This document shows positions 1 through 64,000 of a DNA stretch of 64,000 nt, in pieces. How positions within the stretch are numbered: position 1 is the first letter of the stretch; every line of letters starts with the position of its first letter. Source of the stretch: Candidatus Gottesmanbacteria bacterium (GTDB taxonomy: Bacteria > Patescibacteriota > Microgenomatia > UBA10105 > UBA927); assembly GCA_016214885.1 (NCBI GenBank), contig JACRMP010000025.1, forward strand, positions 44,025 through 108,024, written 5' to 3'. A model generated the notes under the pieces. It was not told where the DNA came from. It did not search any database and worked only from the letters and a program-made list of their open reading frames with translations. The translations under genes were made by a program, and so were the position numbers.

Positions 1-394
1 CGGTTTGGCGGACAAAAAACAAGCCACATCCATTCTTGCTTTCGCAAAAAAGCACACATGGAACGGCTGGACTATGGAAAACAGCTTTCCCGTATATCCG
101 ATTTGGCGTGTGCCGCTTTTACATATGCTTATCGGTATGCGTGATTATCATAACGGCCTTATTTGGCTGCAGCCGGGGATTCTTTATGCTGTTGCCCAGT
201 GTATTGCCGGTAACAGGCGGGAGGCAAAAACGGTATTTCGTCACATCGCAGAAAAAGTAATCAGGACGCGGGGAGTGCATGAGGTATATGAACGGAGCGG
301 TACTCCCGTCAAGCGGTGGGTTTACCGTTCAGAACAGCCTTTTGCCTGGTCATCGGGATTATTTGTTTGGGCATCGCATATACTGGAGGGATAA
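1..394 (+). CDS. C-terminal fragment of a six-hairpin glycoside hydrolase (GH15/debranching-enzyme-like); the gene starts upstream of the window
   Basis: The ORF runs into the window edge. The C-terminal motif ...EVYERSGTPV...QPFAWSSGLFVWA is typical of (alpha/alpha)6 glycosidases. Confidence 0.4.
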   Translation, partial: GLADKKQATSILAFAKKHTWNGWTMENSFPVYPIWRVPLLHMLIGMRDYHNGLIWLQPGILYAVAQCIAGNRREAKTVFRHIAEKVIRTRGVHEVYERSGTPVKRWVYRSEQPFAWSSGLFVWASHILEG

Positions 395-395
395 T

Positions 396-1112
396 ATGAA
401 ACAAACGCTTACCGTCATCATTCCGGCTTTTAATGAAGAACGCACCCTGTCATCGGTAGTAGAGATTGTGAGAAGCTGGGGTAAAGCCGCGGAGATTTTT
501 GTTGTCGATGATGGCTCTACAGACCAGACAAGTAAAAGTGTGCGGCAATTTGTTCCCGATATCCGTCTTATCCGGCACGCCAAAAATCAGGGTAAGGCGT
601 CAGCGATGGTGGATGGTGTGGTCAAAAGCCGGGGGGATATTATTATGTTTTTGGACGCCGACACCGTGGGGCTCACCCATCGGGATTTGGATGCCATGGT
701 AACACCTGTTATAAAAGGGTCCGCAGACATGGTATTAGGGGCGGCAAGGTTTTGGTCGGCGGGTAAATTTGAACCGTTCAATAGTCTTACCGGCCAGCGG
801 GTGATACTGCGCAAGCATATTATGCCGCATATACCTGACATGCGTGGCTTGGGGTATGGCGTCGAATTATTCCTGAACAAAAAACACGAAAGCCTCCGGG
901 TACGCACAGTGCGGCTTCCTCATGTGTTTATTTTGGGTAAGCTCGATAAGCAAACACTTCCCGACGCGTTTATTACGTACATAAAAGAAATCCGTGAATT
1001 GCTACTGCAGCTTCTTACCCAATACGCCGATGAAATAGGCCCGCATGCGAAACGGATTGTCAAAGAGGTTATCCGGTATACGCTGCGGATTATCGATATG
1101 CTACTGTCGTAA
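396..1112 (+). CDS. Family 2 glycosyltransferase (dolichol/polyprenol-phosphate sugar transferase-like)
   Basis: VIIPAFNEE...VVDDGSTD...FLDAD motifs of the GT2 fold. A GGAGGG RBS at 385-390 precedes the ATG at 396; the longer ORF from 279 overlaps the upstream gene. Confidence 0.8.
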   Translation: MKQTLTVIIPAFNEERTLSSVVEIVRSWGKAAEIFVVDDGSTDQTSKSVRQFVPDIRLIRHAKNQGKASAMVDGVVKSRGDIIMFLDADTVGLTHRDLDAMVTPVIKGSADMVLGAARFWSAGKFEPFNSLTGQRVILRKHIMPHIPDMRGLGYGVELFLNKKHESLRVRTVRLPHVFILGKLDKQTLPDAFITYIKEIRELLLQLLTQYADEIGPHAKRIVKEVIRYTLRIIDMLLS

Positions 1113-1115
1113 GAT

Positions 1116-2210
1116 ATGGACGCTGACCTGCCCTTTTTTGTGGGGTTTAGTGAATTTCCCGGTATCGGACCCATGCGGTTCCGGCTTCTGTACGAGTATT
1201 TCGGTTCAGCCATGGCTGCGTGGAAAGCTTCTGCTATGGAGCTAACCCATATCGGGCTGGGTTCTACATTAACTGAAGAATTCCACGCATTCAGAAGTAC
1301 TACCGATCCGGAAAAATCATTGGACAATTTGACCCGCCATCATGTGGCCGCGGTGGCGATTACTGATATACGGTATCCCAAGTTGCTTAAACAAATTACC
1401 GATGCCCCGTTCGTGTTATATGTGAAAGGCAAGCGGGGGGAAACACCCATAAACCTTTCGCGTACTGTCGGGGTGGTCGGCGCGCGGAAAGTAAGCGGGT
1501 ATGGCGCCGAGGTGACCGAGCGCATCGCCGGTGGCTTGGCGCAGTCAGGCTGTACGGTTGTGTCCGGTATGGCATATGGGGTTGACGCTATTGCACACGC
1601 CTCGGCACTCGATGCAGGGGGATCAACGGTTGCCGTATTGGGGTGCGGGGTGGACATCATTGCGCCAGCAGGAAATAGCAGGTTATACCGGGATATTATT
1701 GAAAGCGGTAGGGGGGCTGTAGTATCGGAAATGCCGCTTGGGTTCCGGCCAAGCAGGGGATTGTTTCCTGCCAGAAACCGGATTATATCGGGGTTAAGCC
1801 TTGGCATTGTGGTTACGGAGGGCGCTCAGGATAGCGGATCGCTTATTACAGCGCGCTACGCCGCTGAGCAAGGGAGGGAAGTCTTTGCCGTGCCCGGAGC
1901 CATCACGAATCCCAACAGCCGGGGACCCGCTAAACTTATTAAAAACGGGGCAACGCTCATTGAATCTGCCGCCGATATTTTGTCTGAAATCGGTCTTTCA
2001 GGCAATACCGAAAAGCCGGAAAAAACACACCCGACATTGTCAAACGGTGAGCAATGTATATACAATTATCTATCGAACGGGCGCGGCCATATTGACGACA
2101 TCATAAGGGGCACAGGCTTGACCGCCCCTGAAGCCGCTGGTATCCTTACCGTTCTCGAAATTAAGGGGTTAGTTAAGGATTACGGTGAAAAATTATTTGG
2201 GCTAGTATAA
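1116..2210 (+). CDS. dprA: DNA processing protein DprA (Smf)
   Basis: Rossmann core VVGARKVSGYG...VVSGMAYGVDAIAH...VLGCGVD...ARNRIISGLS, plus N-terminal SAM/HhH and C-terminal wHTH regions. Confidence 0.85.
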   Translation: MDADLPFFVGFSEFPGIGPMRFRLLYEYFGSAMAAWKASAMELTHIGLGSTLTEEFHAFRSTTDPEKSLDNLTRHHVAAVAITDIRYPKLLKQITDAPFVLYVKGKRGETPINLSRTVGVVGARKVSGYGAEVTERIAGGLAQSGCTVVSGMAYGVDAIAHASALDAGGSTVAVLGCGVDIIAPAGNSRLYRDIIESGRGAVVSEMPLGFRPSRGLFPARNRIISGLSLGIVVTEGAQDSGSLITARYAAEQGREVFAVPGAITNPNSRGPAKLIKNGATLIESAADILSEIGLSGNTEKPEKTHPTLSNGEQCIYNYLSNGRGHIDDIIRGTGLTAPEAAGILTVLEIKGLVKDYGEKLFGLV

Positions 2211-2317
2211 ATTTTTTTAGGAAGGAAAGAGAGTAGCGGCCTAGTTTTTGCGGGAGCAAAAATCGACTTAGTCGAGTCGCGTGGAGAGGAAACTATTAGT
2301 GTCCTATCCAGAATGAT

Positions 2318-4348
2318 ATGAAATTGATTATTGTTGAATCACCAACCAAAGCACGTACTCTGTCGCGGTTTTTGGGGAGCGCCTACCGCATCGAAGCGTC
2401 TATGGGGCATGTACGGGATTTGCCCAAAAGCGCGCTTGGTGTCGATGTGGAACATGATTTTACCCCCAGTTACATTATCCCCCGGGACAAAACCAAACAG
2501 GTGAATGCCCTCAAGGATGTTGCCGCAAAGGCAGATGAAGTGATCCTTGCCACCGACCCTGACCGTGAGGGAGAAGCAATCGCATTTCATATAGCGGAAA
2601 TACTTCGCGGTATGAAGGAAAAGAAAGCAAAGAAATCCAAAAAAGAACCGGAGCAATCCCCGGAAACATTCAAGAGAATTGTGTTTCATGAAATTACCGA
2701 AACGGCAATCAAAGAGGCACTTAATCATCCGAGGTTTCTGGATCTTCAGCTTGTCGACGCGCAGCAGGCACGCCGGGTTCTGGACCGCCTGGTAGGATAT
2801 AAATTATCACCGTTATTATGGAAGAAATTATCCAAGCGGTGGTTGTCGGCGGGCAGAGTGCAGTCAGTGGCTGTCCGGCTTATCGTAGAGCGTGAACGGG
2901 AAATCCAAAAATTTGCATCCGTTGAGTTTTGGACGATTGCCGGTGAGTTTGGTTCCGGCGGACAAATGCTTACTGCCGCCCTGGTGTCCCATGACGGAGT
3001 GAAATACGAGAAGCCTCTGACTTTTACTCTTTTTGACGGAACGTATACGACGATGAGTTCGCTTATCCCGGATGAAGCATCGGCTAAAGCGGTGATACAG
3101 GATTTGAGTAAACCTTACACGGTGAGCGCTGTTGATAAAAAGGAGGTACGGCGTAACCCGGCGGCTCCCTATACCACCAGCACCCTGCAGCAGGATGCGG
3201 GGAGAAAGCTGTATTTTTCTTCCAAAAAAACTATGCAGCTGGCACAGAAATTATACGAAGAAGGCTACATCACCTATCACCGAACCGACAGTGTTAATTT
3301 ATCGGAAAAATTTATCGATGAAGCAAGAAGTTTTCTTGGCAGTGAATACGGTGCTGCATTTGTTCCCTCAGCTGCCCGGAGATACAAAACTAAATCCAAA
3401 GTGGCGCAGGAAGCACACGAAGCCATACGTCCTACGGTGGTCACGAGAAAATATGATGCGATACAGGAAGGGGAGTTTAACCGTGATCATCTAAGGCTTT
3501 ATGACCTTATATGGAAACGGGCAGTTGCCAGCCAGGCAGCTGAAGCAGTGTTTGATTCGACTACTATCCGGATAACCAGCGGGAATGACTATCAGTTTGA
3601 GACATCAGGTTCGGTGATTAAATTTGAGGGGTTTCTCAAAGTTATCGGCAGGGATGCGGAGGAAACGGTAATTCCGGCGGTGTCAGTGGGGCAGGAGTTG
3701 GTATTATCGGCTGTCGTTCCCACCCAGCATGTCACCAGTCCACCACCCCGGTATACCGAGGCAAGTTTGGTTAAAACGTTGGAAGAGAAGGGTATCGGCA
3801 GACCGAGTACCTATGCCCCCATTCTTTCTACGATTGTGGACAGGCAGTATGTGATCCGTGAAGAAAAGAAAATGATTCCTACGGAATTGGGGTTTGCCGT
3901 GACGGATTTTCTGGTGCAGTATTTTCCAAATATTTTAGACCTGCCATTTACCGCCCACATGGAAGATGATTTGGATGCGATCGCTAACGGGGAGAAAGAG
4001 TGGGTTCCGGTGATTGCGGAATTTTATGCGCCATTCAGCAAGAGTATCGAAAAGACCTACGTGGAAGCAGATAAGGTGAAGTTAGCAGAAGAGATGATCG
4101 ATGAGAAGTGTCCGACGTGTGGCCACGAACTCGTAATCAGGACAGGCAAGTTCGGCAAGTTTATTGCCTGTACAAATTTTCCTGAATGCACTTACACGCG
4201 TCAGTACGGGGAAAAAGTAGACATCAAATGTCCGCGGTGCGGCGGCGATATAGTGGTCAAGAAAAGTAAACGAGGGAAGAAATTTTACGGGTGCAGTAAT
4301 TACCCGACGTGTACGTTTGCCGCCTGGAAAAAAGAAGATATTAAGTGA
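2318..4348 (+). CDS. topA: DNA topoisomerase I
   Basis: TOPRIM N-terminus MKLIIVESPTKART, the catalytic region with YITYHRTDS, and two C-terminal Cys4 zinc ribbons (CPTCGH...CTNFPEC; CPRCGG...CSNYPTC). Confidence 0.95.
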   Translation: MKLIIVESPTKARTLSRFLGSAYRIEASMGHVRDLPKSALGVDVEHDFTPSYIIPRDKTKQVNALKDVAAKADEVILATDPDREGEAIAFHIAEILRGMKEKKAKKSKKEPEQSPETFKRIVFHEITETAIKEALNHPRFLDLQLVDAQQARRVLDRLVGYKLSPLLWKKLSKRWLSAGRVQSVAVRLIVEREREIQKFASVEFWTIAGEFGSGGQMLTAALVSHDGVKYEKPLTFTLFDGTYTTMSSLIPDEASAKAVIQDLSKPYTVSAVDKKEVRRNPAAPYTTSTLQQDAGRKLYFSSKKTMQLAQKLYEEGYITYHRTDSVNLSEKFIDEARSFLGSEYGAAFVPSAARRYKTKSKVAQEAHEAIRPTVVTRKYDAIQEGEFNRDHLRLYDLIWKRAVASQAAEAVFDSTTIRITSGNDYQFETSGSVIKFEGFLKVIGRDAEETVIPAVSVGQELVLSAVVPTQHVTSPPPRYTEASLVKTLEEKGIGRPSTYAPILSTIVDRQYVIREEKKMIPTELGFAVTDFLVQYFPNILDLPFTAHMEDDLDAIANGEKEWVPVIAEFYAPFSKSIEKTYVEADKVKLAEEMIDEKCPTCGHELVIRTGKFGKFIACTNFPECTYTRQYGEKVDIKCPRCGGDIVVKKSKRGKKFYGCSNYPTCTFAAWKKEDIK

Positions 4349-4360
4349 GTCCGTTTCACG

Positions 4361-4732
4361 TTGCCTACTTGTGATATAGTTATATCTATGGATGATCGCA
4401 GAAAAACCATTGCCGCACTCACGATCATTATCGGGGTAATCGTCCTTGTTGTCATCATTATCGGTATTATTGTTTCCGGAAAAAAAGTAGTTTCGCCGGT
4501 ACCTGATGAAGGGGCAATCAGAGTCATATTTATGAGCCCTACCCCAATCGTAGCCGTTACGGTTGAGCCAACCCCCACCGTCACCGTTAAGCCGGCAGCA
4601 ACAACCAAGCCAACAGCAAAGCCCCAGGCAACCGCTACTCCCAGACCGAGTCCCAGCGCAACACCTACCGCGGGGAGTACGACACCTACCGTGACTCCAA
4701 CACGCACACCTACTCCCAGTCCAACGCCTTAA
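4361..4732 (+). CDS. Hypothetical membrane-anchored protein with a Pro/Thr-rich low-complexity tail
   Basis: A single N-terminal TM helix followed by a (T/P/A)-rich linker. The antisense ORF 4300..4707 is its compositional shadow. Confidence 0.45.
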   Translation: MPTCDIVISMDDRRKTIAALTIIIGVIVLVVIIIGIIVSGKKVVSPVPDEGAIRVIFMSPTPIVAVTVEPTPTVTVKPAATTKPTAKPQATATPRPSPSATPTAGSTTPTVTPTRTPTPSPTP

Positions 4733-4734
4733 CC

Positions 4735-5307
4735 ATGGAATTCCTGCTCGCGTATGATCAAAAATTATTTTATCTGGTTAACCGGCTTCCGCATACACCG
4801 CTTTTTCATACCATAGCGCTTTTTTTATCAGGTGTGGGTTTGGGAGCACTCCTTTGGGTGGGTATCGGACTTATCCTGTTTCTCAGGGAAGAAAAAAAGG
4901 ATCACCGTTTTTTTATCCCGATTGGGCTGGCACTGGGGATGAGTTGGATGATTGTTGAGCTGTTGCTTAAGAATATTGTTATGCGAGCCCGTCCGTTTGT
5001 GAACGCGATAGATGGGGTGATAGTTGTGGGTGGCGAAGCGTCTGGATATTCATTTCCGTCTTCACATGCCACCACGGCATTTGCGATGGCGGTAGTGTTA
5101 TCTTATTTTGAACCGCGGCTGAAAGAGGTATTTTTTGTGCTGGCGGCCTTTGTTTCTTTATCCCGGGTATATATGGGAGTGCATTTTCCGGTAGATATAG
5201 CAGCAGGAGCCATTATCGGGGTGTGTATTGGTATCGGATCTGTCCGCGTAGCCTTACAAGTATCACGGTTGAAGCGTGTATCGTCGCAAAAAAAGAAGAG
5301 CAGGTAG
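4735..5307 (+). CDS. PAP2-family lipid phosphatase (undecaprenyl-diphosphate/phosphatidate phosphatase-like)
   Basis: PAP2 motifs K..RARPF, SFPSSH and SRVYMGVHFPVD; about 5 TM helices. Confidence 0.75.
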   Translation: MEFLLAYDQKLFYLVNRLPHTPLFHTIALFLSGVGLGALLWVGIGLILFLREEKKDHRFFIPIGLALGMSWMIVELLLKNIVMRARPFVNAIDGVIVVGGEASGYSFPSSHATTAFAMAVVLSYFEPRLKEVFFVLAAFVSLSRVYMGVHFPVDIAAGAIIGVCIGIGSVRVALQVSRLKRVSSQKKKSR

Positions 5308-5316
5308 TGTATCTAT

Positions 5317-7077
5317 TCAACGGGTAATTTTGTAAATGACAGAAACCCCGTCATCATAAACGACATCAAACTTCCAGCTGATAGCCTCGGGAATGCTCAC
5401 CGCCACATCTTCCTGAATCGTAACGCCCGGCGTGGGAGCTTCGTTTCTGAAGGCATATGATGGGTAGCGATGCCTAGCCGCGCGAAGTCGCGCCATATCG
5501 ACAGGGTTAGTATGATACAGCGTAATTGGACGAAATATAACCGCCGGTATCCAGAGCCCTGCATCATCATAGCGGTTCCATATAACATCATGTACGTTTG
5601 TGTGTGCGGCAAGCCAGGATAATGCCTTCATGGAGGTTATTGATACTCCTTCATTATTTTTTGCTTCCGCAAGGAACTGGGTTACATGGAGACGCGGTAT
5701 AAACACCAAAAGCATAAGCGCGATGCTTGTTAGATACAGCGCGCGGCTATATTTCCTTGTTTCATACAGGAGTAACGCCACGCTCCAGGCTATGGGGATT
5801 AGCAGAATAAGTGAAGTACGGTACGGATACAGGATTGAAGACAGGGGGAGCCACCAATGTCTTGCGTTTATGGTAAAGAAGTAAACAATCCCGGTAATAT
5901 ACAAAAAGAAGAAGATTAGCTTCCGGTGCGATCTAAACAATAGTATGCCCGCCGCAGTAAAAAGCAACAAGAGCTGTGTGTCCGTGAGAGCGCTTATTAT
6001 TCCCGAGATTTCGGTGAGTCCTTTCCAGGAAAAAGTACCCGTCCATGCAGATGTTTCTTCCCAGTGAAGCGTTTGTATATATTGCCGGGTGGCATCGGGT
6101 AGTTTCCAGCCCGATCTCAGAATTTTTATAATAAACGGAAAAACAGTCATGGTGGCAATTATTATGCTCCGGGCATATGGCGCTATCAGCGTTTGTATCC
6201 GGCGGCCTGCCGGGAATATTAAGAGCGTAAGCGGTATACATAGGTATATTGCCGTAATGACAAACATGTAATTGGTTAATAAAGACGCATATACAACAAG
6301 AGCGATAAGTAAGGGATATTTGCCCTTGTTGTGCAGGAAAATGGCAACGGCAAAAAATAATAACGTGAGCGAAAGTACGGAAGGGTTTGCTCCCCAGGCA
6401 ATAAATAAGTGAGGATTGGTGCTCGTCCATGCAACGATAACAGAAGTCACGGCACTGATAAAAAAAGGAAACCGAGACCGGAGGATTACATAGAGTGAAA
6501 AGTCGAAGAGAAAATGGGCTACTCCGGAGAGTATGAGTGCGTTAGTATAGACCGGCAGGGTATTGAATAGGGTCATGGCCGCAATGATGGTAGAAAATCC
6601 GAACGGATACAGCCCGAAATCGTTCACAGGCAGGATTGGTATGAAGGTACGGGGGAATCCATCAGTATTCGCAATAAGTGCAGCGATATAGGTATGCATA
6701 GACATATCCTTGCCGCCCGGAGTTATCTGCTGGGATATAAGATATAGCTGCGGGGTAAGCAGAGCGCCAATAAACAAAAGGATCGCGGCGTTGTGTAGTA
6801 ACGCGTGCTTGTTCCGTTGGGATGCCGGGTATTGTCCGCGCCAAAGATATACACTGGCACCGAGTGTCAGGCCAAGCGTTGCCGCAATAAATATGGTTAG
6901 AGAGACCGGAGTAATGGAGAGCCACCAGAATCCAACAATCCAGTAGGTGAGGGATACGGCAACGGCTAAGGGAATTTTTTCTAAGACGGAAAGCTCTTCC
7001 GCGAATTTTTTCTGGAAAATAATGATACTCCCCGGGACCAATAATACAGTAAGGGTCAGAATAAGCGGCACTATCAT
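5317..7077 (-). CDS. Large polytopic membrane protein, putative GT-C-type glycosyltransferase or glycan polymerase with a C-terminal soluble domain
   Basis: More than 12 predicted TM helices over ~450 aa, then a ~120 aa hydrophilic C-terminus. No motif could be recognised by eye. It lies between the PAP2 and UppP genes. Confidence 0.45.
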   Translation of the reverse strand: MIVPLILTLTVLLVPGSIIIFQKKFAEELSVLEKIPLAVAVSLTYWIVGFWWLSITPVSLTIFIAATLGLTLGASVYLWRGQYPASQRNKHALLHNAAILLFIGALLTPQLYLISQQITPGGKDMSMHTYIAALIANTDGFPRTFIPILPVNDFGLYPFGFSTIIAAMTLFNTLPVYTNALILSGVAHFLFDFSLYVILRSRFPFFISAVTSVIVAWTSTNPHLFIAWGANPSVLSLTLLFFAVAIFLHNKGKYPLLIALVVYASLLTNYMFVITAIYLCIPLTLLIFPAGRRIQTLIAPYARSIIIATMTVFPFIIKILRSGWKLPDATRQYIQTLHWEETSAWTGTFSWKGLTEISGIISALTDTQLLLLFTAAGILLFRSHRKLIFFFLYITGIVYFFTINARHWWLPLSSILYPYRTSLILLIPIAWSVALLLYETRKYSRALYLTSIALMLLVFIPRLHVTQFLAEAKNNEGVSITSMKALSWLAAHTNVHDVIWNRYDDAGLWIPAVIFRPITLYHTNPVDMARLRAARHRYPSYAFRNEAPTPGVTIQEDVAVSIPEAISWKFDVVYDDGVSVIYKITR

Positions 7078-7862
7078 AAAGAAATTATCGTCCAGTAGAT
7101 GCCTGCTACGATAATTCGGTAAATACCGAATCCCGTGAATGTCGACTTGGTTACAAACCGGATAAATCCTTTGATGACAATAAATGCGGTGATCCAGGAT
7201 ACTACAAAACCGGTGGCTAAAATACCGAGCTCGCCGGGGGTAAATGCATGCGCATTTTTAAGTAGATCCAATCCGGTAGCGGCGGCCATAGTCGGAACTG
7301 CAAGCAGAAACGACAGCTCAACGGCGTCCTTGCGGGATAAACCGGAAAGCATACCGCCGACAATAGTTGCTCCTGCCCGTGAAACTCCGGGTATCATGGA
7401 AAAAGACTGGAATAGACCTATGGTGATAAGCGTTTTAGTAGACAGGGTCATAAGCGTTGCAGTGTTTTTTTGGGGATGTGCCCGCCAGTACCACTCAATC
7501 GCGATCAGAACCAAGCCTACTCCGGCTAATGCTGCTACGACTACCATGTCATTATTCAGAAGATGGGTTTTAATTGTTTTATAAAGCAATACTCCCAGCA
7601 CGCCTGTCGGCAGAAATGCGATAAAAATTGGTTTAATTATTTTTGGTTCACCCAGTATCCTGCGGAAATAAAGCGAAACCACTGCCATTATCGCACCCAA
7701 CTGGATAAAAATATCAAAACTCTTGGTAAATTCGGTAGCGGGAATACCCAGTAATTTTGAGGCTAAAATAAGATGCCCTGTCGAAGAAACGGGGAGAAAT
7801 TCGGTAATTCCCTCAATAATCGAGAGAAATACGACATGAATTATTTCCATGACATTCATCAT
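7074..7862 (-). CDS. uppP: Undecaprenyl-diphosphatase UppP (BacA)
   Basis: Signature EGITEFLPVSSTGHLIL and the SRSGATI-like motif (SRAGATIVGG). The ORF could extend to 7904, but the Met cluster at 7857-7862 fits the family N-terminus. Confidence 0.85.
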   Translation of the reverse strand: MMNVMEIIHVVFLSIIEGITEFLPVSSTGHLILASKLLGIPATEFTKSFDIFIQLGAIMAVVSLYFRRILGEPKIIKPIFIAFLPTGVLGVLLYKTIKTHLLNNDMVVVAALAGVGLVLIAIEWYWRAHPQKNTATLMTLSTKTLITIGLFQSFSMIPGVSRAGATIVGGMLSGLSRKDAVELSFLLAVPTMAAATGLDLLKNAHAFTPGELGILATGFVVSWITAFIVIKGFIRFVTKSTFTGFGIYRIIVAGIYWTIISL

Positions 7863-7876
7863 ACCAGATTGATATA

Positions 7877-8428
7877 ATGAATCCCATGATACGCATGAAC
7901 GCAAAGGAGTTAAGGACTACAGAGGTGGATCCGGCTATCGCTGCATCTATCGCGAAAAATCGCATTACCATTATTTGTGACAATGTACTTGATACCTATA
8001 ACGTGGGATCAATATTTCGGCTTGCAGATGCTGTGGCGGCAGAAAAAGTAATTTTATGCGGAGCAACCCTTACGCCGCCTAACTCCCGTATAAAAAAAGC
8101 ATCCATTAATACCACGGGGTGGGTTAATTGGGAATATAGCATAACCGCAAAAGAAGCGGTGGAAAAGCTGAAAAAAGAAACCCCCGGTATAGCCGTTGTT
8201 GCGGTGGAGCAGGATAGCCGCAGCAAGCCGTTTTATCAGGTGAAATACACATTACCGCTTGTCATAATTGTGGGTAACGAAACATCGGGCGTTTCCCCTG
8301 AGGTGCTTGATATGGCAGATCTTATTGTCGAGATGCCGATGTGGGGAATAAATACCTCACTGAATGTTATGGTGTCGGCGGGTATTATCCTTTACGAAAT
8401 CATGAAGCAGCAGGCTCCCGGGCATTAG
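7877..8428 (+). CDS. SpoU/TrmH-family RNA 2'-O-methyltransferase
   Basis: SPOUT motifs LADAVAAEKVILCG, VIIVGNETSGVS and EMPMWGINTSLNVMVSAGIILYE. Confidence 0.75.
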   Translation: MNPMIRMNAKELRTTEVDPAIAASIAKNRITIICDNVLDTYNVGSIFRLADAVAAEKVILCGATLTPPNSRIKKASINTTGWVNWEYSITAKEAVEKLKKETPGIAVVAVEQDSRSKPFYQVKYTLPLVIIVGNETSGVSPEVLDMADLIVEMPMWGINTSLNVMVSAGIILYEIMKQQAPGH

Positions 8429-8439
8429 ATTGGTCAATT

Positions 8440-9048
8440 ATGATACTCTCGCTGCCGGAAAAAAAGGTAATCTTTTCATTTTTTATTGGTATCCAGGCGG
8501 CAGGTGGAAAAAAGTATGAAGTATTGAATTTGGGTGAGAGCGCCTATGATGTTGATTTTATGATACGACGTTATGAGTTAAGGGGCAAAAAATACAATCC
8601 TGACATCATTGTTATGTTATTGTGCGAATGTGACTTTACCGAACTTGCCGGAGTGATGGATCGTATGGTAGACAAACACGAATATGCCCTGCTTAGGACA
8701 GGGAATATAACTAACACTATGGCGCGTAAAGCTCAGGCAATCAAAGAAGCTCATGACGACCTTATACGCATGACCGATAATAGAATTGAAGCATATCAAC
8801 TCGAAAAATTGCAGGAGTTTCTTAAATCAGTAGACCGGCCGGTGCTTTTGCTGACTGATGATTCAACCAGTCCGCGGGGAGTCCTCGAGTTACGGACAAT
8901 GACAACACTCAGATCCGATATATATTTCAGTATCTTACCCGCCTTTGACCGTTTGCCTGATATGCATCCATCTGCAGAAGGATACCGGCAGATAGCGGAG
9001 GACATATATGGTGATCTGTTGCGTTTTAGTATTATCGCCGTACACTAG
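8440..9048 (+). CDS. SGNH/GDSL-hydrolase-like paralog, N-terminally truncated (lacks block I GDS(L)); possibly a degenerate copy
   Basis: Aligns with the C-terminal two-thirds of the 10841..11842 protein (LNLGESAYDV...YNPDIIVML...DMHPSAEGYRQIAEDIY). No TM anchor and no GDSx nucleophile block. The ORF upstream of 8440 overlaps trmH. Confidence 0.45.
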   Translation: MILSLPEKKVIFSFFIGIQAAGGKKYEVLNLGESAYDVDFMIRRYELRGKKYNPDIIVMLLCECDFTELAGVMDRMVDKHEYALLRTGNITNTMARKAQAIKEAHDDLIRMTDNRIEAYQLEKLQEFLKSVDRPVLLLTDDSTSPRGVLELRTMTTLRSDIYFSILPAFDRLPDMHPSAEGYRQIAEDIYGDLLRFSIIAVH

Positions 9049-9139
9049 CATTGATGAACAAATGGAATAAATACTCTCCGAATTTCCGGTGCCTGTTTTG
9101 CAGGAAATCATGATTTTTCACCATTTGTGATGTAATTAT

Positions 9140-10123
9140 ATGCTGGTAAAGCGGTTATGCCTTATAGGTATAGTGTTTCTGGAGATAGGCATTATTGTCT
9201 GGTGTGTTGTGGCGCTGATCAGAGCAACACACAGCAGGGCTGTGGTGCAACAGTACGCGGTGCGATTGTCTCCGATGGATTATAAGCAGGTGCCGACCGA
9301 GCATCTTGCCAATTATTACGAAATCCTGCCGGGGGTAATCATTGAGGAGCGTCCGCCGTGGGGAGGGGAAGCTGTTTTTCACAAGATAAATAATCAGGGT
9401 CATAATGATCCGGTTGACCGAATGATTTTTAAGCAGCCTGGTGCCTACCGGGTAGTGGCATTGGGCGATTCTTTTACCTTCGGGCAGTATGTTTCCGGGG
9501 ATAAAAATTATCCGTCACGTTTGCATGCCGCCCTGTCGCGGCATATGATGTGCGGTATTTCACCTGAAATGATTAATCTTGGGGTGCCTGGATACGATAT
9601 ACAGTATGCAGTAGAGCGGTTTGTGACACACGGGAGATACTATAATCCTGATCTTATTCTCTGGCTACTTAAGGACGATGATTTTGACGATATCCAGTAA
9701 TATACCCTGCTGCAGAAAGGCATCATAGAAAATGAGGCTTCGGCAGCAGGCAAGACTGCCGAATATACAAAAAAGAAGGGAATATTTTTCCCGGAGGTAA
9801 TGGCGGAAGAACGGCTCCGTGCGGTGTATACGCCGTCGCAAATCCTTTCTTTCCAGCGATCTTACCTCGATGCGTTTATGCCGGCGTATCAGGGGAAGCT
9901 CATTATCTTTACATTTAAGAGTACTAAAAAGGAATATAAGGATATCATGGCGTCATTTGCCCGGGTCAGACCAAATACATGGTTTGCTGATGTCCTCACC
10001 TATAAGGACAGCCGGGTGTGGCGGTTTCCTGACGGACACCCAACGGCAGTCGGGTATGAACAGATGGCGTTTGATATGATGAAGTATCTTACTTCATTGG
10101 GCATCGTGCCGTGCAGCCGATAA
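9140..10123 (+). pseudogene. Membrane-anchored SGNH/GDSL hydrolase paralog interrupted by a single in-frame TAA (9698-9700); both halves are in the same frame
   Basis: The N-half has the TM anchor plus ALGDSFTFG, NLGVPGYD and YNPDLIL. The C-half (from 9800) has the catalytic DGHP block. 9140 and 9800 are congruent mod 3 and no other stop lies between them. Confidence 0.55.
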
Positions 10124-10163
10124 AATTCTCCCAAATCCGGTTTGATACGCTACAATTATACAT

Positions 10164-10844
10164 ATGCATAAATGGGGTCTTATCGCTGTCAGCATACTTC
10201 TTTTGTTATTTGCGGGGTTATCCAAATACGAAGATAGGGCGTTTATGCGTGACTTTGATTTTTCCGTAACGGTCAGGGTACAGGAGCGGGTCGACAAATC
10301 AGCTCATCTAAGGGCTTCTGCATTTATCGGTAACCTTATGGAGGGTGCCACTTTTTTTGCCAGCCCGGAATTTACGGTGATAGTGACGCTGTTTATTACC
10401 GGTTTGTTTGCCTACGACAGAAAGAAAAAAGTATGGAATTATAAAGCTGCTATTGTTCCTATTGCTTTGGCGGCTATTGTGCTTTTGGAAATTTATGGAA
10501 AGACGATTGTCCATCATCCCTCTCCGCCGTTTGCCATGATAAAGCACCCAACTACTATTTTTCCTGCAGACTATATCAATGATCAGTTTTCATACCCCTC
10601 CGGTCACGCGGCCAGGGGAATGTTTATGGCTATCCTGGTAACTCTTGTCGTTGCTGCAGCCCGGCCAGCACGGAAGAATCATCTGATTGTTGCAATCGGG
10701 TGTATGGCAGTGTACGTTCTTCTCGTTTCGGTAAGCAGGATCTATCTTGGGCATCATTGGTTTTCCGATGTCGTAGGGGGATGGTTTTTGGGTATCGCTG
10801 CCGGTTTTTGCTGCGCGGCAGCACTGTACCGTAAGCACATATGA
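10164..10844 (+). CDS. PAP2-family phosphatase (second copy)
   Basis: YPSGHAARG and SRIYLGHHWFSDV motifs on a multi-TM protein. Confidence 0.7.
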   Translation: MHKWGLIAVSILLLLFAGLSKYEDRAFMRDFDFSVTVRVQERVDKSAHLRASAFIGNLMEGATFFASPEFTVIVTLFITGLFAYDRKKKVWNYKAAIVPIALAAIVLLEIYGKTIVHHPSPPFAMIKHPTTIFPADYINDQFSYPSGHAARGMFMAILVTLVVAAARPARKNHLIVAIGCMAVYVLLVSVSRIYLGHHWFSDVVGGWFLGIAAGFCCAAALYRKHI

Positions 10845-11842
10845 GTGTTGCAATAAAACGGATTATTCTGGGTATTGTCGTACTGGCGGAAGCAGGAGCA
10901 GTCCTCGTATTGGGGATTCTTCTGCTACAAGCGCTGCAGAAGAAAAATAACAGCATGCGGTATGCAGCACGGCTTCCCCGGCACCTCTATAGCACGCGCA
11001 TAACAAGCGACAGATTTCCACATTATTTTGAGCCGGAAATAAATGCAATTATCAATGATCAGCCTGATTGGTTGGATTATGAGGCTTCCTATTCAATAAA
11101 TGCCGACAGTTTTAATGAACGGGATGATTACTCCGTGACAAAAGCCCCGGGTACCTTCCGTATTATTACTCTTGGTGACTCATTCACCTACGGATTATTG
11201 GTAAACACCTATGAAAATTATTCCGAGCGTCTGGAAGATAAATTAAATGATGGACGTTGTCCGGAAACGCATTATGATGTGATCAATTTGGGGGTTCCCG
11301 CCTATGATGTGGGGTTTGCCGCCGAACGGTTTAAATTGCGCGGTCAAAAGTATAATCCCGATCTGGTAATTTGGTTTATGAATTTTTTTACCTTTCTTAT
11401 CGACGCCGACCGCAAAATGGAGTTGGAAACCGAATATCTGGCAAAAATACAGGATAGCGATCTCTGGCAAAAGATAAACGGAAGGGAAACATATTACCCC
11501 GGTCAGCTTGCGTGGATTCAGCATGTAGGAGAAGTGCCGGAGGAGATGCGGATTATGAAACAGGTTGCGTATTTTCGTGAGTTTTTGGATTCGTATCAGG
11601 GCCCGCTACTTATTGTGGTTAATGACGTGTCTTTGTGGCGGCCTTTAGCAAAAAACAGTCTTGAGCAGGCGCTTCTGTACCGGGATAACGCCGGAATATA
11701 CCCGATGGATCCGTTAAAGTCCGAGGGGGAACTGCTGGCAGATGGGCATCCTAGTGTTGCCGGGCATAAAAAAATCGCGGAAAATATTTATACCTATCTA
11801 TACTCCCATCAGCTGGATGCCGGGAAGGGTGTTTGCCGGTAG
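10841..11842 (+). CDS. Membrane-anchored SGNH/GDSL hydrolase (intact paralog)
   Basis: N-terminal signal anchor, block I ITLGDSFTYG, block III NLGVPAYD and block V DGHPSVAGH. Confidence 0.75.
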   Translation: MSVAIKRIILGIVVLAEAGAVLVLGILLLQALQKKNNSMRYAARLPRHLYSTRITSDRFPHYFEPEINAIINDQPDWLDYEASYSINADSFNERDDYSVTKAPGTFRIITLGDSFTYGLLVNTYENYSERLEDKLNDGRCPETHYDVINLGVPAYDVGFAAERFKLRGQKYNPDLVIWFMNFFTFLIDADRKMELETEYLAKIQDSDLWQKINGRETYYPGQLAWIQHVGEVPEEMRIMKQVAYFREFLDSYQGPLLIVVNDVSLWRPLAKNSLEQALLYRDNAGIYPMDPLKSEGELLADGHPSVAGHKKIAENIYTYLYSHQLDAGKGVCR

Positions 11843-11917
11843 CGGATAACACCTGTCCGTGACTGCCATTTCCCGGGTAAATAGAGCCGGATTAGTCCGC
11901 ATAAGGCGCACCTTGAC

Positions 11918-11950
11918 GGATAGGATACATGCCCCGTATAATACCCATAC
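11918..11950 (+). promoter_or_regulatory. Candidate sigma70-type promoter upstream of 16S (CTTGAC-17nt-TATAAT)
   Basis: cttgacggataggatacatgccccgtataat read directly from the sequence. Confidence 0.35.
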
Positions 11951-11992
11951 AATGAGTGACTAAGAGCTGACCATTGGACTTGGGATACATAT

Positions 11993-12017
11993 CCCGACCG
12001 AATGGTCGGGTTTTTTG
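11993..12017 (+). terminator. Rho-independent terminator-like hairpin (CCCGACC-GAAU-GGUCGGG + U6)
   Basis: A perfect 7-bp GC-rich stem followed by TTTTTTG, downstream of the SGNH gene. Confidence 0.45.
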
Positions 12018-12154
12018 TCTTTATTGCGGTCGACGGGGAATCAGTGTGATTTCTTCTCGAAACTATATAGCCCTTTAACAATCGAATGGTGATAGGAATT
12101 TTTATTGATGTAAGCAGATTTTTGGTCAAACAAAAGTCCTTATGTCAATTTTTT

Positions 12155-13906
<1,752 letters not shown>

Positions 13907-14123
13907 ATTTGAAAAATATCGATCGATCGAGATATTCCGCATTTAGCGGAATGGTCTTTGATATTTTTCTCTCAAAACCCAAGGTTCTATGCATATTTTT
14001 ACAGGTTGCTTCCGCTTTATGCGGTGTGACGGTAATTACTTGCTCTGAACCGGTCCCTATCACCATTCGGTTGTTAAAGGCAACAACAGTCCCACTCTTA
14101 CCGGTGGGATTTTTAGTATTCAG

Positions 14124-14281
14124 TTAGCGAATGAATTCTTATTCATGAGCTTACTGAATACTATGGTTTGCTTCGCGTAGCGATTTTTATTTAGCATAAC
14201 CATTGTGCATGTTAGCGAATGAATTCTTATTCATGAGCTTACTGAATACTATGGTTTGCTTCGCGTAGCGATTTTTCTGAC
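14124..14281. repeat. Two ~70-bp direct repeat copies, each with an internal palindrome, between 16S and the HAD gene
   Basis: GTTAGCGAATGAATTCTTATTCATGAGCTTACTGAATACTATGGTTTGCTTCGCGTAGCGATTTTT occurs at ~14124-14193 and again at ~14212-14281. It contains the palindrome ATGAAT-TCTT-ATTCAT. Confidence 0.6.
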
Positions 14282-14294
14282 ATAATACGGCTAG

Positions 14295-14981
14295 ATGAAA
14301 CGAAAAATTGATCTCACAAAGCTATTTACCGATGCCTTTGCCGTCATCTGGGACATGGACGGCATCCTGGTCGATTCGGAATCGTATCATTTTACGGCTC
14401 ACACCCGGGCATTTGCCGAGTTTGGCCTCACGCTCACCGAGGACTATTACAAAAAATACGGCGTTTCCGTAGATCCGCAGATTTTTTATGCAAAAGCATT
14501 CGCCGATGCCGGTAAACCATTTGATGATTTGCAATTTCTTAAAGTCCATTACCGCAAGATGGAGTTGTATCAGAAGATGCAGCGTGAACAGGGGATAAAG
14601 CTCATTAATCCCGCAGCTACGATTGTGAAACGGCTTTATAACAACGGGGTGCTTATGGCAATAGCCTCTCAGGTCGACCGCGAGGAAGTAACGCGCAACC
14701 TGCGGGGAACCAGCTTGCTTCATTATTTCCCCATAATCGTTTCCGGCGGTGATTTTGGACTTAAAAAGAAACCTGCACCAGACATATACGCGAAAGCAGT
14801 CGAGATGCTCAATGTAACACCTGCTAAATGCATTGCTATCGAAGATTCTCTCGTAGGGGTTATGTCTGCTATTGCCGCAGGAATTCCCTGTCTTGCAGTA
14901 CCCAACCATTTTACCAAACATCAGCAGTTTCCTCCTGAGGCCATACTCACCAACTTTAAAGAGATCGCCTCCGCGATATAG
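14295..14981 (+). CDS. HAD-superfamily hydrolase, subfamily IA (beta-phosphoglucomutase/phosphatase-like)
   Basis: Motif I VIWDMDGILVDSE, motif III K, motif IV IAIEDSLVGV. Confidence 0.75.
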   Translation: MKRKIDLTKLFTDAFAVIWDMDGILVDSESYHFTAHTRAFAEFGLTLTEDYYKKYGVSVDPQIFYAKAFADAGKPFDDLQFLKVHYRKMELYQKMQREQGIKLINPAATIVKRLYNNGVLMAIASQVDREEVTRNLRGTSLLHYFPIIVSGGDFGLKKKPAPDIYAKAVEMLNVTPAKCIAIEDSLVGVMSAIAAGIPCLAVPNHFTKHQQFPPEAILTNFKEIASAI

Positions 14982-14996
14982 TAGAATAGTGGGTGC

Positions 14997-17357
14997 ATGA
15001 ACCCATACCTCAGGGATATACTGATCCGTTTTTTTATCCCGTTTTGTGTCATCGCCATGATCACCGGACTGCTTTTCCGGCCGTTTATTATCCGCGGACA
15101 CATACCGCTTCCTTCGAATTACATGATGGCGTGGTATGAGCCTTGGAAGTCTGAAACGATGGTGAATGGCGCACCCACTATCATTCACAAGCCGGTTATC
15201 GACGATGCGTTTAGGCATTTGTATCCGCTGCGGGAGCTTGCCGCCGCGGTTATAAAAGACGGCCAGTGGCCGTTATGGAATCCCTATAATGCGGCAGGAA
15301 CCCCACTTTTGGGTATTATGCATCCCGGGTACTTAACGCCGTTTGGTATATTTTTTCTTTTTATGCCCTCTCCCGTAGCATGGGGTTGGTATGTTTTGCT
15401 GCAGCTTATTACTTTGGGGGCAGCAGTGTACTGGTACGGAATGACCATGAGATTGTCACCCCGTGCATCGCTTGTTAGTGCAGTAATACTCATGTTGTCT
15501 GGTTTTTCCGTGGTGCGCTTGGAATATGGGGAGTTCCTGTATGTCCTGGCCGGGTTGCCGGTATTGCTTGGATTAATCGAACTCAGGAAGGATAACAATG
15601 CACACAGGAGTATTGTTGTGGTGCCCATGATAGTCGTCATAATGATGCTTTCCGGGCAGCCGCACATGATTATCTATACACTTTCCGTTTTTGCGTTTTA
15701 TACACTTACGCGTCTGCCGCTTGCCGGAACATTCAGGGTTGCGGGACTCGCATTGCTGGGCGTCGGACTATCGGCAATACAGTTAATTCCCAGTGTCGAA
15801 TTGTATACGCTTTCGACCATTACCCAGGAATCAAGCTCATTCATTTTTGATCGGTTTTTATTGCCTTTTGCTCATCTTATTACCATTATTATTCCGAATT
15901 TCTTCGGCAACCAGGCTACGTACAATTATTTCGGCCCGCATGACTATACAGAGACTACGGCCTATGTCGGAACCATCCCGGTTTTTCTTGCATTGGTTGC
16001 GGTCATGAAGCAGTGGAAGGATGTAAGGGTAAGATTTTTTGTCGTCCTTGCGGTTTTATCTATACTCACCACCATTGATTGGTTCGGTGCCCGGTTGTTT
16101 TTTATGCTTCCTATACCGGTGTTGTCGGCAGATGTTCCGAGCCGGATTTTTGTACTGACCACCTTCGCTGTTTCTATCCTTGCAGGCTTCGGATTTTCCG
16201 AATGGGAAGGTGCGTCAGCCGCATACCGGAAGAAAATGCTTACCATAATGGGTATAGTGCTGGCCGCTATTGCCGTTGTGACAGTAGTCGTGTATCAGAT
16301 GAAGGTTCCCTGTCCGTCAACTGAAGTGCCCCAGTGCAGATTGATAAGCCTCCGGACTACCGCGGTTGAACTATCGGTATTTGCAGCGTTCATTTTTGCA
16401 GGATTGGTCTTTGCGAAAACCCGTGGATTAGTCCGTATGGCTGCAGGATGCATGCCTATTATGCTTATTGCATGTATCGGGCTTTATAACGGACAGAAGT
16501 TTTTACCGTTTTCTCCGCCGGAAATGGTATCACCGAAAATTCCTATGATCGCAGAGCTCCAAAAAGAAACAGGAATTGACCGGTATGCAGGTATAGGTGA
16601 CGCTTATATCCGCACCAATTTAATGACAGGCTTTAGAGTGCATAGTACTGAATATTTTGATCCCCTAAACGTCAAACGGTATGCGGAGCTGGTTTCGTAC
16701 GTAAACCATGCCGATATCACAAAAGGGGTATCAAGGAGCGACATATTGGTTAACTCCGATGCAACGGTAAGCGCAGAGTTAGCTAACCGTCGCAACCGGT
16801 TTTGGGATATGACCGGAACGGCGGTAATACTAACAAAAAATGATGCTTCGCTGCCGGCATTTGGTAACGCGGTGTGGGAGGACAAAATTTGGCGTATAAG
16901 CAGGCGGATGACAGCTTTTCCCAGGGCATATGTCGCAGAAAAGGTGCTGGTGGAGCCGGACAGTGCAACACAATTATCCAAGATATTCGATCCTGAATTG
17001 GATATAACTCACACGGCTTTTGTAGAGGATCGCATAGAAGGATTGCAGGGTGTTGGTACACCATCAGGGAAAGCGGCAGTGCTTAGTTATTCCCCCAATA
17101 GGGTGTCAATTAGCGCCGAGGCCTCTACGACATCAATGCTCGTGTTATCAGACACGTATTATCCCGGCTGGAAGGCAACCGTTGACGGCATTGAGCGGAA
17201 AATTTACCGGACTAACTACGCCTTCCGCGGCGTTGTAATTCCGGAAGGTAAGCATACCGTAGAATTCCGCTATGAGCCGGAGTCATTGCGTATCGGTCTT
17301 TGGGTGAGCGCCTTATCACTTATCGTATGGGGTATCTATATTTACCGGAGGAAGTAA
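14997..17357 (+). CDS. YfhO-family polytopic membrane glycosyltransferase (GT-C)
   Basis: ~14 TM helices. The C-terminal domain carries the YfhO hallmark LSDTYYPGWKATVDG...YRTNYAFRGVVIPEGKHTVEFRYEP. Confidence 0.75.
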   Translation: MNPYLRDILIRFFIPFCVIAMITGLLFRPFIIRGHIPLPSNYMMAWYEPWKSETMVNGAPTIIHKPVIDDAFRHLYPLRELAAAVIKDGQWPLWNPYNAAGTPLLGIMHPGYLTPFGIFFLFMPSPVAWGWYVLLQLITLGAAVYWYGMTMRLSPRASLVSAVILMLSGFSVVRLEYGEFLYVLAGLPVLLGLIELRKDNNAHRSIVVVPMIVVIMMLSGQPHMIIYTLSVFAFYTLTRLPLAGTFRVAGLALLGVGLSAIQLIPSVELYTLSTITQESSSFIFDRFLLPFAHLITIIIPNFFGNQATYNYFGPHDYTETTAYVGTIPVFLALVAVMKQWKDVRVRFFVVLAVLSILTTIDWFGARLFFMLPIPVLSADVPSRIFVLTTFAVSILAGFGFSEWEGASAAYRKKMLTIMGIVLAAIAVVTVVVYQMKVPCPSTEVPQCRLISLRTTAVELSVFAAFIFAGLVFAKTRGLVRMAAGCMPIMLIACIGLYNGQKFLPFSPPEMVSPKIPMIAELQKETGIDRYAGIGDAYIRTNLMTGFRVHSTEYFDPLNVKRYAELVSYVNHADITKGVSRSDILVNSDATVSAELANRRNRFWDMTGTAVILTKNDASLPAFGNAVWEDKIWRISRRMTAFPRAYVAEKVLVEPDSATQLSKIFDPELDITHTAFVEDRIEGLQGVGTPSGKAAVLSYSPNRVSISAEASTTSMLVLSDTYYPGWKATVDGIERKIYRTNYAFRGVVIPEGKHTVEFRYEPESLRIGLWVSALSLIVWGIYIYRRK

Positions 17358-17365
17358 AATACGTG

Positions 17366-17437
17366 AGGCGCGTGCCGGAATTGAACCGGCGCATGGGAGT
17401 TTTGCAGACTCCTGCGTTACCACTTCGCCAACGCGCC
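17366..17437 (-). tRNA. tRNA-Cys (GCA)
   Basis: Cloverleaf read from the reverse complement: GGCGCGT acceptor stem, anticodon loop CUGCAAA, T-arm GCCGG-TTCAATT-CCGGC. No encoded CCA. Confidence 0.75.
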
Positions 17438-17458
17438 ATATGAACGCTCTTTATTGTA

Positions 17459-19818
17459 TCAAGAATGACGCTTAGGGGACAACCACACAAGATAACCGAG
17501 AGCTAAAATTCCGGCAATCGTACCCGCTAACCCGACTTTCCATGACCAAGGTTCGTATCTAAATTGAATCGTATGTGTTCCCTGTGGTGCAATAACAGCC
17601 CTAAATGCATAGTTTGCCCGGTATAGTTTGGTATGTTTACCGTCCACATAGGCTTTCCAACCCGGATAATAAGTGTCAGACAAGTACAACATCATGGGGC
17701 CATTTGTCTCCGTTTTTGCTGTTACGGTATTTGCGGTATACGCGGTAATCACCGCAGAACCGGTTGATTCGCTGCGGAGTGATTCAGCGGGTCGTTCTTC
17801 CAGAAACAGCGTCTTTCTGATGTCAGTGCCGGTAGCATAGAGGGATGTAAGGATCTTATTTCCGTCCGGTTCGATCCGTATATCGGTAAACAGATGCACC
17901 CGGGGCAATGCACCCTCATGTTCGTGGACGGCATAGGTGCCGTCATCCCATATACGCGGAAGATTAGAAGGGTCTGCAGCAACAGTCTGGCGGTTGCGGT
18001 CCGGCGTAAGCTTGCGGGCGATATATTTTACCCCCAATAGTTCAAGCGTCTTTTTCCGGTATGGGTCAGCAAAGATGTCGTCGAGATGATCGGTTGACTG
18101 GATAAGAGCGTTTGCGCGGTCGGGGGTGAGCGATGTGCCCCGTGAGTTTGCATACGCCAGAAATTCGGCATACCGCCGTATGATGATGGAGTCATATCCC
18201 TCAGGGGAATACACGCCATACTGCGATGCAAAGTTTTTTTCTATGTAGCCGTTGTCGTAGGTCCAGAACCGGTCATAGCTATGCTTTTTAAGCTCCGTAA
18301 AGACCGGCGAGGCAGGATATACAAACCGCCGTTCGGAAAAATACATATATTTTTTGGCGAACATAAATATATTGCCAAGCAGTATGAGGGTGAGAACCAC
18401 AAAACCAGCCGTTTTTACAGATTTCTTAAGATAGGTAATCCACAGGATGGTGAGCGCGGCTATCATGCTGGCTGCTGGTATTGCCAGATTTCTTAGGGTT
18501 ATAACGTAAGTGGTGTTTTTGTCATCAATGTACCTGCTGATAACGGGTACTGCAGCTGCAGCGATAAAGCTGAGAACTGCGATAATTGTCATCCACATGA
18601 GTACTTTTTTCGGGAGTGTTTTTCCGTATTGTTCTGCCGCAAATGCGGTAAGCACTGATCCCGTGAACGTAACCAGCATCATTATCCGTGACGGCGTCAT
18701 GGTGGACAGTAATGGAAGCTTCAGATAATACAGGATAAGCCAGGTGGTGGGGATAGAGAGCGTAAGCGATAGAAAAATCAAAAATGTAATCCGGAAAAAT
18801 TTTCCATGTATGGCCGTCGACTTCCATTGCAGCAGCTGGGAAATGATAAAAAGAAACGGCACCACCCCAAGAAACATAAGTCGCTCATGGTAGAATCCAC
18901 CACCAAAATAGTTATACGTTGCGGGATTGCCGAAATAATCCGGGGCAAATACCGTCACCAGCCGGGTGAGCGGCAGCAGATACGCGTCAAAAATGTATTT
19001 GACATCGGTCGATACCCGTGTTGAGAGTGTATATGCTTCCATATTCGGGATAAGGTGGATAGCGCTTAAAAGCAGTGACAAGGGTATAGCGCTCCCCAAG
19101 GAAGCGAGCGTTTTTATGCTGTTTGGGGAATCTAAGCTCCGGTAGAGTATCCAAATTCCGGTAAACAGATACACATAAAATGTCATCTGAAAAGCTCCCG
19201 ACATTACAGAAAGCGCCAGAGAAGCAGCAAGAAGTGCGACCCAAACGCCGCTTGGTTTTTTCATGTACCGCTCAACAGCGGTAAGCCCGACCGGCAGGAA
19301 TAGTGATGAATAACCGAACAGATAGCTTTCCTGCCACCATGTCATGAAGAACCCGGAAAACGCAAATGAAATTGATCCAACAAACTTAGCCGGGCGGGAA
19401 AACCGGAGCGAGCCAAGGAACACATACATAGCCAGAGCGGTAAGTATTGGCTGGAGTAGCATGATGATGCTCCACGCATCGATAGGAGGGATTACGGAAA
19501 ATAGCCACGACAAGGGGTGGAATATCGCTGATTGGAAAAATTATGGGGGTTCCATAGGGGTATTTCGCCGCGCTTTAGCGAGTCTACCGCAACCGTTTTT
19601 ACGGGAAAGTAGATCCGTACGTTATCAAATCCCATCGCTTTGTTAGGCGGACCGTTAGGGTATTCCGGGACAGGATATGAACGCCATGGTTCGTAGTAGG
19701 AGACGAGTAGGTTTGCGGGAAACGGGACTAAACTTTTAACAAAATAGTCACGGAAAAGAAATAAAGAAAAGAAAATAATAATGAGAATGGGTACAAACTG
19801 TTTCCAAGGCGCGCGCAT
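17459..19818 (-). pseudogene. Second YfhO-family paralog, disrupted by a frameshift at an A5/T5 homopolymer (~19526-19530)
   Basis: The N-terminal fragment (19818..19492, SYYEPW...LWNPHN) and the main body (19513..17459) both align to the 14997 paralog. Reading frames switch between NPHN and AIFHP, which straddle the T5 run. The C-terminus is YYPGWKAYVDG...FRYEP. Confidence 0.6.
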
Positions 19819-19898
19819 AGCCCTAAGCGTATCAGCAACACTCCTAACTTTCAATTGAGGCTGAAGCCCGGCTTGTGATACAATTATCGAGTTGATTT

Positions 19899-19970
19899 GG
19901 GTGCGTAGTTCAGTGGTAGAACGCTTTCCTGATAAGAAAGAGGTCCATAGTTCGATTCTATGCGCACCCA
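19899..19970 (+). tRNA. tRNA-Ile (GAU)
   Basis: GGGTGCG acceptor stem, D-loop AGTTCAGTGGTAGAAC, anticodon loop CUGAUAA, T-arm TTCGATTC. No encoded CCA. Confidence 0.8.
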
Positions 19971-20015
19971 CCCAATATCACTGGAATTTAAACTCCCTGC
20001 CCCAATTGTATCGAT

Positions 20016-20594
20016 ATGGCAGTAGAGCGTTTGGTTGAATCCCGCATCAGTATCCGCAATGTTGAGATGTCCCCGATATATAAGTTATTGTCGCTGGATG
20101 AATCATGTGAATTTGTTCGCCTCGCCCACGAACGGGGAAAGTCAGTTATTCTTCTTGAAGGCACCTGGGATCTCACTCATCCGGGGCATGTGCAGCATAT
20201 CAGGGAAGCCAAAAAACATGCGGATTTGGTGCTCTTGAAGCTGGCGAGTGCGGAGTATGCCAACAAGTACAAAGGGGAAGACAGGCCGATCGAGAGGTTT
20301 AGGGATATGATCGTTTCAGAGTTTGAGAATGTAGACGCGGTATTTGTGGAAGAGAAAGCAATCCCACCCGATAACGTTTCCGAGAACGCGCGGGTGCTGG
20401 TGCAGCTAAATCCGGATAAGGTGGCCATGGAAATTGAAGATGAGCATTTCTTCCCGAAAATAAAAACCGTGGATTATGCAAACCGGCACCTGGGTAAGCA
20501 CATAGAGCCTGTGGTTATGGTGCTGCCGTATGTGACTTCCACCACAGAGATAGTGAGTAAAATCCGCAAAACGCCGGCGGTTACTGGTAAATAA
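20016..20594 (+). CDS. Cytidylyltransferase-family nucleotidyltransferase (TagD/RfaE-domain-II-like)
   Basis: HxGH motif GTWDLTHPGHVQHI and a C-terminal STT motif (VTSTTEIVSKIRK), as in glycerol-3-phosphate cytidylyltransferase. Confidence 0.7.
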   Translation: MAVERLVESRISIRNVEMSPIYKLLSLDESCEFVRLAHERGKSVILLEGTWDLTHPGHVQHIREAKKHADLVLLKLASAEYANKYKGEDRPIERFRDMIVSEFENVDAVFVEEKAIPPDNVSENARVLVQLNPDKVAMEIEDEHFFPKIKTVDYANRHLGKHIEPVVMVLPYVTSTTEIVSKIRKTPAVTGK

Positions 20595-21981
20595 CAACCG
20601 GGGTGCCAATGTCGGCAAACTGATATACTTCTTTGGAGTCTCCGATATCAAGCGCGACACAACCTCCCGTATTCGGAACACCGATAAACTCGCGGGGGCG
20701 CTGGATTTTATTTCCGCCGGTATAGAAGTACGGTAGTTCGTGGATGCCGAAATATGCGTGGAGTTCTTTAGAGTACTCAAATCCCATCCAGTACGGCATC
20801 CACACGTTGTAAATGTTAGAAAACCCGAGCCCTGTTTTGTTGAGTATTTTAAATGTCCCTACCGGAGTGGGGTAATCCTTGCCGGTAGACACACGGTAGG
20901 TTTTTACCAGTGTTTTATTGCGGAAGGTAAATAATTTTTGCTGGGAAATATCTATTTCGATGTATTTATCGGCAAGTTCTCCTTCGGTATTGGGTCCGCT
21001 ATCGACCCCCACTTTAACCGATTCCGCGGGACCCCCCTCATAGCGGGTGACGAGTGCATTTTTTATTCCGTTGCCGACCCGCTCCACTGCCGTTACCGGA
21101 TTAAACGTGGCAGCATATACGGAGAGTGCGGTGGTGAGATCAGGAAGGAACAGTTCCGTGTTTAAAGTAAATTTTGCGTCTCCCGTTTCTGCAGTGATGC
21201 TTGCAGTGGTGTATTTTCTCAGGTCCTCCGGAGAAAGAGTTATAAACTGATTTGTTCCGTTCATGCCCACGATCACGGTAAGCGGGCTATTATATGTTCG
21301 GGCAAGGTTGGCGTTGGTATTAGCTACCTTTTCGATAAGCTCATTAGGAGCTTCCACCAGGGGAACGGTGAGCGGGGTATCGGTTCTGCCGAAATGGTGC
21401 AGCAGTTCAGTCTGAAATTGCAGAAGATCAACGGTATAGCGCTGTTGGGGGGCGTATACCGTGGCTTGCTTATTGTTTTGATCTATGTAAACGATATCCG
21501 TGCCGGTTAAACCTGCATCATTTATCTTATCGACGTACTCGTAAAATTCCTGGGAGAACGAAAGGGGGATCTGTATTCTGCGGGGGGTAAAAAGCTGACG
21601 TATCATAGCGGGAATTTTTTGGAAAAACGGTTTCCTGTTCGGGGCAAAGATCTCTTGTTCTACCGCGTCCGGATCCATATATATCCCTAGATGTTCATAA
21701 GTGAGGTCATAGGACTGGGCGTTTATGATGAGCGGCAGTGAGGTGGCGTAATAGGCGGACAAATGCGAACGGATTTTTTCTTTCGTCATAAGTCCCAGGT
21801 TAGCGCTTCCTACCATAGTATTGGGGAAGCTTAAAATGTTGGTGCCGATCATAAGCACAAACAGCATGTTTATGACGGTAAACAAGGTAAGGATTTTTTT
21901 CCGTGTGAGAATGCGCTTTTGACGCAGGTGGTGGGTGATTTTTCGTGCGTGGTTAACCGCGTGGAGGACATGCCGCTTCAT
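20581..21981 (-). CDS. L,D-transpeptidase (YkuD) domain protein with an N-terminal TM anchor
   Basis: C-terminal catalytic motif FGIHELP...NTGGCVAL (an H...SHGC-type variant). N-terminal signal anchor. Confidence 0.7.
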   Translation of the reverse strand: MKRHVLHAVNHARKITHHLRQKRILTRKKILTLFTVINMLFVLMIGTNILSFPNTMVGSANLGLMTKEKIRSHLSAYYATSLPLIINAQSYDLTYEHLGIYMDPDAVEQEIFAPNRKPFFQKIPAMIRQLFTPRRIQIPLSFSQEFYEYVDKINDAGLTGTDIVYIDQNNKQATVYAPQQRYTVDLLQFQTELLHHFGRTDTPLTVPLVEAPNELIEKVANTNANLARTYNSPLTVIVGMNGTNQFITLSPEDLRKYTTASITAETGDAKFTLNTELFLPDLTTALSVYAATFNPVTAVERVGNGIKNALVTRYEGGPAESVKVGVDSGPNTEGELADKYIEIDISQQKLFTFRNKTLVKTYRVSTGKDYPTPVGTFKILNKTGLGFSNIYNVWMPYWMGFEYSKELHAYFGIHELPYFYTGGNKIQRPREFIGVPNTGGCVALDIGDSKEVYQFADIGTPVVIYQ

Positions 21982-22005
21982 GTTATTAGGCTACCAGAAC
22001 CGGCC

Positions 22006-23163
22006 TCACGGGGCAATTTGGGAAATAGTCTGGTGAGGCTCGGTTGCCTGCAGTGACTGAAGAATAGCAGGGAGTTTGGTGAGGATATGTTTTGCTTCCC
22101 CTTTATCGTTAATTATTCCCCAGTTTAAGACACCGAATTCTTTGTCATCGAAGAGTTCATAGAAACCAATATTGCGGATATCAAATTCATTTACTACCGG
22201 TGCCATTGCCTTGGTGATTTTATCTACTGCATAGGATTGCAGAGCTTCATGTTTCGGGTTGGTCCGTTGTATTGGGTCGAGGGTGGGAAACCCGAACTCT
22301 CCTATATCGATGGCCATATGCGGAAACAGGGATTTAGTGGTAGTCAGAAGCGAGCGGAAATGGCGTACGTCCGTTAACTGATCGGTAAGAAGCGTAAGAA
22401 AGTCGCGGCGTACATCGTGTGTGCCACGGGTAGCAATGGCTTCCAGCGTCTGATGAGCGATAGTAGCGGCTCCTTTTGGTGATATCATTTTACGGTTGTG
22501 CTGATACGTACCGGGATAGAAGTCCAGCCCGATACTGGTAAGAGAGGATAATTCTGTCTGGTATTTTTTCAGAAATTTTTCCGCGTTTACCCAGGGCTTG
22601 GATAAAACAACGGTTGCTGTTACATCGGTAGTTTCTCCGAATACCTCGCGGGTTGCGGCGGCGAGCGACGGCATTTCCCTGATAAGTTTTTTGGGTGTAT
22701 ACACGGGATTATTAAGTTCGTTTAATATCTGTATTGATTTAACCGGAACTTTAAGCCGGTCAAAATGCCGTTTTACGTTTTTTGCGTAATCCGTATATGC
22801 CTGTCTGATGGCTTCCGGTGATTTTCCCTTATATGCCCAGGCAGGGGGAGTGGAGAGGATGATAATAGGTTCCAGTCCATGCTTCTGAGCCGCCTGGGCA
22901 AGGAGTGCGGATTTTCCCAGATATGACTCGTTTATCTCACCGGGTTTTGGGGTTGCTGTTTTCCATCGGATATCAAACCGGTGTTTGGAAAAACCAAGTT
23001 TTTTTATTTCCGGAGCGATCCGCTCAAACTGTGCAACGCTGACATTATCCATATCAGGCACGTGGTGGGTGATGAATAACGACCGTTCCTTGGGGGGAGG
23101 TGGGTGTGATATTTCGGTCATAAGGATCGTTAGGGGGTAGTAGCCGTTATTATACAGCATCAC
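22006..23163 (-). CDS. Putative glycoside hydrolase, (beta/alpha)8 clan GH-A-like
   Basis: ILNELNN (an NE acid/base-like motif) and secondary-structure-like alternation. Weak assignment made by eye. Confidence 0.35.
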   Translation of the reverse strand: MMLYNNGYYPLTILMTEISHPPPPKERSLFITHHVPDMDNVSVAQFERIAPEIKKLGFSKHRFDIRWKTATPKPGEINESYLGKSALLAQAAQKHGLEPIIILSTPPAWAYKGKSPEAIRQAYTDYAKNVKRHFDRLKVPVKSIQILNELNNPVYTPKKLIREMPSLAAATREVFGETTDVTATVVLSKPWVNAEKFLKKYQTELSSLTSIGLDFYPGTYQHNRKMISPKGAATIAHQTLEAIATRGTHDVRRDFLTLLTDQLTDVRHFRSLLTTTKSLFPHMAIDIGEFGFPTLDPIQRTNPKHEALQSYAVDKITKAMAPVVNEFDIRNIGFYELFDDKEFGVLNWGIINDKGEAKHILTKLPAILQSLQATEPHQTISQIAP

Positions 23164-24401
23164 TGCTCTTTGTATCTTCGCAGCAGCGGAACAGTCGTTC
23201 CCATGACTGCTACGACGATAAGCGTACCTATGCCGCCGATAACCACGGTAAGCGGTGCTCCTACAAATCCAGCTAGTAATCCCGCTTCCACCTCTCCCAG
23301 ACGGGGGCCTCCGGTATAGAATATCTGGTTAATAGCAGTCATTCTGCCGCGGATATAATCAGGGGTAGTCATCTGCCGGATAATATTGCGGATCACCGAG
23401 CTCATGCCGTCGCCGGCGCCTACGATGACAAGGGCAAAAACAGAGAGGAAATAGTTTGTCGATACACCGAATAATATGGTGCCAACTGCGTAGCCCACAA
23501 TGCTTAACAGCAGTATTTTACCCGTATGCATTGCTTTTCCTGCTGAAGCGGCCACAAATCCCATGAGGGTTGCTCCCACAAAAGGTGCCGCATACAGGAA
23601 TCCCAAATATTCGGGGCCGATGCGGAGAATATCTTTTGCAAATACCGGTAGTAGTATGGTGGCCTCCGCAAACAGTGTGGAGAAAAAATCGAGGAGCATG
23701 GTCGACCAGATAAGCGTTTTTGACCTGACAAACCGCAATCCTTCGGCAATAGCAGTGAGGCTGGCTGGCTGTCTTTCGCCTTCAATCCTGCCGTGCGCTT
23801 TCATACCAAGCAGTGCAAAAAATAGTACAAGATACGAAAACGCATCGATAATGTAGACGGCTCCCACTCCAAGATAGGCGATGACAAATCCGGCGATTGC
23901 AGGGCCTGTGACCGTCGAAATGTTGTAGCCAATTATATTGAGACTTACCGCATTGCCGTAATGCTCACGGGCAACCAGACTGGGGAGGAATGCGCTTCTG
24001 GCAGGTCCATCAAGGCTGTAAATGGCAATCAGTATACCGTTGAGGATGAGCAGGTTGGTAGGGTTTGCCGTCCCGGTGACGGTGAGAATTCCCTGGGCTG
24101 CGGCAACCAAGGCTTGGGATGCTTGGGTTACATAGAGGATTTTTTTGCGGTTATGTGCGTCAACGAGAGTGCCTCCTATGAGGGAAAAAAGAATGACCGG
24201 GAGTATGCGCGTGGCTCCGATGAGTGCTAACACATACGGGGAATGCGTCATTTCATAAAGCTGCCAGTTTATGGCGACTACCTGCATTTGGGTTCCGGCG
24301 TTGGAGATAAACTGTCCTATCCATTGCAGGATATAGTCAGTAGATTGAAGGGCGGGATATTTAGCGACAATACGGTTCATGGAAGAAAAATATTGTATCA
24401 C
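23160..24401 (-). CDS. MFS transporter (EntS/YbdA-like subfamily)
   Basis: 12 TM helices. The N-terminus is QWIGQFISNAGTQMQVVAINWQLYEMT, typical of the MFS_3/EntS family. Confidence 0.7.
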   Translation of the reverse strand: MIQYFSSMNRIVAKYPALQSTDYILQWIGQFISNAGTQMQVVAINWQLYEMTHSPYVLALIGATRILPVILFSLIGGTLVDAHNRKKILYVTQASQALVAAAQGILTVTGTANPTNLLILNGILIAIYSLDGPARSAFLPSLVAREHYGNAVSLNIIGYNISTVTGPAIAGFVIAYLGVGAVYIIDAFSYLVLFFALLGMKAHGRIEGERQPASLTAIAEGLRFVRSKTLIWSTMLLDFFSTLFAEATILLPVFAKDILRIGPEYLGFLYAAPFVGATLMGFVAASAGKAMHTGKILLLSIVGYAVGTILFGVSTNYFLSVFALVIVGAGDGMSSVIRNIIRQMTTPDYIRGRMTAINQIFYTGGPRLGEVEAGLLAGFVGAPLTVVIGGIGTLIVVAVMGTTVPLLRRYKEQ

Positions 24402-24474
24402 TTTTTTTCTGTCGTCCTTAATTTGTAAGTTATCTTACGAATTGGTATAGTGAGTAAAGAAAGGGGTTCTATAC

Positions 24475-24840
24475 ATGCTTAATCTTAATTCGTTACTGCT
24501 CTCGTCGGCAAATCCCAGGCGGCTTATTGAATTTTACGGCAAGGTGCTTAACATGCAGTCCACTTCCTGGGGTCAGGATGACTGGGGTGGTTATGAGATT
24601 GGCAACAGCTGGCTCACCATCGGGCCGCACGACAAGGTGAAGGGTAACGCAAAAGAACCCGAACGGCTTATGTTTAACTTTGAGACCAAAGAAGTTGAGA
24701 AGGAGTTCGAACGGATTAAGGCGCTGGGAGCCAAAGTGATTGCTGATCCGTATAACCCGGAACAGGAAAGCGGTATGAAGATAGCCACATTTGCCGATCC
24801 AGACGGCAACTATTTCCAGCTCATGAGCCCGATGAAGTAG
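24475..24840 (+). CDS. VOC/glyoxalase-family small protein
   Basis: Size and betaalphabetabetabeta-like pattern; a weak by-eye assignment. Confidence 0.4.
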   Translation: MLNLNSLLLSSANPRRLIEFYGKVLNMQSTSWGQDDWGGYEIGNSWLTIGPHDKVKGNAKEPERLMFNFETKEVEKEFERIKALGAKVIADPYNPEQESGMKIATFADPDGNYFQLMSPMK

Positions 24841-24845
24841 TAGGG

Positions 24846-25457
24846 TTAAAACAGACCAATCTGTCTTGTGGAATCGATGACTTCTTTAGGATACGAAAAG
24901 TCGACGGTAAAACTCGCCACATTGTTCCAATTGTCGATGTACTTAAGTTCGCGGTTTGCTACACCAAAGTCATATAAATCGCGGGTGAGCAGTACGTCTG
25001 CCTCGCAATATTCCTGGAGCATCTTGAGGCTTTCGGGATCATGCTGGTTCCAGTACATTACCGCATTGGTGCCTACATCTGTTTTATCCCGTCCCAGTGT
25101 ATATTTTCCCAATGTTGAAAGACTCAGATAGTGTCCCAGTTTGGCGCGCACGTGTACCATGATGTCGAAATGCGGTAGTTTGGAAAAATTTTCAGGAGCA
25201 TACGGGAGTAACGCCGGCACGTCAAATTTTATCGTGTTAAATCCTATGATGCGCTTAGCTTCACCCATAATGCGGAACATTTCGGGGAAATCCTCTTCCC
25301 AGAAGCTTTTCAATTCTCCCGATATTTCATGCTGTTCATCATCCACCTGGCGGATATAGGCACTGGCAATGGATACACCCAGCAATGAGGGATCATTTCC
25401 TTCCACTTCTGAAAACAACCGTTTGGTTTCTACATCAAAAATGACTTCAGTAATCAT
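24846..25457 (-). CDS. DEDD-type 3'-5' exonuclease (RNase H-like, YprB/PF13482-like)
   Basis: Exo I VIFDVETKRLF, Exo II IGFNTIKFDVPAL, Exo III EYCEADVLLTRDLYDF. The ORF upstream of the Met at 25457 overlaps the divergent MFS gene. Confidence 0.55.
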   Translation of the reverse strand: MITEVIFDVETKRLFSEVEGNDPSLLGVSIASAYIRQVDDEQHEISGELKSFWEEDFPEMFRIMGEAKRIIGFNTIKFDVPALLPYAPENFSKLPHFDIMVHVRAKLGHYLSLSTLGKYTLGRDKTDVGTNAVMYWNQHDPESLKMLQEYCEADVLLTRDLYDFGVANRELKYIDNWNNVASFTVDFSYPKEVIDSTRQIGLF

Positions 25458-25592
25458 AGGGTGAAGTAAGTATAGGAAAAACGGTGGATAAGAGCAAGCT
25501 GGAGCAACCGGACAACATCGGTGGTGTATTGGAGGTAGGAAACCCTCGTTGCCGGGATCGGTGCTGTATTTGATACAATGAGTGATTGGAAT

Positions 25593-26765
25593 ATGAAAAA
25601 AACGTTGTGGATTATTGCACTTATCGCGGTGGTAAACGCCCTGGGATACGGGATTATCATTCCTATTCTTTATTCGTACTCGCACAAATTCGGGCTTTCT
25701 GATTTCCACAACGGATTGTTGTTTTCGATATTTTCCGTTTTCCAGTTTGTGGCAACTCCGCTTATCGGCAGGTTGTCCGACGCATATGGGAGAAGGCCGC
25801 TTCTTTTAATATCGCTGTTTGGAACCGCACTGTCGTTTTTTATCATGGCATTTGCACAGAATGCGGCGTGGCTGTTTATTGCCCGTGCGCTTGACGGACT
25901 CACTGCAGGCAATATTCCCGTAGCACTAGCCGTCATATCGGATACGACGGAACCAAAGGACCGCGCAAAAGGCTTCGGCATTATTGGGGCGTCCTTTGGT
26001 TTGGGTTTTACATTCGGACCTGCTATATCGGCATTCACGATCCACCTTGGGGCGGGAGTGCCGTTTATTATCGCGGGATTTGTCGCACTCGCGGCATTTC
26101 TGGTGACGGCGGTGTTTTTACAGGAGACCAATACGCACAAAGGGGTTGCCGTGACCCGGCACGTTTTTGATTTCCGGCATTTGTTCCATGCTCTTGTCGA
26201 TCCTGCGATAGGCAAAACGCTCACCGTATCATTTTTGGTCATGCTGGCGTTTTCCATATACATTTATGCGTTCCAGCCGATGTCGGTAGTTGTGCTCCAT
26301 CTGTCAGCACAGCAGATCTCGATTATTTTTACGGTCATCGGTATTATCGGATTGGTATCCCAGGGGGCGGTTATCCCCCGTGCACTTAAGTTGTTCGGAG
26401 AGCGGAGGCTTCTGGTAGGTTCTGCATTAAGTTCAGTTATTCTTTTTCTCGTGCTGTTTGCCGCACGTTCGTATCCGTTATTTTTAGCAGCCGTCATGCT
26501 CCAGGCATTTACCAATGGTTTTGCCAATCCGGTCATCCAGGCGTTGTTGTCGCGCGAAGCGGATCAGAAAAGTCAGGGATCCATTATGGGCGTAAACGCG
26601 TCGTATCAGAGCATCGGCCAGATTATAGGACCCATTATCGGAGGCGTCTTGTCGACCATATTTATTCCGCTGCCGTTTTTGGCGTCAGCGGCAGCGATGG
26701 GTGTTGCCGCCTTGCTTTCTGTGCAGATACTGCGTAAACACCTTCATCAGCAGGCCCTTGTATAG
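25593..26765 (+). CDS. MFS transporter (DHA1-like)
   Basis: 12 TM helices, motif A-like GRLSDAYGRRP, and LDGLTAGN. Confidence 0.75.
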   Translation: MKKTLWIIALIAVVNALGYGIIIPILYSYSHKFGLSDFHNGLLFSIFSVFQFVATPLIGRLSDAYGRRPLLLISLFGTALSFFIMAFAQNAAWLFIARALDGLTAGNIPVALAVISDTTEPKDRAKGFGIIGASFGLGFTFGPAISAFTIHLGAGVPFIIAGFVALAAFLVTAVFLQETNTHKGVAVTRHVFDFRHLFHALVDPAIGKTLTVSFLVMLAFSIYIYAFQPMSVVVLHLSAQQISIIFTVIGIIGLVSQGAVIPRALKLFGERRLLVGSALSSVILFLVLFAARSYPLFLAAVMLQAFTNGFANPVIQALLSREADQKSQGSIMGVNASYQSIGQIIGPIIGGVLSTIFIPLPFLASAAAMGVAALLSVQILRKHLHQQALV

Positions 26766-26824
26766 CTGACTTGTGCAAATATTTACATAAAGGCGTATAA
26801 TACCCCGCAATATCACTCCCGCGT

Positions 26825-27625
26825 ATGAACCCATTTGCAGAACGGAAACTTCAGCCTCAAAAAGAACTTCTCAATAGGAATAATCTTATTATCACCATTG
26901 ATGGCTCGACTACAGCGGGTAAGCGGGTATTGGGCGAGCATCTGGCTGACCGGTATGATCTTAACGTGTTAAATACCGGCACCTCCATCCGCGCCATGGC
27001 GCTCCTTGCCATCGAAAATAATCTGGTTAAAACAAATGATACCAATGTGACCACTATACCGGTGGATTTCGGGGATCGTATCGTCGAGCTGTATGACAAA
27101 ATGCCCGAGAAGCTCACCATTACCAAACCCCGTGAAGGTGAACGGACGGCGAGAGTTATGGTGGGAGCGCGTGACATGCGGGGTGAATTGCTTACTTATC
27201 AAAAACAAAAAGCCATCGAAAATCTCTCCGCTGTTATCGCTGCGAGCCCCGTTATCCGGTGGAAGCTCTACCAGCTATGGCGGTCAGCAGCAAAGGAGTT
27301 GGGAGGCGTAGTGGTGATCGGCCGGAAGACCGGTATTGATTTGTTCCCCAATGCACCGGTGAAGCTGTATTTCTTCGCAAGTCCGGAAGCGTCGGCTGCC
27401 TATCGGGTGACCCACGATCCGACAGCCACCATGCACCAGACGACAGAGGAATTGTATATCCGTGAGCGTGACGGGCAGGATCAAATAAATGGATTGCTTG
27501 ATAGACCTGCGGGGGCAATCGTGATCGATACGAGTCCGTATATAAGCCGCGGTGATGGTAAGGGTTTGGCGGAGCTGGAAGCGCAGATTGTTAAGCGTAT
27601 CGATAGCCGTTTCGAAATTAGATAA
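26825..27625 (+). CDS. Cytidylate-kinase-like protein, paralog 1, with a non-canonical P-loop
   Basis: ITIDGSTTAGKR aligns to Cmk IAIDGPxxxGKST. The Cmk core motif GGVVVIGRKTGIDLFPNAPVKLYFFASPEASAAYR is present (compare GRDIGTVVFPDA.KIFLTAS.E.RA.RR). Confidence 0.55.
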   Translation: MNPFAERKLQPQKELLNRNNLIITIDGSTTAGKRVLGEHLADRYDLNVLNTGTSIRAMALLAIENNLVKTNDTNVTTIPVDFGDRIVELYDKMPEKLTITKPREGERTARVMVGARDMRGELLTYQKQKAIENLSAVIAASPVIRWKLYQLWRSAAKELGGVVVIGRKTGIDLFPNAPVKLYFFASPEASAAYRVTHDPTATMHQTTEELYIRERDGQDQINGLLDRPAGAIVIDTSPYISRGDGKGLAELEAQIVKRIDSRFEIR

Positions 27626-28196
27626 GTTTTGCCCTGCTGTTTGACTGTACGACGGTGAGGGGGTGCTTGGTGCCTTTTTCCCAGAGTTTAAAGCCCACAT
27701 AGTTATACTGTGGCGTCTTGAGGTGTCCCTCCCGGTACATTTTTTCTACGTCATCGGGGGTGAAAAATCCGTAGTTTTGGATTTCATCAGCCTGCATCTT
27801 GAAAGTGCCGTCGAGAATAGTTCCGCGGTACGAATAACCGATGTGCATATGCGCCTTATCTACGCTGGTTCCGTTCTTGTCTTTGCCGTAGGCGACAGCA
27901 TCTTTGTCATCATCGGCGTAGTAGTGCCACACCCCGATAAGCTCATCGAGGCGGATGTCTAAACCAAGTTCCTCTTTGGCTTCCCGCAGCGCTGCCATTT
28001 CCGGTTCTTCGTTAAACGCCACATCTACAAATCCGGCTATCGGTGACCATTTGCCGCCGTATTGATCCACGTCCTGCACCATGAGGAGCCGGCCGTTTGC
28101 ATCGCTTAAGAATATGGATACCGATGCAGATGCGTTGGTGTGTTCTTTCCACACCGATTGTTCTTTGGGGACGGGCGATACTTCATGGTTTGCCAT
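27618..28196 (-). CDS. NUDIX hydrolase
   Basis: Nudix box GFVDVAFNEEPEMAALREAKEELGL. Confidence 0.8.
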   Translation of the reverse strand: MANHEVSPVPKEQSVWKEHTNASASVSIFLSDANGRLLMVQDVDQYGGKWSPIAGFVDVAFNEEPEMAALREAKEELGLDIRLDELIGVWHYYADDDKDAVAYGKDKNGTSVDKAHMHIGYSYRGTILDGTFKMQADEIQNYGFFTPDDVEKMYREGHLKTPQYNYVGFKLWEKGTKHPLTVVQSNSRAKLI

Positions 28197-28232
28197 AGTA
28201 AGAAGGGTATTATACTCTAAACTACGGCAATT

Positions 28233-28631
28233 TTAAAAATCAGCGCGGTCCATGTATAGAGCGGGGTTTTTGATGATATCCCGGTAGAGACCCGAATCCG
28301 CATAGTGGCCGGAGACGCTGCGGTTGGGTACGGTGTACAAATGGATTTCGCGCGTTTGTATCGTGGTGGTGACGGTGGCGCTCGCTTTATCGGCTACTTC
28401 TTCGGGTGGCGGCGCGGCTTCTTCAGGGGAATTCGGGGGGTCGGGTAGCGCTGTTGGCTCCCGCAGATTGTGTGCGTGCGGAGTATGTTCAGTCCATGAC
28501 ATACCAATGCCAATTATACACCGCCGTGTCCAGAGGTGATCGCTTGACAGGAACTTCGTTGTGTGTGCTAGAGTATATATAGATATGGCAAAAGCAGTGA
28601 AAAAGAAAAAGCCGATTAAGAAACCCCACAA
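28233..28631 (-). CDS. Hypothetical small membrane protein (uncertain)
   Basis: N-terminal TM helix. It overlaps the 5' end of the divergent 28585 gene, so the start is uncertain. Confidence 0.2.
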   Translation of the reverse strand: MWGFLIGFFFFTAFAISIYTLAHTTKFLSSDHLWTRRCIIGIGMSWTEHTPHAHNLREPTALPDPPNSPEEAAPPPEEVADKASATVTTTIQTREIHLYTVPNRSVSGHYADSGLYRDIIKNPALYMDRADF

Positions 28632-29613
28632 AGTGCGTGCGTTAGCCTCCTCCGCCTCAAAAGATTCCTGGAGTATTAAACGGATTTATCTTCCTTTAGG
28701 GTTTGCTGTTTTAGCACTGTTGGCTGGGTCACAGCTTACATATACCCAGAGTTACCGGAGTGACATTTTGGGTGATGAGGATGATGCAATTGAGGAGCAG
28801 CAAAAAGAAGCGGAAGATCAGCAAAAAGAGGAAGAGGAACGCAGAGAAGACGAAGCGAAGAGGTTGGAGGATGCACAAAAAGAGCAGGAACAGGAGCAGG
28901 AGCAAGAACAGGAGCGTTCACAAAATTCCGGCAGCAGCAGAACACGGGTAAAGACGGAAATGGAAACAGAAACCAAAAGCGGCGTAAAGATTAAGTCTAA
29001 GATAGAAGACAATGGAGCACGGAAAATAGAAGTGGAAGGAGAGGGCGTACACTTCAAGTTTGAGGAAGAGAATGGTGAAGTGAAACTTAAGGTGGAAAAT
29101 GAAGAAGGAGAAGAATCCGAGACGCGCTCCCACCTGAGTATCGTGGACGAGCTGGAGGATGCACTAGAGGATGAAGAGATAGAAATATCCAGTGACGAAG
29201 GACATCTGGAGCTTACACACAATGCCGTACGTGCACGGGTGAATTTCCCGCTGTCTATTGATCCGGTGACACGCGAGCTTATTGTGACAACGCCCGCAGG
29301 GGAAAAGACGGTGGCAATTCTGCCCGATGCCGCACTGAAAAATTTGTTTATTAAAGGGTTTCTGACTGAAATCGCCTCCGGTTCAGGATCGATTGCCGAT
29401 GCCAGCGGTTCCGCTAGTTTGGCGGGCGCATTTGAACTAAAGATTAACAACGGGAACTTGGTATACGAAATAAAAGGGAGTAAAAAAGAGAAGTTCCTGG
29501 GATTAGTGCCGGTGACCATGCCGAAGACAATGACGGTTTCCGCCCTTAGCGGCGAGGTATTATCCGAGACACAGTCTATTCTTTCTACCATCCTCGGATT
29601 CCTGTCATTCTAA
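28585..29613 (+). CDS. Membrane-anchored acidic protein with EQ/EE low-complexity repeats
   Basis: A TM anchor (LPLGFAVLALLAGS), then QKEQEQEQEQEQE..., many E-rich segments, and a GSGS linker. Confidence 0.5.
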   Translation: MAKAVKKKKPIKKPHKVRALASSASKDSWSIKRIYLPLGFAVLALLAGSQLTYTQSYRSDILGDEDDAIEEQQKEAEDQQKEEEERREDEAKRLEDAQKEQEQEQEQEQERSQNSGSSRTRVKTEMETETKSGVKIKSKIEDNGARKIEVEGEGVHFKFEEENGEVKLKVENEEGEESETRSHLSIVDELEDALEDEEIEISSDEGHLELTHNAVRARVNFPLSIDPVTRELIVTTPAGEKTVAILPDAALKNLFIKGFLTEIASGSGSIADASGSASLAGAFELKINNGNLVYEIKGSKKEKFLGLVPVTMPKTMTVSALSGEVLSETQSILSTILGFLSF

Positions 29614-29682
29614 CTATTTTCCTGTAGTACACCAGCAAACCCTCTGGATATTTGTTATTGCGTGTTATAATCTGCCGAAGTT

Positions 29683-30438
29683 ATGATCCGGAACACTGAG
29701 CAGATATCTATGGGAGCATCTGTCGCGGTAATCGGCCCTACTGCGTCTGGCAAAGAGAAGCTTTCGGTGAGTGAGCTTGCTCCCCGTTTGGGAGAGGTGG
29801 CGATTATCACCGGTAATTCGGTGCGTGCTGCAGCACTTAAGGCTCGGGAACAGAATTTGCTGACAGTGTGTGACGGGTCGGTGCGTTTTCAGCCACACGC
29901 GGCAGATATTATCCATGATTGGTTTAACCGGGGATCACGCGGTTTTCATTTCGAGCAGGTGGGGGATGGCGTTAAAGCACACATTTTTTTTGGCGACCGT
30001 GACTTGAACAAAGCAATTCACCCGCGCAACACCGGGGAAAATCTGGAGCCACTTGCGGCACATATAGCTACACATCCCCTGATCCGGAAGGCGATGTACA
30101 GATTTTGGCGGGATTCGATAGCGCGGTTTGGAGGAGCGGTAGTCGTGACCAAAACGCCCAAGGCGTATATGCCGGAAGCGCCGGTAGTAGCACTGACGGT
30201 AGATGATATCACCGCGACAGCGTACCGGTTCCGGCATGGTGTTAATGTGTTTCCTACTTTTGATGGGGAGTTAGCATATTTGAGACAGCGTAACGAATTG
30301 CACCGTAAGAAGCATCTTGACGGCGTTCCAAAAGGCTCCATGCTTCTTGATATGTCGCCGTTTCTTATGCACCGCGCGGGTATGGGTAAAGCCGCCGACC
30401 GGGTGCAGGAGTTTTTGGCGCAGCGAATGTTCCGGTGA
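29683..30438 (+). CDS. Cytidylate-kinase-like protein, paralog 2, with a non-canonical P-loop
   Basis: VAVIGPTASGKEK aligns to the Cmk P-loop but lacks the Ser/Thr after Lys. GGAVVVTKTPKAYMPEAPVVALTVDDITATAYRF matches the Cmk core, and it aligns to paralog 1 throughout. Confidence 0.55.
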   Translation: MIRNTEQISMGASVAVIGPTASGKEKLSVSELAPRLGEVAIITGNSVRAAALKAREQNLLTVCDGSVRFQPHAADIIHDWFNRGSRGFHFEQVGDGVKAHIFFGDRDLNKAIHPRNTGENLEPLAAHIATHPLIRKAMYRFWRDSIARFGGAVVVTKTPKAYMPEAPVVALTVDDITATAYRFRHGVNVFPTFDGELAYLRQRNELHRKKHLDGVPKGSMLLDMSPFLMHRAGMGKAADRVQEFLAQRMFR

Positions 30439-30831
30439 TTACGTGCGGGGGACAATCATGCGGGAGAGGCGGGTAATGCGGATATGTTCCATATCATGCG
30501 CTGCCATCGCATCTTTGGGAATACGTGCGATGGTCCGTGCATACGCATCGATGCGTACCGGAAATTTAGTCTGAAAAGTATAGGTTATCGTAAGATCTTT
30601 ATCTGGCCCGTCGGTTACTACTATTTCTACTGCAGACGCATCACCGGTGTAATTTTTGATCCGTGAATCCGGAAAACCCCGGACCCACCCGGTATTTGTA
30701 CGGGGACGCGTTCTGAAGCCGCCGCTTTCTTCCACTACTACCACATCCTGCAACATGAGACTCATTTCTTTGGCGGCACTCATGGGGCGATAGTAGGGGG
30801 TTTGGGTTGCCGGTGTCAATAACATGTGCAT
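30439..30831 (-). CDS. Hypothetical protein (start uncertain; possibly MSAAKEM at 30783)
   Basis: An ORF with native GC content; no recognisable motif. Confidence 0.3.
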   Translation of the reverse strand: MHMLLTPATQTPYYRPMSAAKEMSLMLQDVVVVEESGGFRTRPRTNTGWVRGFPDSRIKNYTGDASAVEIVVTDGPDKDLTITYTFQTKFPVRIDAYARTIARIPKDAMAAHDMEHIRITRLSRMIVPRT

Positions 30832-30884
30832 GGGTGAATCAGCTTGACTTCAGTACAAAAAGGAGTAATGTTACAGCAGTATTT

Positions 30885-32309
30885 ATGAAGCTAATCGATC
30901 AATTATCAAGCATACAGTCTCCGCGAGAATGGGAAGAATTATGCGATGCTTGTTTTTTGGCTGAATTTGGCTTAAATTACCAAACAGTAAAATCCAAAAA
31001 AGATAATGGGATGGATGGATACATCATTTCTGAAAAAAGATTGATTGCAAAACATTGTTTTGAGGAGAAGCCATCCATTCACGATAAAGATAAAGAAATT
31101 AAAAAAAAGATAATCCAAGACTTGGATAAAGCGATTAAGGTTAAATTGCGAAGAGAGGTTAGTCGTTGGACGTTCGTCACACCATATGAGCTTACTGAGG
31201 GGCAACTTAAGTTTCTTGAAGATGAGGCTAGAAAACGAGGTTTTATTGGGTCAAGTCTTTGTGCTAAGTCGATAGAAGTTATATTGCTGCACCACAAAGA
31301 AATAATATCTAAATTTCCTAATTTGGAAGTCGTTGATATAAAAAAAGATATTGGCGAAGTTCTTAATCGATTACCAAAGATAACTAAGATTGGAGAGCTT
31401 ACCCCGAAGGAGCAGGAAGCAGATGCACTAAGCCTTCAAGATAAACAAAATACATCAATAACCCACGAGAAAACGTCGGAAAAAGAAAGGGAAAGTTCAG
31501 AGGATTTAAAGAAAGCTCAGAAATTGTCTAGTGGAGAGCGTGACAAGGGCAATAAAGTCGCCCTTAGAGCCCTTCTATATTCATCAACGGACAAATTGGC
31601 TCAAATGCAATGCGCAATGGGGTTAATACAATGGTACGATGTACTGTCGGAGCGGCCTGAAGAGATGATAGGAATTTGCGATAGAGGTGTTCAATTATCT
31701 AAAGAGGCGAATAGACTTGATCTAGAAGCGATTTTTTTGGTTTCTCGTGCAGATTTTCTCTCAATGCAGTTTTGTGAGTTAGACATGAATGTGACTGCTC
31801 AGATAAAAATGGGGAATGCAGTGGGTATGCCGTTAATTAATGAGGCTGATAGGAAAAAGGCATTACAACAATTGGACGCACTTGATAAAGCATTCAAATT
31901 AGACTTCTCTAATGCGTTAGAGAAAGCTAGACAGTCTGGACAGGCTCATATTATTGCAACGGTTTTGATGAAAATTGGGTCTGCAGCAGGGAATAGATCA
32001 ATTCACTTAGCGGCCTACGGAATTCAAGATAGGGCGGATTTAGAAAAAAGAATTTGTCTTGATACACTTGCTACAGCAAAAAATATTTATGCGAATATTG
32101 GTGATGAAATAGCGGTTGCGTATGTATTGCATACAATAGCTAATAATCTTCGTTTTTTTGGTGAGAATGAGGAGGCAAAAATATTAATAGATCAAGTCAT
32201 TGAGACTTCTCAAAAACTTGGAGATAGTTATCTAAATGAAGGAGCAAAAATTCTGAAAGAGCGAATCATTACAGGGCGGATACCAGATTATGTTCATGGT
32301 GAACGTTAA
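30885..32309 (+). CDS. Low-GC single-gene island: an Mrr-like PD-(D/E)xK nuclease N-domain fused through a disordered linker to a ~300-aa helical-repeat domain
   Basis: N-terminus WEELCDACFLAEFGLNYQTVKSKKDNGMDGYIISEKRLIAKHCFEEK resembles the Mrr catalytic domain (FExL...GY...DGGIDG...hhh.K). A charged linker follows, then amphipathic helical repeats. GC is ~35% against ~50-58% in the flanks. Confidence 0.55.
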   Translation: MKLIDQLSSIQSPREWEELCDACFLAEFGLNYQTVKSKKDNGMDGYIISEKRLIAKHCFEEKPSIHDKDKEIKKKIIQDLDKAIKVKLRREVSRWTFVTPYELTEGQLKFLEDEARKRGFIGSSLCAKSIEVILLHHKEIISKFPNLEVVDIKKDIGEVLNRLPKITKIGELTPKEQEADALSLQDKQNTSITHEKTSEKERESSEDLKKAQKLSSGERDKGNKVALRALLYSSTDKLAQMQCAMGLIQWYDVLSERPEEMIGICDRGVQLSKEANRLDLEAIFLVSRADFLSMQFCELDMNVTAQIKMGNAVGMPLINEADRKKALQQLDALDKAFKLDFSNALEKARQSGQAHIIATVLMKIGSAAGNRSIHLAAYGIQDRADLEKRICLDTLATAKNIYANIGDEIAVAYVLHTIANNLRFFGENEEAKILIDQVIETSQKLGDSYLNEGAKILKERIITGRIPDYVHGER

Positions 32310-32373
32310 GCTATCTGGATGGACTAATTAACCTTTTCTTGTTTTGGTAATATAAATTGTATATACTTCCCCC

Positions 32374-32943
32374 ATGATTTTGTCAGACCGCGATATTACT
32401 GCATCCCTCAAATCCGGGCGTATCAAAATTGCCCCTCCGATAGACAAAAAAACCCAGCTCGGATCCTGTTCCATCGATCTTAGGCTCGGCAAACAATTCC
32501 GTGTATTTAATCACAGCAAGATAGCCTACATCGATACCAATAACCCCAGGCTCACGGCAGGCATGATGGGCGAAGTGAAGCTTAAGGATAATGAACCCTT
32601 CATCCTCCAGCCGGGGGATTTTGTGCTCGCTACCACCATGGAAACGGTTACGCTTCCGGATGATCTGGTGGGCAGATTAGAAGGGCGTTCCAGTCTGGGA
32701 CGGCTGGGGATTGTGGTACATTCTACCGCTTCCATTTTTGACCCCGGCTGGTCGGGGATGATTGTTATGGAATTGGGGAATATGGGGCGCATGCCGGTAG
32801 CTCTTTACCCCGGCATGAGGATTTGCAGCATGACGTTTGAGGAATTAAGCTCCCCGGCGCAGGTGCCGTATACCAAGAAAAAAACCGCAAAATATATCGG
32901 GCAAAAAGCCCCGCTCGCCAGTAAAATCGGTGATGATAAGTAA
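32374..32943 (+). CDS. dcd: dCTP deaminase
   Basis: MILSDRDI N-terminus, GRSSLGRLGI, and DPGWSGMIVMEL (the dUTPase-fold motifs of Dcd). Confidence 0.85.
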   Translation: MILSDRDITASLKSGRIKIAPPIDKKTQLGSCSIDLRLGKQFRVFNHSKIAYIDTNNPRLTAGMMGEVKLKDNEPFILQPGDFVLATTMETVTLPDDLVGRLEGRSSLGRLGIVVHSTASIFDPGWSGMIVMELGNMGRMPVALYPGMRICSMTFEELSSPAQVPYTKKKTAKYIGQKAPLASKIGDDK

Positions 32944-32973
32944 ATAAAAAGTAACCTGCCTAACCTGAAGATT

Positions 32974-34506
32974 ATGAACGACTGGCCTATTTTGTATAAG
33001 CAGGTGCTGCATGTCAAAGACCCCAAAAATCCGGTAGGAGTTTCTATCATGTGGACGGAGCGGCAAGTGGTCGCCGACATGCTCAAGACCGAAAACTACT
33101 GCGCCATCGGGAACCTCTATTCATCTGCCGGTATATCGGCGATGATCCGGAATGTCTACGCCAACCCGCATATCAGAAAGATTGTCTTGTGGGGAGCTGA
33201 TCTTTCCCGTAGCGGTACGGCGCTCATGGCACTCATGGCAAATGGGGTGGACGAGAACTTTTTTATCAAGGGCGACGAAAAAGGCGGCCAGATAGAAAAG
33301 GAAATAGGACACGAAGCCATAGAGCTCTTCAGGAAATCGGTGGAGGTAATTAACCTTCGGGGCAAATCACCTGACGAACTCCGCCGGGTGGTTTCGGAAC
33401 TCAGTAAAGAACCTCCCAAGCCATTTACCGAACCCAAAACATTCCCGACGAGCAGGCCGAAGCCCTTTACGTATCCTTCGGAGCAGATTGGGTTTAGGAT
33501 TCACGGGCAAACAACGGCACAGACCTGGCTTAAAATCCTCCAGAATATTATGCGCTACGGGCGGAACAAAACGACCCGCTATACGCAGGAAAACGAACTT
33601 AAGGAACTGCTAAATGTAATGGCCGTTGTGTACAACGAAGATCCGGAGAAACCGTACCTTCCGTCATTTTTTCCGTTTTCAGAAAAAGATCTGGCTACCT
33701 ATTATCCGCAGGTATTATCAGCTAAACAGATTCCCGGTATCGCATACACCTATGGTCAGCGTCTCCGCGATCATGACGGGGTAGACCAGATTCAGAACAT
33801 TATTGACCTCATTAAGACCCGTCCGTTTTCCAAAAAAATGGTGGCGTTTACCGCAAAGATAAAAGAAGACTGGTCGGTGGTGAACAAAGGTGATACCCCG
33901 TGTTTAACCCAGATCCTCTGCAGTATCCAGGACGGCAAATTGTTTATGACTACCCATTTCCGTAGCCAGGACATGGTGCATGGCTGGCCGCGGAATGTAT
34001 TCAGTCTCAGGAAACTCCAGAAGCTTATTTGCGATGAATCAGGGGTTCCCATGGGGTCGTTTGTTATGATCACCCACAGCGCGCATATTTACAGCGACGA
34101 TTATGAGCTGGTCGAAAAAATCCTCAAAGAAAATTATGAAAAGGAGTTAGGATACACCAGCCGCCAGATGTTCGAGGATGACCCGCGCGGCAATGTAACG
34201 GTGGAAATAGAGGAGGTCGGTAAAAAGCCGGTAGGCAGACCGACCAAATATGCCGAGAAGCCGACGGATAAGGAATACGAAATCGTTGTCAAAATATACG
34301 CGCCCAACGGAGGGCTGCTGCTTAAGGAATGGCGGGGCAAGACGGCTATGGAAATATATATCGATATGGTAAATATCGGTGAGTATTTGGTGCTCCCAAG
34401 CCATGCCATTTATATAGGTACCGAAATGCAGCGGGCGGAGTTTTATATTAAGCTGGGTATGCCGGAAAAATATAACCAGGATCCGGCGGCAAACAAAGCG
34501 TTATAA
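32974..34506 (+). CDS. Thymidylate-synthase-family enzyme (ThyA fold) with a ~170-aa N-terminal and a ~130-aa C-terminal extension
   Basis: The core, ~aa 175-375, has YTYGQRL, DQIQNIIDLIKTRPFSKKMVAFTAK, DTPCLTQILCSIQDGKLFMTTHFRSQDMVHGWPRNVFSL and ITHSAHIYSDD. These correspond to the ThyA catalytic Cys (PCH), the RSxD and LGxP-like blocks, and HIY. Confidence 0.7.
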   Translation: MNDWPILYKQVLHVKDPKNPVGVSIMWTERQVVADMLKTENYCAIGNLYSSAGISAMIRNVYANPHIRKIVLWGADLSRSGTALMALMANGVDENFFIKGDEKGGQIEKEIGHEAIELFRKSVEVINLRGKSPDELRRVVSELSKEPPKPFTEPKTFPTSRPKPFTYPSEQIGFRIHGQTTAQTWLKILQNIMRYGRNKTTRYTQENELKELLNVMAVVYNEDPEKPYLPSFFPFSEKDLATYYPQVLSAKQIPGIAYTYGQRLRDHDGVDQIQNIIDLIKTRPFSKKMVAFTAKIKEDWSVVNKGDTPCLTQILCSIQDGKLFMTTHFRSQDMVHGWPRNVFSLRKLQKLICDESGVPMGSFVMITHSAHIYSDDYELVEKILKENYEKELGYTSRQMFEDDPRGNVTVEIEEVGKKPVGRPTKYAEKPTDKEYEIVVKIYAPNGGLLLKEWRGKTAMEIYIDMVNIGEYLVLPSHAIYIGTEMQRAEFYIKLGMPEKYNQDPAANKAL

Positions 34507-34585
34507 AGAGCCCCACGTTCCACGGATGATTTTTTTGCCGTTCTGGCTTGACAGAACATTATATATTTCTCCATACTGGTGAATA

Positions 34586-35335
34586 ATGGTAGATTATCTT
34601 TTCGGTCTGCTCCTTTTTGCTTTCGGCATCGGCAGCCGCCCCAGTGTGCTGGGAGAGCAATCAACTCCTTCTGCAACCCCTCCCCAGGGTCAACTTAAGC
34701 TGATGCGCCCCAGGTTTACTTCAGAAGAGCAGGAGAAATTCCAGAAGGAGCGGAAAAAACAGGAAGCGAATATCAAAAAAATTACCGATGAGCGCACCCG
34801 TGAGCTCAAAGAATCATTCGCCGAAAAGAAAGCCGCGAGGCTAGAGAAAGACAATGTGACCCGCGAGGTATTGGAGGCCAAAGTGGCAGCATTTAAGGAT
34901 GCTCAAAAAAAGCAAAAAGTAATAGCTCTGGCAGATAAATACCAAACCACCGTTACGGCACGTATAACCGCCATGCATACCAAGCTGGAGTCTATGCTGG
35001 CGCTACTTGACCGTATCACTGCGGCAAGCGGCGCTCTTAAGACCCAGGGGACAAACGTATCGGCGATAGAAGCAGATGTGGCAGCCGCCCAGGCAAAAGT
35101 CAGCAGCGCCCTCTCTGCGGTAGATGCGCTTGCCGAATCGGTTCCCACCTCGTTTTCCGTGAGCGGAGAGGAAGAGGTAAAAGCTGACGTGCTGGCAGCC
35201 ATTGCTTCGGCTAAGACCCAGATGCAGGAGGCACATACGGCGTTTGCCGAAGCGCATGCGGCGGTAGGCAAGGCGCTTGCTGATTTGGAGAGTATTACGG
35301 ATGCTGTGCAGGTTGGATTATGGCCGGAGAAATAA
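34586..35335 (+). CDS. Secreted/anchored alpha-helical coiled-coil protein (hypothetical)
   Basis: An N-terminal hydrophobic segment followed by long A/K/E-rich heptad-like sequence. Confidence 0.4.
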   Translation: MVDYLFGLLLFAFGIGSRPSVLGEQSTPSATPPQGQLKLMRPRFTSEEQEKFQKERKKQEANIKKITDERTRELKESFAEKKAARLEKDNVTREVLEAKVAAFKDAQKKQKVIALADKYQTTVTARITAMHTKLESMLALLDRITAASGALKTQGTNVSAIEADVAAAQAKVSSALSAVDALAESVPTSFSVSGEEEVKADVLAAIASAKTQMQEAHTAFAEAHAAVGKALADLESITDAVQVGLWPEK

Positions 35336-35478
35336 GTATGCCGGGTAGTAGAATTTCGACACGATTTCGTTCGTTGCCGGAATACATACTACCTATATAT
35401 ACAAATTAGTCAGTAGAATGGAAGGATTCTGAGATTTCGATATCGTAAAAAGCAACGGTCGAAATTTCACAACCCGGT

Positions 35479-35775
35479 ATGAAAAAATCATCAGTATTGG
35501 TCATTGTGATTCCGCTCGTTATCACGGCAATTATCGTCGGCAGTGTTTTTGTGGTGCGGTATTTTTCGCCGGTGCCGGAAGAGAGCCAGGCCGCCCCTAA
35601 TCCTGTGCCATCGGTGTTTCCGGAGCTCGTGGTTCCCACGGGCAAACCGGAGGTGGGCTTTGACGGGCTGCAGCCGGTTACCCCTGTTTCTGATCTGCGC
35701 CAGGAATTCGAGGGTACCACCGATGCGACTGGTTCAGGTTTAGAAGCGCTGGAGTCAGATGCTTCAGGGCTTTAA
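35479..35775 (+). CDS. Small membrane-anchored hypothetical protein
   Basis: MKKSSVLVIVIPLVITAIIVGSVFVV TM helix, then a Pro-rich tail. Confidence 0.35.
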   Translation: MKKSSVLVIVIPLVITAIIVGSVFVVRYFSPVPEESQAAPNPVPSVFPELVVPTGKPEVGFDGLQPVTPVSDLRQEFEGTTDATGSGLEALESDASGL

Positions 35776-37008
35776 TGCAGTAATCGCCGTATACTGATCC
35801 GCAATTTTTTGGGCGATTGTGTCCCAATCAAATTCTTTTAGCGCGCTCGTGGCGTCAGCCTTCCGGAGATCCGCATTGAGTACATGATGTATTTCTTCGG
35901 CTAACGCCAGGGGATTGTTCGCACTCACGATATGCCCCTGGGGAAGTTCTTTGAGTATGGGGGAAATACCGGTAACGTCCGTTGCTATCACCGGGGTACC
36001 ACACGCGGTCGCTTCCAGCGCTACCATACCGAATGATTCATAGTGGCTCGGCATGACGAGCACATCAGCCGCATTGTAATAGTGCGGAAGCTCTTCCTGC
36101 GGTTGGGGAGGTACAAATTTTACCGTGGCGGTTAACCCCAGGTCACGGCGCAGGCTTTCAAGCTTTTTAAGCTCCCGCGGCCATTGTGACTTGTCCTGTT
36201 CTATATTGCCGCCCACGATCCAGAGACAGATTTGGTCGCGGTAGTCAGGATGCTGTTTTATCAGATTTTTGAGCGCGACAAGCAGCACATCAAATCCTTT
36301 GACAGGATCAATTCTGCCTACGGCAAGCACAATATGGTGCGTGTTATCCGCTCCGATATGCCGTTTGGCTTCTGCCATGGGGATAGGGCGGAAAAGTTTG
36401 GTATCAACGCCGGGAGGTATAGTGACAATTTTTTGTTCCGGACAATCATAGAGCGTGGATAAATAATCGCGCCCCATTGCACTTGACGTGAAAAAAAGAT
36501 CCAGCTCAGCAGCCAGTGCCCGTTCGGTGGGGATGCGAGTTGCCGGATCATCCGTATCTTTTGACCGGGCCACCAATTGCTTCATGAGCCCCAGGGTATG
36601 AAACGTCATGGCAGTAGGAATATGACGGGGAACGGACTTATTAATCTCACGGGCAACCATACCCGACAGATAATAATGGGCATGTATGGTGTCGTAGATG
36701 ATGTGTTCACTTTGCATAAAGTCCAGAAGATTTTGGGTAAATTCCGGGAGTGCCGACAAAATATCCTCTTTAGATAACGGCGTGTGGGCGCCATTCGGGA
36801 TATGTATGACACGGAAGTTATCGTTTACACGGACAATCCTTGGATTGACGTCATCCTGTACGCGGGTGAATGCATCTACCTGCCAGCCTATCCGGGACAG
36901 CGCCTTGGAAAGTTCATAGACATAGACGTTTATTCCGCCGCGCTCTTTTCCTTCGCTGGAGGCGAGGGGACACTCATGGACAGAAATCATTGCAACACGT
37001 TTATTCAC
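35764..37008 (-). CDS. GT4 glycosyltransferase, MshA/BshA-like (UDP-GlcNAc-dependent)
   Basis: N-terminus VAMISVHECPLASSEGKERGGINVYV resembles MshA (SVHTSPL...GG.NVYV). The C-terminal EX7E motif is PSHYESFGMVALEATACGTPVIATD. Confidence 0.8.
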   Translation of the reverse strand: MNKRVAMISVHECPLASSEGKERGGINVYVYELSKALSRIGWQVDAFTRVQDDVNPRIVRVNDNFRVIHIPNGAHTPLSKEDILSALPEFTQNLLDFMQSEHIIYDTIHAHYYLSGMVAREINKSVPRHIPTAMTFHTLGLMKQLVARSKDTDDPATRIPTERALAAELDLFFTSSAMGRDYLSTLYDCPEQKIVTIPPGVDTKLFRPIPMAEAKRHIGADNTHHIVLAVGRIDPVKGFDVLLVALKNLIKQHPDYRDQICLWIVGGNIEQDKSQWPRELKKLESLRRDLGLTATVKFVPPQPQEELPHYYNAADVLVMPSHYESFGMVALEATACGTPVIATDVTGISPILKELPQGHIVSANNPLALAEEIHHVLNADLRKADATSALKEFDWDTIAQKIADQYTAITALKP

Positions 37009-37046
37009 GGGTATTATTGTACTCTGTTTGGGGGTTATAGGGTAGA

Positions 37047-37904
37047 TTAAGCAGTCCGCACCGGGCGGGGGGAAATTGCATTGCCAACGTCACTTGTCAT
37101 GATTGCCGTCACTTTGTCTCCTACGGTTCTCAAGAACGATGATGGGTTGTCGGAAGATACGGGTCCATTGAGTGCTTCGTTCATTGACTCTTTGTATTGG
37201 GGATCAAAATCGATAAAGATAATTTTTTTAGCTTTCAGGATGGTAGAAATTCCCTGGGTGATGGCATGCACCGGGGATGTTTGCTTGCGCACCACCTGGT
37301 CACGGTGTACGGTTTCCGGCGAGAGTGCCGTAATGTGGGTGGGGAGCTCCTTGGGGGTGCCTTTTTCATTAAATCCTATGTGTCCGCCGCATCCGATGGG
37401 GTGGAGCACCAGATCGATGTCCTGGGCGGCCAGTAAGGCTTCGTATCCTGCAGCGACTGCTTCACCGTTTGTGCCCGGATCAGCGGGTATTTCGTGGATA
37501 TTAGCCGGGTTTATCCCAAGCGGAGTCCACACATTTTCCCGTAGATACTTGCGGAAGCTGTCGGGGTGATCAGCAGAAATAGGGAAGTACTCATCCAGAT
37601 GAAACGCCTTAACATCGGCAAATGATACCTGCCGCTCAGCCGCTAATTTAGCCAGCTTTTCATAAACTGACTTTGCCTGGTTGCCGGTAGGGAAAGAAAT
37701 TGCTGCGTCAGGCTTCTGTTTGACGACTTCCAGAATCATTTCAGCCGTGAGTCTGGCTGCTTCGTCATGGGTAGGGAGTACGTAGACGTGGGATAGCTCC
37801 GGGTTCTTGAGTTCAAGTATCCGGTTTTCCCAGAATCCAAGGGGCACCCCTCCCGTGCTGGGAAGCGTATGGATTTCGACGCGTTCGTAGGATATAACAC
37901 TCAT
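37047..37904 (-). CDS. nagB: Glucosamine-6-phosphate deaminase
   Basis: FPTGNQ, VSFADVKAFHLDEYFPI...HPDSF and GGHIGFNE blocks matching NagB. The ORF upstream of 37904 is likely non-coding. Confidence 0.8.
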   Translation of the reverse strand: MSVISYERVEIHTLPSTGGVPLGFWENRILELKNPELSHVYVLPTHDEAARLTAEMILEVVKQKPDAAISFPTGNQAKSVYEKLAKLAAERQVSFADVKAFHLDEYFPISADHPDSFRKYLRENVWTPLGINPANIHEIPADPGTNGEAVAAGYEALLAAQDIDLVLHPIGCGGHIGFNEKGTPKELPTHITALSPETVHRDQVVRKQTSPVHAITQGISTILKAKKIIFIDFDPQYKESMNEALNGPVSSDNPSSFLRTVGDKVTAIMTSDVGNAISPRPVRTA

Positions 37905-38033
37905 AGGTCTTGCAAAGACCCATAGTATACGCCTCGCAAGGCAAAATAGCAAGCTATGCCCCAAGCCGCACCAGTAATCATCCCACTAGCGGGTGGGTGT
38001 CGATAGAAGCCTTGGCTTCTCCTCGAAACGTCC

Positions 38034-39842
38034 TTACTTGACCGTGACACTTTTAGCCAGGTTTCTGGGCATATCCGGATCAAAGCCCCGTTCCAGGGTG
38101 AGGTAGTAAGCCAACAATTGACCCACAACCACATTGGGGATGATTGATGCCTCTCCGATATCGGGAACCGGGATATACTCATCAAATACATCTTCTTTTG
38201 TCGGCGCCACTCCGATGATGTGGGCACCCCTCGCTTTCATTTCCATTGCATTGGCGATTGCCGACGCATGGTGCTGGTCATTGGGCGCATACACGATGCA
38301 GGTGGCACTTTTGGTAATAAGTGCCAAAGGTCCGTGTTTGAGCTCGCCTGCGGACACTCCCTCCGCGTGGATGTAGGAAATTTCCTTTATTTTGAGCGCG
38401 CACTCCATGACGGTGACATATGATATGCCCCTGCCGACGACAAACAGATGCTCGGCGTTTTTTAGTGATCCCGCTACATCCTTAATCAGCTTGACGTTTT
38501 TTTCCGTCAAAACCGCACGGGTGGCTTTTGCCGCTTGGGCGACTAATTTTTGTCCCGTCTTCGTGTCATTATTCATGGCATATGCCATGAGGATAAGTTG
38601 AGCGACTGTTGCCGTAAATGCTTTCGTCGACGCCACCCCTTTTTCGGGACCGGCGCCTATTGGCAGCGACAAATCCGACATGCGCCACAACGACGAGTTG
38701 ACGACGTTAACGAGCGACAGCACTCGCGTGCCGTGCTCTTTTGCCCGTTTAACAACATCCAGAAGATCCATCGTTTCGCCCGATTGCGACATCACAAGCA
38801 TCACCGCATTTTTCGGCAAAATGTCTATATGATGATGCATTTCCGTAGGACTGCTCCAGTTAGTTATTTTCTGTCCCACCGTGGCAAAATAATATGATCC
38901 CGCCCGTGCCGCATACCCGCTGGTACCGCTGCCCACCAGGTAAATGCGCGAGGCTTTTTGCAATTCGCGCGCCAATGCTGAAGCCTGCTGGGTCGAATCT
39001 GCAGCTATTTCTGAAAGCATACCCGGCTGCTCATGGATTTCCTTGAGCATAAAGTACGGGAATTTCCCTTTTTCCGTCTCCTCAGCAGTCCAGGTGAGTA
39101 GCTGTTTTTTGGGCCTTATACGTTCGCCGGAATGTGCATTGAAAATATGGATATTCTGCCGGGTGACTACGACCATTTCATCATCCTCCAGGAAATGCAC
39201 CTGCTTGGTGTAGGGAAGTAGCGCTACCGGATCACTGGCGAGAAAATTTTCTCCGGTGCCGAACCCTACCACCAGGGGGGAGCCGTTTCTTGCCGCCACC
39301 ATTTCATCTGCCATGGTATTTATGACAATGATGGCATTTAAACCGTCCAGATCCTTAAATGTAGCCTGTACTGCTTTGGAAAAAGCAGGTGCTGCATCCC
39401 GGGGGAGCACCGAGAATTTTTTAAGATATTCCTCGACAAGGTGCGCGATTACCTCTGTGTCTGTTTCCGACACGAAGACGTGACCCTTTTTCTTGAGTTC
39501 GTTTCTTAGCGTCTCATGGTTTTCCACAATGCCGTTGTGGATCACGGCAATCATTTTGGTGCAGTCAAGATGCGGATGGGCATTTTTGTCCGTAACGCCG
39601 CCGTGGGTGGCCCATCGTGTGTGACCGAACGCTAGTGAGCCGGGCGGGAGATCGCTTACTGTAGCGGCACCGATTTTGCCTGCCTTCTTTTTTACAAATA
39701 TAACTTTTTTTTCATCCGCCGAATCAGGTACCACAGCAACCCCCCAACTATCGTAACCCCGGTATTCCAGCGTTTTTAAACCGGTGAGTACCATACTGGG
39801 GGCAGTTTTTTTATCCCCGATATATCCGAAAATGCCACACAT
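38034..39842 (-). CDS. glmS: Glutamine--fructose-6-phosphate aminotransferase
   Basis: MCGIFGYIG Ntn glutaminase N-terminus, two SIS domains, and C-terminal ...KSVTVK. An AAGGAGGG RBS lies 8 nt upstream. Confidence 0.95.
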   Translation of the reverse strand: MCGIFGYIGDKKTAPSMVLTGLKTLEYRGYDSWGVAVVPDSADEKKVIFVKKKAGKIGAATVSDLPPGSLAFGHTRWATHGGVTDKNAHPHLDCTKMIAVIHNGIVENHETLRNELKKKGHVFVSETDTEVIAHLVEEYLKKFSVLPRDAAPAFSKAVQATFKDLDGLNAIIVINTMADEMVAARNGSPLVVGFGTGENFLASDPVALLPYTKQVHFLEDDEMVVVTRQNIHIFNAHSGERIRPKKQLLTWTAEETEKGKFPYFMLKEIHEQPGMLSEIAADSTQQASALARELQKASRIYLVGSGTSGYAARAGSYYFATVGQKITNWSSPTEMHHHIDILPKNAVMLVMSQSGETMDLLDVVKRAKEHGTRVLSLVNVVNSSLWRMSDLSLPIGAGPEKGVASTKAFTATVAQLILMAYAMNNDTKTGQKLVAQAAKATRAVLTEKNVKLIKDVAGSLKNAEHLFVVGRGISYVTVMECALKIKEISYIHAEGVSAGELKHGPLALITKSATCIVYAPNDQHHASAIANAMEMKARGAHIIGVAPTKEDVFDEYIPVPDIGEASIIPNVVVGQLLAYYLTLERGFDPDMPRNLAKSVTVK

Positions 39843-39889
39843 AGTTAGCCCTCCTTAAGAGCAATAGTCCTAAATTAGGATTATTGAAA

Positions 39890-40120
39890 ATATTTTATGA
39901 AGATATAGAGAAGAGATACGGACTCCGTTGTTTGTCGTTCTATGCCCCGCCTTACGGAGAGGTTTCTCGCAAACATTGCGGTGGGGAGTGCCACCGAGGG
40001 GTTTCCGCAGATACTCCCCGCCAATCAATTGATACTTCAATCGAAGGCGAGGGTCCGATTTCTCCGCCAGCTGGCGGAGACCCCTTCCTCGTATCCCCGC
40101 AGTCGGCGGGGCCACACGCT
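39890..40120 (-). ncRNA. Candidate glmS ribozyme/riboswitch in the glmS 5' leader
   Basis: The minus-strand RNA contains AGCGUG..CCCCGC-CGACU-GCGGGG..GAUACGAGGAAGGGG..CGGCGG..CCCCUC..CUCCGUAAGGCGGGG. These resemble the glmS core elements (AGCGCC, GACGAGG, GGAGG/CCUCC pairing, CGGCGG, CCGUAAGG). Long insertions relative to the Bacillus type make the call tentative. Confidence 0.4.
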
Positions 40121-40281
40121 TACCATCTTTCCAGTTGCCGTACTCTGTAAATGTGCCTTTCTGTATCCCTATGCTACCCCCGGGTTATGTAGTTGTCAAA
40201 TTCCAGAGAGGCACAGCGAAGGGCTATATTTCTTAGTGTCTTGTCCTATAGATTTTTATGTGGTAGAAACACAGATAAGCA

Positions 40282-40926
40282 ATGAAAGAGCGCAACGAAT
40301 ACATCGCCGTAATGGGTACGATGGGCAGCGGAAAAACTACTGCCGCCAATCTGCTGGCCAAGGAACTCCGGTTCACCCTCGTTGAAGAAAACGTCAAAGA
40401 AAACGCATTTTTACCCCGGTTTTATAAGGATATGAGCCGTTGGGCGTTTCATTCCCAGGTATTTTTCCTGATGGAAAAAATCCGCCAGATGACCGAAACC
40501 AAAAACATCCTGGGAAAATCATCCGTCATTCAGGATACGCCCATTACCCAGGATGTGTATTCATATGCCAAAGCGCAGCATGAACTGGGGCACATGGATG
40601 ATGCCGAGTGGGCGCTGTACCAGAAAATTTATCATGAGTTTACTCCTCATTTTCCCCAGCCCGATCTTATTGTGTTTCTCGATACATCAATTCCCGCTAT
40701 AGAATCCCGTATTGCTGCACGGGGGAGGGAGTTTGAACAGGAGATCCCTACCGATTACCTTACCCTGCTTGATAAGCTAAACCGCAAATGGCTCGAGCAG
40801 AATACCACGATTCCGGTGGTGAGGATCGCCACGGATACGCTCGATATCACAAGGAGCCGCGATGCGCAGGAGCAATTTGCTTCAATGGTGAGGAGCGCGC
40901 TCACCAAGCGTGTTAGTGTACACTAA
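40282..40926 (+). CDS. Deoxynucleoside kinase (dCK/dGK family)
   Basis: P-loop VMGTMGSGKTT, an ERS-like region, and size and family pattern (FLPRFY, FHSQVFFL). Confidence 0.75.
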   Translation: MKERNEYIAVMGTMGSGKTTAANLLAKELRFTLVEENVKENAFLPRFYKDMSRWAFHSQVFFLMEKIRQMTETKNILGKSSVIQDTPITQDVYSYAKAQHELGHMDDAEWALYQKIYHEFTPHFPQPDLIVFLDTSIPAIESRIAARGREFEQEIPTDYLTLLDKLNRKWLEQNTTIPVVRIATDTLDITRSRDAQEQFASMVRSALTKRVSVH

Positions 40927-40934
40927 CTAGTACT

Positions 40935-41585
40935 ATGCAGAAAATTTCCGGGGTATCAGTATGTATATGGGATTTTGACGGCACACTCTACCGGCCGACA
41001 CCTGCACTCACCCAAGCGATCATCGAGGCGGATTACGAGCTAATAATGCGCCACACAGGATGGGATAAGGCAAAGACGGTCGAAGAATTTCATAAAATAT
41101 ATAAGGTGAAAACCCCCAGCAGTACCGAGACAGCGGCGGAACTTGCCGGTATTTCGGTACAGGAAGCGGCGATTGAGTGTGAGTTATATAAAGACCGCCG
41201 GCCGTTTCTGTCCCGGGATCAGCGGCTTATCGATATGTTTGCAAAGCTTACCCACTACACGCATTATTTTTTGGTGAACGGCATACAGGAAAAGGTGAGG
41301 GAGTCGCTTGATGTCTTGGGAGTGTCGCCGGATATATTCCGGGAGTTTGTAACTGCGGAAGTGGTGGGGGTGAATAAGCCCCAGCCGGACGGATTCCGCT
41401 ATATAATGGAAAAGACCGGGTTTCCGGCAGATGCCCACCTTATGATAGGAGACAGAGTGGCAGTCGATCTTGTTCCCGCCAAAGCCCTGGGGATGAAAAC
41501 GTGTCTTGTCTGGAGTGAGGTTACAGACTCGATTGCCGACGTAGTGTTGCCCGAAGTGTACGGTGTTGTAAGTGTGCTAGGATAA
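40935..41585 (+). CDS. HAD-family hydrolase (nucleotidase-like)
   Basis: Motif I VCIWDFDGTLY and motif IV MIGDRVAVDL. Confidence 0.6.
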   Translation: MQKISGVSVCIWDFDGTLYRPTPALTQAIIEADYELIMRHTGWDKAKTVEEFHKIYKVKTPSSTETAAELAGISVQEAAIECELYKDRRPFLSRDQRLIDMFAKLTHYTHYFLVNGIQEKVRESLDVLGVSPDIFREFVTAEVVGVNKPQPDGFRYIMEKTGFPADAHLMIGDRVAVDLVPAKALGMKTCLVWSEVTDSIADVVLPEVYGVVSVLG

Positions 41586-41589
41586 CAAT

Positions 41590-42699
41590 ATGCGGATTTT
41601 CTTTACAGCGGCTACCACTAATAACGGGGATTTCCTCACCCAGGAAAAAGCTATTGTTGCGGTGATCAAAAAATTGGGTCACACCCTCACCTCGGGAGAA
41701 CAGATACTTGATCATAAAAAACTGGCAAACGATGCGGCACATACACCGGAGGAAATTTTTTATCGGGAAAAACAGGCGATGGAAGATGCAGACTGCGTGA
41801 TAGCAGAAGTGACCAAGCCGAGCAGCGGGGTGGGAGGCGAGTTGGTGTATGCGCTTACCCATCACAAACCGGTGCTTGCTCTTTTTTACAAAGACGCTCC
41901 CAACGAATTATCTACCATGATTTCGGGCAACCCGTCGGATCATTTGTATCTGGAGCACTATGACGAAGACAGTTTACCTATCCTCATTAAGCATTTTCTG
42001 GAACAGGTGGAAGTCGAAAAAAACCGTCGGGGCAAACTTATCGTGATCGATGGCGGTGATGGTTCGGGCAAAACCACCCAGTCGGCATTGCTTACCCAAT
42101 ATCTGGAGCGTCAGGGGGTCGGCGTTAAGTCCTTCGACTTTCCCCGTTACTACAGTTCATTTCATGGCAAGATGGCCGGCAGGTTTTTGGCAGGCGAGTT
42201 TGGCGCGAATGTTTCCCCGTATCTGGCGTCATTGGCGTACGCATTAGACAGGGCAAGCGCGAAAGAAGAAATGGATTTATGGTTGTCTCACGGCGGAGTT
42301 ATCGTGTGCAACCGCTATGCGACCAGCAATATGGCACATCAGGGGGCAAGGCTCCCCAAAGAATCGCGGAAAGAGTTTTTGGAATGGATCGATGAACTGG
42401 AATACAAAGTGCATAAAATTCCGCGGGAGGATATTGTCATTTACCTCCATGTGCCATGGCGGGTGGGTATGGAATTAACCAAAAAGAAAGGCGACCGTGC
42501 GTATTTGGGCAGCAACAAAGATATTCTGGAAGCAAACGAACACCACCGCGAAGAATCAGAGGCTATGTACCTCTCGCTTGCCAAGTCGCGCCGCAACTGG
42601 GTGACGGTCGAGTGCGTTGAAGACAGTGCAATACTTCCCATGGAAACTATCCTCGAGCGGGTGTTGGCGGCGCGCCGGGCTAAAAAGCTAATCACATGA
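41590..42699 (+). CDS. tmk: Fusion protein: an N-terminal nucleoside 2-deoxyribosyltransferase/DNPH1-like domain plus C-terminal thymidylate kinase
   Basis: N-terminus MRIFFTAATT...VTKPSSGVGGELVYAL (NDT-family catalytic Glu context). C-terminus LIVIDGGDGSGKTTQ...RY (Tmk P-loop and DRY-like region). Confidence 0.75.
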   Translation: MRIFFTAATTNNGDFLTQEKAIVAVIKKLGHTLTSGEQILDHKKLANDAAHTPEEIFYREKQAMEDADCVIAEVTKPSSGVGGELVYALTHHKPVLALFYKDAPNELSTMISGNPSDHLYLEHYDEDSLPILIKHFLEQVEVEKNRRGKLIVIDGGDGSGKTTQSALLTQYLERQGVGVKSFDFPRYYSSFHGKMAGRFLAGEFGANVSPYLASLAYALDRASAKEEMDLWLSHGGVIVCNRYATSNMAHQGARLPKESRKEFLEWIDELEYKVHKIPREDIVIYLHVPWRVGMELTKKKGDRAYLGSNKDILEANEHHREESEAMYLSLAKSRRNWVTVECVEDSAILPMETILERVLAARRAKKLIT

Positions 42700-43298
42700 T
42701 AACCACAGTTTTTTTGGTGCGTCACGGGCATTATGACAGTCCCGCGCCGGTAGCTCCTTATAGGCTCCCCGGATTCCATCTATCCCCAAAGGGCAGAGAA
42801 GACGCCGCGTCCCTATCCCGGAGCTTAGCGGGGGAGGACATCAGCGCTGTTTTTACCAGTCCCTTGGAGCGGACAGCGGAAACCGCGGGGATTATTGCCG
42901 GAGCCCATGGGATTGTCCCCGTTGTCGATCCGCGGCTGCTTGAGGTGCGATCTCCGCTCCAGGGTAAAACCCCAGAAGAAATACACACCCTCGGCGGCTG
43001 GAATTGGTCCATTTATGACACCCCGTGGTATGCCGAAAAGGGCGGAGAAACGCCAACCATGATTTTAGCCCGGATGAAGGAGTGTATCGAAGAGCACCGG
43101 AATACCTACAGGGGAGGGAGTATTTGCCTGGTTTCTCATGGGGACCCCATCATGCTTGCCGCAGCCTATTATGGGGGTTCACCCATTGATACCGAACACC
43201 TTTTGACCATGGAGCCGTATGTGCCTATGGCAGGCGGATACCGTATCGTATTTGAGGCGGACAAGGCTCCGGGCGTGTATCCTATAGTTGTCGCTTGA
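42696..43298 (+). CDS. Histidine phosphatase family protein (phosphoglycerate-mutase-like)
   Basis: The RHG motif in VFLVRHGHYDS, and ...GDPIMLAAAYY. Confidence 0.65.
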   Translation: MITTVFLVRHGHYDSPAPVAPYRLPGFHLSPKGREDAASLSRSLAGEDISAVFTSPLERTAETAGIIAGAHGIVPVVDPRLLEVRSPLQGKTPEEIHTLGGWNWSIYDTPWYAEKGGETPTMILARMKECIEEHRNTYRGGSICLVSHGDPIMLAAAYYGGSPIDTEHLLTMEPYVPMAGGYRIVFEADKAPGVYPIVVA

Positions 43299-43346
43299 CA
43301 AGAGGATTCCATCATGATATAAATAATAAAAGCGCTCAAAGCTTTT

Positions 43347-44276
43347 TTGAGCGATTTTTTATTTTACAATAGGTTTTTTTCTCAAGTAACGCCATCCGGC
43401 TCGCCGGACGTAGGTCACCAAATGAAAAACCAAGAATACCAGCCTTCTTTTTCTTTTTCCCCTCAACGTAACCCGCGCGCAGAAAAAATACCCATTACGT
43501 TTGTGACCAGCTCCGACGGGCATAATAAGGCAGAAGTTTTCCAAAAATGGCTCCCTGACTGGCAGATTGGACACCGTGAGCCACTGTTTAACGAGGAAAA
43601 AATTCATGAAACCGCCCCCCGGGACGAACACCGCCCCCAGGTGATTGCTGAACACAAAGCTAAGGATGATGTGACACTTGCGCTGGCAATTTCGGGAGCT
43701 GCCAATGCCATCGTAGAAAACGGTGACCTGTATACCCTGGGAGAAGAGAAAATGCTCCTCTATACCGATACGGTGCAACTCGTGCATGTCTCGGATAACG
43801 AGATTGCCATTCTTGAGAAACCGGTAGGTGACCCTGTAGAGTGGGCGATGCATTCTCCCGAAGCAATGATCCAGTCGGGTAAAGATATCGAAATTATCAA
43901 CGCCCTTACCGGGGTGCGGGTAAGCAAAAACGGAGTATCTGAACCTGCTACCGTTATCCTTCACGTTAAAGCAACCATGCGTCCTTTTACCCGTGAGGAA
44001 ATTGTGGCGTATGCCAAAAAACCGGGAAACACCGTTTCGCAAACTTCCGGAGGCATATCCATGGCAAACGGGGCACGGTCATTTTTGGATATGGATAAGC
44101 CATTAATCATCGGGTTGGCTGATTCTATGGATGAAGAACCCACTGAATTGCTGCGGTACGAAACCTGGCACGATGTGCCCAGTGCCGACCTTAAGCCCTT
44201 TATCTGCGGTGCTGTCGAGCCGGCTATAGAGCGCCTTACCCAAAAGACCAAAGCAACTGCCCCTGCCCGTGTATGA
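43347..44276 (+). CDS. Divergent Maf/Ham1-superfamily nucleotide pyrophosphatase-like protein (tentative)
   Basis: ITFVTSSDGHNKAEV (Maf N-terminal SGS-like), ALTGVRV and EEIVAYAKKPGNTVSQTSGGISMANGARSFL, which resemble Maf blocks. Weak. Confidence 0.35.
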   Translation: MSDFLFYNRFFSQVTPSGSPDVGHQMKNQEYQPSFSFSPQRNPRAEKIPITFVTSSDGHNKAEVFQKWLPDWQIGHREPLFNEEKIHETAPRDEHRPQVIAEHKAKDDVTLALAISGAANAIVENGDLYTLGEEKMLLYTDTVQLVHVSDNEIAILEKPVGDPVEWAMHSPEAMIQSGKDIEIINALTGVRVSKNGVSEPATVILHVKATMRPFTREEIVAYAKKPGNTVSQTSGGISMANGARSFLDMDKPLIIGLADSMDEEPTELLRYETWHDVPSADLKPFICGAVEPAIERLTQKTKATAPARV

Positions 44277-44770
44277 GCACCCTCAAGGAGTATATAAACC
44301 GGGCAAATAACGCCAAAAACGCTTACGAATCGTTTAAAGGAATCCCGACTGATCAAGTTGCGTATAACGAATTTTTCGTGCCTCCCGTGTGTAATAAGAC
44401 GGAAGGACGGCTGAGTGAAGTATTTACGAGAGCGACACGGCGCGGAGCATTTTTATATGACGAAGCGGCATTATTTCCCCTAGCGGAAATAGGCGTCCGG
44501 TCTGTGTTTGGGTTAGACCGTTGGGTACCGAAAGCCCCGAAGCGAGTTGTGGCGGATGTGGTCATTAAAAACCCGTGGGATGCTACCGATGCGTCATGGC
44601 TTGAGCGCTACGGGGTGCGGAATGCACTCGTTGTTTATAGCAAAGCGAATATAACTCATTTGTTTGTCGGGGGAGTTATGAGGAAAAATATATATGTGAT
44701 CAGACCCGTTATGGACTGGTCGCTGCAGGAAAAAATTATGCATGCGCTGCATAAGCACATAGAGCATTAA
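44273..44770 (+). CDS. Hypothetical protein
   Basis: An ORF with good coding periodicity in an operon context; no motif recognised. Confidence 0.35.
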   Translation: MSTLKEYINRANNAKNAYESFKGIPTDQVAYNEFFVPPVCNKTEGRLSEVFTRATRRGAFLYDEAALFPLAEIGVRSVFGLDRWVPKAPKRVVADVVIKNPWDATDASWLERYGVRNALVVYSKANITHLFVGGVMRKNIYVIRPVMDWSLQEKIMHALHKHIEH

Positions 44771-44785
44771 TGATATAATTCCGCT

Positions 44786-46096
44786 ATGGACAAACAAGTA
44801 TCCCGACTTATATCCCAGGAAACCAAGCGCCAGCGTAACCAGCTCGAAATGATTCCCTCAGAAAACTATGCCTCACGCAGTGTCCGTGCCGCCGTGGGAT
44901 CCGTGTTTATGAATAAGTACGCAGAGGGACAGGCGAGAAAGCGATATTTTCAGGGAAACAGTATTGTAGATGAGCTGGAAAGCTTGTGTAAAACCCGCGC
45001 GCTCCGTCTATTTGGGCTTTCCGAAAATGACTGGGGGGTCAATGTCCAGGCGTTAAGCGGAAGTCCTGCAAATCTTGCGATCATCGCCGCGTTATTAGAA
45101 CCCGGAGAAAAAATATTATCGATGTACCTTCCCGACGGAGGACATCTTTCCCATGGCTGGCAGCTGCCGGACAAAAAGGTAACCCTGGTATCCAAAATTT
45201 GGGATATCACGTTTTATCATGTAAATCCCGATAGCCGGCTGTTTGATTATGATCAGATTGCCAAACAGGCAAAAGAAGTTGGTCCTAAGCTACTTATTTC
45301 AGGGGGAACTGCGTACCCGCGGGAAATCGATCATGCGCGAATGGGGGCAATTGCCAAAAGTGTCGGGGCTTACTATCTGGCAGATGTATCCCATGAAGCA
45401 GGGCTTATCGCAGGGGGTGCCAACACGTCGCCGTTCCCGTACGCCGATGCGGTGATGATGACGACTCACAAAACGCTTCGGGGCCCCCGTGGGGCAATAA
45501 TATTCTCCAAAAAAGAGTTATCGCAAGCTATAGACCAATCCGTATTCCCCAGTATTCAGGGAGGTCCCCACGAACATACCATCGCCGGTATTGCCGTAGC
45601 ACTAGAAGAAGCGGCCGCCCCGGAATTTATGGCATACGCCAAACAAGTCGTTACCAATGCCCGGGTACTCGCCAAGCATTTTGTGAACGAAGGGTTGGAT
45701 GTGGTAGGGGGAGGGACGGATAAGCATTTGGTTTTAATCGATTTACGAAATATCGGTGCTTCCGCGTGGGTTGTGGCTTGGGCGCTTGAGTATGCCAACA
45801 TTATCGTAAACCGAAATACCGTGCCCTTTGATACCGGTTCGTCCGTGTATCCGTCGGGTATCAGGCTGGGTACTCCGGCAATTACCACCCGCGGTATGAA
45901 GGAGGCGGAAATGCATCTGATAGCGTCTTGGATCATGGAAGTTATCAATGAGGTGGGTGATATGAAGGTGCCGGAAGACAAAGAACAGCGGAAAGCGTTT
46001 ATCGCAAAAACCAAAAAGGAGCTTGCCATAAACAAAAAGATACTAGCGATCGCCCGCGACGTCAAAAGCCTTTGTGCTAAATTTCCACTACCCTAA
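44786..46096 (+). CDS. glyA: Serine hydroxymethyltransferase
   Basis: EMIPSENYASRSV, the PLP-lysine region VMMTTHKTLRGPRGA. Confidence 0.95.
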   Translation: MDKQVSRLISQETKRQRNQLEMIPSENYASRSVRAAVGSVFMNKYAEGQARKRYFQGNSIVDELESLCKTRALRLFGLSENDWGVNVQALSGSPANLAIIAALLEPGEKILSMYLPDGGHLSHGWQLPDKKVTLVSKIWDITFYHVNPDSRLFDYDQIAKQAKEVGPKLLISGGTAYPREIDHARMGAIAKSVGAYYLADVSHEAGLIAGGANTSPFPYADAVMMTTHKTLRGPRGAIIFSKKELSQAIDQSVFPSIQGGPHEHTIAGIAVALEEAAAPEFMAYAKQVVTNARVLAKHFVNEGLDVVGGGTDKHLVLIDLRNIGASAWVVAWALEYANIIVNRNTVPFDTGSSVYPSGIRLGTPAITTRGMKEAEMHLIASWIMEVINEVGDMKVPEDKEQRKAFIAKTKKELAINKKILAIARDVKSLCAKFPLP

Positions 46097-46370
46097 ATCT
46101 ATTTTTATGCCCTCACGGACAAGTGAGTTATTAGGCCTTCAGCGGGATGCTAAACGCCATCTGGCTATGAGGCTGTGGAAAGACTCCTTTGCTCTGGAAA
46201 GGTAGGCAGGGCAGCAGCGCTGTCCTGCGGTTGCTGATTTATTGCACGGGGAAAGCGGGAGAACGCTTCGCCGGGCAAAATTGCTGTATGATGCCGCAGA
46301 ACAGGAGGTAATCCCCGAGCTTTCCGACAATTAACATGAAATTCGTGTACAGCTTTGATAATATAATTAC

Positions 46371-46748
46371 ATGAGCGAAGGTGAAATCAAACGGCTGGGA
46401 AAGATCAGGCTTAAGTCCGGCGAAGAGGCGACCGCGTATGTGATCCGGGAAGGCGACCGCGCAACTCTATTTGTCCCTACTGATGAAGAATTTCCTGACG
46501 CAAGCAGAAAGTCTGTTGTAGAAGGGGAGTTTGATGGGACTACATTTCGGGTGCACCGGTTAGACACAGGATCCCGCTTTGAGAAACAGGGGTTTGCACG
46601 GTCATTGTTGGGAGCGATAGCATCCGGATTGGGAGCTGACGAAATAATCGCACTAAATCCTAATGAAGATGCGAGAAGGAAAAAATTTTACGAAAATATA
46701 GGTTTTAGTCCGGTTGGGAGGGATATGGTATGGAAGCGCCGCAGATAG
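46371..46748 (+). CDS. Small GNAT-like acetyltransferase (tentative)
   Basis: KQGFARSLLGAIASG resembles GNAT motif A; FYENIGF. Confidence 0.35.
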   Translation: MSEGEIKRLGKIRLKSGEEATAYVIREGDRATLFVPTDEEFPDASRKSVVEGEFDGTTFRVHRLDTGSRFEKQGFARSLLGAIASGLGADEIIALNPNEDARRKKFYENIGFSPVGRDMVWKRRR

Positions 46749-46756
46749 AATACTAC

Positions 46757-46785
46757 TTGAAAACAAGCGTAGTTTCGTTTATACT
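46757..46785 (+). promoter_or_regulatory. Candidate promoter TTGAAA-17nt-TATACT for the rpsB leader
   Basis: Read directly from the sequence. Confidence 0.4.
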
Positions 46786-46866
46786 CCTACTTATTAGCAC
46801 ATCCGAATAGTATCTCTCCCGCAATGGGTATCGGATGGAAGGTCAAGAGATACGCCAAAAGCTTAA

Positions 46867-46890
46867 GCGCCGGCGTATCGGCGTTTTTTT
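46867..46890 (+). terminator. Hairpin (CGCCG-GCGUAU-CGGCG) plus U7, 13 nt upstream of the rpsB ATG. Either a terminator for the GNAT gene or an rpsB leader attenuator
   Basis: Read directly from the sequence. Confidence 0.45.
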
Positions 46891-46902
46891 ATACAAAAAA
46901 TT

Positions 46903-47817
46903 ATGAAAGATATAACACTGGAGCAGTTGTTGGAAGCAGGATGTCATTTTGGCCACAAAGCAGAGCGGTGGCACCCCAAGGCATCTGAGTTTATCTGGGC
47001 AGAAAAAGACGGAATCCACATCATTGATTTAGCCAAAACTAAATCAGGGTTAGACGCTGCAATCGCATTTGTCAGTACGCTTGCAGAAGCGGGCGGAACG
47101 GTGTTGTTCGTCGGCACCAAGCGTCAGGCAAGAGGGGTAGTTAAAGAAGCAGCGGTTAATGCCGGAGCTTCATTTTTGACCCAGCGCTGGATCGGCGGAT
47201 TTATGACTAACTGGGAAGGGGTGCATAAGAATATCCAGAAAATCATCAAAATGATGGATGACCAGAAAAACGGCGGATGGAAGAAGTTCCCCAAGCATGA
47301 GCAGACCAAAATGGGACGCTACTTAAACCGCTTAAACGTGGATTACGAAGGAGTATTGATGCTTAACGATTTGCCGAAAGCGATTTTTGTCGTAGACGTC
47401 CGGAAAGAACAGTCAGCAGTACGTGAAGCACAGCGCCTGAGTATCCCGGTTATCGGAATAGTTGATACCAACGCAGATCCTACCGGCATCGATTATGTAA
47501 TCCCTGCCAATGACGATGCAGTGGGCTCCGTCCAGCTTATCGTTTCTGCTATTGCGGAAGCGTACAAAGCGGGGCATGATAAGGCCGAGAAAGAAGCACT
47601 TCATCTGTCAGAGCAGGCAGCAAAAGCAGCGGCGCCATCGAAGCCGAAGACAGAGCCACAGGGGCAGGTCAGTACAGAAAAGACCGAGCCGGTGGTCAAA
47701 ATAAACGAAGCGAAGACAACAGCGGAAACGGAAAAGAAAGCTGAAGAAGCCAAAGAAGAAAAGCCAGCCAAAAAATCTGAAAAGGTTAAAAAAGACGTTG
47801 CTCCGGAAGCGAAATAA
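46903..47817 (+). CDS. rpsB: 30S ribosomal protein S2 with a Lys/Glu-rich C-terminal extension
   Basis: LEAGCHFGHKAERWHPKASEFIW and VGTKRQA. Confidence 0.95.
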   Translation: MKDITLEQLLEAGCHFGHKAERWHPKASEFIWAEKDGIHIIDLAKTKSGLDAAIAFVSTLAEAGGTVLFVGTKRQARGVVKEAAVNAGASFLTQRWIGGFMTNWEGVHKNIQKIIKMMDDQKNGGWKKFPKHEQTKMGRYLNRLNVDYEGVLMLNDLPKAIFVVDVRKEQSAVREAQRLSIPVIGIVDTNADPTGIDYVIPANDDAVGSVQLIVSAIAEAYKAGHDKAEKEALHLSEQAAKAAAPSKPKTEPQGQVSTEKTEPVVKINEAKTTAETEKKAEEAKEEKPAKKSEKVKKDVAPEAK

Positions 47818-47840
47818 TTCAGGAGAGAACAGGAGTATCT

Positions 47841-48299
47841 ATGCAAGTAAACCTCGATGATCTCAAAAAGCTCCGTGCAGATACATCAGCCGGAGTATCT
47901 GATTGCCGCCAGGCGTTAGAAGACGCCAACGGTGATTTTGACAAAGCCAAAAAGCTCCTGTTGGAACGGGGACTCGAGAAAGCCGCCAAAAAAGAAGGCA
48001 AAGAAACAAGTCAGGGTATTGTAGAATCCTATGTTCACGCAGGCGGCAAGGTAGGGGTGCTCGTTGAGCTCCGCTGCGAGACGGATTTTGTGGCCAGAAC
48101 CGATGAGTTCAAAGCACTTGCCCACGAAGTGGCGCTGCAGATTGCTGCCATGAATCCCAAGGATGTCAAAGACCTTATGGATGGTGCTTATATCAGGGAC
48201 GCAAAGCAGACTATTACGGATTTGATCAAACTTACCATTGCTAAGGTCGGGGAAAATATTACGGTCGCCAAATTTACCCGTATGCAACTGGGGGAGTAA
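47841..48299 (+). CDS. tsf: Elongation factor Ts (short form)
   Basis: LRADTSAGVSDCRQALEDANGDFDKAKKLL (UBA-like N-terminus) and VLVELRCETDFVAR. Confidence 0.85.
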   Translation: MQVNLDDLKKLRADTSAGVSDCRQALEDANGDFDKAKKLLLERGLEKAAKKEGKETSQGIVESYVHAGGKVGVLVELRCETDFVARTDEFKALAHEVALQIAAMNPKDVKDLMDGAYIRDAKQTITDLIKLTIAKVGENITVAKFTRMQLGE

Positions 48300-48393
48300 G
48301 CAGTCTCTAAAGGAAAGTCGTACTGCTCTCTTTCAGAATAATTAAGACAAGACACTATTGACTGGTTTGTTCCTGTCACCTAAACTAATACCA

Positions 48394-48957
48394 ATGATAG
48401 ATAACCTCCTTAACTCCACCCGCGAACGGATGAAAAAAGCCATCGAGGTGACAAGAGTTGATCTTTCTTCCATACGAAGTGGCAGAGCTACTCCGGCTCT
48501 TGTGGAAAATATTGTTGTAAGCGTTTACGGCGGCACCCAGCATCTCAAGGTTATGGAAATCGGCACCATTGGTACGACCGATGCCAAAACACTGGTAATA
48601 TCCCCGTACGACCCCTCCATCATTGCAGAAATAGAGCGGGGTATCGCCGCGGCAAATGTGGGATTAAATCCGGTAATTGACGGGGAAATCCTTCGGATCA
48701 GTATTCCGCCGCTTTCCGAAGAGCGCCGGCAGGAATACATCAAGCTGGCCAAAGTGAAGCTCGAGGCGGGCAAGGTCATGGTGCGCGGCGTGCGGCACGA
48801 TGCTATGAAAGAACTCGATGGGGCGCTTGCCAGCAAGGACTTGGGGGAAGATGAGAAAAAAGCCGGGGAGAAAAAAGTGCAGGAGCTGACCGACGAAATG
48901 ATCGCTGAACTCGAAGCCATGGAAGAGAAAAAAGAAGCGGAGCTGATGCAGGTCTAA
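48394..48957 (+). CDS. frr: Ribosome recycling factor
   Basis: LSSIRSGRATPALVENIVVSVYG...LPPLSEERRQEYIKLAK. Confidence 0.9.
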   Translation: MIDNLLNSTRERMKKAIEVTRVDLSSIRSGRATPALVENIVVSVYGGTQHLKVMEIGTIGTTDAKTLVISPYDPSIIAEIERGIAAANVGLNPVIDGEILRISIPPLSEERRQEYIKLAKVKLEAGKVMVRGVRHDAMKELDGALASKDLGEDEKKAGEKKVQELTDEMIAELEAMEEKKEAELMQV

Positions 48958-48964
48958 TCTATCA

Positions 48965-50050
48965 ATGATCCTCACTGCCATAACATTCCTTATTATCCTC
49001 ACCATTCTGGTGCTTATTCATGAATTAGGTCATTTTTTGGTAGCACGCATGGTGGGAGTGAGGGTAGAGGAATTCGGACTCGGTCTTCCGCCCAGGATTT
49101 GGGGCAAAAAATTCGGTGATACCATTTATTCGCTTAATTGGCTTCCCATCGGCGGGTTCGTGCGGCTTGCCGGAGAGGATAAAGATCCCGACGACAGTGC
49201 CAAGGTTAAGCCCTCTCATCTTAAGGAATATTTTTGGGCGAGAAGCAAAAAAGAACGCTCAGCTATTCTGGTGGCGGGTGTATTTATGAACTTTGTGTTG
49301 GCGGTCGTTATCACCATGGCACTTTTGTTGACCGGGGTGAAAGAACCCTCGGGTAAGCTACACGTCGAGCGGGTGGTTCCCAACAGTCCTGCAGCATTGG
49401 TGGGGCTTACCACCGGTGACGTTATCTTGTCGGTGGCGGTTGCCCCAAATCCTCCCAAAACAACCGTAACTCCCAATGATCTTATTTCATTTGTGAAAGA
49501 TAATGCAGGCAAGGAAATCGTCATGATTATAGACCGGGGCGGGGTAGTGAGCGCCTTTAAGGTAACCCCCCGCACCGAAGTACCTCCCGGCGAAGGTCCG
49601 CTGGGGGTCGCTATCACCGATTTGGAACTTCATAAGTATCCCCTCCACGAAGCGCCCGGGAAAGCCCTCATGATCAATGTCACCCGCGCCCGTGATATGG
49701 TGGCATCGCTTGGCGGTACTGTGTGGCGATTAGTCACTCTCAGGGCGCCCGAAGCAGATGTAGCAGGTCCTATCGGTATTGCCCAAGTGACCGGTGTCGC
49801 GGTTAGTTTCGGCTGGGCGGCGGTATTGGAATTTGCAAGCATCCTGTCGCTTAATCTGGCGGTTCTTAATGTTCTGCCTATCCCGGCGCTCGACGGCGGC
49901 AGGCTGATGTTTGTCTTTTTGGAAAAAATGCTGGGCAAAAAAGTCCGCCCCGCATTTGAGCGGAGCACTCATCAGATCGGCATGCTTATTCTCCTGGGGC
50001 TTATCGTTTTGGTGTCGATAAACGATATCCTCAGGCTCGTGCGGGGCTAA
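48965..50050 (+). CDS. rseP: RIP metalloprotease RseP (site-2 protease) with a PDZ domain
   Basis: HELGHFLVAR (HExxH), a PDZ region, and the LDGG motif in NVLPIPALDGGRL. Confidence 0.85.
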   Translation: MILTAITFLIILTILVLIHELGHFLVARMVGVRVEEFGLGLPPRIWGKKFGDTIYSLNWLPIGGFVRLAGEDKDPDDSAKVKPSHLKEYFWARSKKERSAILVAGVFMNFVLAVVITMALLLTGVKEPSGKLHVERVVPNSPAALVGLTTGDVILSVAVAPNPPKTTVTPNDLISFVKDNAGKEIVMIIDRGGVVSAFKVTPRTEVPPGEGPLGVAITDLELHKYPLHEAPGKALMINVTRARDMVASLGGTVWRLVTLRAPEADVAGPIGIAQVTGVAVSFGWAAVLEFASILSLNLAVLNVLPIPALDGGRLMFVFLEKMLGKKVRPAFERSTHQIGMLILLGLIVLVSINDILRLVRG

Positions 50051-50084
50051 ATTATTTCCGTATATTTGACACTATAGGGTATAT

Positions 50085-50660
50085 TTGGTAGTCTATGCCG
50101 GTATGGAAAGACAAATCGAAGGTCACCGCCCAAAAGGCTCCGTAACCGAAAGAATTAAGCGCAGGCTTGATCACGTTTTTCATCCGGCCTCATCCGCTTC
50201 CGAAGACGCATTCCGTTCCATCATCGCCGTACTTCCTCCGGGGGAAATGAAAAAATCCATGGAAATGGTTACCCCGCAGCTTAGGGATCTTCTTAAAGTG
50301 CAGGATAGGAGTCTCGTCATAGGATCATTCCTCCAGCGGGTTATCGCATCGGTGAATTTTGGGGTATTCGGCGGTATCGGAGGATTATTTGTTGAGCCGG
50401 TGACCGGCCCGTTTGTCGGTGCGGCCATCGGAGTAGCCAGCGCTAACGCACTTCCCACACCTTCGCAGATGGAGCGCTCAAGGATCGCTATGACCGCCAA
50501 ACAGCAGGAAATGATGCTGAGAACGAGCGGCGGCAAGGAGGCTGCCAAAGTATTTGATGCCAAACGAGTCGATCAGATTACCCAAGCCATTTTATGGGGT
50601 ACCGGTGCCCAGGGTGGGGCAGGCGGAGTGCTTTCTCAGGCTGCTAATCCAATGACCTGA
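50085..50660 (+). CDS. Hypothetical protein with a Gly-rich hydrophobic segment
   Basis: ORF only. Confidence 0.3.
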   Translation: MVVYAGMERQIEGHRPKGSVTERIKRRLDHVFHPASSASEDAFRSIIAVLPPGEMKKSMEMVTPQLRDLLKVQDRSLVIGSFLQRVIASVNFGVFGGIGGLFVEPVTGPFVGAAIGVASANALPTPSQMERSRIAMTAKQQEMMLRTSGGKEAAKVFDAKRVDQITQAILWGTGAQGGAGGVLSQAANPMT

Positions 50661-50688
50661 CGGTTGATTTCTTCGTGCAGTTGACAGG

Positions 50689-51729
50689 ATGCTCCCAGTG
50701 TTTTACGGTAGTAGTGTGCAGAAGATATTAGATTACGCAAGTTGGGGGTTTATTGGATTACTTGCATTACCAACCGTCCTTATTATTGCCACTTGGAGCA
50801 GTGTTCCCGGAGATTTCGGTTATGGCGTGAAGCGCGCGTTTGAAGGCGCCCTACTGGTCATGGCTCGCCCGTCATATGATGCGGAAGCAAGTCTTAATGC
50901 CCAGTATACGAAACGCCGCATGGAAGAAGCGAAGGCGCTACTGGCGAATAACCAGTCATCAGCAGGTCTTACGCATCTTTCCGCACAAATCACTGCGACA
51001 AAAAAGATGATTGAGCGCGCTCCCACACAGGAGAAAAAACGCGAGGCCGCAAAGCAGTACATTAAAACCCTTCAGGGAGTATCCAATGAGCTCAAAACCC
51101 AACAGACGAAAACGCGTGTCACTGCAGCCAAACCGGTCACAAGAAGAAGATTGACTGCCAGCTCAACAAGCGGCGAACAACTACAAGCTAACCTGCAGTT
51201 ACAGTTAGAGCAAGTGCAGGCGCTTCAACAGCAATTGCAACAGCAGGTATCGCAACAGCCGCAAGCCCAGCAATTGCTTGCTCAATTGGCACAACAAGCT
51301 CAGCAGCTTAAACAGTTGCAGCAACAGGTTGAATCTGCCGGAAATCAGGAAGTTGGCAGCAATCAGATTCAGCAGATAGTCGAGCAGCTCAATGCATCGC
51401 AGGAGCAAACACAAACCATAGTGTCTGAAATCACTACACCTGAGAATGAACAGGAACCGCAGGAACAGGAAGTGCTGGAAATTTCCCTGACCAATACCGA
51501 AGAGCAGATACAGGAGACCATCGAACAGTTGGAGGTTATTGCTCAAGCTGAAAACGCGTCGGGTCAGAACATTGACTCGCTTCTGGATCAGCTGAACAAC
51601 GGCAATGGCAACGGCAACGGAAATAATAATAATCAAAACGAAGAAGATGAGTATAATCCGAATCAAATCATTAATAATATAAACAATAGCGGTAATTCAA
51701 ATAACGGCAATAATAATGATGAGGACTAG
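50689..51729 (+). CDS. Membrane-anchored Q/N-rich low-complexity protein (coiled-coil; NGNGNG/poly-N tail)
   Basis: TM anchor, a QQLQQQ-rich middle and an Asn-rich C-terminus. The antisense ORF 51205..51666 is a shadow. Confidence 0.4.
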   Translation: MLPVFYGSSVQKILDYASWGFIGLLALPTVLIIATWSSVPGDFGYGVKRAFEGALLVMARPSYDAEASLNAQYTKRRMEEAKALLANNQSSAGLTHLSAQITATKKMIERAPTQEKKREAAKQYIKTLQGVSNELKTQQTKTRVTAAKPVTRRRLTASSTSGEQLQANLQLQLEQVQALQQQLQQQVSQQPQAQQLLAQLAQQAQQLKQLQQQVESAGNQEVGSNQIQQIVEQLNASQEQTQTIVSEITTPENEQEPQEQEVLEISLTNTEEQIQETIEQLEVIAQAENASGQNIDSLLDQLNNGNGNGNGNNNNQNEEDEYNPNQIINNINNSGNSNNGNNNDED

Positions 51730-51761
51730 GAGAATGTGCTGTTAACCCCAGTTCATTTTTA

Positions 51762-51791
51762 TTGACAAGTCGTCTTGATTTCAGGTATCCT
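51762..51791 (+). promoter_or_regulatory. Candidate promoter TTGACA-18nt-TATCCT
   Basis: Read directly from the sequence. Confidence 0.35.
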
Positions 51792-51794
51792 ACA

Positions 51795-52014
51795 GGAGTT
51801 GTGTAAACGCGTCAGTTCCGAGATCCGACCGGGACTATGTTCGCATAGAGCACGCGGCTCTGCTAATAACAGAGACGGAAAGCCCGTTAACGCTTAAATG
51901 AAGATTCGCAGTCTGCCGGTTGGCGGAAGCGAAAAGTAAGGTGGTACCGCGGGATTACCCTCGCCCTTACATGTCAGGAATTATGCCTGATATGTGTAAG
52001 GGGAGGGTTTTATT
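51795..52014 (+). promoter_or_regulatory. T-box riboswitch leader (F-box CCGUUA; T-box AAGGUGGUACCGCGG; terminator with U-run) controlling the tRNA-binding-protein/proS operon
   Basis: AAGUAAGGUGGUACCGCGGG at 51934-51953. Terminator CCCUCGCCCUUACA...UGUAAGGGGAGGG plus UUUUAUU ends at the ATG; its 3' arm also contains the SD sequence. CCGUUA lies at ~51877. Confidence 0.6.
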
Positions 52015-52350
52015 ATGGCAATTTATGATAATTTTGCAGCGTTAGATGTACGTGTCGGGGTAATTATCGCAGTCGATGATTTTCCGGAAGCGAGGAAGCC
52101 CGCATATAAGCTGACTATCGATTTTGGTGAAGGTATCGGTATCAAAAAATCCAGTGCCCAGCTGGTCAAGCACTACACAAAAGAAATGCTGATGGGAAAA
52201 AAGGTGTTGGGTGTGGTTAATTTTCCGCCCCGGCAGATCGGCCCGTTTGTTAGTGAGGTATTGACCCTTGGGGTTCCTGATGCTGACCACGAGTGTGTCT
52301 TGATTGTTCCGGATAAAGATGATGCAATGGTGGGAGGGAAGTTATATTAA
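52015..52350 (+). CDS. tRNA-binding domain protein (CsaA/Trbp111, Myf domain)
   Basis: LDVRVGVIIAV...KLTIDFGEG...VVNFPPRQIGPFVSEVL. Confidence 0.75.
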   Translation: MAIYDNFAALDVRVGVIIAVDDFPEARKPAYKLTIDFGEGIGIKKSSAQLVKHYTKEMLMGKKVLGVVNFPPRQIGPFVSEVLTLGVPDADHECVLIVPDKDDAMVGGKLY

Positions 52351-52362
52351 TTTTATAAAATT

Positions 52363-53811
52363 ATGAAACAAACATTTGAGAAAAAAGAGCTTAAGAAAAA
52401 AAGTGAAAATCTGGCGGATTGGTACACCGATGTCGTCCTGAAGGCACAGTTGGCAGATTACTCACCGGTGCCAGGCGCCATGGTAATCAGGCCTTACGGC
52501 TATGCTATTTGGGAAAAGGTGCAGGGGATTATGGATGGGTATATGAAAGCCGCCGGGCTGGAAAATGCATATTTTCCGTTGTTTATCCCACATTCCCTTC
52601 TCGAGAAGGAAAAAGCGCACGTCGAAGGATTTTCACCTGAGCTTGCTATTGTGACCATCGGCGGCGGCGAGAAGCTCAAAGATCCTCTGGTGGTGCGTCC
52701 GACAAGCGAGACTATCATGTATGAAATGTACAAAAAATGGATCCATAGCTGGCGTGATCTGCCGGTGCTTATCAATCAGTGGAACAATGTGATCCGTTGG
52801 GAAAAACGGACATACTTATTCCTGCGTACTATGGAATTCCTGTGGCATGAGGCGCACACCGCCCATGAGACGGAAAAAGAAGCGGTAGCTATGTGTCTTA
52901 CCGCGCAGGAGTGGTACCGGAAGATTTATGAAGAATATTATGCAATCCCTGCTTATTTGGGAACCAAAAGTAAATCGGAAAAATTCGCAGGAGCCAAAGA
53001 TACGTACACAGTAGAGCTTCTTATGCCGGACGGCAAGGTGCTCCAGGGAGCTACCAGTCATAACCTGGCGCAGAATTTTTCCGTGCCGTTTGAGATTGCA
53101 TTCCAGAATCGCGAGGGCGGGCGGGATTTTGTTTGGCAGACTTCCTATGCCATCACTACGCGTTCCATTGGGGCATTAGTGCTGGTACACGGTGACGACA
53201 ATGGCCTGGTTGTGCCGCCGATGATCGCCCCTACCCAGGTCGTGGTTATGCCGATCCTCAAAAAAGATGCGGACAGCGAGCTGCTGTTTGCTTATTGCGG
53301 CGAGATCAAGGAAGCGCTCGACAATGCAGGAATTAGGAGTAAGTTGGATAAACGTGAAGAGCCAAGCGTGGGGCGTAGATTTAATGAGTGGGAAGTTAAA
53401 GGAATTCCCATGCGGTTTGAGATAGGCGGTAAGGAATTTGCTGATCACACCGTGACGATAGCCAGAAGGGACACGGGAGAAAAAATAACGGTAGACCGCA
53501 AGGACTTGCTGCCTACGGTTGAGAAGCTGCTCAAAACCATACAAAAATCGCTGTATGACAAGGCAGTGGCTCATCTTAAGGCAAATACTACCGATGCCTC
53601 GACATTTGATGAGTTTGAAGGGGTTATGAAAACAACCCGCGGATTTATCCGTGCGTTCTGGTGCGAAGAAGCAAGCTGTGAAGCGGCGATAAAAGAAAAA
53701 ACCAAAGCCAACACCCGCTGTCTTGAACAGGGGGCAGAAGCAGGCAAGGGGATCTGTGTCCACTGCGGCAAACCCGCCACCCACCGATGGTTGTTCGGGC
53801 AATCGTATTAA
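52363..53811 (+). CDS. proS: Prolyl-tRNA synthetase, archaeal/eukaryote-type
   Basis: No INS domain; class II motifs; a C-terminal Zn-binding-like domain; ...WYTDVVLKAQLADYSPV N-terminus. Confidence 0.9.
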   Translation: MKQTFEKKELKKKSENLADWYTDVVLKAQLADYSPVPGAMVIRPYGYAIWEKVQGIMDGYMKAAGLENAYFPLFIPHSLLEKEKAHVEGFSPELAIVTIGGGEKLKDPLVVRPTSETIMYEMYKKWIHSWRDLPVLINQWNNVIRWEKRTYLFLRTMEFLWHEAHTAHETEKEAVAMCLTAQEWYRKIYEEYYAIPAYLGTKSKSEKFAGAKDTYTVELLMPDGKVLQGATSHNLAQNFSVPFEIAFQNREGGRDFVWQTSYAITTRSIGALVLVHGDDNGLVVPPMIAPTQVVVMPILKKDADSELLFAYCGEIKEALDNAGIRSKLDKREEPSVGRRFNEWEVKGIPMRFEIGGKEFADHTVTIARRDTGEKITVDRKDLLPTVEKLLKTIQKSLYDKAVAHLKANTTDASTFDEFEGVMKTTRGFIRAFWCEEASCEAAIKEKTKANTRCLEQGAEAGKGICVHCGKPATHRWLFGQSY

Positions 53812-54121
53812 CGACCTATAGTTGACTATATTTGTGATTTATTTTACAATATTAATCTATGCGCAAACCTTTGGAAGAAGATATTTCACCATGGAGTCCT
53901 TACCAACCGGGGGAAGCGGTTCGTAGACAGTCAGAGATAAATGAGCCCGGGCTTCGTGAGCTTGCGGGTAATCCGGGTGACCGTGTGAGGCTGCCGATCC
54001 AGCATGGAAAAAGTGATGATGCAATGCCTGCCTGGACTGAAAGTAAACCTGAAACTGCGAGTTAAGATTTTCCCTTCTGTGCTTGTATGACCGTTTACCT
54101 AACGGTATACTTACCGTTATG

Positions 54122-54949
54122 AAAACCATTGTCACCCACATAGGTCCTGATCTTGACGCCATCACGAGCACTTGGCTGGTTAAGACGTTTTTTCCGGGGT
54201 GGGAAGAAGCAGAAATTGTGTTTGTACCCGCAGGCACCACGCTTAACAAAATGGCGCCTGATTCAGACGCCGATATTATCCATGTCGATACGGGGTTTGG
54301 CAGGTTTGACCATCACCAGACAGATGCAGATACCTGTGCATCCGTACTTGTCTACGAAGAAATCAAAAAGCTGCATGGCGCCGATCCTGTGTTGGAGCGT
54401 ATGGTGGCGGTGGTAAATGATGTCGATCATTTCCGCGAAGTGTTTTATCCAAATGCGAGCGCTGATTATTGGGAATTTTGGGTGGTAGGGCAGATAGACG
54501 GCTGGCGGTTGATCTACGGCGACGCCCCCATAAAAATCATGGAGCTCGGGTTCCAGACGTTGGATGGCATTTACAAAGTGATGCTCAACAAAATGTGGGC
54601 GGAGAAGGAGCTGGAAAACGCAGTTATTTTTGACACAAAATGGGGCAAAGGCATGGGGTTTGAAACGGTTAATGACGAAGTTATCCACCAGGCGCAAAAA
54701 CGAGGATACAAAGTGGTGATCAGAAAAGACCCCAAAAAAGGATATGTGCGCATCAAAACCCTTCCGCTTCCGGAGATTGATCTAACCGCACTCTATGAAC
54801 GCCTCAAAAAAGATGAACCCGATTCCACCTGGTTTCTGCATGCTTCCCGCCACATGGTACTAAACGGAAGTGCTAAAAACCCCGACATGAAGCCCAGTCT
54901 CAAGACGCTCGTACAGCTAGTCGACGTCATTAAGGAGGTTTGCGCATGA
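54122..54949 (+). CDS. DHH-family phosphoesterase-like protein (tentative)
   Basis: HIGPDLDAITS (motif I), IIHVDTG (motif II), FDHHQTD (DHH). Confidence 0.4.
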   Translation, partial: KTIVTHIGPDLDAITSTWLVKTFFPGWEEAEIVFVPAGTTLNKMAPDSDADIIHVDTGFGRFDHHQTDADTCASVLVYEEIKKLHGADPVLERMVAVVNDVDHFREVFYPNASADYWEFWVVGQIDGWRLIYGDAPIKIMELGFQTLDGIYKVMLNKMWAEKELENAVIFDTKWGKGMGFETVNDEVIHQAQKRGYKVVIRKDPKKGYVRIKTLPLPEIDLTALYERLKKDEPDSTWFLHASRHMVLNGSAKNPDMKPSLKTLVQLVDVIKEVCA

Positions 54950-55362
54950 GCGATTGTATTTTCTGCAAAATAGTAGCGGGGGAGATACCGTCATACACGT
55001 TGTATGAAGATGACAATTCCCGGTCTTTCTTAGATATATTCGGTGCTACCGACGGGCACGCAATGGTTATCCTCAAGCGCCACGGAGCCACTATCCATGA
55101 TTATACGCCGGCAGAATTAGGGCAACTTTGGGGTTCGGTTCAAAAAGTAGCCGCCGCTATAGAAAAAGCCTACGCGACAACTATATTATCCATAGGCATC
55201 AATCATGGGGAGCCGCAGGGGGTCAAACACCTGCATATCCATATTATGCCTCGCTATGAAGGCGACGGAGGTGGTATAATGCAGACACTTCCGGGTAAAA
55301 AACTCGAAAATAACGATTTTTCCGGAGTGGCTGAGAAAATCAGATCACACATTGGAAAGTGA
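54940..55362 (+). CDS. HIT-family hydrolase
   Basis: CIFCKIVAGEIP and the histidine triad HLHIHIMPR. Confidence 0.85.
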   Translation: MRMSDCIFCKIVAGEIPSYTLYEDDNSRSFLDIFGATDGHAMVILKRHGATIHDYTPAELGQLWGSVQKVAAAIEKAYATTILSIGINHGEPQGVKHLHIHIMPRYEGDGGGIMQTLPGKKLENNDFSGVAEKIRSHIGK

Positions 55363-55377
55363 GGTGTTTTTATTCTT

Positions 55378-55575
55378 ATGGTATTTGTCAAAGCACAACC
55401 AGGTGACACATCAGACGCGTTAATCAGAAAGTTCATGCGCAAAGTCCTGAACGAAGGTATTCTGCAGGACCTCAAAAAGCGTGAACATTACGTTAAACCC
55501 GCAGAAAAACGGAAAGAGCAGAAAAAAGAGCTCGCCCGCCGCATGCGAAGAAACAAAAAAATGGGACGGTCATAA
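55378..55575 (+). CDS. rpsU: 30S ribosomal protein S21
   Basis: A 65-aa basic protein, ...ALIRKFMRKV...KREHYVKPAEKRK. Confidence 0.85.
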   Translation: MVFVKAQPGDTSDALIRKFMRKVLNEGILQDLKKREHYVKPAEKRKEQKKELARRMRRNKKMGRS

Positions 55576-55587
55576 TTTGACCCTAGT

Positions 55588-56034
55588 ATGTTACTCGACA
55601 CCCTTAAATCACAGCTGACGACAGCTATGAAAGCGCACGACGCCGTAACAGTAGATACGGTGCGCTTTTTGCTGGCAGCGGTGCGAAATGTTGCCATAGA
55701 TAAATATGGCGCCGAAGGGGAAGCCAAAATTACCGACGCGGATATTCTTGATGTCGTTAAAAAACAGGTTAAAACCCACAATGAGTCCGTGGAAGCGTTT
55801 ACTAAGGCGGGAAGAGCAGAGCTCGCCGGGCAGGAAAAAGCACAGCTTGCCGTACTGGAGCAGTATTTGCCTAAGCAAATGTCTGACGAAGAGTTGAAGG
55901 CGCTTATTGCCCCTGTTGCCGCTCAGGGCGGTGACTTTGGTCCCCTGATGGGTAAAGCCATGGCAGCAGTCAAAGGGGGAGCCGACGGCGGCCGGGTATC
56001 GGCTATCCTTAAACAACTGCTCTCTTCCCAATAA
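55588..56034 (+). CDS. GatB/YqeY-domain protein
   Basis: Size and the LKSQLTTAMKAHD...RFLLAAVRN pattern. Confidence 0.75.
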   Translation: MLLDTLKSQLTTAMKAHDAVTVDTVRFLLAAVRNVAIDKYGAEGEAKITDADILDVVKKQVKTHNESVEAFTKAGRAELAGQEKAQLAVLEQYLPKQMSDEELKALIAPVAAQGGDFGPLMGKAMAAVKGGADGGRVSAILKQLLSSQ

Positions 56035-56041
56035 CCCCGGT

Positions 56042-56458
56042 TTGGTATATGGTGTTAGTCAAATGATCACCGTACTTTTTCAGACAGAATCGCATTTTCC
56101 CGTTAAAAAATCCGTTATTGCAGAAGCAATAGAAACGTCGCTTAAAGGCAGGGTTACCAGTCCTACTGAAGTAAGTGTGACTATCGTGGGGGATCGCAGG
56201 ATGCTGGAGCTTAACTCCCATTACCGGCAAAAAGACCACACGACCGATGTATTGTCGTTTCCGCAGTATGATCCGACACAGCCGGCTGCTCCCTTTGTCG
56301 ACATGCCGGACGGAGTGTTGCGCTTGGGTGATATTGTCGTATCCTACCCGCAGGCAGTTAAGGAGGCAACAGAAGAAAATAAACTGGTCGATGATAAAAT
56401 AGTGGAACTTGTCCTTCACGGACTGGAGCATTTATTAGGAAATCATCACGAGGAATAA
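56042..56458 (+). CDS. ybeY: rRNA maturation endoribonuclease YbeY
   Basis: HGLEHLLGNHHEE (an H..H....H zinc motif). Confidence 0.85.
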   Translation: MVYGVSQMITVLFQTESHFPVKKSVIAEAIETSLKGRVTSPTEVSVTIVGDRRMLELNSHYRQKDHTTDVLSFPQYDPTQPAAPFVDMPDGVLRLGDIVVSYPQAVKEATEENKLVDDKIVELVLHGLEHLLGNHHEE

Positions 56459-56606
56459 GCAAGTCTCGAGACAAAACCTGACGGTTTTTTCTCGACGCGG
56501 GTCGGGCATTGCCCGACAAACGCGCTACTGCTCTTTTTCCCTAACATAATTTAAACGGATGTTGCGAATACGGGTTGCTTGCACTATAAACGAGGTACCC
56601 TAATTT

Positions 56607-58052
56607 ATGTCGTTTTACAGAATTTACCGCCCTCAGGTTATAGAGGAAATAGATAACGCATCAGTGCGCGATCAGCTGTTGGGGCTCATGGTCAAAGACC
56701 GGAGCAAGCTTCCCCATGCGTTTTTCTTTACGGGTCCTAAAGGAACGGGAAAAACAACCGCCGCACGCGTCATCGCCAAATTATTTAACTGTACGAATTT
56801 AACCAAGTCAGGTCCTTGCGGTGAATGCGAGCAGTGTAAAAATATCGCCAAGGGGATGAACCTGGATGTTATCGAGATGGACGCTGCCAGCAACCGCGGT
56901 ATAGATGAAATACGTCAGCTTCGGGACCGCATCGGGCTTACGCCGTCATCATCTGCGTATACCATATACATTATCGATGAAGTACACATGCTGACTACCG
57001 AAGCGTTTAATGCGCTTCTTAAAACGCTTGAAGAACCACCCTCACACGCGGTATTTGTGCTGGCCACTACCGATGCCCACAAAGTTCCCGCTACCATTAA
57101 GTCACGGTGTCTGGAGCTCAACTTTCATAAGGCGACGGCTGACGAACTTCTTCATGCATTAGAAAGGGTCGCGGCTGCAGAAAAAATAAATATTTCCAAA
57201 GAAGGTCTTTTATATATTGCCGGTTTAGCCGATGGCTCATTCCGGGATGCGGTTAAGTACCTGGAGCAGGTGAGTCTGGCGACAGGCAAAATTACCGAAG
57301 AATCGCTCCAGAAAATGTTTGCAACCCCCCAGTACGCCAAGCTTGATGCGTTTATCAAATTGTTATTCAGCAATGATGTGAAGGGATCGTTAGGATACAT
57401 GGAAGAGGTGCGACAGCAGGGGGTAGACTTCCGCTCGTTTGTCACGTTTGTTCTGCAGATGTTGGAAGCGGAGCTCGTGAGTGTTGCCAAAGGCGAAGGA
57501 GAGCCGAAATTCGGTCCCATGCCCCGTCTTAAGCGGGCAATTGCATTATTTAGCAAAGCGTATGAAGAGCTAAGGGTAAGCCCCATCCCGCAACTTCCTA
57601 TTGAAGTGGCGATTATTGAATTTTGTGCAGGCGGGAATGAACCGGTGGGTGATGTCCGCGCTGCGGCGCCCAAAGCGGCAGACGCACCGAGATCTGTGCA
57701 TGCATCTGTTGCCACGACGTCAAGACCTGCAGCAGAAGTAGTCCCTCCTGCTGCGGCTCGGGAAGCGGATACAGCAGCGTCCCAATCATTGGGACTTCTG
57801 ACGCTGGATAAGCTTGTTGAACACTGGGCAGATTTTATCGCGGCGACAAAACCCACTAATCATTCTGTGGCGGGGGTGCTGCGATCCTCTAGACCGAAAG
57901 CGGTAGAGAATGGTATAGTTGTTATCGAAGCGTTTTATAAGTTCCATCAGGAGAAGTTGGCTGACATCCAGACAAAAATCATCCTGTCGGACGTGCTTAA
58001 AAAATTGTTCGGCGAGAAGGTAAAAATAGAAATAGTATTAGGTAAAAAGTGA
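56607..58052 (+). CDS. dnaX: DNA polymerase III subunit gamma/tau
   Basis: FFFTGPKGTGKTTAARVIAK, a Zn module CGECEQC, and the SRC motif. Confidence 0.9.
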   Translation: MSFYRIYRPQVIEEIDNASVRDQLLGLMVKDRSKLPHAFFFTGPKGTGKTTAARVIAKLFNCTNLTKSGPCGECEQCKNIAKGMNLDVIEMDAASNRGIDEIRQLRDRIGLTPSSSAYTIYIIDEVHMLTTEAFNALLKTLEEPPSHAVFVLATTDAHKVPATIKSRCLELNFHKATADELLHALERVAAAEKINISKEGLLYIAGLADGSFRDAVKYLEQVSLATGKITEESLQKMFATPQYAKLDAFIKLLFSNDVKGSLGYMEEVRQQGVDFRSFVTFVLQMLEAELVSVAKGEGEPKFGPMPRLKRAIALFSKAYEELRVSPIPQLPIEVAIIEFCAGGNEPVGDVRAAAPKAADAPRSVHASVATTSRPAAEVVPPAAAREADTAASQSLGLLTLDKLVEHWADFIAATKPTNHSVAGVLRSSRPKAVENGIVVIEAFYKFHQEKLADIQTKIILSDVLKKLFGEKVKIEIVLGKK

Positions 58053-58065
58053 AGGAGGATATAGT

Positions 58066-58332
58066 ATGTTTAATCCATTCAAGGCATTAGGGGACGTAAA
58101 CGCAATGCGTAAGCAGGCGTTACAAATCCAGCAGGCGCTGGAAGCAGAAGAATTTGAAGTAGTTCGCGGAAACGTGCGAATTGTTATTTCCGGCAATCAG
58201 AACGTGCGGGTGGTGGAAATTGACGGGGTAGCCAACGATGACCTTAAGACCGCGCTCAATGAGGTAATCAAAAAAAGCCAGCAGGCAGCTGCCATGAAGC
58301 TCGCGGAAATTTCCAAGAACTTCCAACAATAA
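58066..58332 (+). CDS. ybaB: Nucleoid-associated protein YbaB/EbfC
   Basis: An 88-aa protein following dnaX; the MFNPFKALGDVNAMRKQALQIQQ pattern. Confidence 0.85.
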   Translation: MFNPFKALGDVNAMRKQALQIQQALEAEEFEVVRGNVRIVISGNQNVRVVEIDGVANDDLKTALNEVIKKSQQAAAMKLAEISKNFQQ

Positions 58333-58334
58333 CA

Positions 58335-59276
58335 ATGAAGGAAATCGTTACAGGATCCCTGGGTTACGATTACATCATGAATTTTTCCGGCAGGTTTGCT
58401 GACCGGATCATGCCGGACAAACTTCATCAGATTTCGTTGAGCTTTCTCGCAGATAAATTATCCAAAAATCTCGGCGGCACTGCCGGAAATCTTGCCTATA
58501 CACTTAAACTTCTGGGTGAGGATCCCTATATCGTATCAACCGCGGGTAATGATTTTGACGATTACCGTGATTTTTTGACTAAACACGGGTTAGATTGCGG
58601 CGGGATTAAAGTGGTCACCAATGAACCCTGCGGAAGCTACCACGTTATTACCGATTCTGATGATAACCAGATAGGTGCGTTTTATACGGGGGCGACAAAA
58701 TATAATAAAGAGCTTTCTGTTGTCACGCCTGACAAAGAAAGTTTCGTCATTGTGGGGCCAAACGACCCTGCTGCCATGAAAAAGTTTGTTACCGAGTGCC
58801 GGGATCAGGGACTGCGGTATCTGTATGACCCTGCATTCCAAATCGGCAACTTTTCCGCAGAGGATCTGCGGTTTGCCATAACGGGTGCTGAGCTTCTTAT
58901 CGGTAACGATTACGAAATCGCCCTCATCGAACAAAAGCTTGAGGTTTCCCATGAAGAGCTTATTCTTATGGGACCTAAAGCAATTATCACCACGTTGGGT
59001 GCTAAGGGAGCTATTATCGAGACGCGCCATGAGGCAGTACATATCAAGCCTGCAAAACCCAAAAACGTTTCTGATCCCACCGGGGCGGGTGACGCCTTCC
59101 GCGGAGGATTTCTGGCGGGGTATCTTAAAGGGTATGACCTTATGGTCGCAGGGCAGATGGGAGCAGTCGCTGCGGTATATACCGTAGAAAAATACGGTAC
59201 GGTTACGCATCATTATACGAAAGATGAATTTGCCAAACGGTATTTGGCAAACTATAACGAGCCGCTTCCTTCTTAA
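58335..59276 (+). CDS. PfkB-family carbohydrate/nucleoside kinase (ribokinase/adenosine-kinase-like)
   Basis: GGTAGNLAYTL and DPTGAGDAFRGGFLAG. Confidence 0.8.
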   Translation: MKEIVTGSLGYDYIMNFSGRFADRIMPDKLHQISLSFLADKLSKNLGGTAGNLAYTLKLLGEDPYIVSTAGNDFDDYRDFLTKHGLDCGGIKVVTNEPCGSYHVITDSDDNQIGAFYTGATKYNKELSVVTPDKESFVIVGPNDPAAMKKFVTECRDQGLRYLYDPAFQIGNFSAEDLRFAITGAELLIGNDYEIALIEQKLEVSHEELILMGPKAIITTLGAKGAIIETRHEAVHIKPAKPKNVSDPTGAGDAFRGGFLAGYLKGYDLMVAGQMGAVAAVYTVEKYGTVTHHYTKDEFAKRYLANYNEPLPS

Positions 59277-59285
59277 GTTATTTTC

Positions 59286-61141
<1,856 letters not shown>

Positions 61142-61245
61142 TCTCCTCATAGATAAAATCAGCCGGTAACTTGCCCGCATCCGTGCGGAAGAGTAAAATA
61201 CCTCATTCCTGCAGCTAATATGGTTTAAGGCGCGGGGGCAGGATT

Positions 61246-61488
61246 ATGACGCGATCTTTACTCCAACAATATCGGGATCAGATAGATGCCATACATCCCC
61301 CTGATGAACTTGATTGCAGAAATCTTCTGACGGGTCGTACTATGCATTTTATCGCGGAAAGCGGTATCGCGTTTACGGAAGAGGAAATTGAAGAGCTTAC
61401 CCGTGAAGCCATGCATGAACAGCAGGCAATGGACAGGAGAGACGACAGAAGAGAGAGAAGAAGAGTAAATAGATATTTCAGAGCATAA
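61246..61488 (+). CDS. Small hypothetical protein with an Arg/Asp-rich tail
   Basis: ORF only. Confidence 0.3.
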   Translation: MTRSLLQQYRDQIDAIHPPDELDCRNLLTGRTMHFIAESGIAFTEEEIEELTREAMHEQQAMDRRDDRRERRRVNRYFRA

Positions 61489-61615
61489 CCGGAGTAACAG
61501 GCTCACTTTACCTCAGTATGCTTACCCCCTCACTCCTCACTGAGGGTTTGCACTCCCGTTGGTAGTCTATTACTTGTTGTATTCAATACCTTACAGATGT
61601 AATATATATCACTAT

Positions 61616-61645
61616 CAGCCATACTAAATGGCTGTTTTCTTTTTT
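61616..61645 (+). terminator. Hairpin CAGCCAU-ACUAA-AUGGCUG followed by UUUUCUUUUUUCU
   Basis: Read directly from the sequence. It sits immediately upstream of the 61648 ATG. Confidence 0.4.
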
Positions 61646-61647
61646 CT

Positions 61648-63129
61648 ATGGCTGTATTCGGACGTGAATTACTTACTCCATTTTTACGAGGTGTTCAGCC
61701 GTCGCTCCGGCGGACCCCTCAGGAGGCTGTGGATGAATACTGGTCGGCGTATGGTAACGGCATCAACTCCTACGGTGACTGGCTCAACGCACGCGAAAGC
61801 TTCCGGGCACAAACCGGCAATATTCCTGTTCCAATAAGAGGCGGTGGCAGAGCAGCAATGTGGACGGCCGAAAAGATCCTCAAATCAGTCCCTAACGCCC
61901 ATATTGTGCTGTATGACGACGAAGCAGTGTTGGGGGGCATGGCGAGGCGTGCTATATCTTCATTTATTCCGGGACACGTCCCTGCCAAAACAGGGGCGTT
62001 CAGGGATGCGATGAAGTTAGTGACCAGTCCGAGACTGGACATTATTCCCAACACTTCAATTTCGGAATCTGCACTTGTCGGTATGGCCGCCGCTCACCGG
62101 CTGCCTGTTGTCATAGATGCGCCGGGGGCTGTGCCCGCCAGGGGAGCATACCCCTACGGCGAGCGTGTATGGGATATTATGGATCTTGTTAAAAACATCA
62201 ATAGACCGTTTGATGAGGATGGTCATATGGGGAGGGTGCAGGTGCCGGTATCCAGATCATCAAACGGCAGGAGGCTCCCCAAAATCAGTGTTATTGGCGG
62301 AAACACGGGGAGGGACGCGCAGGTTGCCTTCTCGCTTGTAGATACCGTGCGTGACATTGCAGAATTGTTTGGTGTTCCGGTTGAGGAAATTAACGAGGCA
62401 AAAATACTGGAGCACGGTATTACCAAAACCCGGAGCGAACTGGGCTTGTCACCACTTGGTGATCGTTATATATACCGCCGCAGTATCGGTGAAATGTCCG
62501 GGGTGAAAAAGCTTTTCCCAAAAACGGCAAAGCTTGAGAGAGGCAACCCTGAGCTGGCGGCAATTTTGGAAAACGGTATTTTGGGTGTCAATGGATGGCA
62601 GGAAAAAGAAGGCGGACAATTTTTGGGTAATACAGAGCTGGAATTTGTTGAAGACGATGGCGCTAAACTCCGGGCGCGTCTCCGGAATAATGTGAGTCAC
62701 ACCACTGAAGATGTCGATGCGTCACTGGCATTAATCTCAACTGGTTTTACGCCGGGTACGCCCTTCCGGGTGACGGCGGGTGAAGGGGAGACGATGAGCG
62801 TAGATGTCGGCATGAAGGTATCTGGCGGTGGTGATTTAGTATCTACGATGGAGTCAGTGAAGACGGTTGTTCCCGCCGTCATAGAGCGGCTTTCAGCAGT
62901 GGGTGGCGCCTATCCGGACAGCGTATACCGGACGTGGCTTACCGCATTAGGTGAAGCGCAGCATAATGCGGGAGTTGTGGGTGAGGGCGGCACACCCAAA
63001 GATCCGATAGCATTTATGATCGAACACGGCCCACGACACATGACGGATAGGGTGTTTATCGGATTTGCTGAGCAGGATAGTACTTCACAGTCGCTCCCGG
63101 TTCGTATACAGGTGGACGAGCATGTGTGA
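61648..63129 (+). CDS. Hypothetical 493-aa protein (GC-rich; no recognisable domain)
   Basis: A long ORF with strong third-position GC bias. Confidence 0.45.
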   Translation: MAVFGRELLTPFLRGVQPSLRRTPQEAVDEYWSAYGNGINSYGDWLNARESFRAQTGNIPVPIRGGGRAAMWTAEKILKSVPNAHIVLYDDEAVLGGMARRAISSFIPGHVPAKTGAFRDAMKLVTSPRLDIIPNTSISESALVGMAAAHRLPVVIDAPGAVPARGAYPYGERVWDIMDLVKNINRPFDEDGHMGRVQVPVSRSSNGRRLPKISVIGGNTGRDAQVAFSLVDTVRDIAELFGVPVEEINEAKILEHGITKTRSELGLSPLGDRYIYRRSIGEMSGVKKLFPKTAKLERGNPELAAILENGILGVNGWQEKEGGQFLGNTELEFVEDDGAKLRARLRNNVSHTTEDVDASLALISTGFTPGTPFRVTAGEGETMSVDVGMKVSGGGDLVSTMESVKTVVPAVIERLSAVGGAYPDSVYRTWLTALGEAQHNAGVVGEGGTPKDPIAFMIEHGPRHMTDRVFIGFAEQDSTSQSLPVRIQVDEHV

Positions 63130-63167
63130 AGGTAGATTTTTCCGTGTGTGACGGATACAATACCTTC

Positions 63168-64000
63168 ATGAGATCCGTTTCTGTTTCTCCGCGCCTTAGA
63201 TCCGTTCCTTCCAGCCCCATCCGTAAGCTTGTGCCGTTTGCCGTGGCAGCCAAGAAAGAGGGCGTGCATGTCTATCACCTTAACATCGGGGATCCTGATA
63301 TCAAGACTCCCCAGGTTATGCTGGATGTCCTTAAAAACTGGGACAAAAATCCGATAGGCTACGATCAGTCACAGGGTAATCCCGAATTTCTGGAAGCATT
63401 GATTTGGTATTACCACCGGCTTGGTTTTACGTTTGTGAGTCCCAAGCATATCCAGGTGACAAACGGCGGATCAGAAGCTATTTCTATGGCATTATTTGCC
63501 GTATGCGAACCCGGCGATGAAGTGCTTACCTTTGAGCCGTTGTACACCAACTACAATTCCTATGCGGTGGTAAACGGCGTTACCCTGAAAGGTATACTTA
63601 CTTCGTCGGATACGGGATTCCATCTTCCGGACAGATCTGTCGTCGAAGCAGCGGTTACCCCCAAAACGAAGGCAATCTTAATCTGTAATCCCAATAATCC
63701 TACCGGTACGGTCTACACCGAAGAAGAAGTTCGTATGCTGGTTGATATCGCCAAAGACCACGGACTATTCCTGTTGTCTGACGAGGTATACCGCGAATAC
63801 ACTTACGATGGCAGGAAGCATGTGTCACTCCTTAAGTTTATGAGTGAAATACCTGACCGGGCGATTGTATTGGACAGCATGTCCAAGCGTTATAGTCTGT
63901 GCGGGGTTCGTTTGGGTGCGCTGGTGACGCTTAATGACGACGTGCTTAAGGGGATTTTGGCTATCGCTCAGGGAAGATTATCTTCAGGACTCGTCGATCA
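63168..64000 (+). CDS. Class I/II pyridoxal-phosphate aminotransferase (aspartate/aromatic type), 3'-truncated by the window end
   Basis: SPIRKL...HLNIGDPDI N-terminal motif and NPNNPTG. The ORF has no stop before position 64000. Confidence 0.8.
   Translation, partial: MRSVSVSPRLRSVPSSPIRKLVPFAVAAKKEGVHVYHLNIGDPDIKTPQVMLDVLKNWDKNPIGYDQSQGNPEFLEALIWYYHRLGFTFVSPKHIQVTNGGSEAISMALFAVCEPGDEVLTFEPLYTNYNSYAVVNGVTLKGILTSSDTGFHLPDRSVVEAAVTPKTKAILICNPNNPTGTVYTEEEVRMLVDIAKDHGLFLLSDEVYREYTYDGRKHVSLLKFMSEIPDRAIVLDSMSKRYSLCGVRLGALVTLNDDVLKGILAIAQGRLSSGLVD

Follow-up and report, generated by a model that had tools for sequence, protein, structure and literature searches.

Probable decay of accessory copies in a tandem array of membrane-anchored SGNH-hydrolase paralogs of Candidatus Gottesmanbacteria

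Relation to Described SGNH Enzymes and Accessory Surface Loci

The SGNH/GDSL superfamily includes TesA/lysophospholipase L1 of E. coli, Axe2 of Geobacillus, and the CE2/CE3 enzymes, with which the paralogs described here share only 10–19% identity. Unlike these enzymes, the paralogs contain an N-terminal membrane anchor, a β-hairpin module, and a helical insertion of ~60 residues, and they depart from the canonical SGNH blocks in that block III lacks a conserved Asn and block V has D-G-H in place of DxxH. The peptidoglycan O-acetyl esterases/transferases Ape1, PatB, and OatA (C-terminal domain) are cell-wall-acting extracytoplasmic SGNH domains, and the paralogs resemble them in having a comparable envelope gene context and a topology that is probably extracytoplasmic as well. 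However, in the PatA/PatB/Ape1 and OatA systems the SGNH domain is linked or fused to a membrane acyl-translocase, whereas no MBOAT or acyltransferase-3 Pfam domain was found among the called genes of sister contig L004, in an interval that begins ~12 kb upstream of the array and ends ~0.3 kb past it, or among the genes past the 16S rRNA gene in L013/L019. CgnD (PDB 8a2n; PMC10070186) is an SGNH-fold hydrolase that cleaves the leader peptide off the crocagin core. This soluble protein of a myxobacterial RiPP pathway is 11% identical to the paralogs and resembles them in fold only; no precursor-peptide or RiPP genes were present among the scanned or called neighbors of the array. A literature search for Patescibacteria together with SGNH returned nothing relevant.

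At the level of populations, the array resembles bacterial accessory surface loci that undergo strain-level pseudogenization, in which presence/absence and loss-of-function alleles are found at more than 99.5% identity and adjoin recombination tracts. It differs from those loci in having no mobile element, repeat, or switch and in belonging to a Gottesmanbacteria lineage that is uncultured and has a reduced genome.

The Array and Its Protein Family

The window, that is, the whole stretch of 64,000 nucleotides analyzed here, encodes at 8440..11842 three membrane-anchored SGNH-hydrolase paralogs (copies 1–3) that share 27–30% pairwise identity, and a PAP2 phosphatase gene is located between copies 2 and 3 (table 1). 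An earlier note on this DNA had described three anchored paralogs in different states of integrity, an intact copy 3 with its anchor and both catalytic blocks, and an embedded PAP2 gene, and we recovered all these elements. The SpoU gene at the head of the same-strand gene string has a promoter-like site at 7849–7878.

Table 1. Positions of the array genes, the in-frame stop, and two further genes in the window
Feature	Position	Strand	Description
SpoU-type methyltransferase gene	7877..8428	+	Heads same-strand gene string
SGNH paralog 1 (copy 1), deletion allele	8440..9048	+	202 aa vs. 322 aa in sister strains
SGNH paralog 2 (copy 2), nonsense allele	9140..10123	+	327 sense codons, one in-frame TAA
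In-frame TAA	9698..9700	+	G to T at 9698 relative to sister GAA; replaces Glu187
PAP2-family membrane phosphatase	10164..10844	+	Pfam PF01569, E = 2e-20
SGNH paralog 3 (copy 3)	10841..11842	+	Intact ORF, 333 aa; N-terminal hydrophobic anchor, GDSFTYG, DGHP
YfhO-family glycosyltransferase gene	17434..19971	-	Frameshifted by private 25-bp deletion at about 19524-19534; outside array

The PAP2 gene matches PF01569 with 73.1 bits, above the gathering cut-off of 27.2, and shares 4 nt (ATGA) at its stop codon with the start of copy 3. Copy 3 has no differences from sister contig L004, its orthologs are 81, 68, and 58–55% identical, and the pair of PAP2 and copy 3 is kept in L005, L009, L010, L019, L031, L033, and L038. 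This pair is the conserved core of the locus, retained in all close relatives, and copies 1 and 2 are accessory. Coupling of PAP2 and SGNH genes as a family-wide rule was discarded, being found in 3 of 76 loci, which belong to the closest relatives only.

In a survey of 76 species-level loci we identified 94 full copies of the SGNH family, mostly in Patescibacteria MAGs; at least two hits were found in 29 of the loci and broken copies in five. In block I, every one of 79 family members has G112-D113-S114, and the motif is present in copy 3, copy 2, and intact copy 1. Block II consists of N149-L150-G151, where N149 is invariant and G151 is found in at least 90% of the members, and in block V the D-G-H spacing (DxH) is one residue shorter than the canonical DxxH, with H303 invariant and D301 found in at least 90%. 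The GxND of block III is absent from the alignment, in which the paralogs read MNFF, KDDD, and CECD after the YNPDL(V/I)IW strand and have no conserved Asn column. The predicted structure of copy 3 (pLDDT 93) is a three-layer α/β/α flavodoxin-like SGNH fold. Domain models matched weakly: PF13472/PF00657 scored below the gathering threshold (28.9, 28.2 bits vs. a cut-off of 32.9) and over profile positions 1–69 only, which correspond to blocks I–II, many homologs have precomputed PF13472 matches, and NCBIfam gave nothing usable for either the SGNH protein or a 586-aa polytopic membrane protein encoded nearby.

Envelope Context and Possible Substrates

Besides the 586-aa protein, the neighborhood encodes BacA/UppP, a second PAP2 protein, GT2 enzymes, and two YfhO glycosyltransferases; look-ups of the window proteins at 14997..17357 and 41590..42699 gave no exact match. 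Judging from fold and neighbors only, the substrate of the SGNH paralogs may be an ester of an envelope lipid or glycopolymer. It is possible, if somewhat doubtful, that the SGNH and PAP2 proteins act on lipids and not on glycans, as an anchored lysophospholipase/lipase and a lipid-phosphate phosphatase that harvest or remodel host phospholipids. These bacteria are generally considered incapable of phospholipid synthesis. A sequence-profile search of the PDB, which matched blocks I–II only, had lysophospholipase L1-like and lipolytic GDSL proteins as its best hits, the top structural matches include TesA and EstA, and translation of PAP2 and copy 3 is coupled. However, carbohydrate esterases score equally well as structural matches, both PAP2 proteins have undecaprenyl-diphosphatases as their nearest families (for the PAP2 of the array, those of the SepP/BcrC type, with scores under their cut-offs), and the neighbors BacA, GT2, and YfhO suggest the assembly of a polyprenol-linked glycopolymer.

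Lesions in Copies 1 and 2

Sister contigs that are 99.6–100% identical to the window account for the defects of both copies. The halves of copy 2, annotated by NCBI as MBI5019468.1 (186 aa) and MBI5019469.1 (107 aa), match positions 4–188 and 200–328 of the family HMM in the same frame, in line with the single in-frame stop without frameshift reported by the earlier note, and the stop lies downstream of blocks I–II and upstream of the catalytic His. Comparison with sister strains, which that note had proposed, revealed GAA at this codon in every other assembly, including four other samples (L004, L002, L022, and L109; SRR12113407, SRR22387876, SRR22388172, and SRR22216449); the remaining five copy 2 sequence variants are all 327 aa long with Glu187. 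Copy 2 is an old paralog, given that orthologs with 60% identity are found intact elsewhere.

Copy 1 has lost exactly 360 bp (120 codons), in frame, between positions 8499 and 8500. The gene retains its true ATG and first 20 codons, which encode half of the anchor, and lacks the rest of the anchor, the β-hairpin region, and the GDSFTFG nucleophile block, so that it covers only positions 140–325 of the family HMM and the hydrophobicity of the anchor is gone. Thus, the Ser block is missing as the earlier note had stated, whereas the N-terminal anchor is not simply absent, the defect being a loss of 120 internal codons behind a genuine start. The 360-bp segment, and with it the undeleted gene, is present in six other samples (one contig each for L004, L109, L114, L115, and L111/L022, and SRR22387876 across L008 and L002). 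The deletion junction has no microhomology, and an origin by repeats or by assembler collapse was discarded.

Alleles among Sister Strains and Related Species

Three allelic states of the array segregate among near-identical strains: both copies intact, both broken, and both deleted. The third state, allele C, is a 1.6-kb deletion found in three samples (contigs L005, L019, and L023) that removes copies 1 and 2, leaving the final five codons of copy 2 attached to codon ~19 of copy 1. In sample SRR16110243, contig L024 begins exactly at the right boundary of this deletion (window position 10106) and contig L007 stops about 55 nt short of the left boundary, consistent with the presence of more than one allele in that sample. 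Among related species, L010 has PAP2 and copy 3 only, and L009 has an intact copy 1 ortholog (54% identity), one extra copy, and an independently gutted, out-of-frame remnant of copy 2 consisting of the anchor and the last 17 codons. The array is flanked by signatures of recombination, namely, a ~28%-divergent mosaic tract at 6000–7400 in L005 and an identical cluster of ten substitutions that adjoins the allele C junction in three backgrounds. Copies 1 and 2 have one synonymous and six nonsynonymous polymorphisms, whereas the corresponding numbers for 50 other genes are 158 and 61 (Fisher p = 0.003), a test that rests on seven sites in the two copies. Copies 1 and 2 appear to be under relaxed constraint and have been lost repeatedly, and the variable, fast-evolving locus with decaying copies that the earlier note had suspected is borne out by these allelic states, by the independent losses, and by lesions that are derived relative to the sister strains.

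Probable Decay of the Accessory Copies and Alternative Explanations

As the lesions occur in one assembly only and close relatives either have intact copies or have none, they point to ordinary strain-level loss, or possibly to assembly error, and not to a switch or recoding. We consider it probable that the accessory copies are decaying from an ancestral three-paralog tandem set around the core of PAP2 and copy 3. The ancestral set would have consisted of three diverged paralogs that belong to a family found across the Patescibacteria, each of them a single-pass anchored, probably extracytoplasmic SGNH-fold serine hydrolase or acyl-transferase, and the array genes appear to be co-transcribed with those for the SpoU methylase and the PAP2 lipid-phosphate phosphatase in a putative operon. 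Copies 1 and 2 would be dispensable, different lineages losing them by ordinary irreversible mutations. In the present assembly, a G to T nonsense change truncates copy 2 ahead of the catalytic His and an in-frame deletion takes half of the anchor and the catalytic Ser from copy 1, so both products should be catalytically dead.

As the other gene found disrupted in the compared region likewise belongs to the envelope, the cause could be selection for loss instead of neutral decay. According to this rather unlikely explanation, the SGNH copies and YfhO decorate a phage-receptor or host-contact polymer of an episymbiont, and their loss is selected within a surface-variation hotspot maintained by recombination. 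It would account for at least three independent inactivations of copy 2 (the nonsense change, the 1.6-kb deletion, and the internal deletion in L009), for the occurrence of intact and deleted alleles in at least three samples each, for a third window-private lesion in an envelope glycosylation gene, for the recombination signatures that flank the array, and for the mostly nonsynonymous changes in copies 1 and 2. However, relaxed constraint in a reductive genome equally predicts a nonsynonymous excess and repeated loss, hits in envelope genes are unsurprising in a region rich in them, and the counts are small. That the interval from SpoU to the 16S rRNA gene is specifically a surface-variation hotspot, in which phages or hosts exert pressure and homologous recombination spreads repeated knock-outs of accessory SGNH copies and YfhO, we regard as improbable.

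Decay presupposes that the lesions are real and not assembly errors, which is probably the case. Both the TAA and the 360-bp deletion are private to a single NCBI assembly of Candidatus Gottesmanbacteria. When looked up, neither the 186-aa nor the 202-aa product had an exact match, a scan of JGI metagenomes for the codon context gave nothing, and in the cluster listing truncated forms occur in the NCBI MAG only. The 25-bp deletion in YfhO, which sisters encode as 845 aa, is a third MAG-private lesion of the same kind. Because the lesions are absent from all other assemblies and a further private frameshift accompanies them, they could represent a consensus or assembly error of the MAG or a rare minority haplotype. 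An organism with three intact genes, in which the TAA and both deletions are consensus artifacts of metagenome assembly or strain mixture, would agree with at least seven independent Logan contigs that have intact forms, with contig breaks in several assemblies that mark a strain-heterogeneous spot that is hard to assemble, and with four gene disruptions per about 51 kb, a high number for a real genome. We nevertheless find it unlikely. No junction has shared sequence able to collapse a de Bruijn graph (none at the 360-bp and 1 nt at the 25-bp deletion), so that spanning reads probably existed; the fourth disruption, CAG to TAG at 46203, is common to the independent assembly L030, so that this polymorphism, at the least, is genuine; the housekeeping genes at 37841..58299 (20 kb) have no indels relative to two sisters; and real deletion alleles of the same genes, such as allele C, occur in the population.

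It is hardly credible that the TAA is decoded, by programmed read-through or codon reassignment, to yield full-length copy 2, because although the gene has a single stop without frameshift and an open downstream half with conserved residues, TAA ends 27 of the 50 window genes (TGA 14, TAG 9) including copy 2 itself, the near-identical sisters with GAA differ by 3 SNPs in 3.7 kb, which makes the nonsense change recent and explains the frame that is still open, the stop is conserved in no relative, and a search of the entire window for tRNAs and Rfam families identified neither a suppressor tRNA nor a known RNA element for recoding. A phase-variable locus was likewise rejected. The array lesions are one point substitution and two deletions that are not repeat-mediated, no tandem repeat or significant inverted or direct repeat was found in 7800–12200, no simple-sequence repeat or invertible element is present at the lesions, and the paralogs, at ~30% amino acid identity, are too diverged to recombine. 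With TAA the commonest stop and no such elements at the lesions, both the read-through and the on/off switching raised in the earlier note are unsupported.

Implications

The result is mostly a correction of annotation, in that MBI5019468.1 and MBI5019469.1 belong to a single gene split by a nonsense codon and the adjoining ORF is internally deleted, and it opens no long-standing question. Its wider value is modest: three alleles of an envelope-enzyme array segregate among near-identical strains of an uncultured, groundwater-type bacterium of the Candidate Phyla Radiation, with recombination signatures adjoining, and a conserved pair of PAP2 and SGNH genes can be told apart from dispensable paralogs. 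It also draws attention to a large, unstudied, mostly patescibacterial family of anchored SGNH enzymes that are often encoded in tandem. If the surface-variation hotspot were to prove true, the strains would provide an allelic series occurring in nature, with all copies intact, two dead, or two deleted, in which to study the role of these enzymes in the envelope of an ultra-small episymbiont.

SGNH Hydrolase Array

Five plus-strand genes lie between 7877 and 11842 of the window, three of which encode SGNH-hydrolase paralogs (copies 1 to 3) with 27–30% identity in pairwise alignments of the three ORFs. Copies 2 and 3 have a hydrophobic helix at the N-terminus as well as the motifs GDSFT(F/Y)G, NLG, YNPD, and D-G-H-P, and the match of copy 1 in the window to the family profile is limited to the C-terminal 60%. 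ORFs, paralog alignment, motifs, and profile matches all agree with the earlier note, which described a tandem array of membrane-anchored SGNH hydrolases in different states of integrity. The host is a Candidate Phyla Radiation bacterium, Candidatus Gottesmanbacteria according to the NCBI record, and the NCBI contig containing the window is 126,859 bp. In this record the halves of copy 2 are annotated separately as MBI5019468.1 (186 aa) and MBI5019469.1 (107 aa), both identical to the window ORFs. Copy 3 is followed after 300 nt by a 16S rRNA gene that contains a group I intron; contigs of several short-read assemblies break at the start of this gene (~12174). The polytopic membrane protein upstream of the array has no Pfam or NCBIfam match.

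Features of the window discussed in the text
Feature	Position	Strand	Remarks
Polytopic membrane protein, 586 aa	5317..7077	-	
SpoU-type methylase	7877..8428	+	
Copy 1, 202-aa ORF	8440..9048	+	
Copy 2, frame of 327 sense codons	9140..10123	+	single TAA break at 9698-9700
PAP2 phosphatase	10164..10844	+	PF01569, 73 bits
Copy 3, intact 333-aa ORF	10841..11842	+	ATGA overlap with PAP2 stop
16S rRNA gene	12150..13904		intron 12608..12854, group I, Rfam RF00028, 70 bits
YfhO paralog, intact	14997..17357		
YfhO-family glycosyltransferase gene	17434..19971	-	845 aa in sister contigs L013, L014, and L018; frameshifted in window
tRNA-Ile(GAT)	19898..19974	+	against ORF 19492..19971 (-); overlaps 5' end of YfhO gene as called in sisters
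glmS ribozyme	39919..40131	-	Rfam RF00234, 40.5 bits; upstream of glmS gene 38034..39842

Alleles in Sister Strains and Related Species

About a dozen further samples yielded, through exact-protein look-ups, sister contigs with 99.6–100% identity to the window, and these explain the defects in both copy 1 and copy 2. In allele A all three genes are intact, with copy 1 encoding 322 aa and copy 2 encoding 327 aa. Compared with this allele, the window has an in-frame gap of exactly 360 bp (120 codons) between positions 8499 and 8500; the absent segment, which codes for the second half of the anchor, the beta-hairpin region, and the GDSFTFG block, is kept in SRR12113407, SRR22216449, SRR22216447, SRR22216445, SRR22388172, and SRR22387876. 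The comparison of TAA with a sense codon that the earlier note had called for gives GAA (Glu) at 9698-9700 in every sister contig in which the codon was read (SRR12113407, SRR22387876, SRR22388172, and SRR22216449). The 90% cluster of copy 2 contains five other sequence variants, each of which is 327 aa long and reads DFDDIQEYTLLQ. Only three SNPs in 3.7 kb separate the window from its closest sister (L002), and the nonsense G->T is one of them.

A further allele, allele C, lacks copies 1 and 2 (window ~8489..10105) and was found in ENA ERZ21828318 (351-kb contig), SRR22388166, and SRR22387900. At its junction, codons 1 to ~19 of copy 1 run directly into the final five codons of copy 2, which marks allele C as a deletion and not an ancestral absence. 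In SRR16110243, the right-hand boundary of the deletion (window 10106) is exactly where one contig begins, and another stops at window 8431, about 55 nt short of the left boundary, a pattern of breaks expected for alleles coexisting in one sample.

The left breakpoint of this 1.6-kb deletion lies within about 12 nt of the 360-bp breakpoint of the window. Directly left of the junction (window 8432..8488), the three allele C contigs (L005, L019, and L023) have in common a cluster of 10 differences in 57 nt; there is none on the right side. One sister contig, L005 (SRR22388166), also carries a mosaic tract about 25–30% divergent (~13680-15080; window ~6000..7400) that spans the N-terminal ~360 aa of the polytopic membrane protein and the 3' end of BacA. 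Its flanks are >99.5% identical on both sides, a pattern that suggests recombination has replaced the allele here.

In L009, a species with ~78% nucleotide identity, the copy 3 ortholog is 81% identical and preceded by PAP2, copy 1 has an ortholog at 54% identity, and an additional SGNH paralog lies between BacA and SpoU (4501..5475). Copy 2 is represented there only by an out-of-frame remnant in which the anchor is joined to the last 17 codons (7104..7320). In L010, a species with 68% identity in copy 3, PAP2 and copy 3 come immediately after SpoU, and two more distant genomes encode intact copy 2 orthologs at 60% identity. Comparison of sister strains and related species therefore indicates that the three-copy array is old. 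PAP2 and copy 3 are its retained core, and copy 2 has been destroyed independently at least three times. The suggestion of decay at this locus is supported.

Real Variants, Artefact, Switching, or Recoding

Assembly artefact is a possible explanation of the lesions: those in copies 1 and 2 were both seen only in the NCBI MAG, and when 53 genes spanning ~51 kb were compared with their counterparts in sister contigs, two more genes proved to be disrupted in the window. The YfhO-family gene is frameshifted by a private deletion of 25 bp, and a 75-aa hypothetical ORF has a CAG->TAG change. However, the latter is a real polymorphism, because the independent assembly L030 (SRR22388172) has the same change. 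Moreover, the 20-kb housekeeping block 37841..58299 has no indel relative to two sister contigs, and a graph assembler is unlikely to make junctions without shared sequence unless they are spanned by reads. We therefore favour real variants. Among sisters, polymorphisms in copies 1 and 2 comprise 1 synonymous and 6 non-synonymous sites, compared with 158 and 61 elsewhere (Fisher p=0.003); this skew fits relaxed constraint, and with so few sites positive selection is also possible.

On/off switching, also raised in the earlier note, is not supported: neither tandem repeats nor meaningful direct or inverted repeats occur at or around the lesions, the junction of the 360-bp deletion has no microhomology, and the lesions are one-way mutations. 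Stop-codon read-through is likewise not supported: TAA is the stop codon of 27 of 50 window genes (TGA 14, TAG 9), and neither a suppressor tRNA nor any known recoding element turned up when the window was scanned for tRNAs and Rfam families.

The YfhO deletion lies at ~19524-19534 (TTTTTC/GGGGACTATACTGCTTGCTACTTAC/CAATCAG) and leaves ORFs 19492..19971 and 17459..19513; translation of this gene probably begins at a more downstream start (MRAPWKQF...). At window 46203, the CAG->TAG change falls in ORF 46107..46334, downstream of the SHMT gene; other sisters have CAG, and this ORF is possibly not a real gene. Compared with four sister contigs, the window lacks 1 bp at 25545, between divergent MFS transporter and RNase H-like genes.

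SGNH Family and Probable Function

A scan of one genome per species identified more than 417 relatives, and those with informative names are mostly from Microgenomates and other Patescibacteria. The profile census comprised 94 full-length copies in 76 loci; 29 of these loci have at least two hits within 8 kb, arrays of two or three copies are frequent, and five contain split or truncated copies. In this census a PAP2 gene is directly upstream only in the closest relatives. Disruptions in family members of other species include a single in-frame TGA (L099, 3561-3563), frameshift-like splits (L070, 6806..7761; L074, 7992..9003; and L100, 1921..2325 and 7695..8761, which also has short decayed fragments), and a truncation (L103, 319..828).

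In the AlphaFold model of copy 3 (pLDDT 93), residues 3-37 form a long helix at the N-terminus; the model also has a small beta module and an alpha/beta core of the SGNH type into which a helical segment is inserted. The hydrolase CgnD, which cleaves off a RiPP leader (PMC10070186), is a neighbour in fold but no guide to function, and the SGNH family of the array has no studied member. All members of the family have Ser114 and His303. The Asn of block III is missing, and Asp and His lie one residue closer together than in the canonical motif. Two cysteines, C140 and C328, are conserved in at least 90% of members; these and the Lys-Arg that precedes the anchor suggest that the domain faces outward. 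The copy 2 nonsense allele keeps the Ser and loses the His, and the copy 1 deletion allele loses both the Ser and the anchor; because of these losses both products should be inactive.

Both PAP2 proteins have undecaprenyl-diphosphatases as nearest match, and the array neighbours encode BacA, GT2 enzymes, two YfhO proteins, an L,D-transpeptidase, PBP2, and MreB. Participation in phospholipid scavenging is a live alternative, and the SGNH proteins most likely hydrolyse esters or transfer acyl groups on a glycopolymer or lipid of the envelope. Assembly error may yet account for the lesions, but we regard the locus as an accessory array of envelope enzymes in which genes are being inactivated and lost in the ordinary way, from strain to strain.

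Follow-up and report, generated by a model that had tools for sequence, protein, structure and literature searches.

Two remodelled cytidylate kinase paralogs in a pyrimidine nucleotide gene cluster of Patescibacteria

Two divergent proteins of the cytidylate kinase (Cmk) family, p1 and p2, are encoded about 2 Kbp apart in a 64,000-nucleotide stretch of a Candidatus Gottesmanbacteria contig (hereafter the window), and represent two families, F1 and F2, respectively. The reading that we favour, with a little better than even confidence, places them in a housekeeping pyrimidine (deoxy)nucleotide cluster, in which F1 is likely an active, remodelled Cmk and F2 a specialised accessory kinase. The core of this cluster would comprise F1, a Nudix hydrolase, the dCTP deaminase Dcd and a thymidylate synthase (ThyA) fusion protein. 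Both kinases are remodelled variants within a known enzyme family and do not constitute a new system.

Gene content and order of the cluster

The p1 gene (26825..27625, plus strand; 266 aa), identified by its PF02224 match and its predicted fold, encodes a conserved divergent Cmk-family kinase and overlaps by 8 nt, tail-to-tail, a NUDIX hydrolase gene (27618..28196, minus strand; 192 aa; PF00293, 61.9 bits, with no specific NCBIfam equivalog matched). The preliminary description of this DNA had a divergently oriented Nudix gene between the kinases; it is indeed divergent from the p2 side but convergent with p1. Nudix is the constant partner of F1, directly following it in all related loci that extend past the F1 3′ end. 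Upstream of Nudix, on the same strand, a small conserved ORF (28233..28502; ~89 aa from the ATG at 28502) has homologs in L001, L005 and L008-L011 (39-66% identity) and in further loci, and gave no match in Pfam, PADLOC or PHROG. An acidic protein of 350 aa (28561..29613, plus strand) follows, with an N-terminal hydrophobic transmembrane segment, a long Glu/Asp stretch and Pfam matches at chance level only. Present in L005, L008, L009, L011, L019, L022 and L023, a mere remnant of 66 aa in L001, and missing from L010, L012 and L024 in the locus comparison, it is a variable occupant of the spacer and no obligate partner of F2.

The p2 gene (29683..30438, plus strand; 251 aa), an accessory and fast-evolving Cmk paralog, is convergent with a conserved 114-aa ORF (30439..30783, minus strand) that has homologs in L001, L010 and L011 (61-77% identity) and in L006 (37%), shows a weak, sub-threshold Pfam match to AtaL, and adjoins F2 in several loci, not all. 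Next comes an Mrr_cat-like nuclease gene (30807..32309, plus strand; 500 aa; PF04471, 21.1 bits for a gathering score of 21) with a GC content of 0.385 versus ~0.48. A gene-by-gene comparison with seven related loci gave no homolog of it, and in L001 dcd lies directly after the 114-aa ORF; the nuclease gene is thus a strain-specific insertion outside the module. The downstream anchor of the cluster is dcd (32374..32943, plus strand; 189 aa; TIGR02274, 209.3 bits, cutoff 92.8), with 83-97% identity to related loci in full-length comparisons. The last gene, an MtrA-like/thymidylate-synthase/pterin-binding (DUF4346) fusion (32974..34506, plus strand; 510 aa; PF04208, PF00303, PF14251), is the most conserved of the cluster (88-99% identity); its TIGR03283 score of 144.7 bits is under the 174.55 cutoff. 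All three neighbours named in the preliminary description, dcd, the ThyA-like gene and the low-GC nuclease gene, were thus located. A salvage cluster of dNK, a Tmk fusion and SHMT is also found in the window.

The order RNaseH-like/MFS/F1/Nudix/[variable spacer]/dcd/ThyA fusion recurs in related loci, and its part from F1 to the ThyA fusion is found wherever the sequence of a related locus reaches far enough; in its minimal version, in L026, the spacer is absent (F1/Nudix/dcd/ThyA). F1 is present at a fixed position in every locus of one small clade of the ultra-small Patescibacteria. F2 lies within the Nudix-dcd spacer in ~60% of the surveyed loci and, being missing in ~40%, is dispensable, while dcd is always present. 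In other loci, the spacer carries Peptidase_U49/M78-like and HTH genes. The two kinase genes are physically tied to pyrimidine deoxynucleotide genes.

This adjacency of the kinase, Nudix, acidic protein and nuclease genes to each other, to dcd and to the ThyA-like gene, together with the variable spacer content, could also point to a nucleotide or DNA modification or anti-phage system made of these five components. We regard such a system as very improbable: the nuclease is absent from the compared loci and the acidic protein optional, F1 and Nudix stand without the second kinase, the acidic protein or the nuclease in L014 and L026, PADLOC gave no match for p1, p2 or the nuclease and PHROG none for p1 or p2, and the strong conservation of dcd and the ThyA fusion marks them as core rather than island genes. 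Defensive dCTP deaminases such as DcdV carry an N-terminal kinase-like domain, and the linkage of a P-loop kinase-like protein with a cytosine-nucleotide deaminase is similar here; however, this dcd is a separate housekeeping-type gene, with no fusion and no PADLOC match. Of the pyrimidine-nucleotide processing or modification module suggested beforehand, the tie to dcd and the ThyA fusion thus holds, whereas a modification role finds no support, and neither does a defence role or a functional tie to the nuclease.

A remodelled branch of the Cmk family

As the preliminary description stated, p1 and p2 are full-length paralogs (BLASTP, 29% identity over 228 residues, E 2e-23). With Cmk (EC 2.7.4.25; PF02224, TIGR00017; E. 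coli 1CKE/2CMK, Yersinia 4E22) they share, in the predicted structures, the long-form NMP-kinase fold and its NMP-binding insert, in full-length collinear alignments with target-normalised Foldseek TM scores of 0.8-0.85. p1 exceeds the PF02224 threshold (84.8 bits, GA 26) and matches 1CKE over its full length (E 1.9e-13), and the best 21 Foldseek PDB matches of its AF2 model (pLDDT 89) are all Cmk. p2 stays below the Pfam threshold (17.7 bits), so that it is assigned to the family through its similarity to p1 and its predicted fold (AF2, pLDDT 80, pTM 0.81), whose best 18 Foldseek matches are all Cmk. Both miss the TIGR00017 cutoff; for p1 the score is 75 bits against an NCBIfam equivalog cutoff of 135.55, which speaks against p1 as a Cmk. 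Cytidylate_kin2 (PF13189), uncharacterised Cmk-like proteins with a related P-loop kinase fold, fits less well: under the gathering score of 28 bits, p1 has a weak N-terminal match (17.3 bits) and p2 none, the best structural matches are true Cmk, and 3FDI, which we take to be a Cytidylate_kin2 member, only ranks 27th in Foldseek. UMP/CMP kinases of the eukaryotic/archaeal type are short-form enzymes lacking the Cmk insert and match weakly (e.g. 5UKD, TM 0.43-0.55); a functional analogy with them would be possible should F1 or F2 use UMP as well as CMP.

In a neighbour-joining tree with six canonical outgroups only, F1 and F2 separate from canonical Cmk with 100% bootstrap, and the F2 core with 99.5%. 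The p1 homolog list jumps from E 3e-70 for the last F1 member to 6e-9 for the first canonical Cmk, and an exhaustive F2 profile search gave 18 matches among 1.84e9 representatives, with no canonical Cmk at E ≤ 1e-3. F1 comprises 68 clusters of 50-94% identity. F1 and F2 thus form a discrete clade apart from canonical Cmk, within which F2 stems from a single old duplication of the remodelled enzyme, placed by the tree before the diversification of the clade. A canonical-Cmk HMM run against all six-frame ORFs of the window recovered p1 and p2 and, apart from them, nothing but a deoxynucleoside kinase matched weakly at its P-loop; no canonical cmk lies elsewhere in the window, as noted earlier.

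The P-loops had been read as GSTTAGKR and GPTASGKEK, and sequence and fold agree that these are non-canonical motifs in true Cmk-derived paralogs (GSTTAGKRV in p1). The hydroxyl residue said to be missing after the Lys is indeed lost, but its position is Lys+2, as the E. coli Cmk P-loop is GKGT. The core block G.VV.GR..G....P.A.VK....AS.E..A.R, ascribed to both proteins, is complete in p1 only; p2 keeps G.VV, P.AP and the final YR, with TK for GR and VDDI for ASPE.

In Cmk, Arg41 and Arg131 bind the phosphate, Arg110, Asp132 and Ser36 the cytosine, with Asp132 accepting a hydrogen bond from the 4-amino group, Tyr40 stacks on the base, and Asp185 (to the pentose in E. coli) and Arg188 contact CDP; R110A, R131A and R188A, the latter in Yersinia Cmk, are inactive (PMC3603445). 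The P-loop Gly/Gly/Lys and the (S/T)G motif are shared by p1, p2 and Cmk, as are Arg41, Arg110 and Arg181; in all, p1 retains Lys18, Thr36, Arg41, Arg110, Arg131, Arg158, Arg181 and Asp185 (E. coli numbering). F1 and F2 differ from Cmk in having a P-loop GK[R/W/E/Q]x for GK[S/G]T, a LID SAxYR for RAxRR (SAAYR in p1, with two of the three LID arginines gone), a 2-residue deletion that removes Arg188, and additional insertions at the N-terminus and in the NMP domain; most members, p1 and p2 among them, have an aliphatic residue in place of Tyr40. In F1, the P-loop Thr is replaced and Arg or Trp follows the Lys, except in basal members, which have Glu or Gln there, and Asp132 (Lys in p1) is Lys or Arg in every aligned sequence but the outlier P0085 (Asn). 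The alignment thus shows a rebuilt F1 active site, in which the new basic residues at Lys+1 and 132 may make up for the lost arginines. Thymidylate kinases provide a precedent for moving catalytic charge between LID and P-loop, the catalytic Arg being in the P-loop in type I and in the LID in type II. Crown F1 is similar in that two LID arginines are gone and the residue following the P-loop Lys has become Arg; however, thymidylate kinases are another NMP-kinase family with the Arg at another P-loop position, and basal F1 and all F2 have Glu or Gln after the Lys, which limits any analogy to crown F1.

F1 is under strong purifying selection (dN/dS 0.02-0.05), as constrained as dcd (0.03-0.065; 0.007-0.03 for the ThyA fusion), values that are approximate as dS is near saturation (0.8-1.7). 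On the favoured reading, p1 is the clade's ortholog of bacterial Cmk and probably an active NMP kinase. Its presence in every clade locus, its dcd-like constraint, its passing of the Pfam threshold and its retention of most catalytic residues leave the suggestion that it is something other than a housekeeping cmk without support. Note that the loss of Arg188, Asp132, Tyr40, the P-loop Thr and two LID arginines leaves CMP specificity, and even catalysis, not assured. It is distinctly unlikely, but conceivable, that p1 is instead a UMP/CMP (or dUMP/dTMP-accepting) kinase replacing PyrH, with p2 taking part of the pyrimidine NMP spectrum. A Lys/Arg donor at 132 would be a good partner for the uracil or thymine 4-oxo group, Asp132 and Arg188 are lost in F1, pyrH is not at its usual tsf-frr site in the window (46903-48957) nor in two relatives, and the window ORFs scanned contain no AA_kinase domain; on the other hand, the window covers only 64 kb of a ~1 Mb genome and pyrH may lie elsewhere, the cytosine ligands Arg110 and Thr36 are kept in p1, and the site beside dcd fits a dCMP substrate equally well.

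The accessory paralog F2

Pairwise identity is typically 60-70% for F1 and 26-42% for F2, which evolves two to three times faster and is still under purifying selection (dN/dS 0.10-0.11 in two independent pairs). p2 retains Lys18, Thr36, Gly37, Arg41, Arg110, Arg158 and Arg181, with Lys for Arg131, Thr for Asp132 (Thr, Arg or Asn across F2) and His for Asp185. The best-conserved F2 columns are the seven retained positions and Gly12 and Gly17, all of them nucleotide-binding, plus Lys131 and His185, the latter two forming with GKE a signature of its own. Among 15 intact F2 sequences, 14 or 15 keep the P-loop Gly/Gly/Lys, Arg41, Arg110, Arg158, Arg181 and a basic residue at 131.

We give little credence to p2 being a redundant duplicate drifting to loss, with no function apart from p1. 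The patchy presence of F2, its low identity between lineages, the degenerate state of the L006 and L016 copies and a spacer into which insertions have also gone are consistent with it, but at least 11 loci have an intact F2 ORF, both pairs have a low dN/dS, Lys131, His185 and GKE are kept across deeply diverged members, and the duplication is older than the clade's diversification. A non-catalytic nucleotide-binding regulator, sensing a pyrimidine nucleotide and modulating Dcd, the ThyA fusion or F1, is a possible if unlikely reading. Compared with canonical Cmk, F2 lacks Asp11, the P-loop Thr, Arg131, Asp132, Asp185, Arg188 and two of the three LID arginines; F2 is accessory, and directly 5′ of dcd on the same strand in L012; and three F2-position homologs, P0088 (GGTGSGQLD), P0090 (GSRSSGGME) and P0091/L016a, have lost the P-loop Lys or more, indicating that kinase chemistry is not universally required of this paralog. 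However, the residues kept in the intact copies are exactly those that handle the phosphates of ATP and NMP, the degenerate copies have the longest branches of the tree and could just be in decay, and F1 has most of the same losses yet is a core gene under strong constraint. The regulatory pseudokinase pair proposed earlier therefore finds no support in the window proteins, both of which retain the P-loop Lys along with the arginines that bind NMP and ATP; judging by sequence, pseudokinase status would fit only degenerate orthologs elsewhere, such as P0088, P0090 and P0091.

We rather infer that p2 is a working NMP-binding kinase with a sugar/base specificity unlike that of F1: since the contacts to the pentose (Asp185) and to the cytosine amino group (Asp132) are both replaced, it looks like a specialised accessory kinase and not a dead copy. 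The replacement of Arg131, whose change to Ala inactivates Cmk, and of Asp185 speaks against kinase activity of p2.

Proposed role in pyrimidine metabolism

In the housekeeping cluster that we favour, F1 would phosphorylate salvaged (d)CMP to (d)CDP, an NDP kinase step would lead to dCTP, and Dcd would deaminate it; dUMP, coming from the Nudix enzyme or from Dcd itself, would then be converted to dTMP by the ThyA fusion. The importance of Cmk has been stressed for a cultivated Patescibacteria (2026 preprint). For the clade studied here, p1, with its rebuilt active site, is most likely the best candidate for the housekeeping (d)CMP kinase.

Two Cmk-family genes beside dcd and a ThyA fusion

The locus begins with p1 (26825-27625, + strand), a Cmk-family gene of 266 aa assigned to family F1; its 3' end and that of a convergent Nudix gene (27618-28196, − strand) overlap by 8 nt. 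A small conserved ORF (28233-28502, − strand) and an acidic protein with a single N-terminal hydrophobic segment (28561-29613, + strand) separate the Nudix gene from p2 (29683-30438, + strand), the second Cmk-family gene, of 251 aa and assigned to family F2. On the 3' side of p2 lie a conserved 114-aa ORF (30439-30783, − strand), a gene with a marginal match to the Mrr_cat restriction-endonuclease domain and a GC content of 0.385 vs ~0.48 (30807-32309), dcd (32374-32943; TIGR02274, 209 bits) and a 510-aa ThyA fusion (32974-34506) that joins an MtrA-like N-terminal part, a thymidylate-synthase core and a C-terminal DUF4346 pterin-binding domain. The core of this fusion scores 144.7 bits with the archaeal-type model TIGR03283, under its cutoff, and the protein may be a thymidylate synthase that relies on an unusual one-carbon carrier. 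Scanning 26.5-33 kb for promoters and terminators gave promoter-like sites at the level expected from shuffling and a modest excess of terminator-like sites, and defined no transcription units.

As the preliminary description stated, p1 and p2 are paralogs over their full length (BLASTP, 29% identity over 228 residues, E 2e-23), and their P-loops do read GSTTAGKRV and GPTASGKEK, respectively. Its view that the window holds no canonical cmk is also correct: a canonical-Cmk HMM searched against all six-frame window ORFs matched only p1 (E 8e-25), p2 (E 8e-5) and, weakly through the P-loop, a deoxynucleoside kinase (40282-40926).

With PF02224, p1 scores 84.8 bits, above the gathering threshold of 26, and with TIGR00017 it scores 75 bits, under the cutoff of 135.55; the p2 scores, 17.7 and 14.1 bits, are under both thresholds. 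p1 can be aligned over the full length with E. coli Cmk (1CKE, E 1.9e-13). Membership of Cytidylate_kin2 (PF13189, threshold 28 bits), the other profile considered at the outset, is disfavoured, as p1 reaches only 17.3 bits over residues 22-73 and p2 has no match. AlphaFold (AF2) models were obtained with pLDDT 89 and pTM 0.86 for p1, and pLDDT 80 and pTM 0.81 for p2. In Foldseek comparisons with the PDB, the best 21 matches of p1 and the best 18 of p2 are all bacterial CMP kinases, with target-normalised TM scores of 0.65-0.85 (maximum 0.85 for p1 and 0.81 for p2), from which it follows that both proteins have the long-form Cmk fold with its NMP-binding-domain insert. Their fold and their paralogy are near certain.

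The window belongs to a Patescibacteria (CPR) bacterium. A word-indexed search with p1 returned 68 clusters at 50-94% identity, the homologs being labelled "Patescibacteria group bacterium", and the E-value jumps from 3e-70 to 6e-9 at the first canonical Cmk. When a profile of the p2 family was run exhaustively with HMMER across 1.84 billion representatives, 18 proteins reached E ≤ 1e-3, all from the F1/F2 clade and none a canonical Cmk. In a distance-based neighbour-joining tree with few outgroups and 200 bootstraps, canonical Cmk separates from F1 plus F2 with 100% support, so that neither p1 nor p2 nests within canonical Cmk, a placement that would have spoken against the preliminary description; the F2 core is supported at 99.5%, the F2 core with the intermediate homologs P0085 and P0088 at 92.5%, and F1 at 64%. 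This pattern points to a single old duplication inside the F1/F2 lineage as the origin of F2. Repeated independent duplications of F1 were rejected on account of the monophyly of the F2 core and its shared derived residues. The families are best described as a lineage-specific pair of variant Cmk subfamilies, Cmk-like in structure and, putatively, in function. Our literature search found no paper describing F1 or F2, and nothing specific on cmk or pyrH in Patescibacteria, CPR or Saccharibacteria. Some database records name F1 "(d)CMP kinase", and the four F2 clusters returned by a word-indexed search with p2 carry neither a source name nor a Pfam domain on record, which calls for caution with automated annotation.

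Distribution and evolutionary rates of F1 and F2

We collected 36 related loci and classified their ORFs with family HMMs; two of them, L033 and L034 from a metagenome scan, proved to be canonical Cmk genes of unrelated organisms (GC 41% and 62%) and are uninformative for F1 and F2. The recurring gene order is RNaseH-like (− strand), MFS, F1, Nudix (− strand), a variable spacer, dcd and the ThyA fusion. F1 occupies its fixed position in all related loci, MFS is absent from some of them, and the spacer is empty in L026 and holds only an 86-aa ORF in L014. F2 is found in the spacer of the window and of L001, L005, L006, L010, L011, L012, L016 (two copies), L023, L024 and L030, and is absent from L008, L009, L014/15, L021, L022 and L026/27, a presence of roughly 60%. 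The 8-nt overlap of the F1 and Nudix 3' ends (27618-27625 in the window) is kept in L001, L005, L008, L009, L010 and L011. One of these, L010 (CAYUZE010000013.1), is labelled "uncultured Gammaproteobacteria bacterium", yet it is syntenic with the Patescibacteria loci at 77-94% protein identity, a range that leaves out fast-evolving small ORFs, a glyoxalase-like gene and F2; it is probably a mis-binned contig.

The other spacer genes are not tied to F2. The acidic membrane protein is optional, as is the 114-aa ORF, and each is seen with and without F2. A functional unit of the acidic protein and p2 was rejected, since some loci have only the former and some only the latter. A gene-by-gene comparison with seven related loci turned up no counterpart of the Mrr-like gene, and in L001 dcd directly follows the 114-aa ORF, which identifies the Mrr-like gene as a strain-specific insertion outside the unit; this low-GC gene is probably a recent horizontal acquisition. 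PADLOC-DB v2 gave no match to the two Cmk-family proteins, the acidic protein, the 114-aa ORF or the Mrr-like gene, and only a chance-level one (E 0.003) to the Nudix protein; with PHROG, p1 and p2 were both without a match. These scans, which covered every gene of the interval, do not point to an origin in defence or in phages. The preliminary description had placed the cluster next to the low-GC nuclease gene and suggested, as one option, a pyrimidine-nucleotide processing or modification module; with the neighbouring genes optional or inserted, the nuclease absent from seven loci and no defence-family matches, it is most improbable that the locus is a modification or defence module.

With dS at 0.8-1.7, close to saturation of synonymous sites, the Nei-Gojobori dN/dS ratios are approximate: 0.02-0.05 for F1, 0.03-0.065 for dcd, 0.007-0.03 for the ThyA fusion, which at 88-99% identity is the best-conserved gene of the locus, and 0.10-0.11 for F2, from the independent pairs window-L001 and L010-L011. 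Between loci, F1 pairs typically share 60-70% identity, and F2 pairs 26-42%. p1 is thus a core, highly constrained Cmk-family gene fixed beside the Nudix gene, dcd and the ThyA fusion.

The trees of F1 and F2 are not congruent. For L011, identity to the window is 84% in F1 and only 40% in F2, and L010 and L011 together give 84-85% for F1, 87-88% for Nudix and only 38-40% for F2. Identities between L005 and the window (24846-30438) run as a mosaic: 95% for the RNaseH-like gene, 79% for MFS, 68% for F1, 60% for Nudix and 70-71% for F2. Taken with the two F2-position copies of L016, the incongruence and this mosaic suggest differential loss of old F2 sub-paralogs, or recombination within the spacer.

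Anatomy of the nucleotide site

In the Yersinia and E. coli enzymes, the phosphate is bound by Arg41 and Arg131, the cytosine forms hydrogen bonds with Arg110, Asp132 and Ser36 and stacks against Tyr40, CDP is contacted by Asp185 and Arg188, and the mutants R110A, R131A and R188A are inactive (PMC3603445). Residue numbers follow E. coli Cmk, whose sequence as used here matches the 1CKE PDB alignment for residues 7-205. The canonical P-loop GxxGxGK[S/G]T is matched by neither p1 nor p2: Gly12, Gly17 and Lys18 are kept in both, Gly15 is Thr in p1 and Ala in p2, the residue after the lysine is Arg and Glu, respectively, and the Thr at the second position after it is Val and Lys. The CMP-site set is incomplete in each. 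p1 has Thr36, Arg41, Arg110, Arg131 and Asp185, with Tyr40 replaced by Ile, Asp132 by Lys, and Arg188 lost; p2 has Thr36, Arg41 and Arg110, with Val for Tyr40, Lys for Arg131, Thr for Asp132, His for Asp185 and no Arg188 equivalent in register. The LID motif A[ST]xExRAxRR is likewise unmatched (ASPEASAAYR in p1, VDDITATAYR in p2), only its last arginine, Arg158, being retained. Both proteins thus differ from canonical Cmk by the P-loop Thr, the LID arginines, Asp132 and Arg188, and p2 differs further by Arg131, Asp185 and its sub-threshold Pfam score.

These substitutions are family traits. The canonical P-loop DGPxGxGK[S/G]T becomes DGSTTAGKR[V/I/L/M] in crown F1, GKW or GK[E/Q] in basal F1 and xGxxxxGKE in F2 (13/15). 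Residues 36-41, canonically [S/T]GxxYR, read NTGxx[I/V]R in F1 and TGxxxR in F2, and Arg110 is common to canonical Cmk, F1 and F2. At 130-132 the canonical GRD is GR[K/R] in F1, and in F2 [T/A/G]K followed by T, R or N, Asp never standing at 132. The LID segment RAxRR is SAxYR in both families. At 181-188, canonical RDxxDxxR is RDxxD in F1 with a two-residue deletion that removes Arg188, and R[D/N]xxH in F2, Asp185 being His in 14/15. Across 15 diverse F2 members, at least 14 agree at Gly12, Gly17, Lys18, Thr36, Gly37, Arg41, Arg110, Arg158, Arg181 and His185, so that what selection preserves in F2 is the nucleotide-binding site. p2 is thus an accessory, fast-evolving yet constrained paralog with a conserved but altered nucleotide site, and with both its dN/dS and this pattern of conservation against simple decay, we regard decay as very unlikely.

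The preliminary description had also considered a regulatory pseudokinase pair. This did not hold for the window proteins, which both keep Lys18, Arg41, Arg110, Arg158 and Arg181, as do 14-15 of 15 intact F2 members. Loss of the P-loop lysine or of a phosphate-binding arginine, the pseudokinase hallmark, was seen only in three degenerate F2-position homologs from other loci: P0088 (GGTGSGQLD), P0090 (GSRSSGGME) and P0091/L016a, which is without the TG motif and Arg41. Three Cmk-like genes are found in L016 (5959-9031), namely F1 and two F2-position copies, one being P0088 with Gln for the P-loop Lys and the other a heavily degenerate P0091-like gene; P0090 is a second copy in L006 (13959-14738). 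From their sequences, the extra copies of L016 and P0090 of L006 look like pseudokinase or decaying versions of F2. Such degenerate orthologs, and the replacement of Arg131 and Asp185, would suit a non-catalytic, regulatory p2, against which stands the conserved lysine and arginine set; we consider a regulatory p2 rather unlikely.

Proposed roles in pyrimidine metabolism

We lean, if only slightly, towards a core cluster running from salvage to dTMP in which p1 is the housekeeping kinase and p2 a kinase of altered specificity; the housekeeping role of p1, taken separately, is probable. The cluster would channel salvaged (d)CMP towards dTMP: F1 would convert (d)CMP to (d)CDP, NDP kinase would then give dCTP on which Dcd acts, dUMP would arise via Dcd or the Nudix enzyme, and the ThyA fusion would perform the final step to dTMP. 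Such a dTMP-directed pathway fits a second salvage cluster of the window, with its deoxynucleoside kinase, HAD hydrolase, NDT-like/Tmk fusion and SHMT. This second cluster (40282-46096) also encodes a histidine phosphatase and a Maf-like protein; its fusion of a nucleoside 2-deoxyribosyltransferase-like (NDT-like) domain with thymidylate kinase lies at 41590-42699, and similar clusters occur in L012, L035 and L036. The window also has glmS (38034-39842, − strand) and, upstream of that gene, a glmS ribozyme (39919-40131, − strand).

In crown F1, the loss of LID arginines and of Arg188 may be compensated by two residues, the new Arg that follows the P-loop Lys and the Lys at 132; type I and type II thymidylate kinases are a precedent for such compensation. 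Catalytic activity of p2 is less certain, at a little under an even chance. p2 would then still transfer phosphate and read a different sugar or base, as residues 132 and 185 are changed.

Classically, PyrH serves UMP and Cmk serves CMP, and pyrH is usually placed between tsf and frr. In the window the operon rpsB, tsf (short, 152 aa), frr and M50 peptidase (46903-50050) leaves only 58 nt between tsf and frr, and no pyrH was found there, nor at this position in two relatives, L035 (4567-7739) and L036 (4690-7675), whose RRF are 69-73% identical; none of the window ORFs scanned has an AA_kinase domain. A group I intron (12608-12854) splits the 16S rRNA gene of the window (12150-13904), and the window yielded no 23S rRNA gene.

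The missing pyrH, together with the Asp132 to Lys/Arg reversal, would agree with F1 being a UMP/CMP kinase that replaces PyrH, although pyrH could sit elsewhere in the genome, and we think this replacement unlikely. An extended version, in which Cmk-derived enzymes, a broad F1 and a specialist F2, have replaced the clade's pyrimidine NMP division of labour, is likewise improbable. With Lys/Arg at the base-reading position 132 and Arg188 lost, F1 would phosphorylate UMP/dUMP-type besides CMP-type substrates, and F2, marked by His185, Lys131 and a GKE P-loop, would be a rapidly evolving enzyme specialised in a different variant of sugar or base, for instance deoxy vs ribo forms or a modified pyrimidine that hosts supply. 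That pyrH does not stand between tsf and frr in the window and two relatives is compatible with a replacement of PyrH and Cmk, and far from proof of it.

Returning to the salvage-to-dTMP cluster, to our knowledge Patescibacteria have no de novo nucleotide synthesis and live on salvaged nucleotides. For one cultivated member of the Patescibacteria, a 2026 preprint reports Cmk as a key, highly expressed enzyme whose gene is among the most expression-optimised, and proposes that it interconverts RNA-derived nucleotides, which lends the F1/F2 variant a degree of physiological relevance. Unless the substrate specificities prove to be new, the practical impact is modest. The accessory paralog offers a compact case of neofunctionalisation vs decay in a reduced genome. 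The clade's Cmk, the only one recognisable within the 64-kb window, is without residues essential in model enzymes (p1 has lost Arg188, Asp132, the P-loop Thr and two LID arginines), yet it is very strongly constrained, and p1 is thus a natural experiment in rebuilding an NMP-kinase active site.

Follow-up and report, generated by a model that had tools for sequence, protein, structure and literature searches.

The leader of the glmS gene on the minus strand of a 64,000-nt stretch of genomic DNA (hereafter the window) very probably encodes a glmS ribozyme, which by homology would act as a feedback switch for glucosamine-6-phosphate (GlcN6P). The element is a divergent member of a known family. 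Together with a flanking helix that we call P0, it occupies positions 39912-40146. The standard Rfam scan already detects it, just barely, and P0 is the part most worth following up.

The glmS ribozyme is usually described from Gram-positive bacteria, and the present copy places it in the candidate phyla radiation (CPR, or Patescibacteria). Since these organisms have tiny genomes and few known regulators, the element would provide an example of a metabolite-sensing RNA that controls the synthesis of a cell-envelope precursor. In the literature searched, we found no paper that mentions both the glmS ribozyme and CPR, Patescibacteria or Microgenomates. In what follows, related loci are designated by L numbers, and all features lie on the minus strand unless indicated otherwise.

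Identification of the ribozyme

An intergenic gap of 439 nt (39843-40281) separates glmS from a divergent deoxynucleoside kinase gene on the plus strand, and this gap was scanned against all Rfam families. The glmS ribozyme family, RF00234, matches positions 39919-40131 with 40.5 bits, a margin of 3.5 bits over the gathering score of 37. This match extends over model positions 1-167, which is the full length of the model, with E-values of 5e-06 for the 64-kb window as a whole and 5.5e-08 for a 701-nt region. Its 3' end lies 76 nt 5' of the glmS AUG, on the same strand. We also built a covariance model of our own (R1) from the most compact copy, that of L003, using a hand-drawn structure; R1 scores the window element at 82 bits (E = 4e-20) over positions 39909-40148.

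An earlier note, made from the sequence alone, had proposed a candidate glmS ribozyme upstream of glmS and had named an Infernal search with RF00234 as the way to check it. The full-length match on the correct strand, over the gathering score and just before the start codon, bears the proposal out, as do the compensatory changes in related leaders described below. The interval that it gave, 39890-40120, was roughly right in comparison with the extents of the Rfam match and of the P0-enclosed element. Five of the six motifs that it listed are found on the RNA strand at the places given, namely AGCGUG (40120-40115), the CCCCGC/GCGGGG hairpin, GAUACGAGGAAGGGG (40095-40081), CCCCUC and CUCCGUAAGG (39959-39950). 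The remaining motif, CGGCGG, is absent from the RNA strand, where only GGCGG is present, within inserted hairpins; the actual partner strand in helix P2.2 is CUGCGG (40010-40005), the functional equivalent of the consensus GGCGG. The large insertions that the note mentioned do exist: relative to the Rfam model, the P2 loop contains an insertion of 67 nt that folds as two hairpins.

Structure of the predicted ribozyme

The pairing scheme and nucleotide numbering used here follow published descriptions of the glmS ribozyme (PMC11602151, PMC7125110). The predicted scissile bond, spanned by the motif AGCGUG, lies between A40120 (position -1) and G40119 (G1) and is placed by homology, through alignment to the RF00234 sequence aAaA|GCGCC. 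It is followed by the P1 hairpin (40095-40111; -12.1 kcal/mol), which consists of CCCCGC at 40111-40106, the loop CGACU and GCGGGG at 40100-40095, and which covaries in relatives. In the RF00234 alignment, the catalytic core strand is AUACGAGGA (40086-40094), and G40087 is the counterpart of the catalytic guanine, that is, G42 in Bacillus subtilis and G40 in Thermoanaerobacter tengcongensis.

Helix P2 pairs positions 40085-40081 with CCCCU at 40001-39997 and covaries; its AGGGG strand is the one that the earlier note had paired with CCCCUC (40001-39996). By the RF00234 alignment, P2.1 would be formed by the CGA of ACGAGGA and UCG at 40058-40056, with both strands conserved in the clade, and comparison of relatives delimits its clade-conserved 3' strand as AAUCGGAC (40053-40060). 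The 3' strand of P2.2 is AUCUGCGG (40005-40012), which is invariant in the clade; its C-UGCG would pair with G7 and with C2, G3, U4 and G5 (40118-40113), leaving U6 bulged. The complementarity required for P2.1 and P2.2 is thus present, with two wobbles among the P2.2 pairs, and because the strands are invariant in the clade, covariation is uncountable there. Note that the canonical C5-G53 pair is G5.U53 in the window; the 5-53 pair is poorly conserved in nature (PMC7125110).

In the 3' half, the P3 hairpin (39979-39996) is supported by covariation, and its loop, ACUCC, forms the P3.1 pseudoknot with GGAGU at 39922-39926, which is likewise supported by covariation. Between them, the P4/P4.1 domain (39930-39974) contains a purine-rich internal loop and, in the P4.1 stem, a GUAA tetraloop of the GNRA type; all 15 of its pairs covary. 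Thus A-1, G1, C2, G3, ACGAGGA, the UCG of P2.1, GCGG, the GNRA loop L4 and the purine-rich internal loop IL4 are all present. Moreover, the catalytic and ligand-pocket nucleotides (A-1, G1, ACGAGGA and GCGG) are invariant in the clade, the exception being a U in place of the conserved G directly 5' of ACGAGGA, and ACGAGG is invariant among all CPR copies.

Besides this U, the core departs from the consensus after the cleavage site, where GCGUG instead of GCGCC produces the U4.G and G5.U wobbles in P2.2. The other major departure consists of insertions of about 60 nt in the P2.1/P2.2 loop region. Hairpin A (CUCCGCC AGCU GGCGGAG; 40062-40079; -15.5 kcal/mol) follows the 5' strand of P2 and precedes the 3' strand of P2.1; most relatives have a hairpin of unrelated sequence at this site, and L003, L007, L013 and L016 have none. 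Hairpin B (CCCUCGCC...GGCGGGG; 40016-40053; -21.7 kcal/mol) replaces the short P2.1-P2.2 loop of canonical ribozymes, and the relatives have hairpins of differing sequence there. In both cases, the position of the insertion is fixed and its sequence is wholly different among relatives. Such an expanded core, with hairpins beside P2.1 and P2.2 and with wobbles in P2.2, offers a natural test of how much change the active site tolerates.

In an equivalent scan, Clostridia and Bacillus copies score 80-142 bits with RF00234, compared with 40-68 bits for the CPR clade; by this measure, the CPR copies are a divergent subclass near the detection limit of the model. Given the core deviations and the insertions, the presumed activity and ligand dependence of the window element rest on homology.

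Conservation among related genomes

RF00234 matches the same position before glmS in 11 of the 15 nearest GlmS loci, with 40.6-67.7 bits, and R1 finds the element in 21 of 80 GlmS loci, so that at least 21 related genomes share the arrangement. Among the loci found by R1 are L001 and L004, whose very long P1 insertions keep them under the Rfam threshold. The curated model therefore barely detects the clade and routine annotation would under-count it, and a clade-specific model recovers such copies. In more distant Microgenomates, Peregrinibacteria and others, the ACGAGG core is absent upstream of glmS.

The P1 insertions are about 40-100 nt long and consist of AT-rich repeated words (UUAACAGUUAAC...); they are found at L001:3650-3750, L004:3590-3700 and L006:3660-3760, and L006, with its insertion, still scores 40.6 bits, just over the threshold. 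R1 mis-aligns the 5' half of the copies with a long P1 (L001, L004, L005, L006, L008 and L011). R1 was also tried on canonical ribozymes and was dropped as too clade-specific: it missed L125, which scores 79.8 bits with Rfam.

In the model-fitted alignment, the nested helices have 93.9% of their cells paired, a share that drops to 42-50% once partners are slid. Of the 43 pairs, 41 have changed on both sides, and P1, P2, P3, P4 and P4.1 are all supported by covariation. For the P3.1 pseudoknot, which is outside the structure of the model, 88% of the cells are paired, against 28-50% when slid, and four of the five pairs show compensatory changes. In addition, RNAalifold, applied to a sequence-only MAFFT alignment with no structural input, recovers P0, the base of P1, P2, P3 and P4. 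Taken together, the related loci, the covariation, P3.1 and the RNAalifold result argue against a chance match and against a decayed relic.

The idea of a relic nevertheless deserves consideration, since the Rfam score is marginal, the core is off consensus and the insertions are large: the leader might have kept its structure and lost self-cleavage, or have been repurposed for another ligand. However, the same deviations are fixed in at least 16 genomes, even though GlmS identity to the window protein is only 57-84% among them, the helices are maintained by compensatory changes, and the catalytic strand ACGAGGA is invariant. This combination points to purifying selection on a complete ribozyme fold and makes a relic very unlikely. 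Still less credible, to the point of being negligible, is that the region is protein-coding. The sequence does contain open reading frames, two on the plus strand (39884-40150, 88 aa; 39942-40385, 147 aa) and one on the minus strand (39870-40115, 81 aa), but none of the three matches any Pfam family, even with the limit relaxed to E = 1, in agreement with the earlier note, which had regarded the two antisense frames as not of note. Furthermore, the 147-aa frame overlaps the deoxynucleoside kinase gene, and what the relatives conserve is base pairing and no reading frame, their hairpins keeping fixed positions despite unrelated sequences. A complete, divergent glmS ribozyme is therefore the reading that we adopt.

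The P0 helix and other features of the leader

The earlier note had described the leader as 440 nt long. This agrees with the intergenic length of 439 nt; the transcribed leader, however, would be shorter, at about 320 nt from a predicted promoter. This promoter is of the sigma-70 type (40171-40199), with TTGACA at 40199-40194, a 17-nt spacer and TAGCAT at 40176-40171. It has 10 of 12 matches in a consensus scan, a score that one site in the stretch is expected to reach by chance; in most related leaders, TTGACA...TAGCAT falls at the corresponding alignment position. Transcription is expected to start near 40164.

In a sequence-only alignment of the leaders, a Shine-Dalgarno (SD)-like motif, AGAAAGG in the window (40156-40162) and AAGGAG(G) in relatives, appears about 10-20 nt 3' of the predicted transcription start and is not followed by a start codon. 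It has the same position in L001-L033, and the 3' end of the 16S rRNA in the window has the canonical anti-SD sequence CCUCCUUUC. Speculatively, the motif might be a 5' stabiliser against RNase J that is discarded upon cleavage. We also considered it as an anti-anti-SD for the SD of glmS and rejected this role for the CPR clade, as the pairing is inconsistent across relatives and the SD accessibility in cofolding is little changed.

P0 is a 9-bp leader-trailer helix that encloses the whole ribozyme and lies outside the Rfam model. Its 5' strand, AGAGUACGG (40138-40146), pairs with the 3' strand, CCGUAUCUCU (39912-39921), which comes directly after the P3.1 tail; the helix was identified by alignment, by a duplex test and by RNAalifold. 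Because R1 mis-aligns the copies with a long P1, P0 was tested on a separate, sequence-only alignment. Among the 16 leaders in this alignment, 94.3% of the P0 cells are paired, against 36-62% when slid, and four pairs show compensatory changes, for example one in which the window, L001, L004 and L006 have A-U instead of G-C. The helix is also kept with other sequences, namely GCGAA/UUCGC in L013 and GAAGCAG/CUGCUUC in L015. As to its role, we can only speculate that P0 serves as a clamp on the fold.

Between P0 and the gene, there is a hairpin (39863-39885; -7.2 kcal/mol) just 5' of the glmS ribosome-binding site, and hairpins of differing sequence are found at the same place in L001-L009. A promoter and terminator scan scored this hairpin as terminator-like on the plus strand. 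The SD of glmS itself is AAGGAGG (39850-39856). No SD can be recognised in front of glmS in L010 (3975-4003), whose AUG is only about 10 nt after the P0 3' strand, or in L007 (3852-4000), whose AUG comes after a spacer of about 150 nt in which GUGUCAC-like words are repeated.

P0 in canonical glmS leaders

For comparison, 13 canonical glmS leaders were collected, in which the ribozymes were located with Rfam; note that this sample is small and partly related. The Clostridia-type leaders include those of C. pasteurianum, C. akagii, Ethanoligenens and Caproiciproducens. A search of metagenomes with the pattern AGCGCCNGNAC...GACGAGGA returned 120 loci, of which four are real ribozymes (L125, L138, L161 and L190); the remaining loci were discarded as chance matches in GC-rich DNA. 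In viral contigs, a stricter pattern gave three loci, two of them usable, and a looser pattern gave chance matches only.

All nine leaders with a short spacer of 33-42 nt to the AUG (L321, L322, L203, L324, L325, L326, L190, L138 and L125) have a P0 of 7-10 bp directly after the ribozyme. At least five of these helices are unrelated in sequence: AAGGCUUUU/AAAAGCCUU, CCGAGGUUUC/GGAAACCUUGG, GGCUUUCA/UGAAAGCC, AGGGGACU/AGUCUCCU and GAAAAGA/UCUUUUC. In the four long-spacer leaders (L161, L323, L327 and L328), which include the Bacillus cereus type, no P0 is evident. Shuffle tests of the P0 energy in single sequences were given up because they have little power, since a leader rich in purines will pair well with any trailer rich in pyrimidines; instead, we compared cognate with non-cognate leader-trailer duplexes. 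Over 11 representatives, the energy is -15.05 kcal/mol for cognate and -10.02 kcal/mol for non-cognate duplexes (permutation p < 5e-5), and the same comparison over five canonical families gives an exact p of 0.017.

In all nine short-spacer leaders of the Clostridia type, the 3' strand of P0 overlaps a stretch able to pair with the SD of glmS, and in six of them this anti-SD complementarity beats shuffles at p < 0.1. This suggests that in Clostridia-type leaders cleavage frees an anti-SD and thereby shuts off translation.

If the same applied to the window, cleavage would control translation in addition to, or instead of, mRNA decay: in the uncleaved RNA, P0 would hold the 3' flank; cleavage would turn P0 into a duplex of two molecules, from which the 5' fragment could depart; and the freed 3' strand would fold onto the ribosome-binding site and block initiation. 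The anti-SD overlap in the Clostridia-type leaders and the cognate specificity of leader-trailer pairing speak for this, as does the fall in predicted SD accessibility with a free P0 3' strand in the CPR relatives L002, L009, L012, L016 and L018. In the window, however, the predicted SD accessibility is unchanged (0.19 vs 0.18) and the P0 3' strand is no more complementary to the ribosome-binding site than shuffles are (p = 0.73), and we rejected this strand as an anti-RBS on these two grounds. The complementarity is also non-significant in most CPR relatives, and the supporting tests have limits of their own, the single-sequence energy tests having low power and the canonical sample being small and partly related. 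We thus regard translational control at the window locus as unlikely and retain cleavage followed by mRNA decay as the preferred reading.

A broader scheme, which we put forward with considerable doubt, is that glmS ribozymes, that of the window among them, are enclosed by P0 so that cleavage turns an intramolecular clamp into a dissociable duplex of two molecules; in Clostridia, where the released 3' strand is an anti-SD, the ribozyme would gain a translational expression platform beside RNase J decay, and in CPR, it would lead to the loss of P0 together with an SD-like stabiliser. If confirmed, P0 would add a structural and possibly a regulatory element to a well-studied ribozyme. No description of a P0-like helix was found in the literature searched; McCown 2011 was outside that search, and an earlier description is possible.

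Gene context and host

The earlier note had described a glmS-nagB-GT4 operon. Its glmS part is firm: the 602-aa product of 38034-39842 matches TIGR01135, glutamine--fructose-6-phosphate transaminase, with 605 bits against a cut-off of 418. The other two genes are assigned at family level only, with scores under the curated cut-offs. One (37047-37964, 305 aa) is NagB-like and belongs to the glucosamine-6-phosphate deaminase / 6-phosphogluconolactonase superfamily, with a best match of 155 bits against a cut-off of 326. The other (35764-37008, 414 aa) is an MshA-like GT4 glycosyltransferase, with 307 bits against a cut-off of 462 for TIGR03449, a Glycos_transf_1 match and synteny. The deoxynucleoside kinase gene (40282-40926, plus strand) is divergent from glmS. 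The nearest relatives keep the operon of glmS, nagB-like and GT4 genes as well as the divergent pair of deoxynucleoside kinase and HAD genes. The nagB-like gene is kept 3' of glmS in L001, L003-L006, L008 and L010, and is absent from the operon in L002, L007 and L009.

The NagB-like protein, which scores far below the NagB cut-offs, is extended at its N-terminus by about 60 residues, a feature conserved in L001. Co-repression of a GlcN6P-consuming enzyme with GlmS would be an odd arrangement, and this protein may not be a catabolic deaminase.

The closest relatives of the window GlmS, ranging from 84% down to about 45% identity, are found in metagenome-assembled genomes of CPR/Patescibacteria, chiefly Candidatus Gottesmanbacteria; judged by these matches, the host is a Gottesmanbacteria-like CPR bacterium. 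Insertions in rRNA genes are a known trait of CPR, and such a host would explain the group I intron (12608-12854; RF00028, 70.3 bits, gathering score 50) in the 16S rRNA gene of the window (12150-13904, plus strand; 1755 nt). Without the intron, which has no ORF-sized insert, the gene is about 1508 nt long.

Several other genes of the window are worth recording. Two unusual fusion proteins are encoded on the plus strand in a nucleotide-salvage neighbourhood, with genes for deoxynucleoside kinase, HAD hydrolase and SHMT nearby: one of 510 aa (32974-34506) combines MtrA-like, thymidylate-synthase and pterin-binding DUF4346 parts, and the other, of 369 aa (41590-42699), combines a nucleoside 2-deoxyribosyltransferase with a thymidylate kinase. 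In addition, the genes for two large membrane proteins of the YfhO family (14997-17357, plus strand; 17459-19513, minus strand) point towards each other from either side of a tRNA gene (17366-17437).

Proposed mechanism

In the most likely mode of action, GlcN6P would bring about cleavage between A40120 and G40119, and RNase J would then degrade the mRNA; we infer the ligand, the cleavage site and the dependence on RNase J by analogy with canonical glmS ribozymes. Transcription would start near 40164, and the RNA would fold into a double-pseudoknot core of P1, P2, P2.1 and P2.2, braced by P3/P3.1 and P4/P4.1, with the two clade-specific hairpins in the P2 loop and with P0 (40146-40138 with 39921-39912) closing the domain. 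When GlcN6P accumulates, it would bind the core and induce cleavage, which in this family yields a 2',3'-cyclic phosphate and a 5'-OH. The downstream mRNA would thus begin with a 5'-OH, the 5' triphosphate end having been removed along with the SD-like element and the 5' strand of P0. RNase J would then degrade this RNA in the 5' to 3' direction, and less GlmS, NagB-like protein and GT4 would be made, which amounts to negative feedback. In this scheme, it is not obviously logical that a GlcN6P-consuming NagB should be under the same GlcN6P-repressed leader as GlmS. The gene for RNase J, rnj, is kept in at least 90% of CPR genomes (PMC12641178); among the large ORFs of the 64-kb window, there is no RNase J gene.

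Comparison with known systems

Like the canonical glmS ribozymes of RF00234 (Bacillus subtilis, B. anthracis and Thermoanaerobacter tengcongensis), the window element is located in the 5' UTR of glmS and has the A|G context at the cleavage site, the helices P1, P2, P3, P3.1, P4 and P4.1, the ACGAGGA strand, the GNRA loop L4 and the purine-rich IL4; P2.1 and P2.2 are predicted as well. It would be expected, by analogy, to share also the GlcN6P cofactor and RNase J-dependent decay. It differs from them in its lower score, in GCGUG after the cleavage site, in the U before ACGAGGA, in the two hairpin insertions and in its CPR host. Furthermore, the window has P0, whereas none is evident in the Bacillus cereus-type leader examined.

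Clostridia-type leaders resemble that of the window in two ways: P0 comes directly behind the P3.1 tail, and the 5' leader contains an SD-like stretch rich in purines. In Clostridia, however, this stretch doubles as the 5' strand of P0, whereas in the CPR clade the SD-like motif is about 9 nt upstream of P0; similarly, the P0 3' strand overlaps an anti-SD in Clostridia, whereas in the CPR clade it is not a convincing one.

STAB-SD sequences are 5' stabilisers in Gram-positive mRNAs, as in the cryIIIA leader of B. thuringiensis. [quoted passage not shown] Finally, the GlmY/GlmZ-RapZ system of Enterobacteria likewise exerts GlcN6P feedback on glmS at the RNA level, but it uses trans-acting small RNAs and a protein adaptor, has no ribozyme and is not homologous to the element described here.
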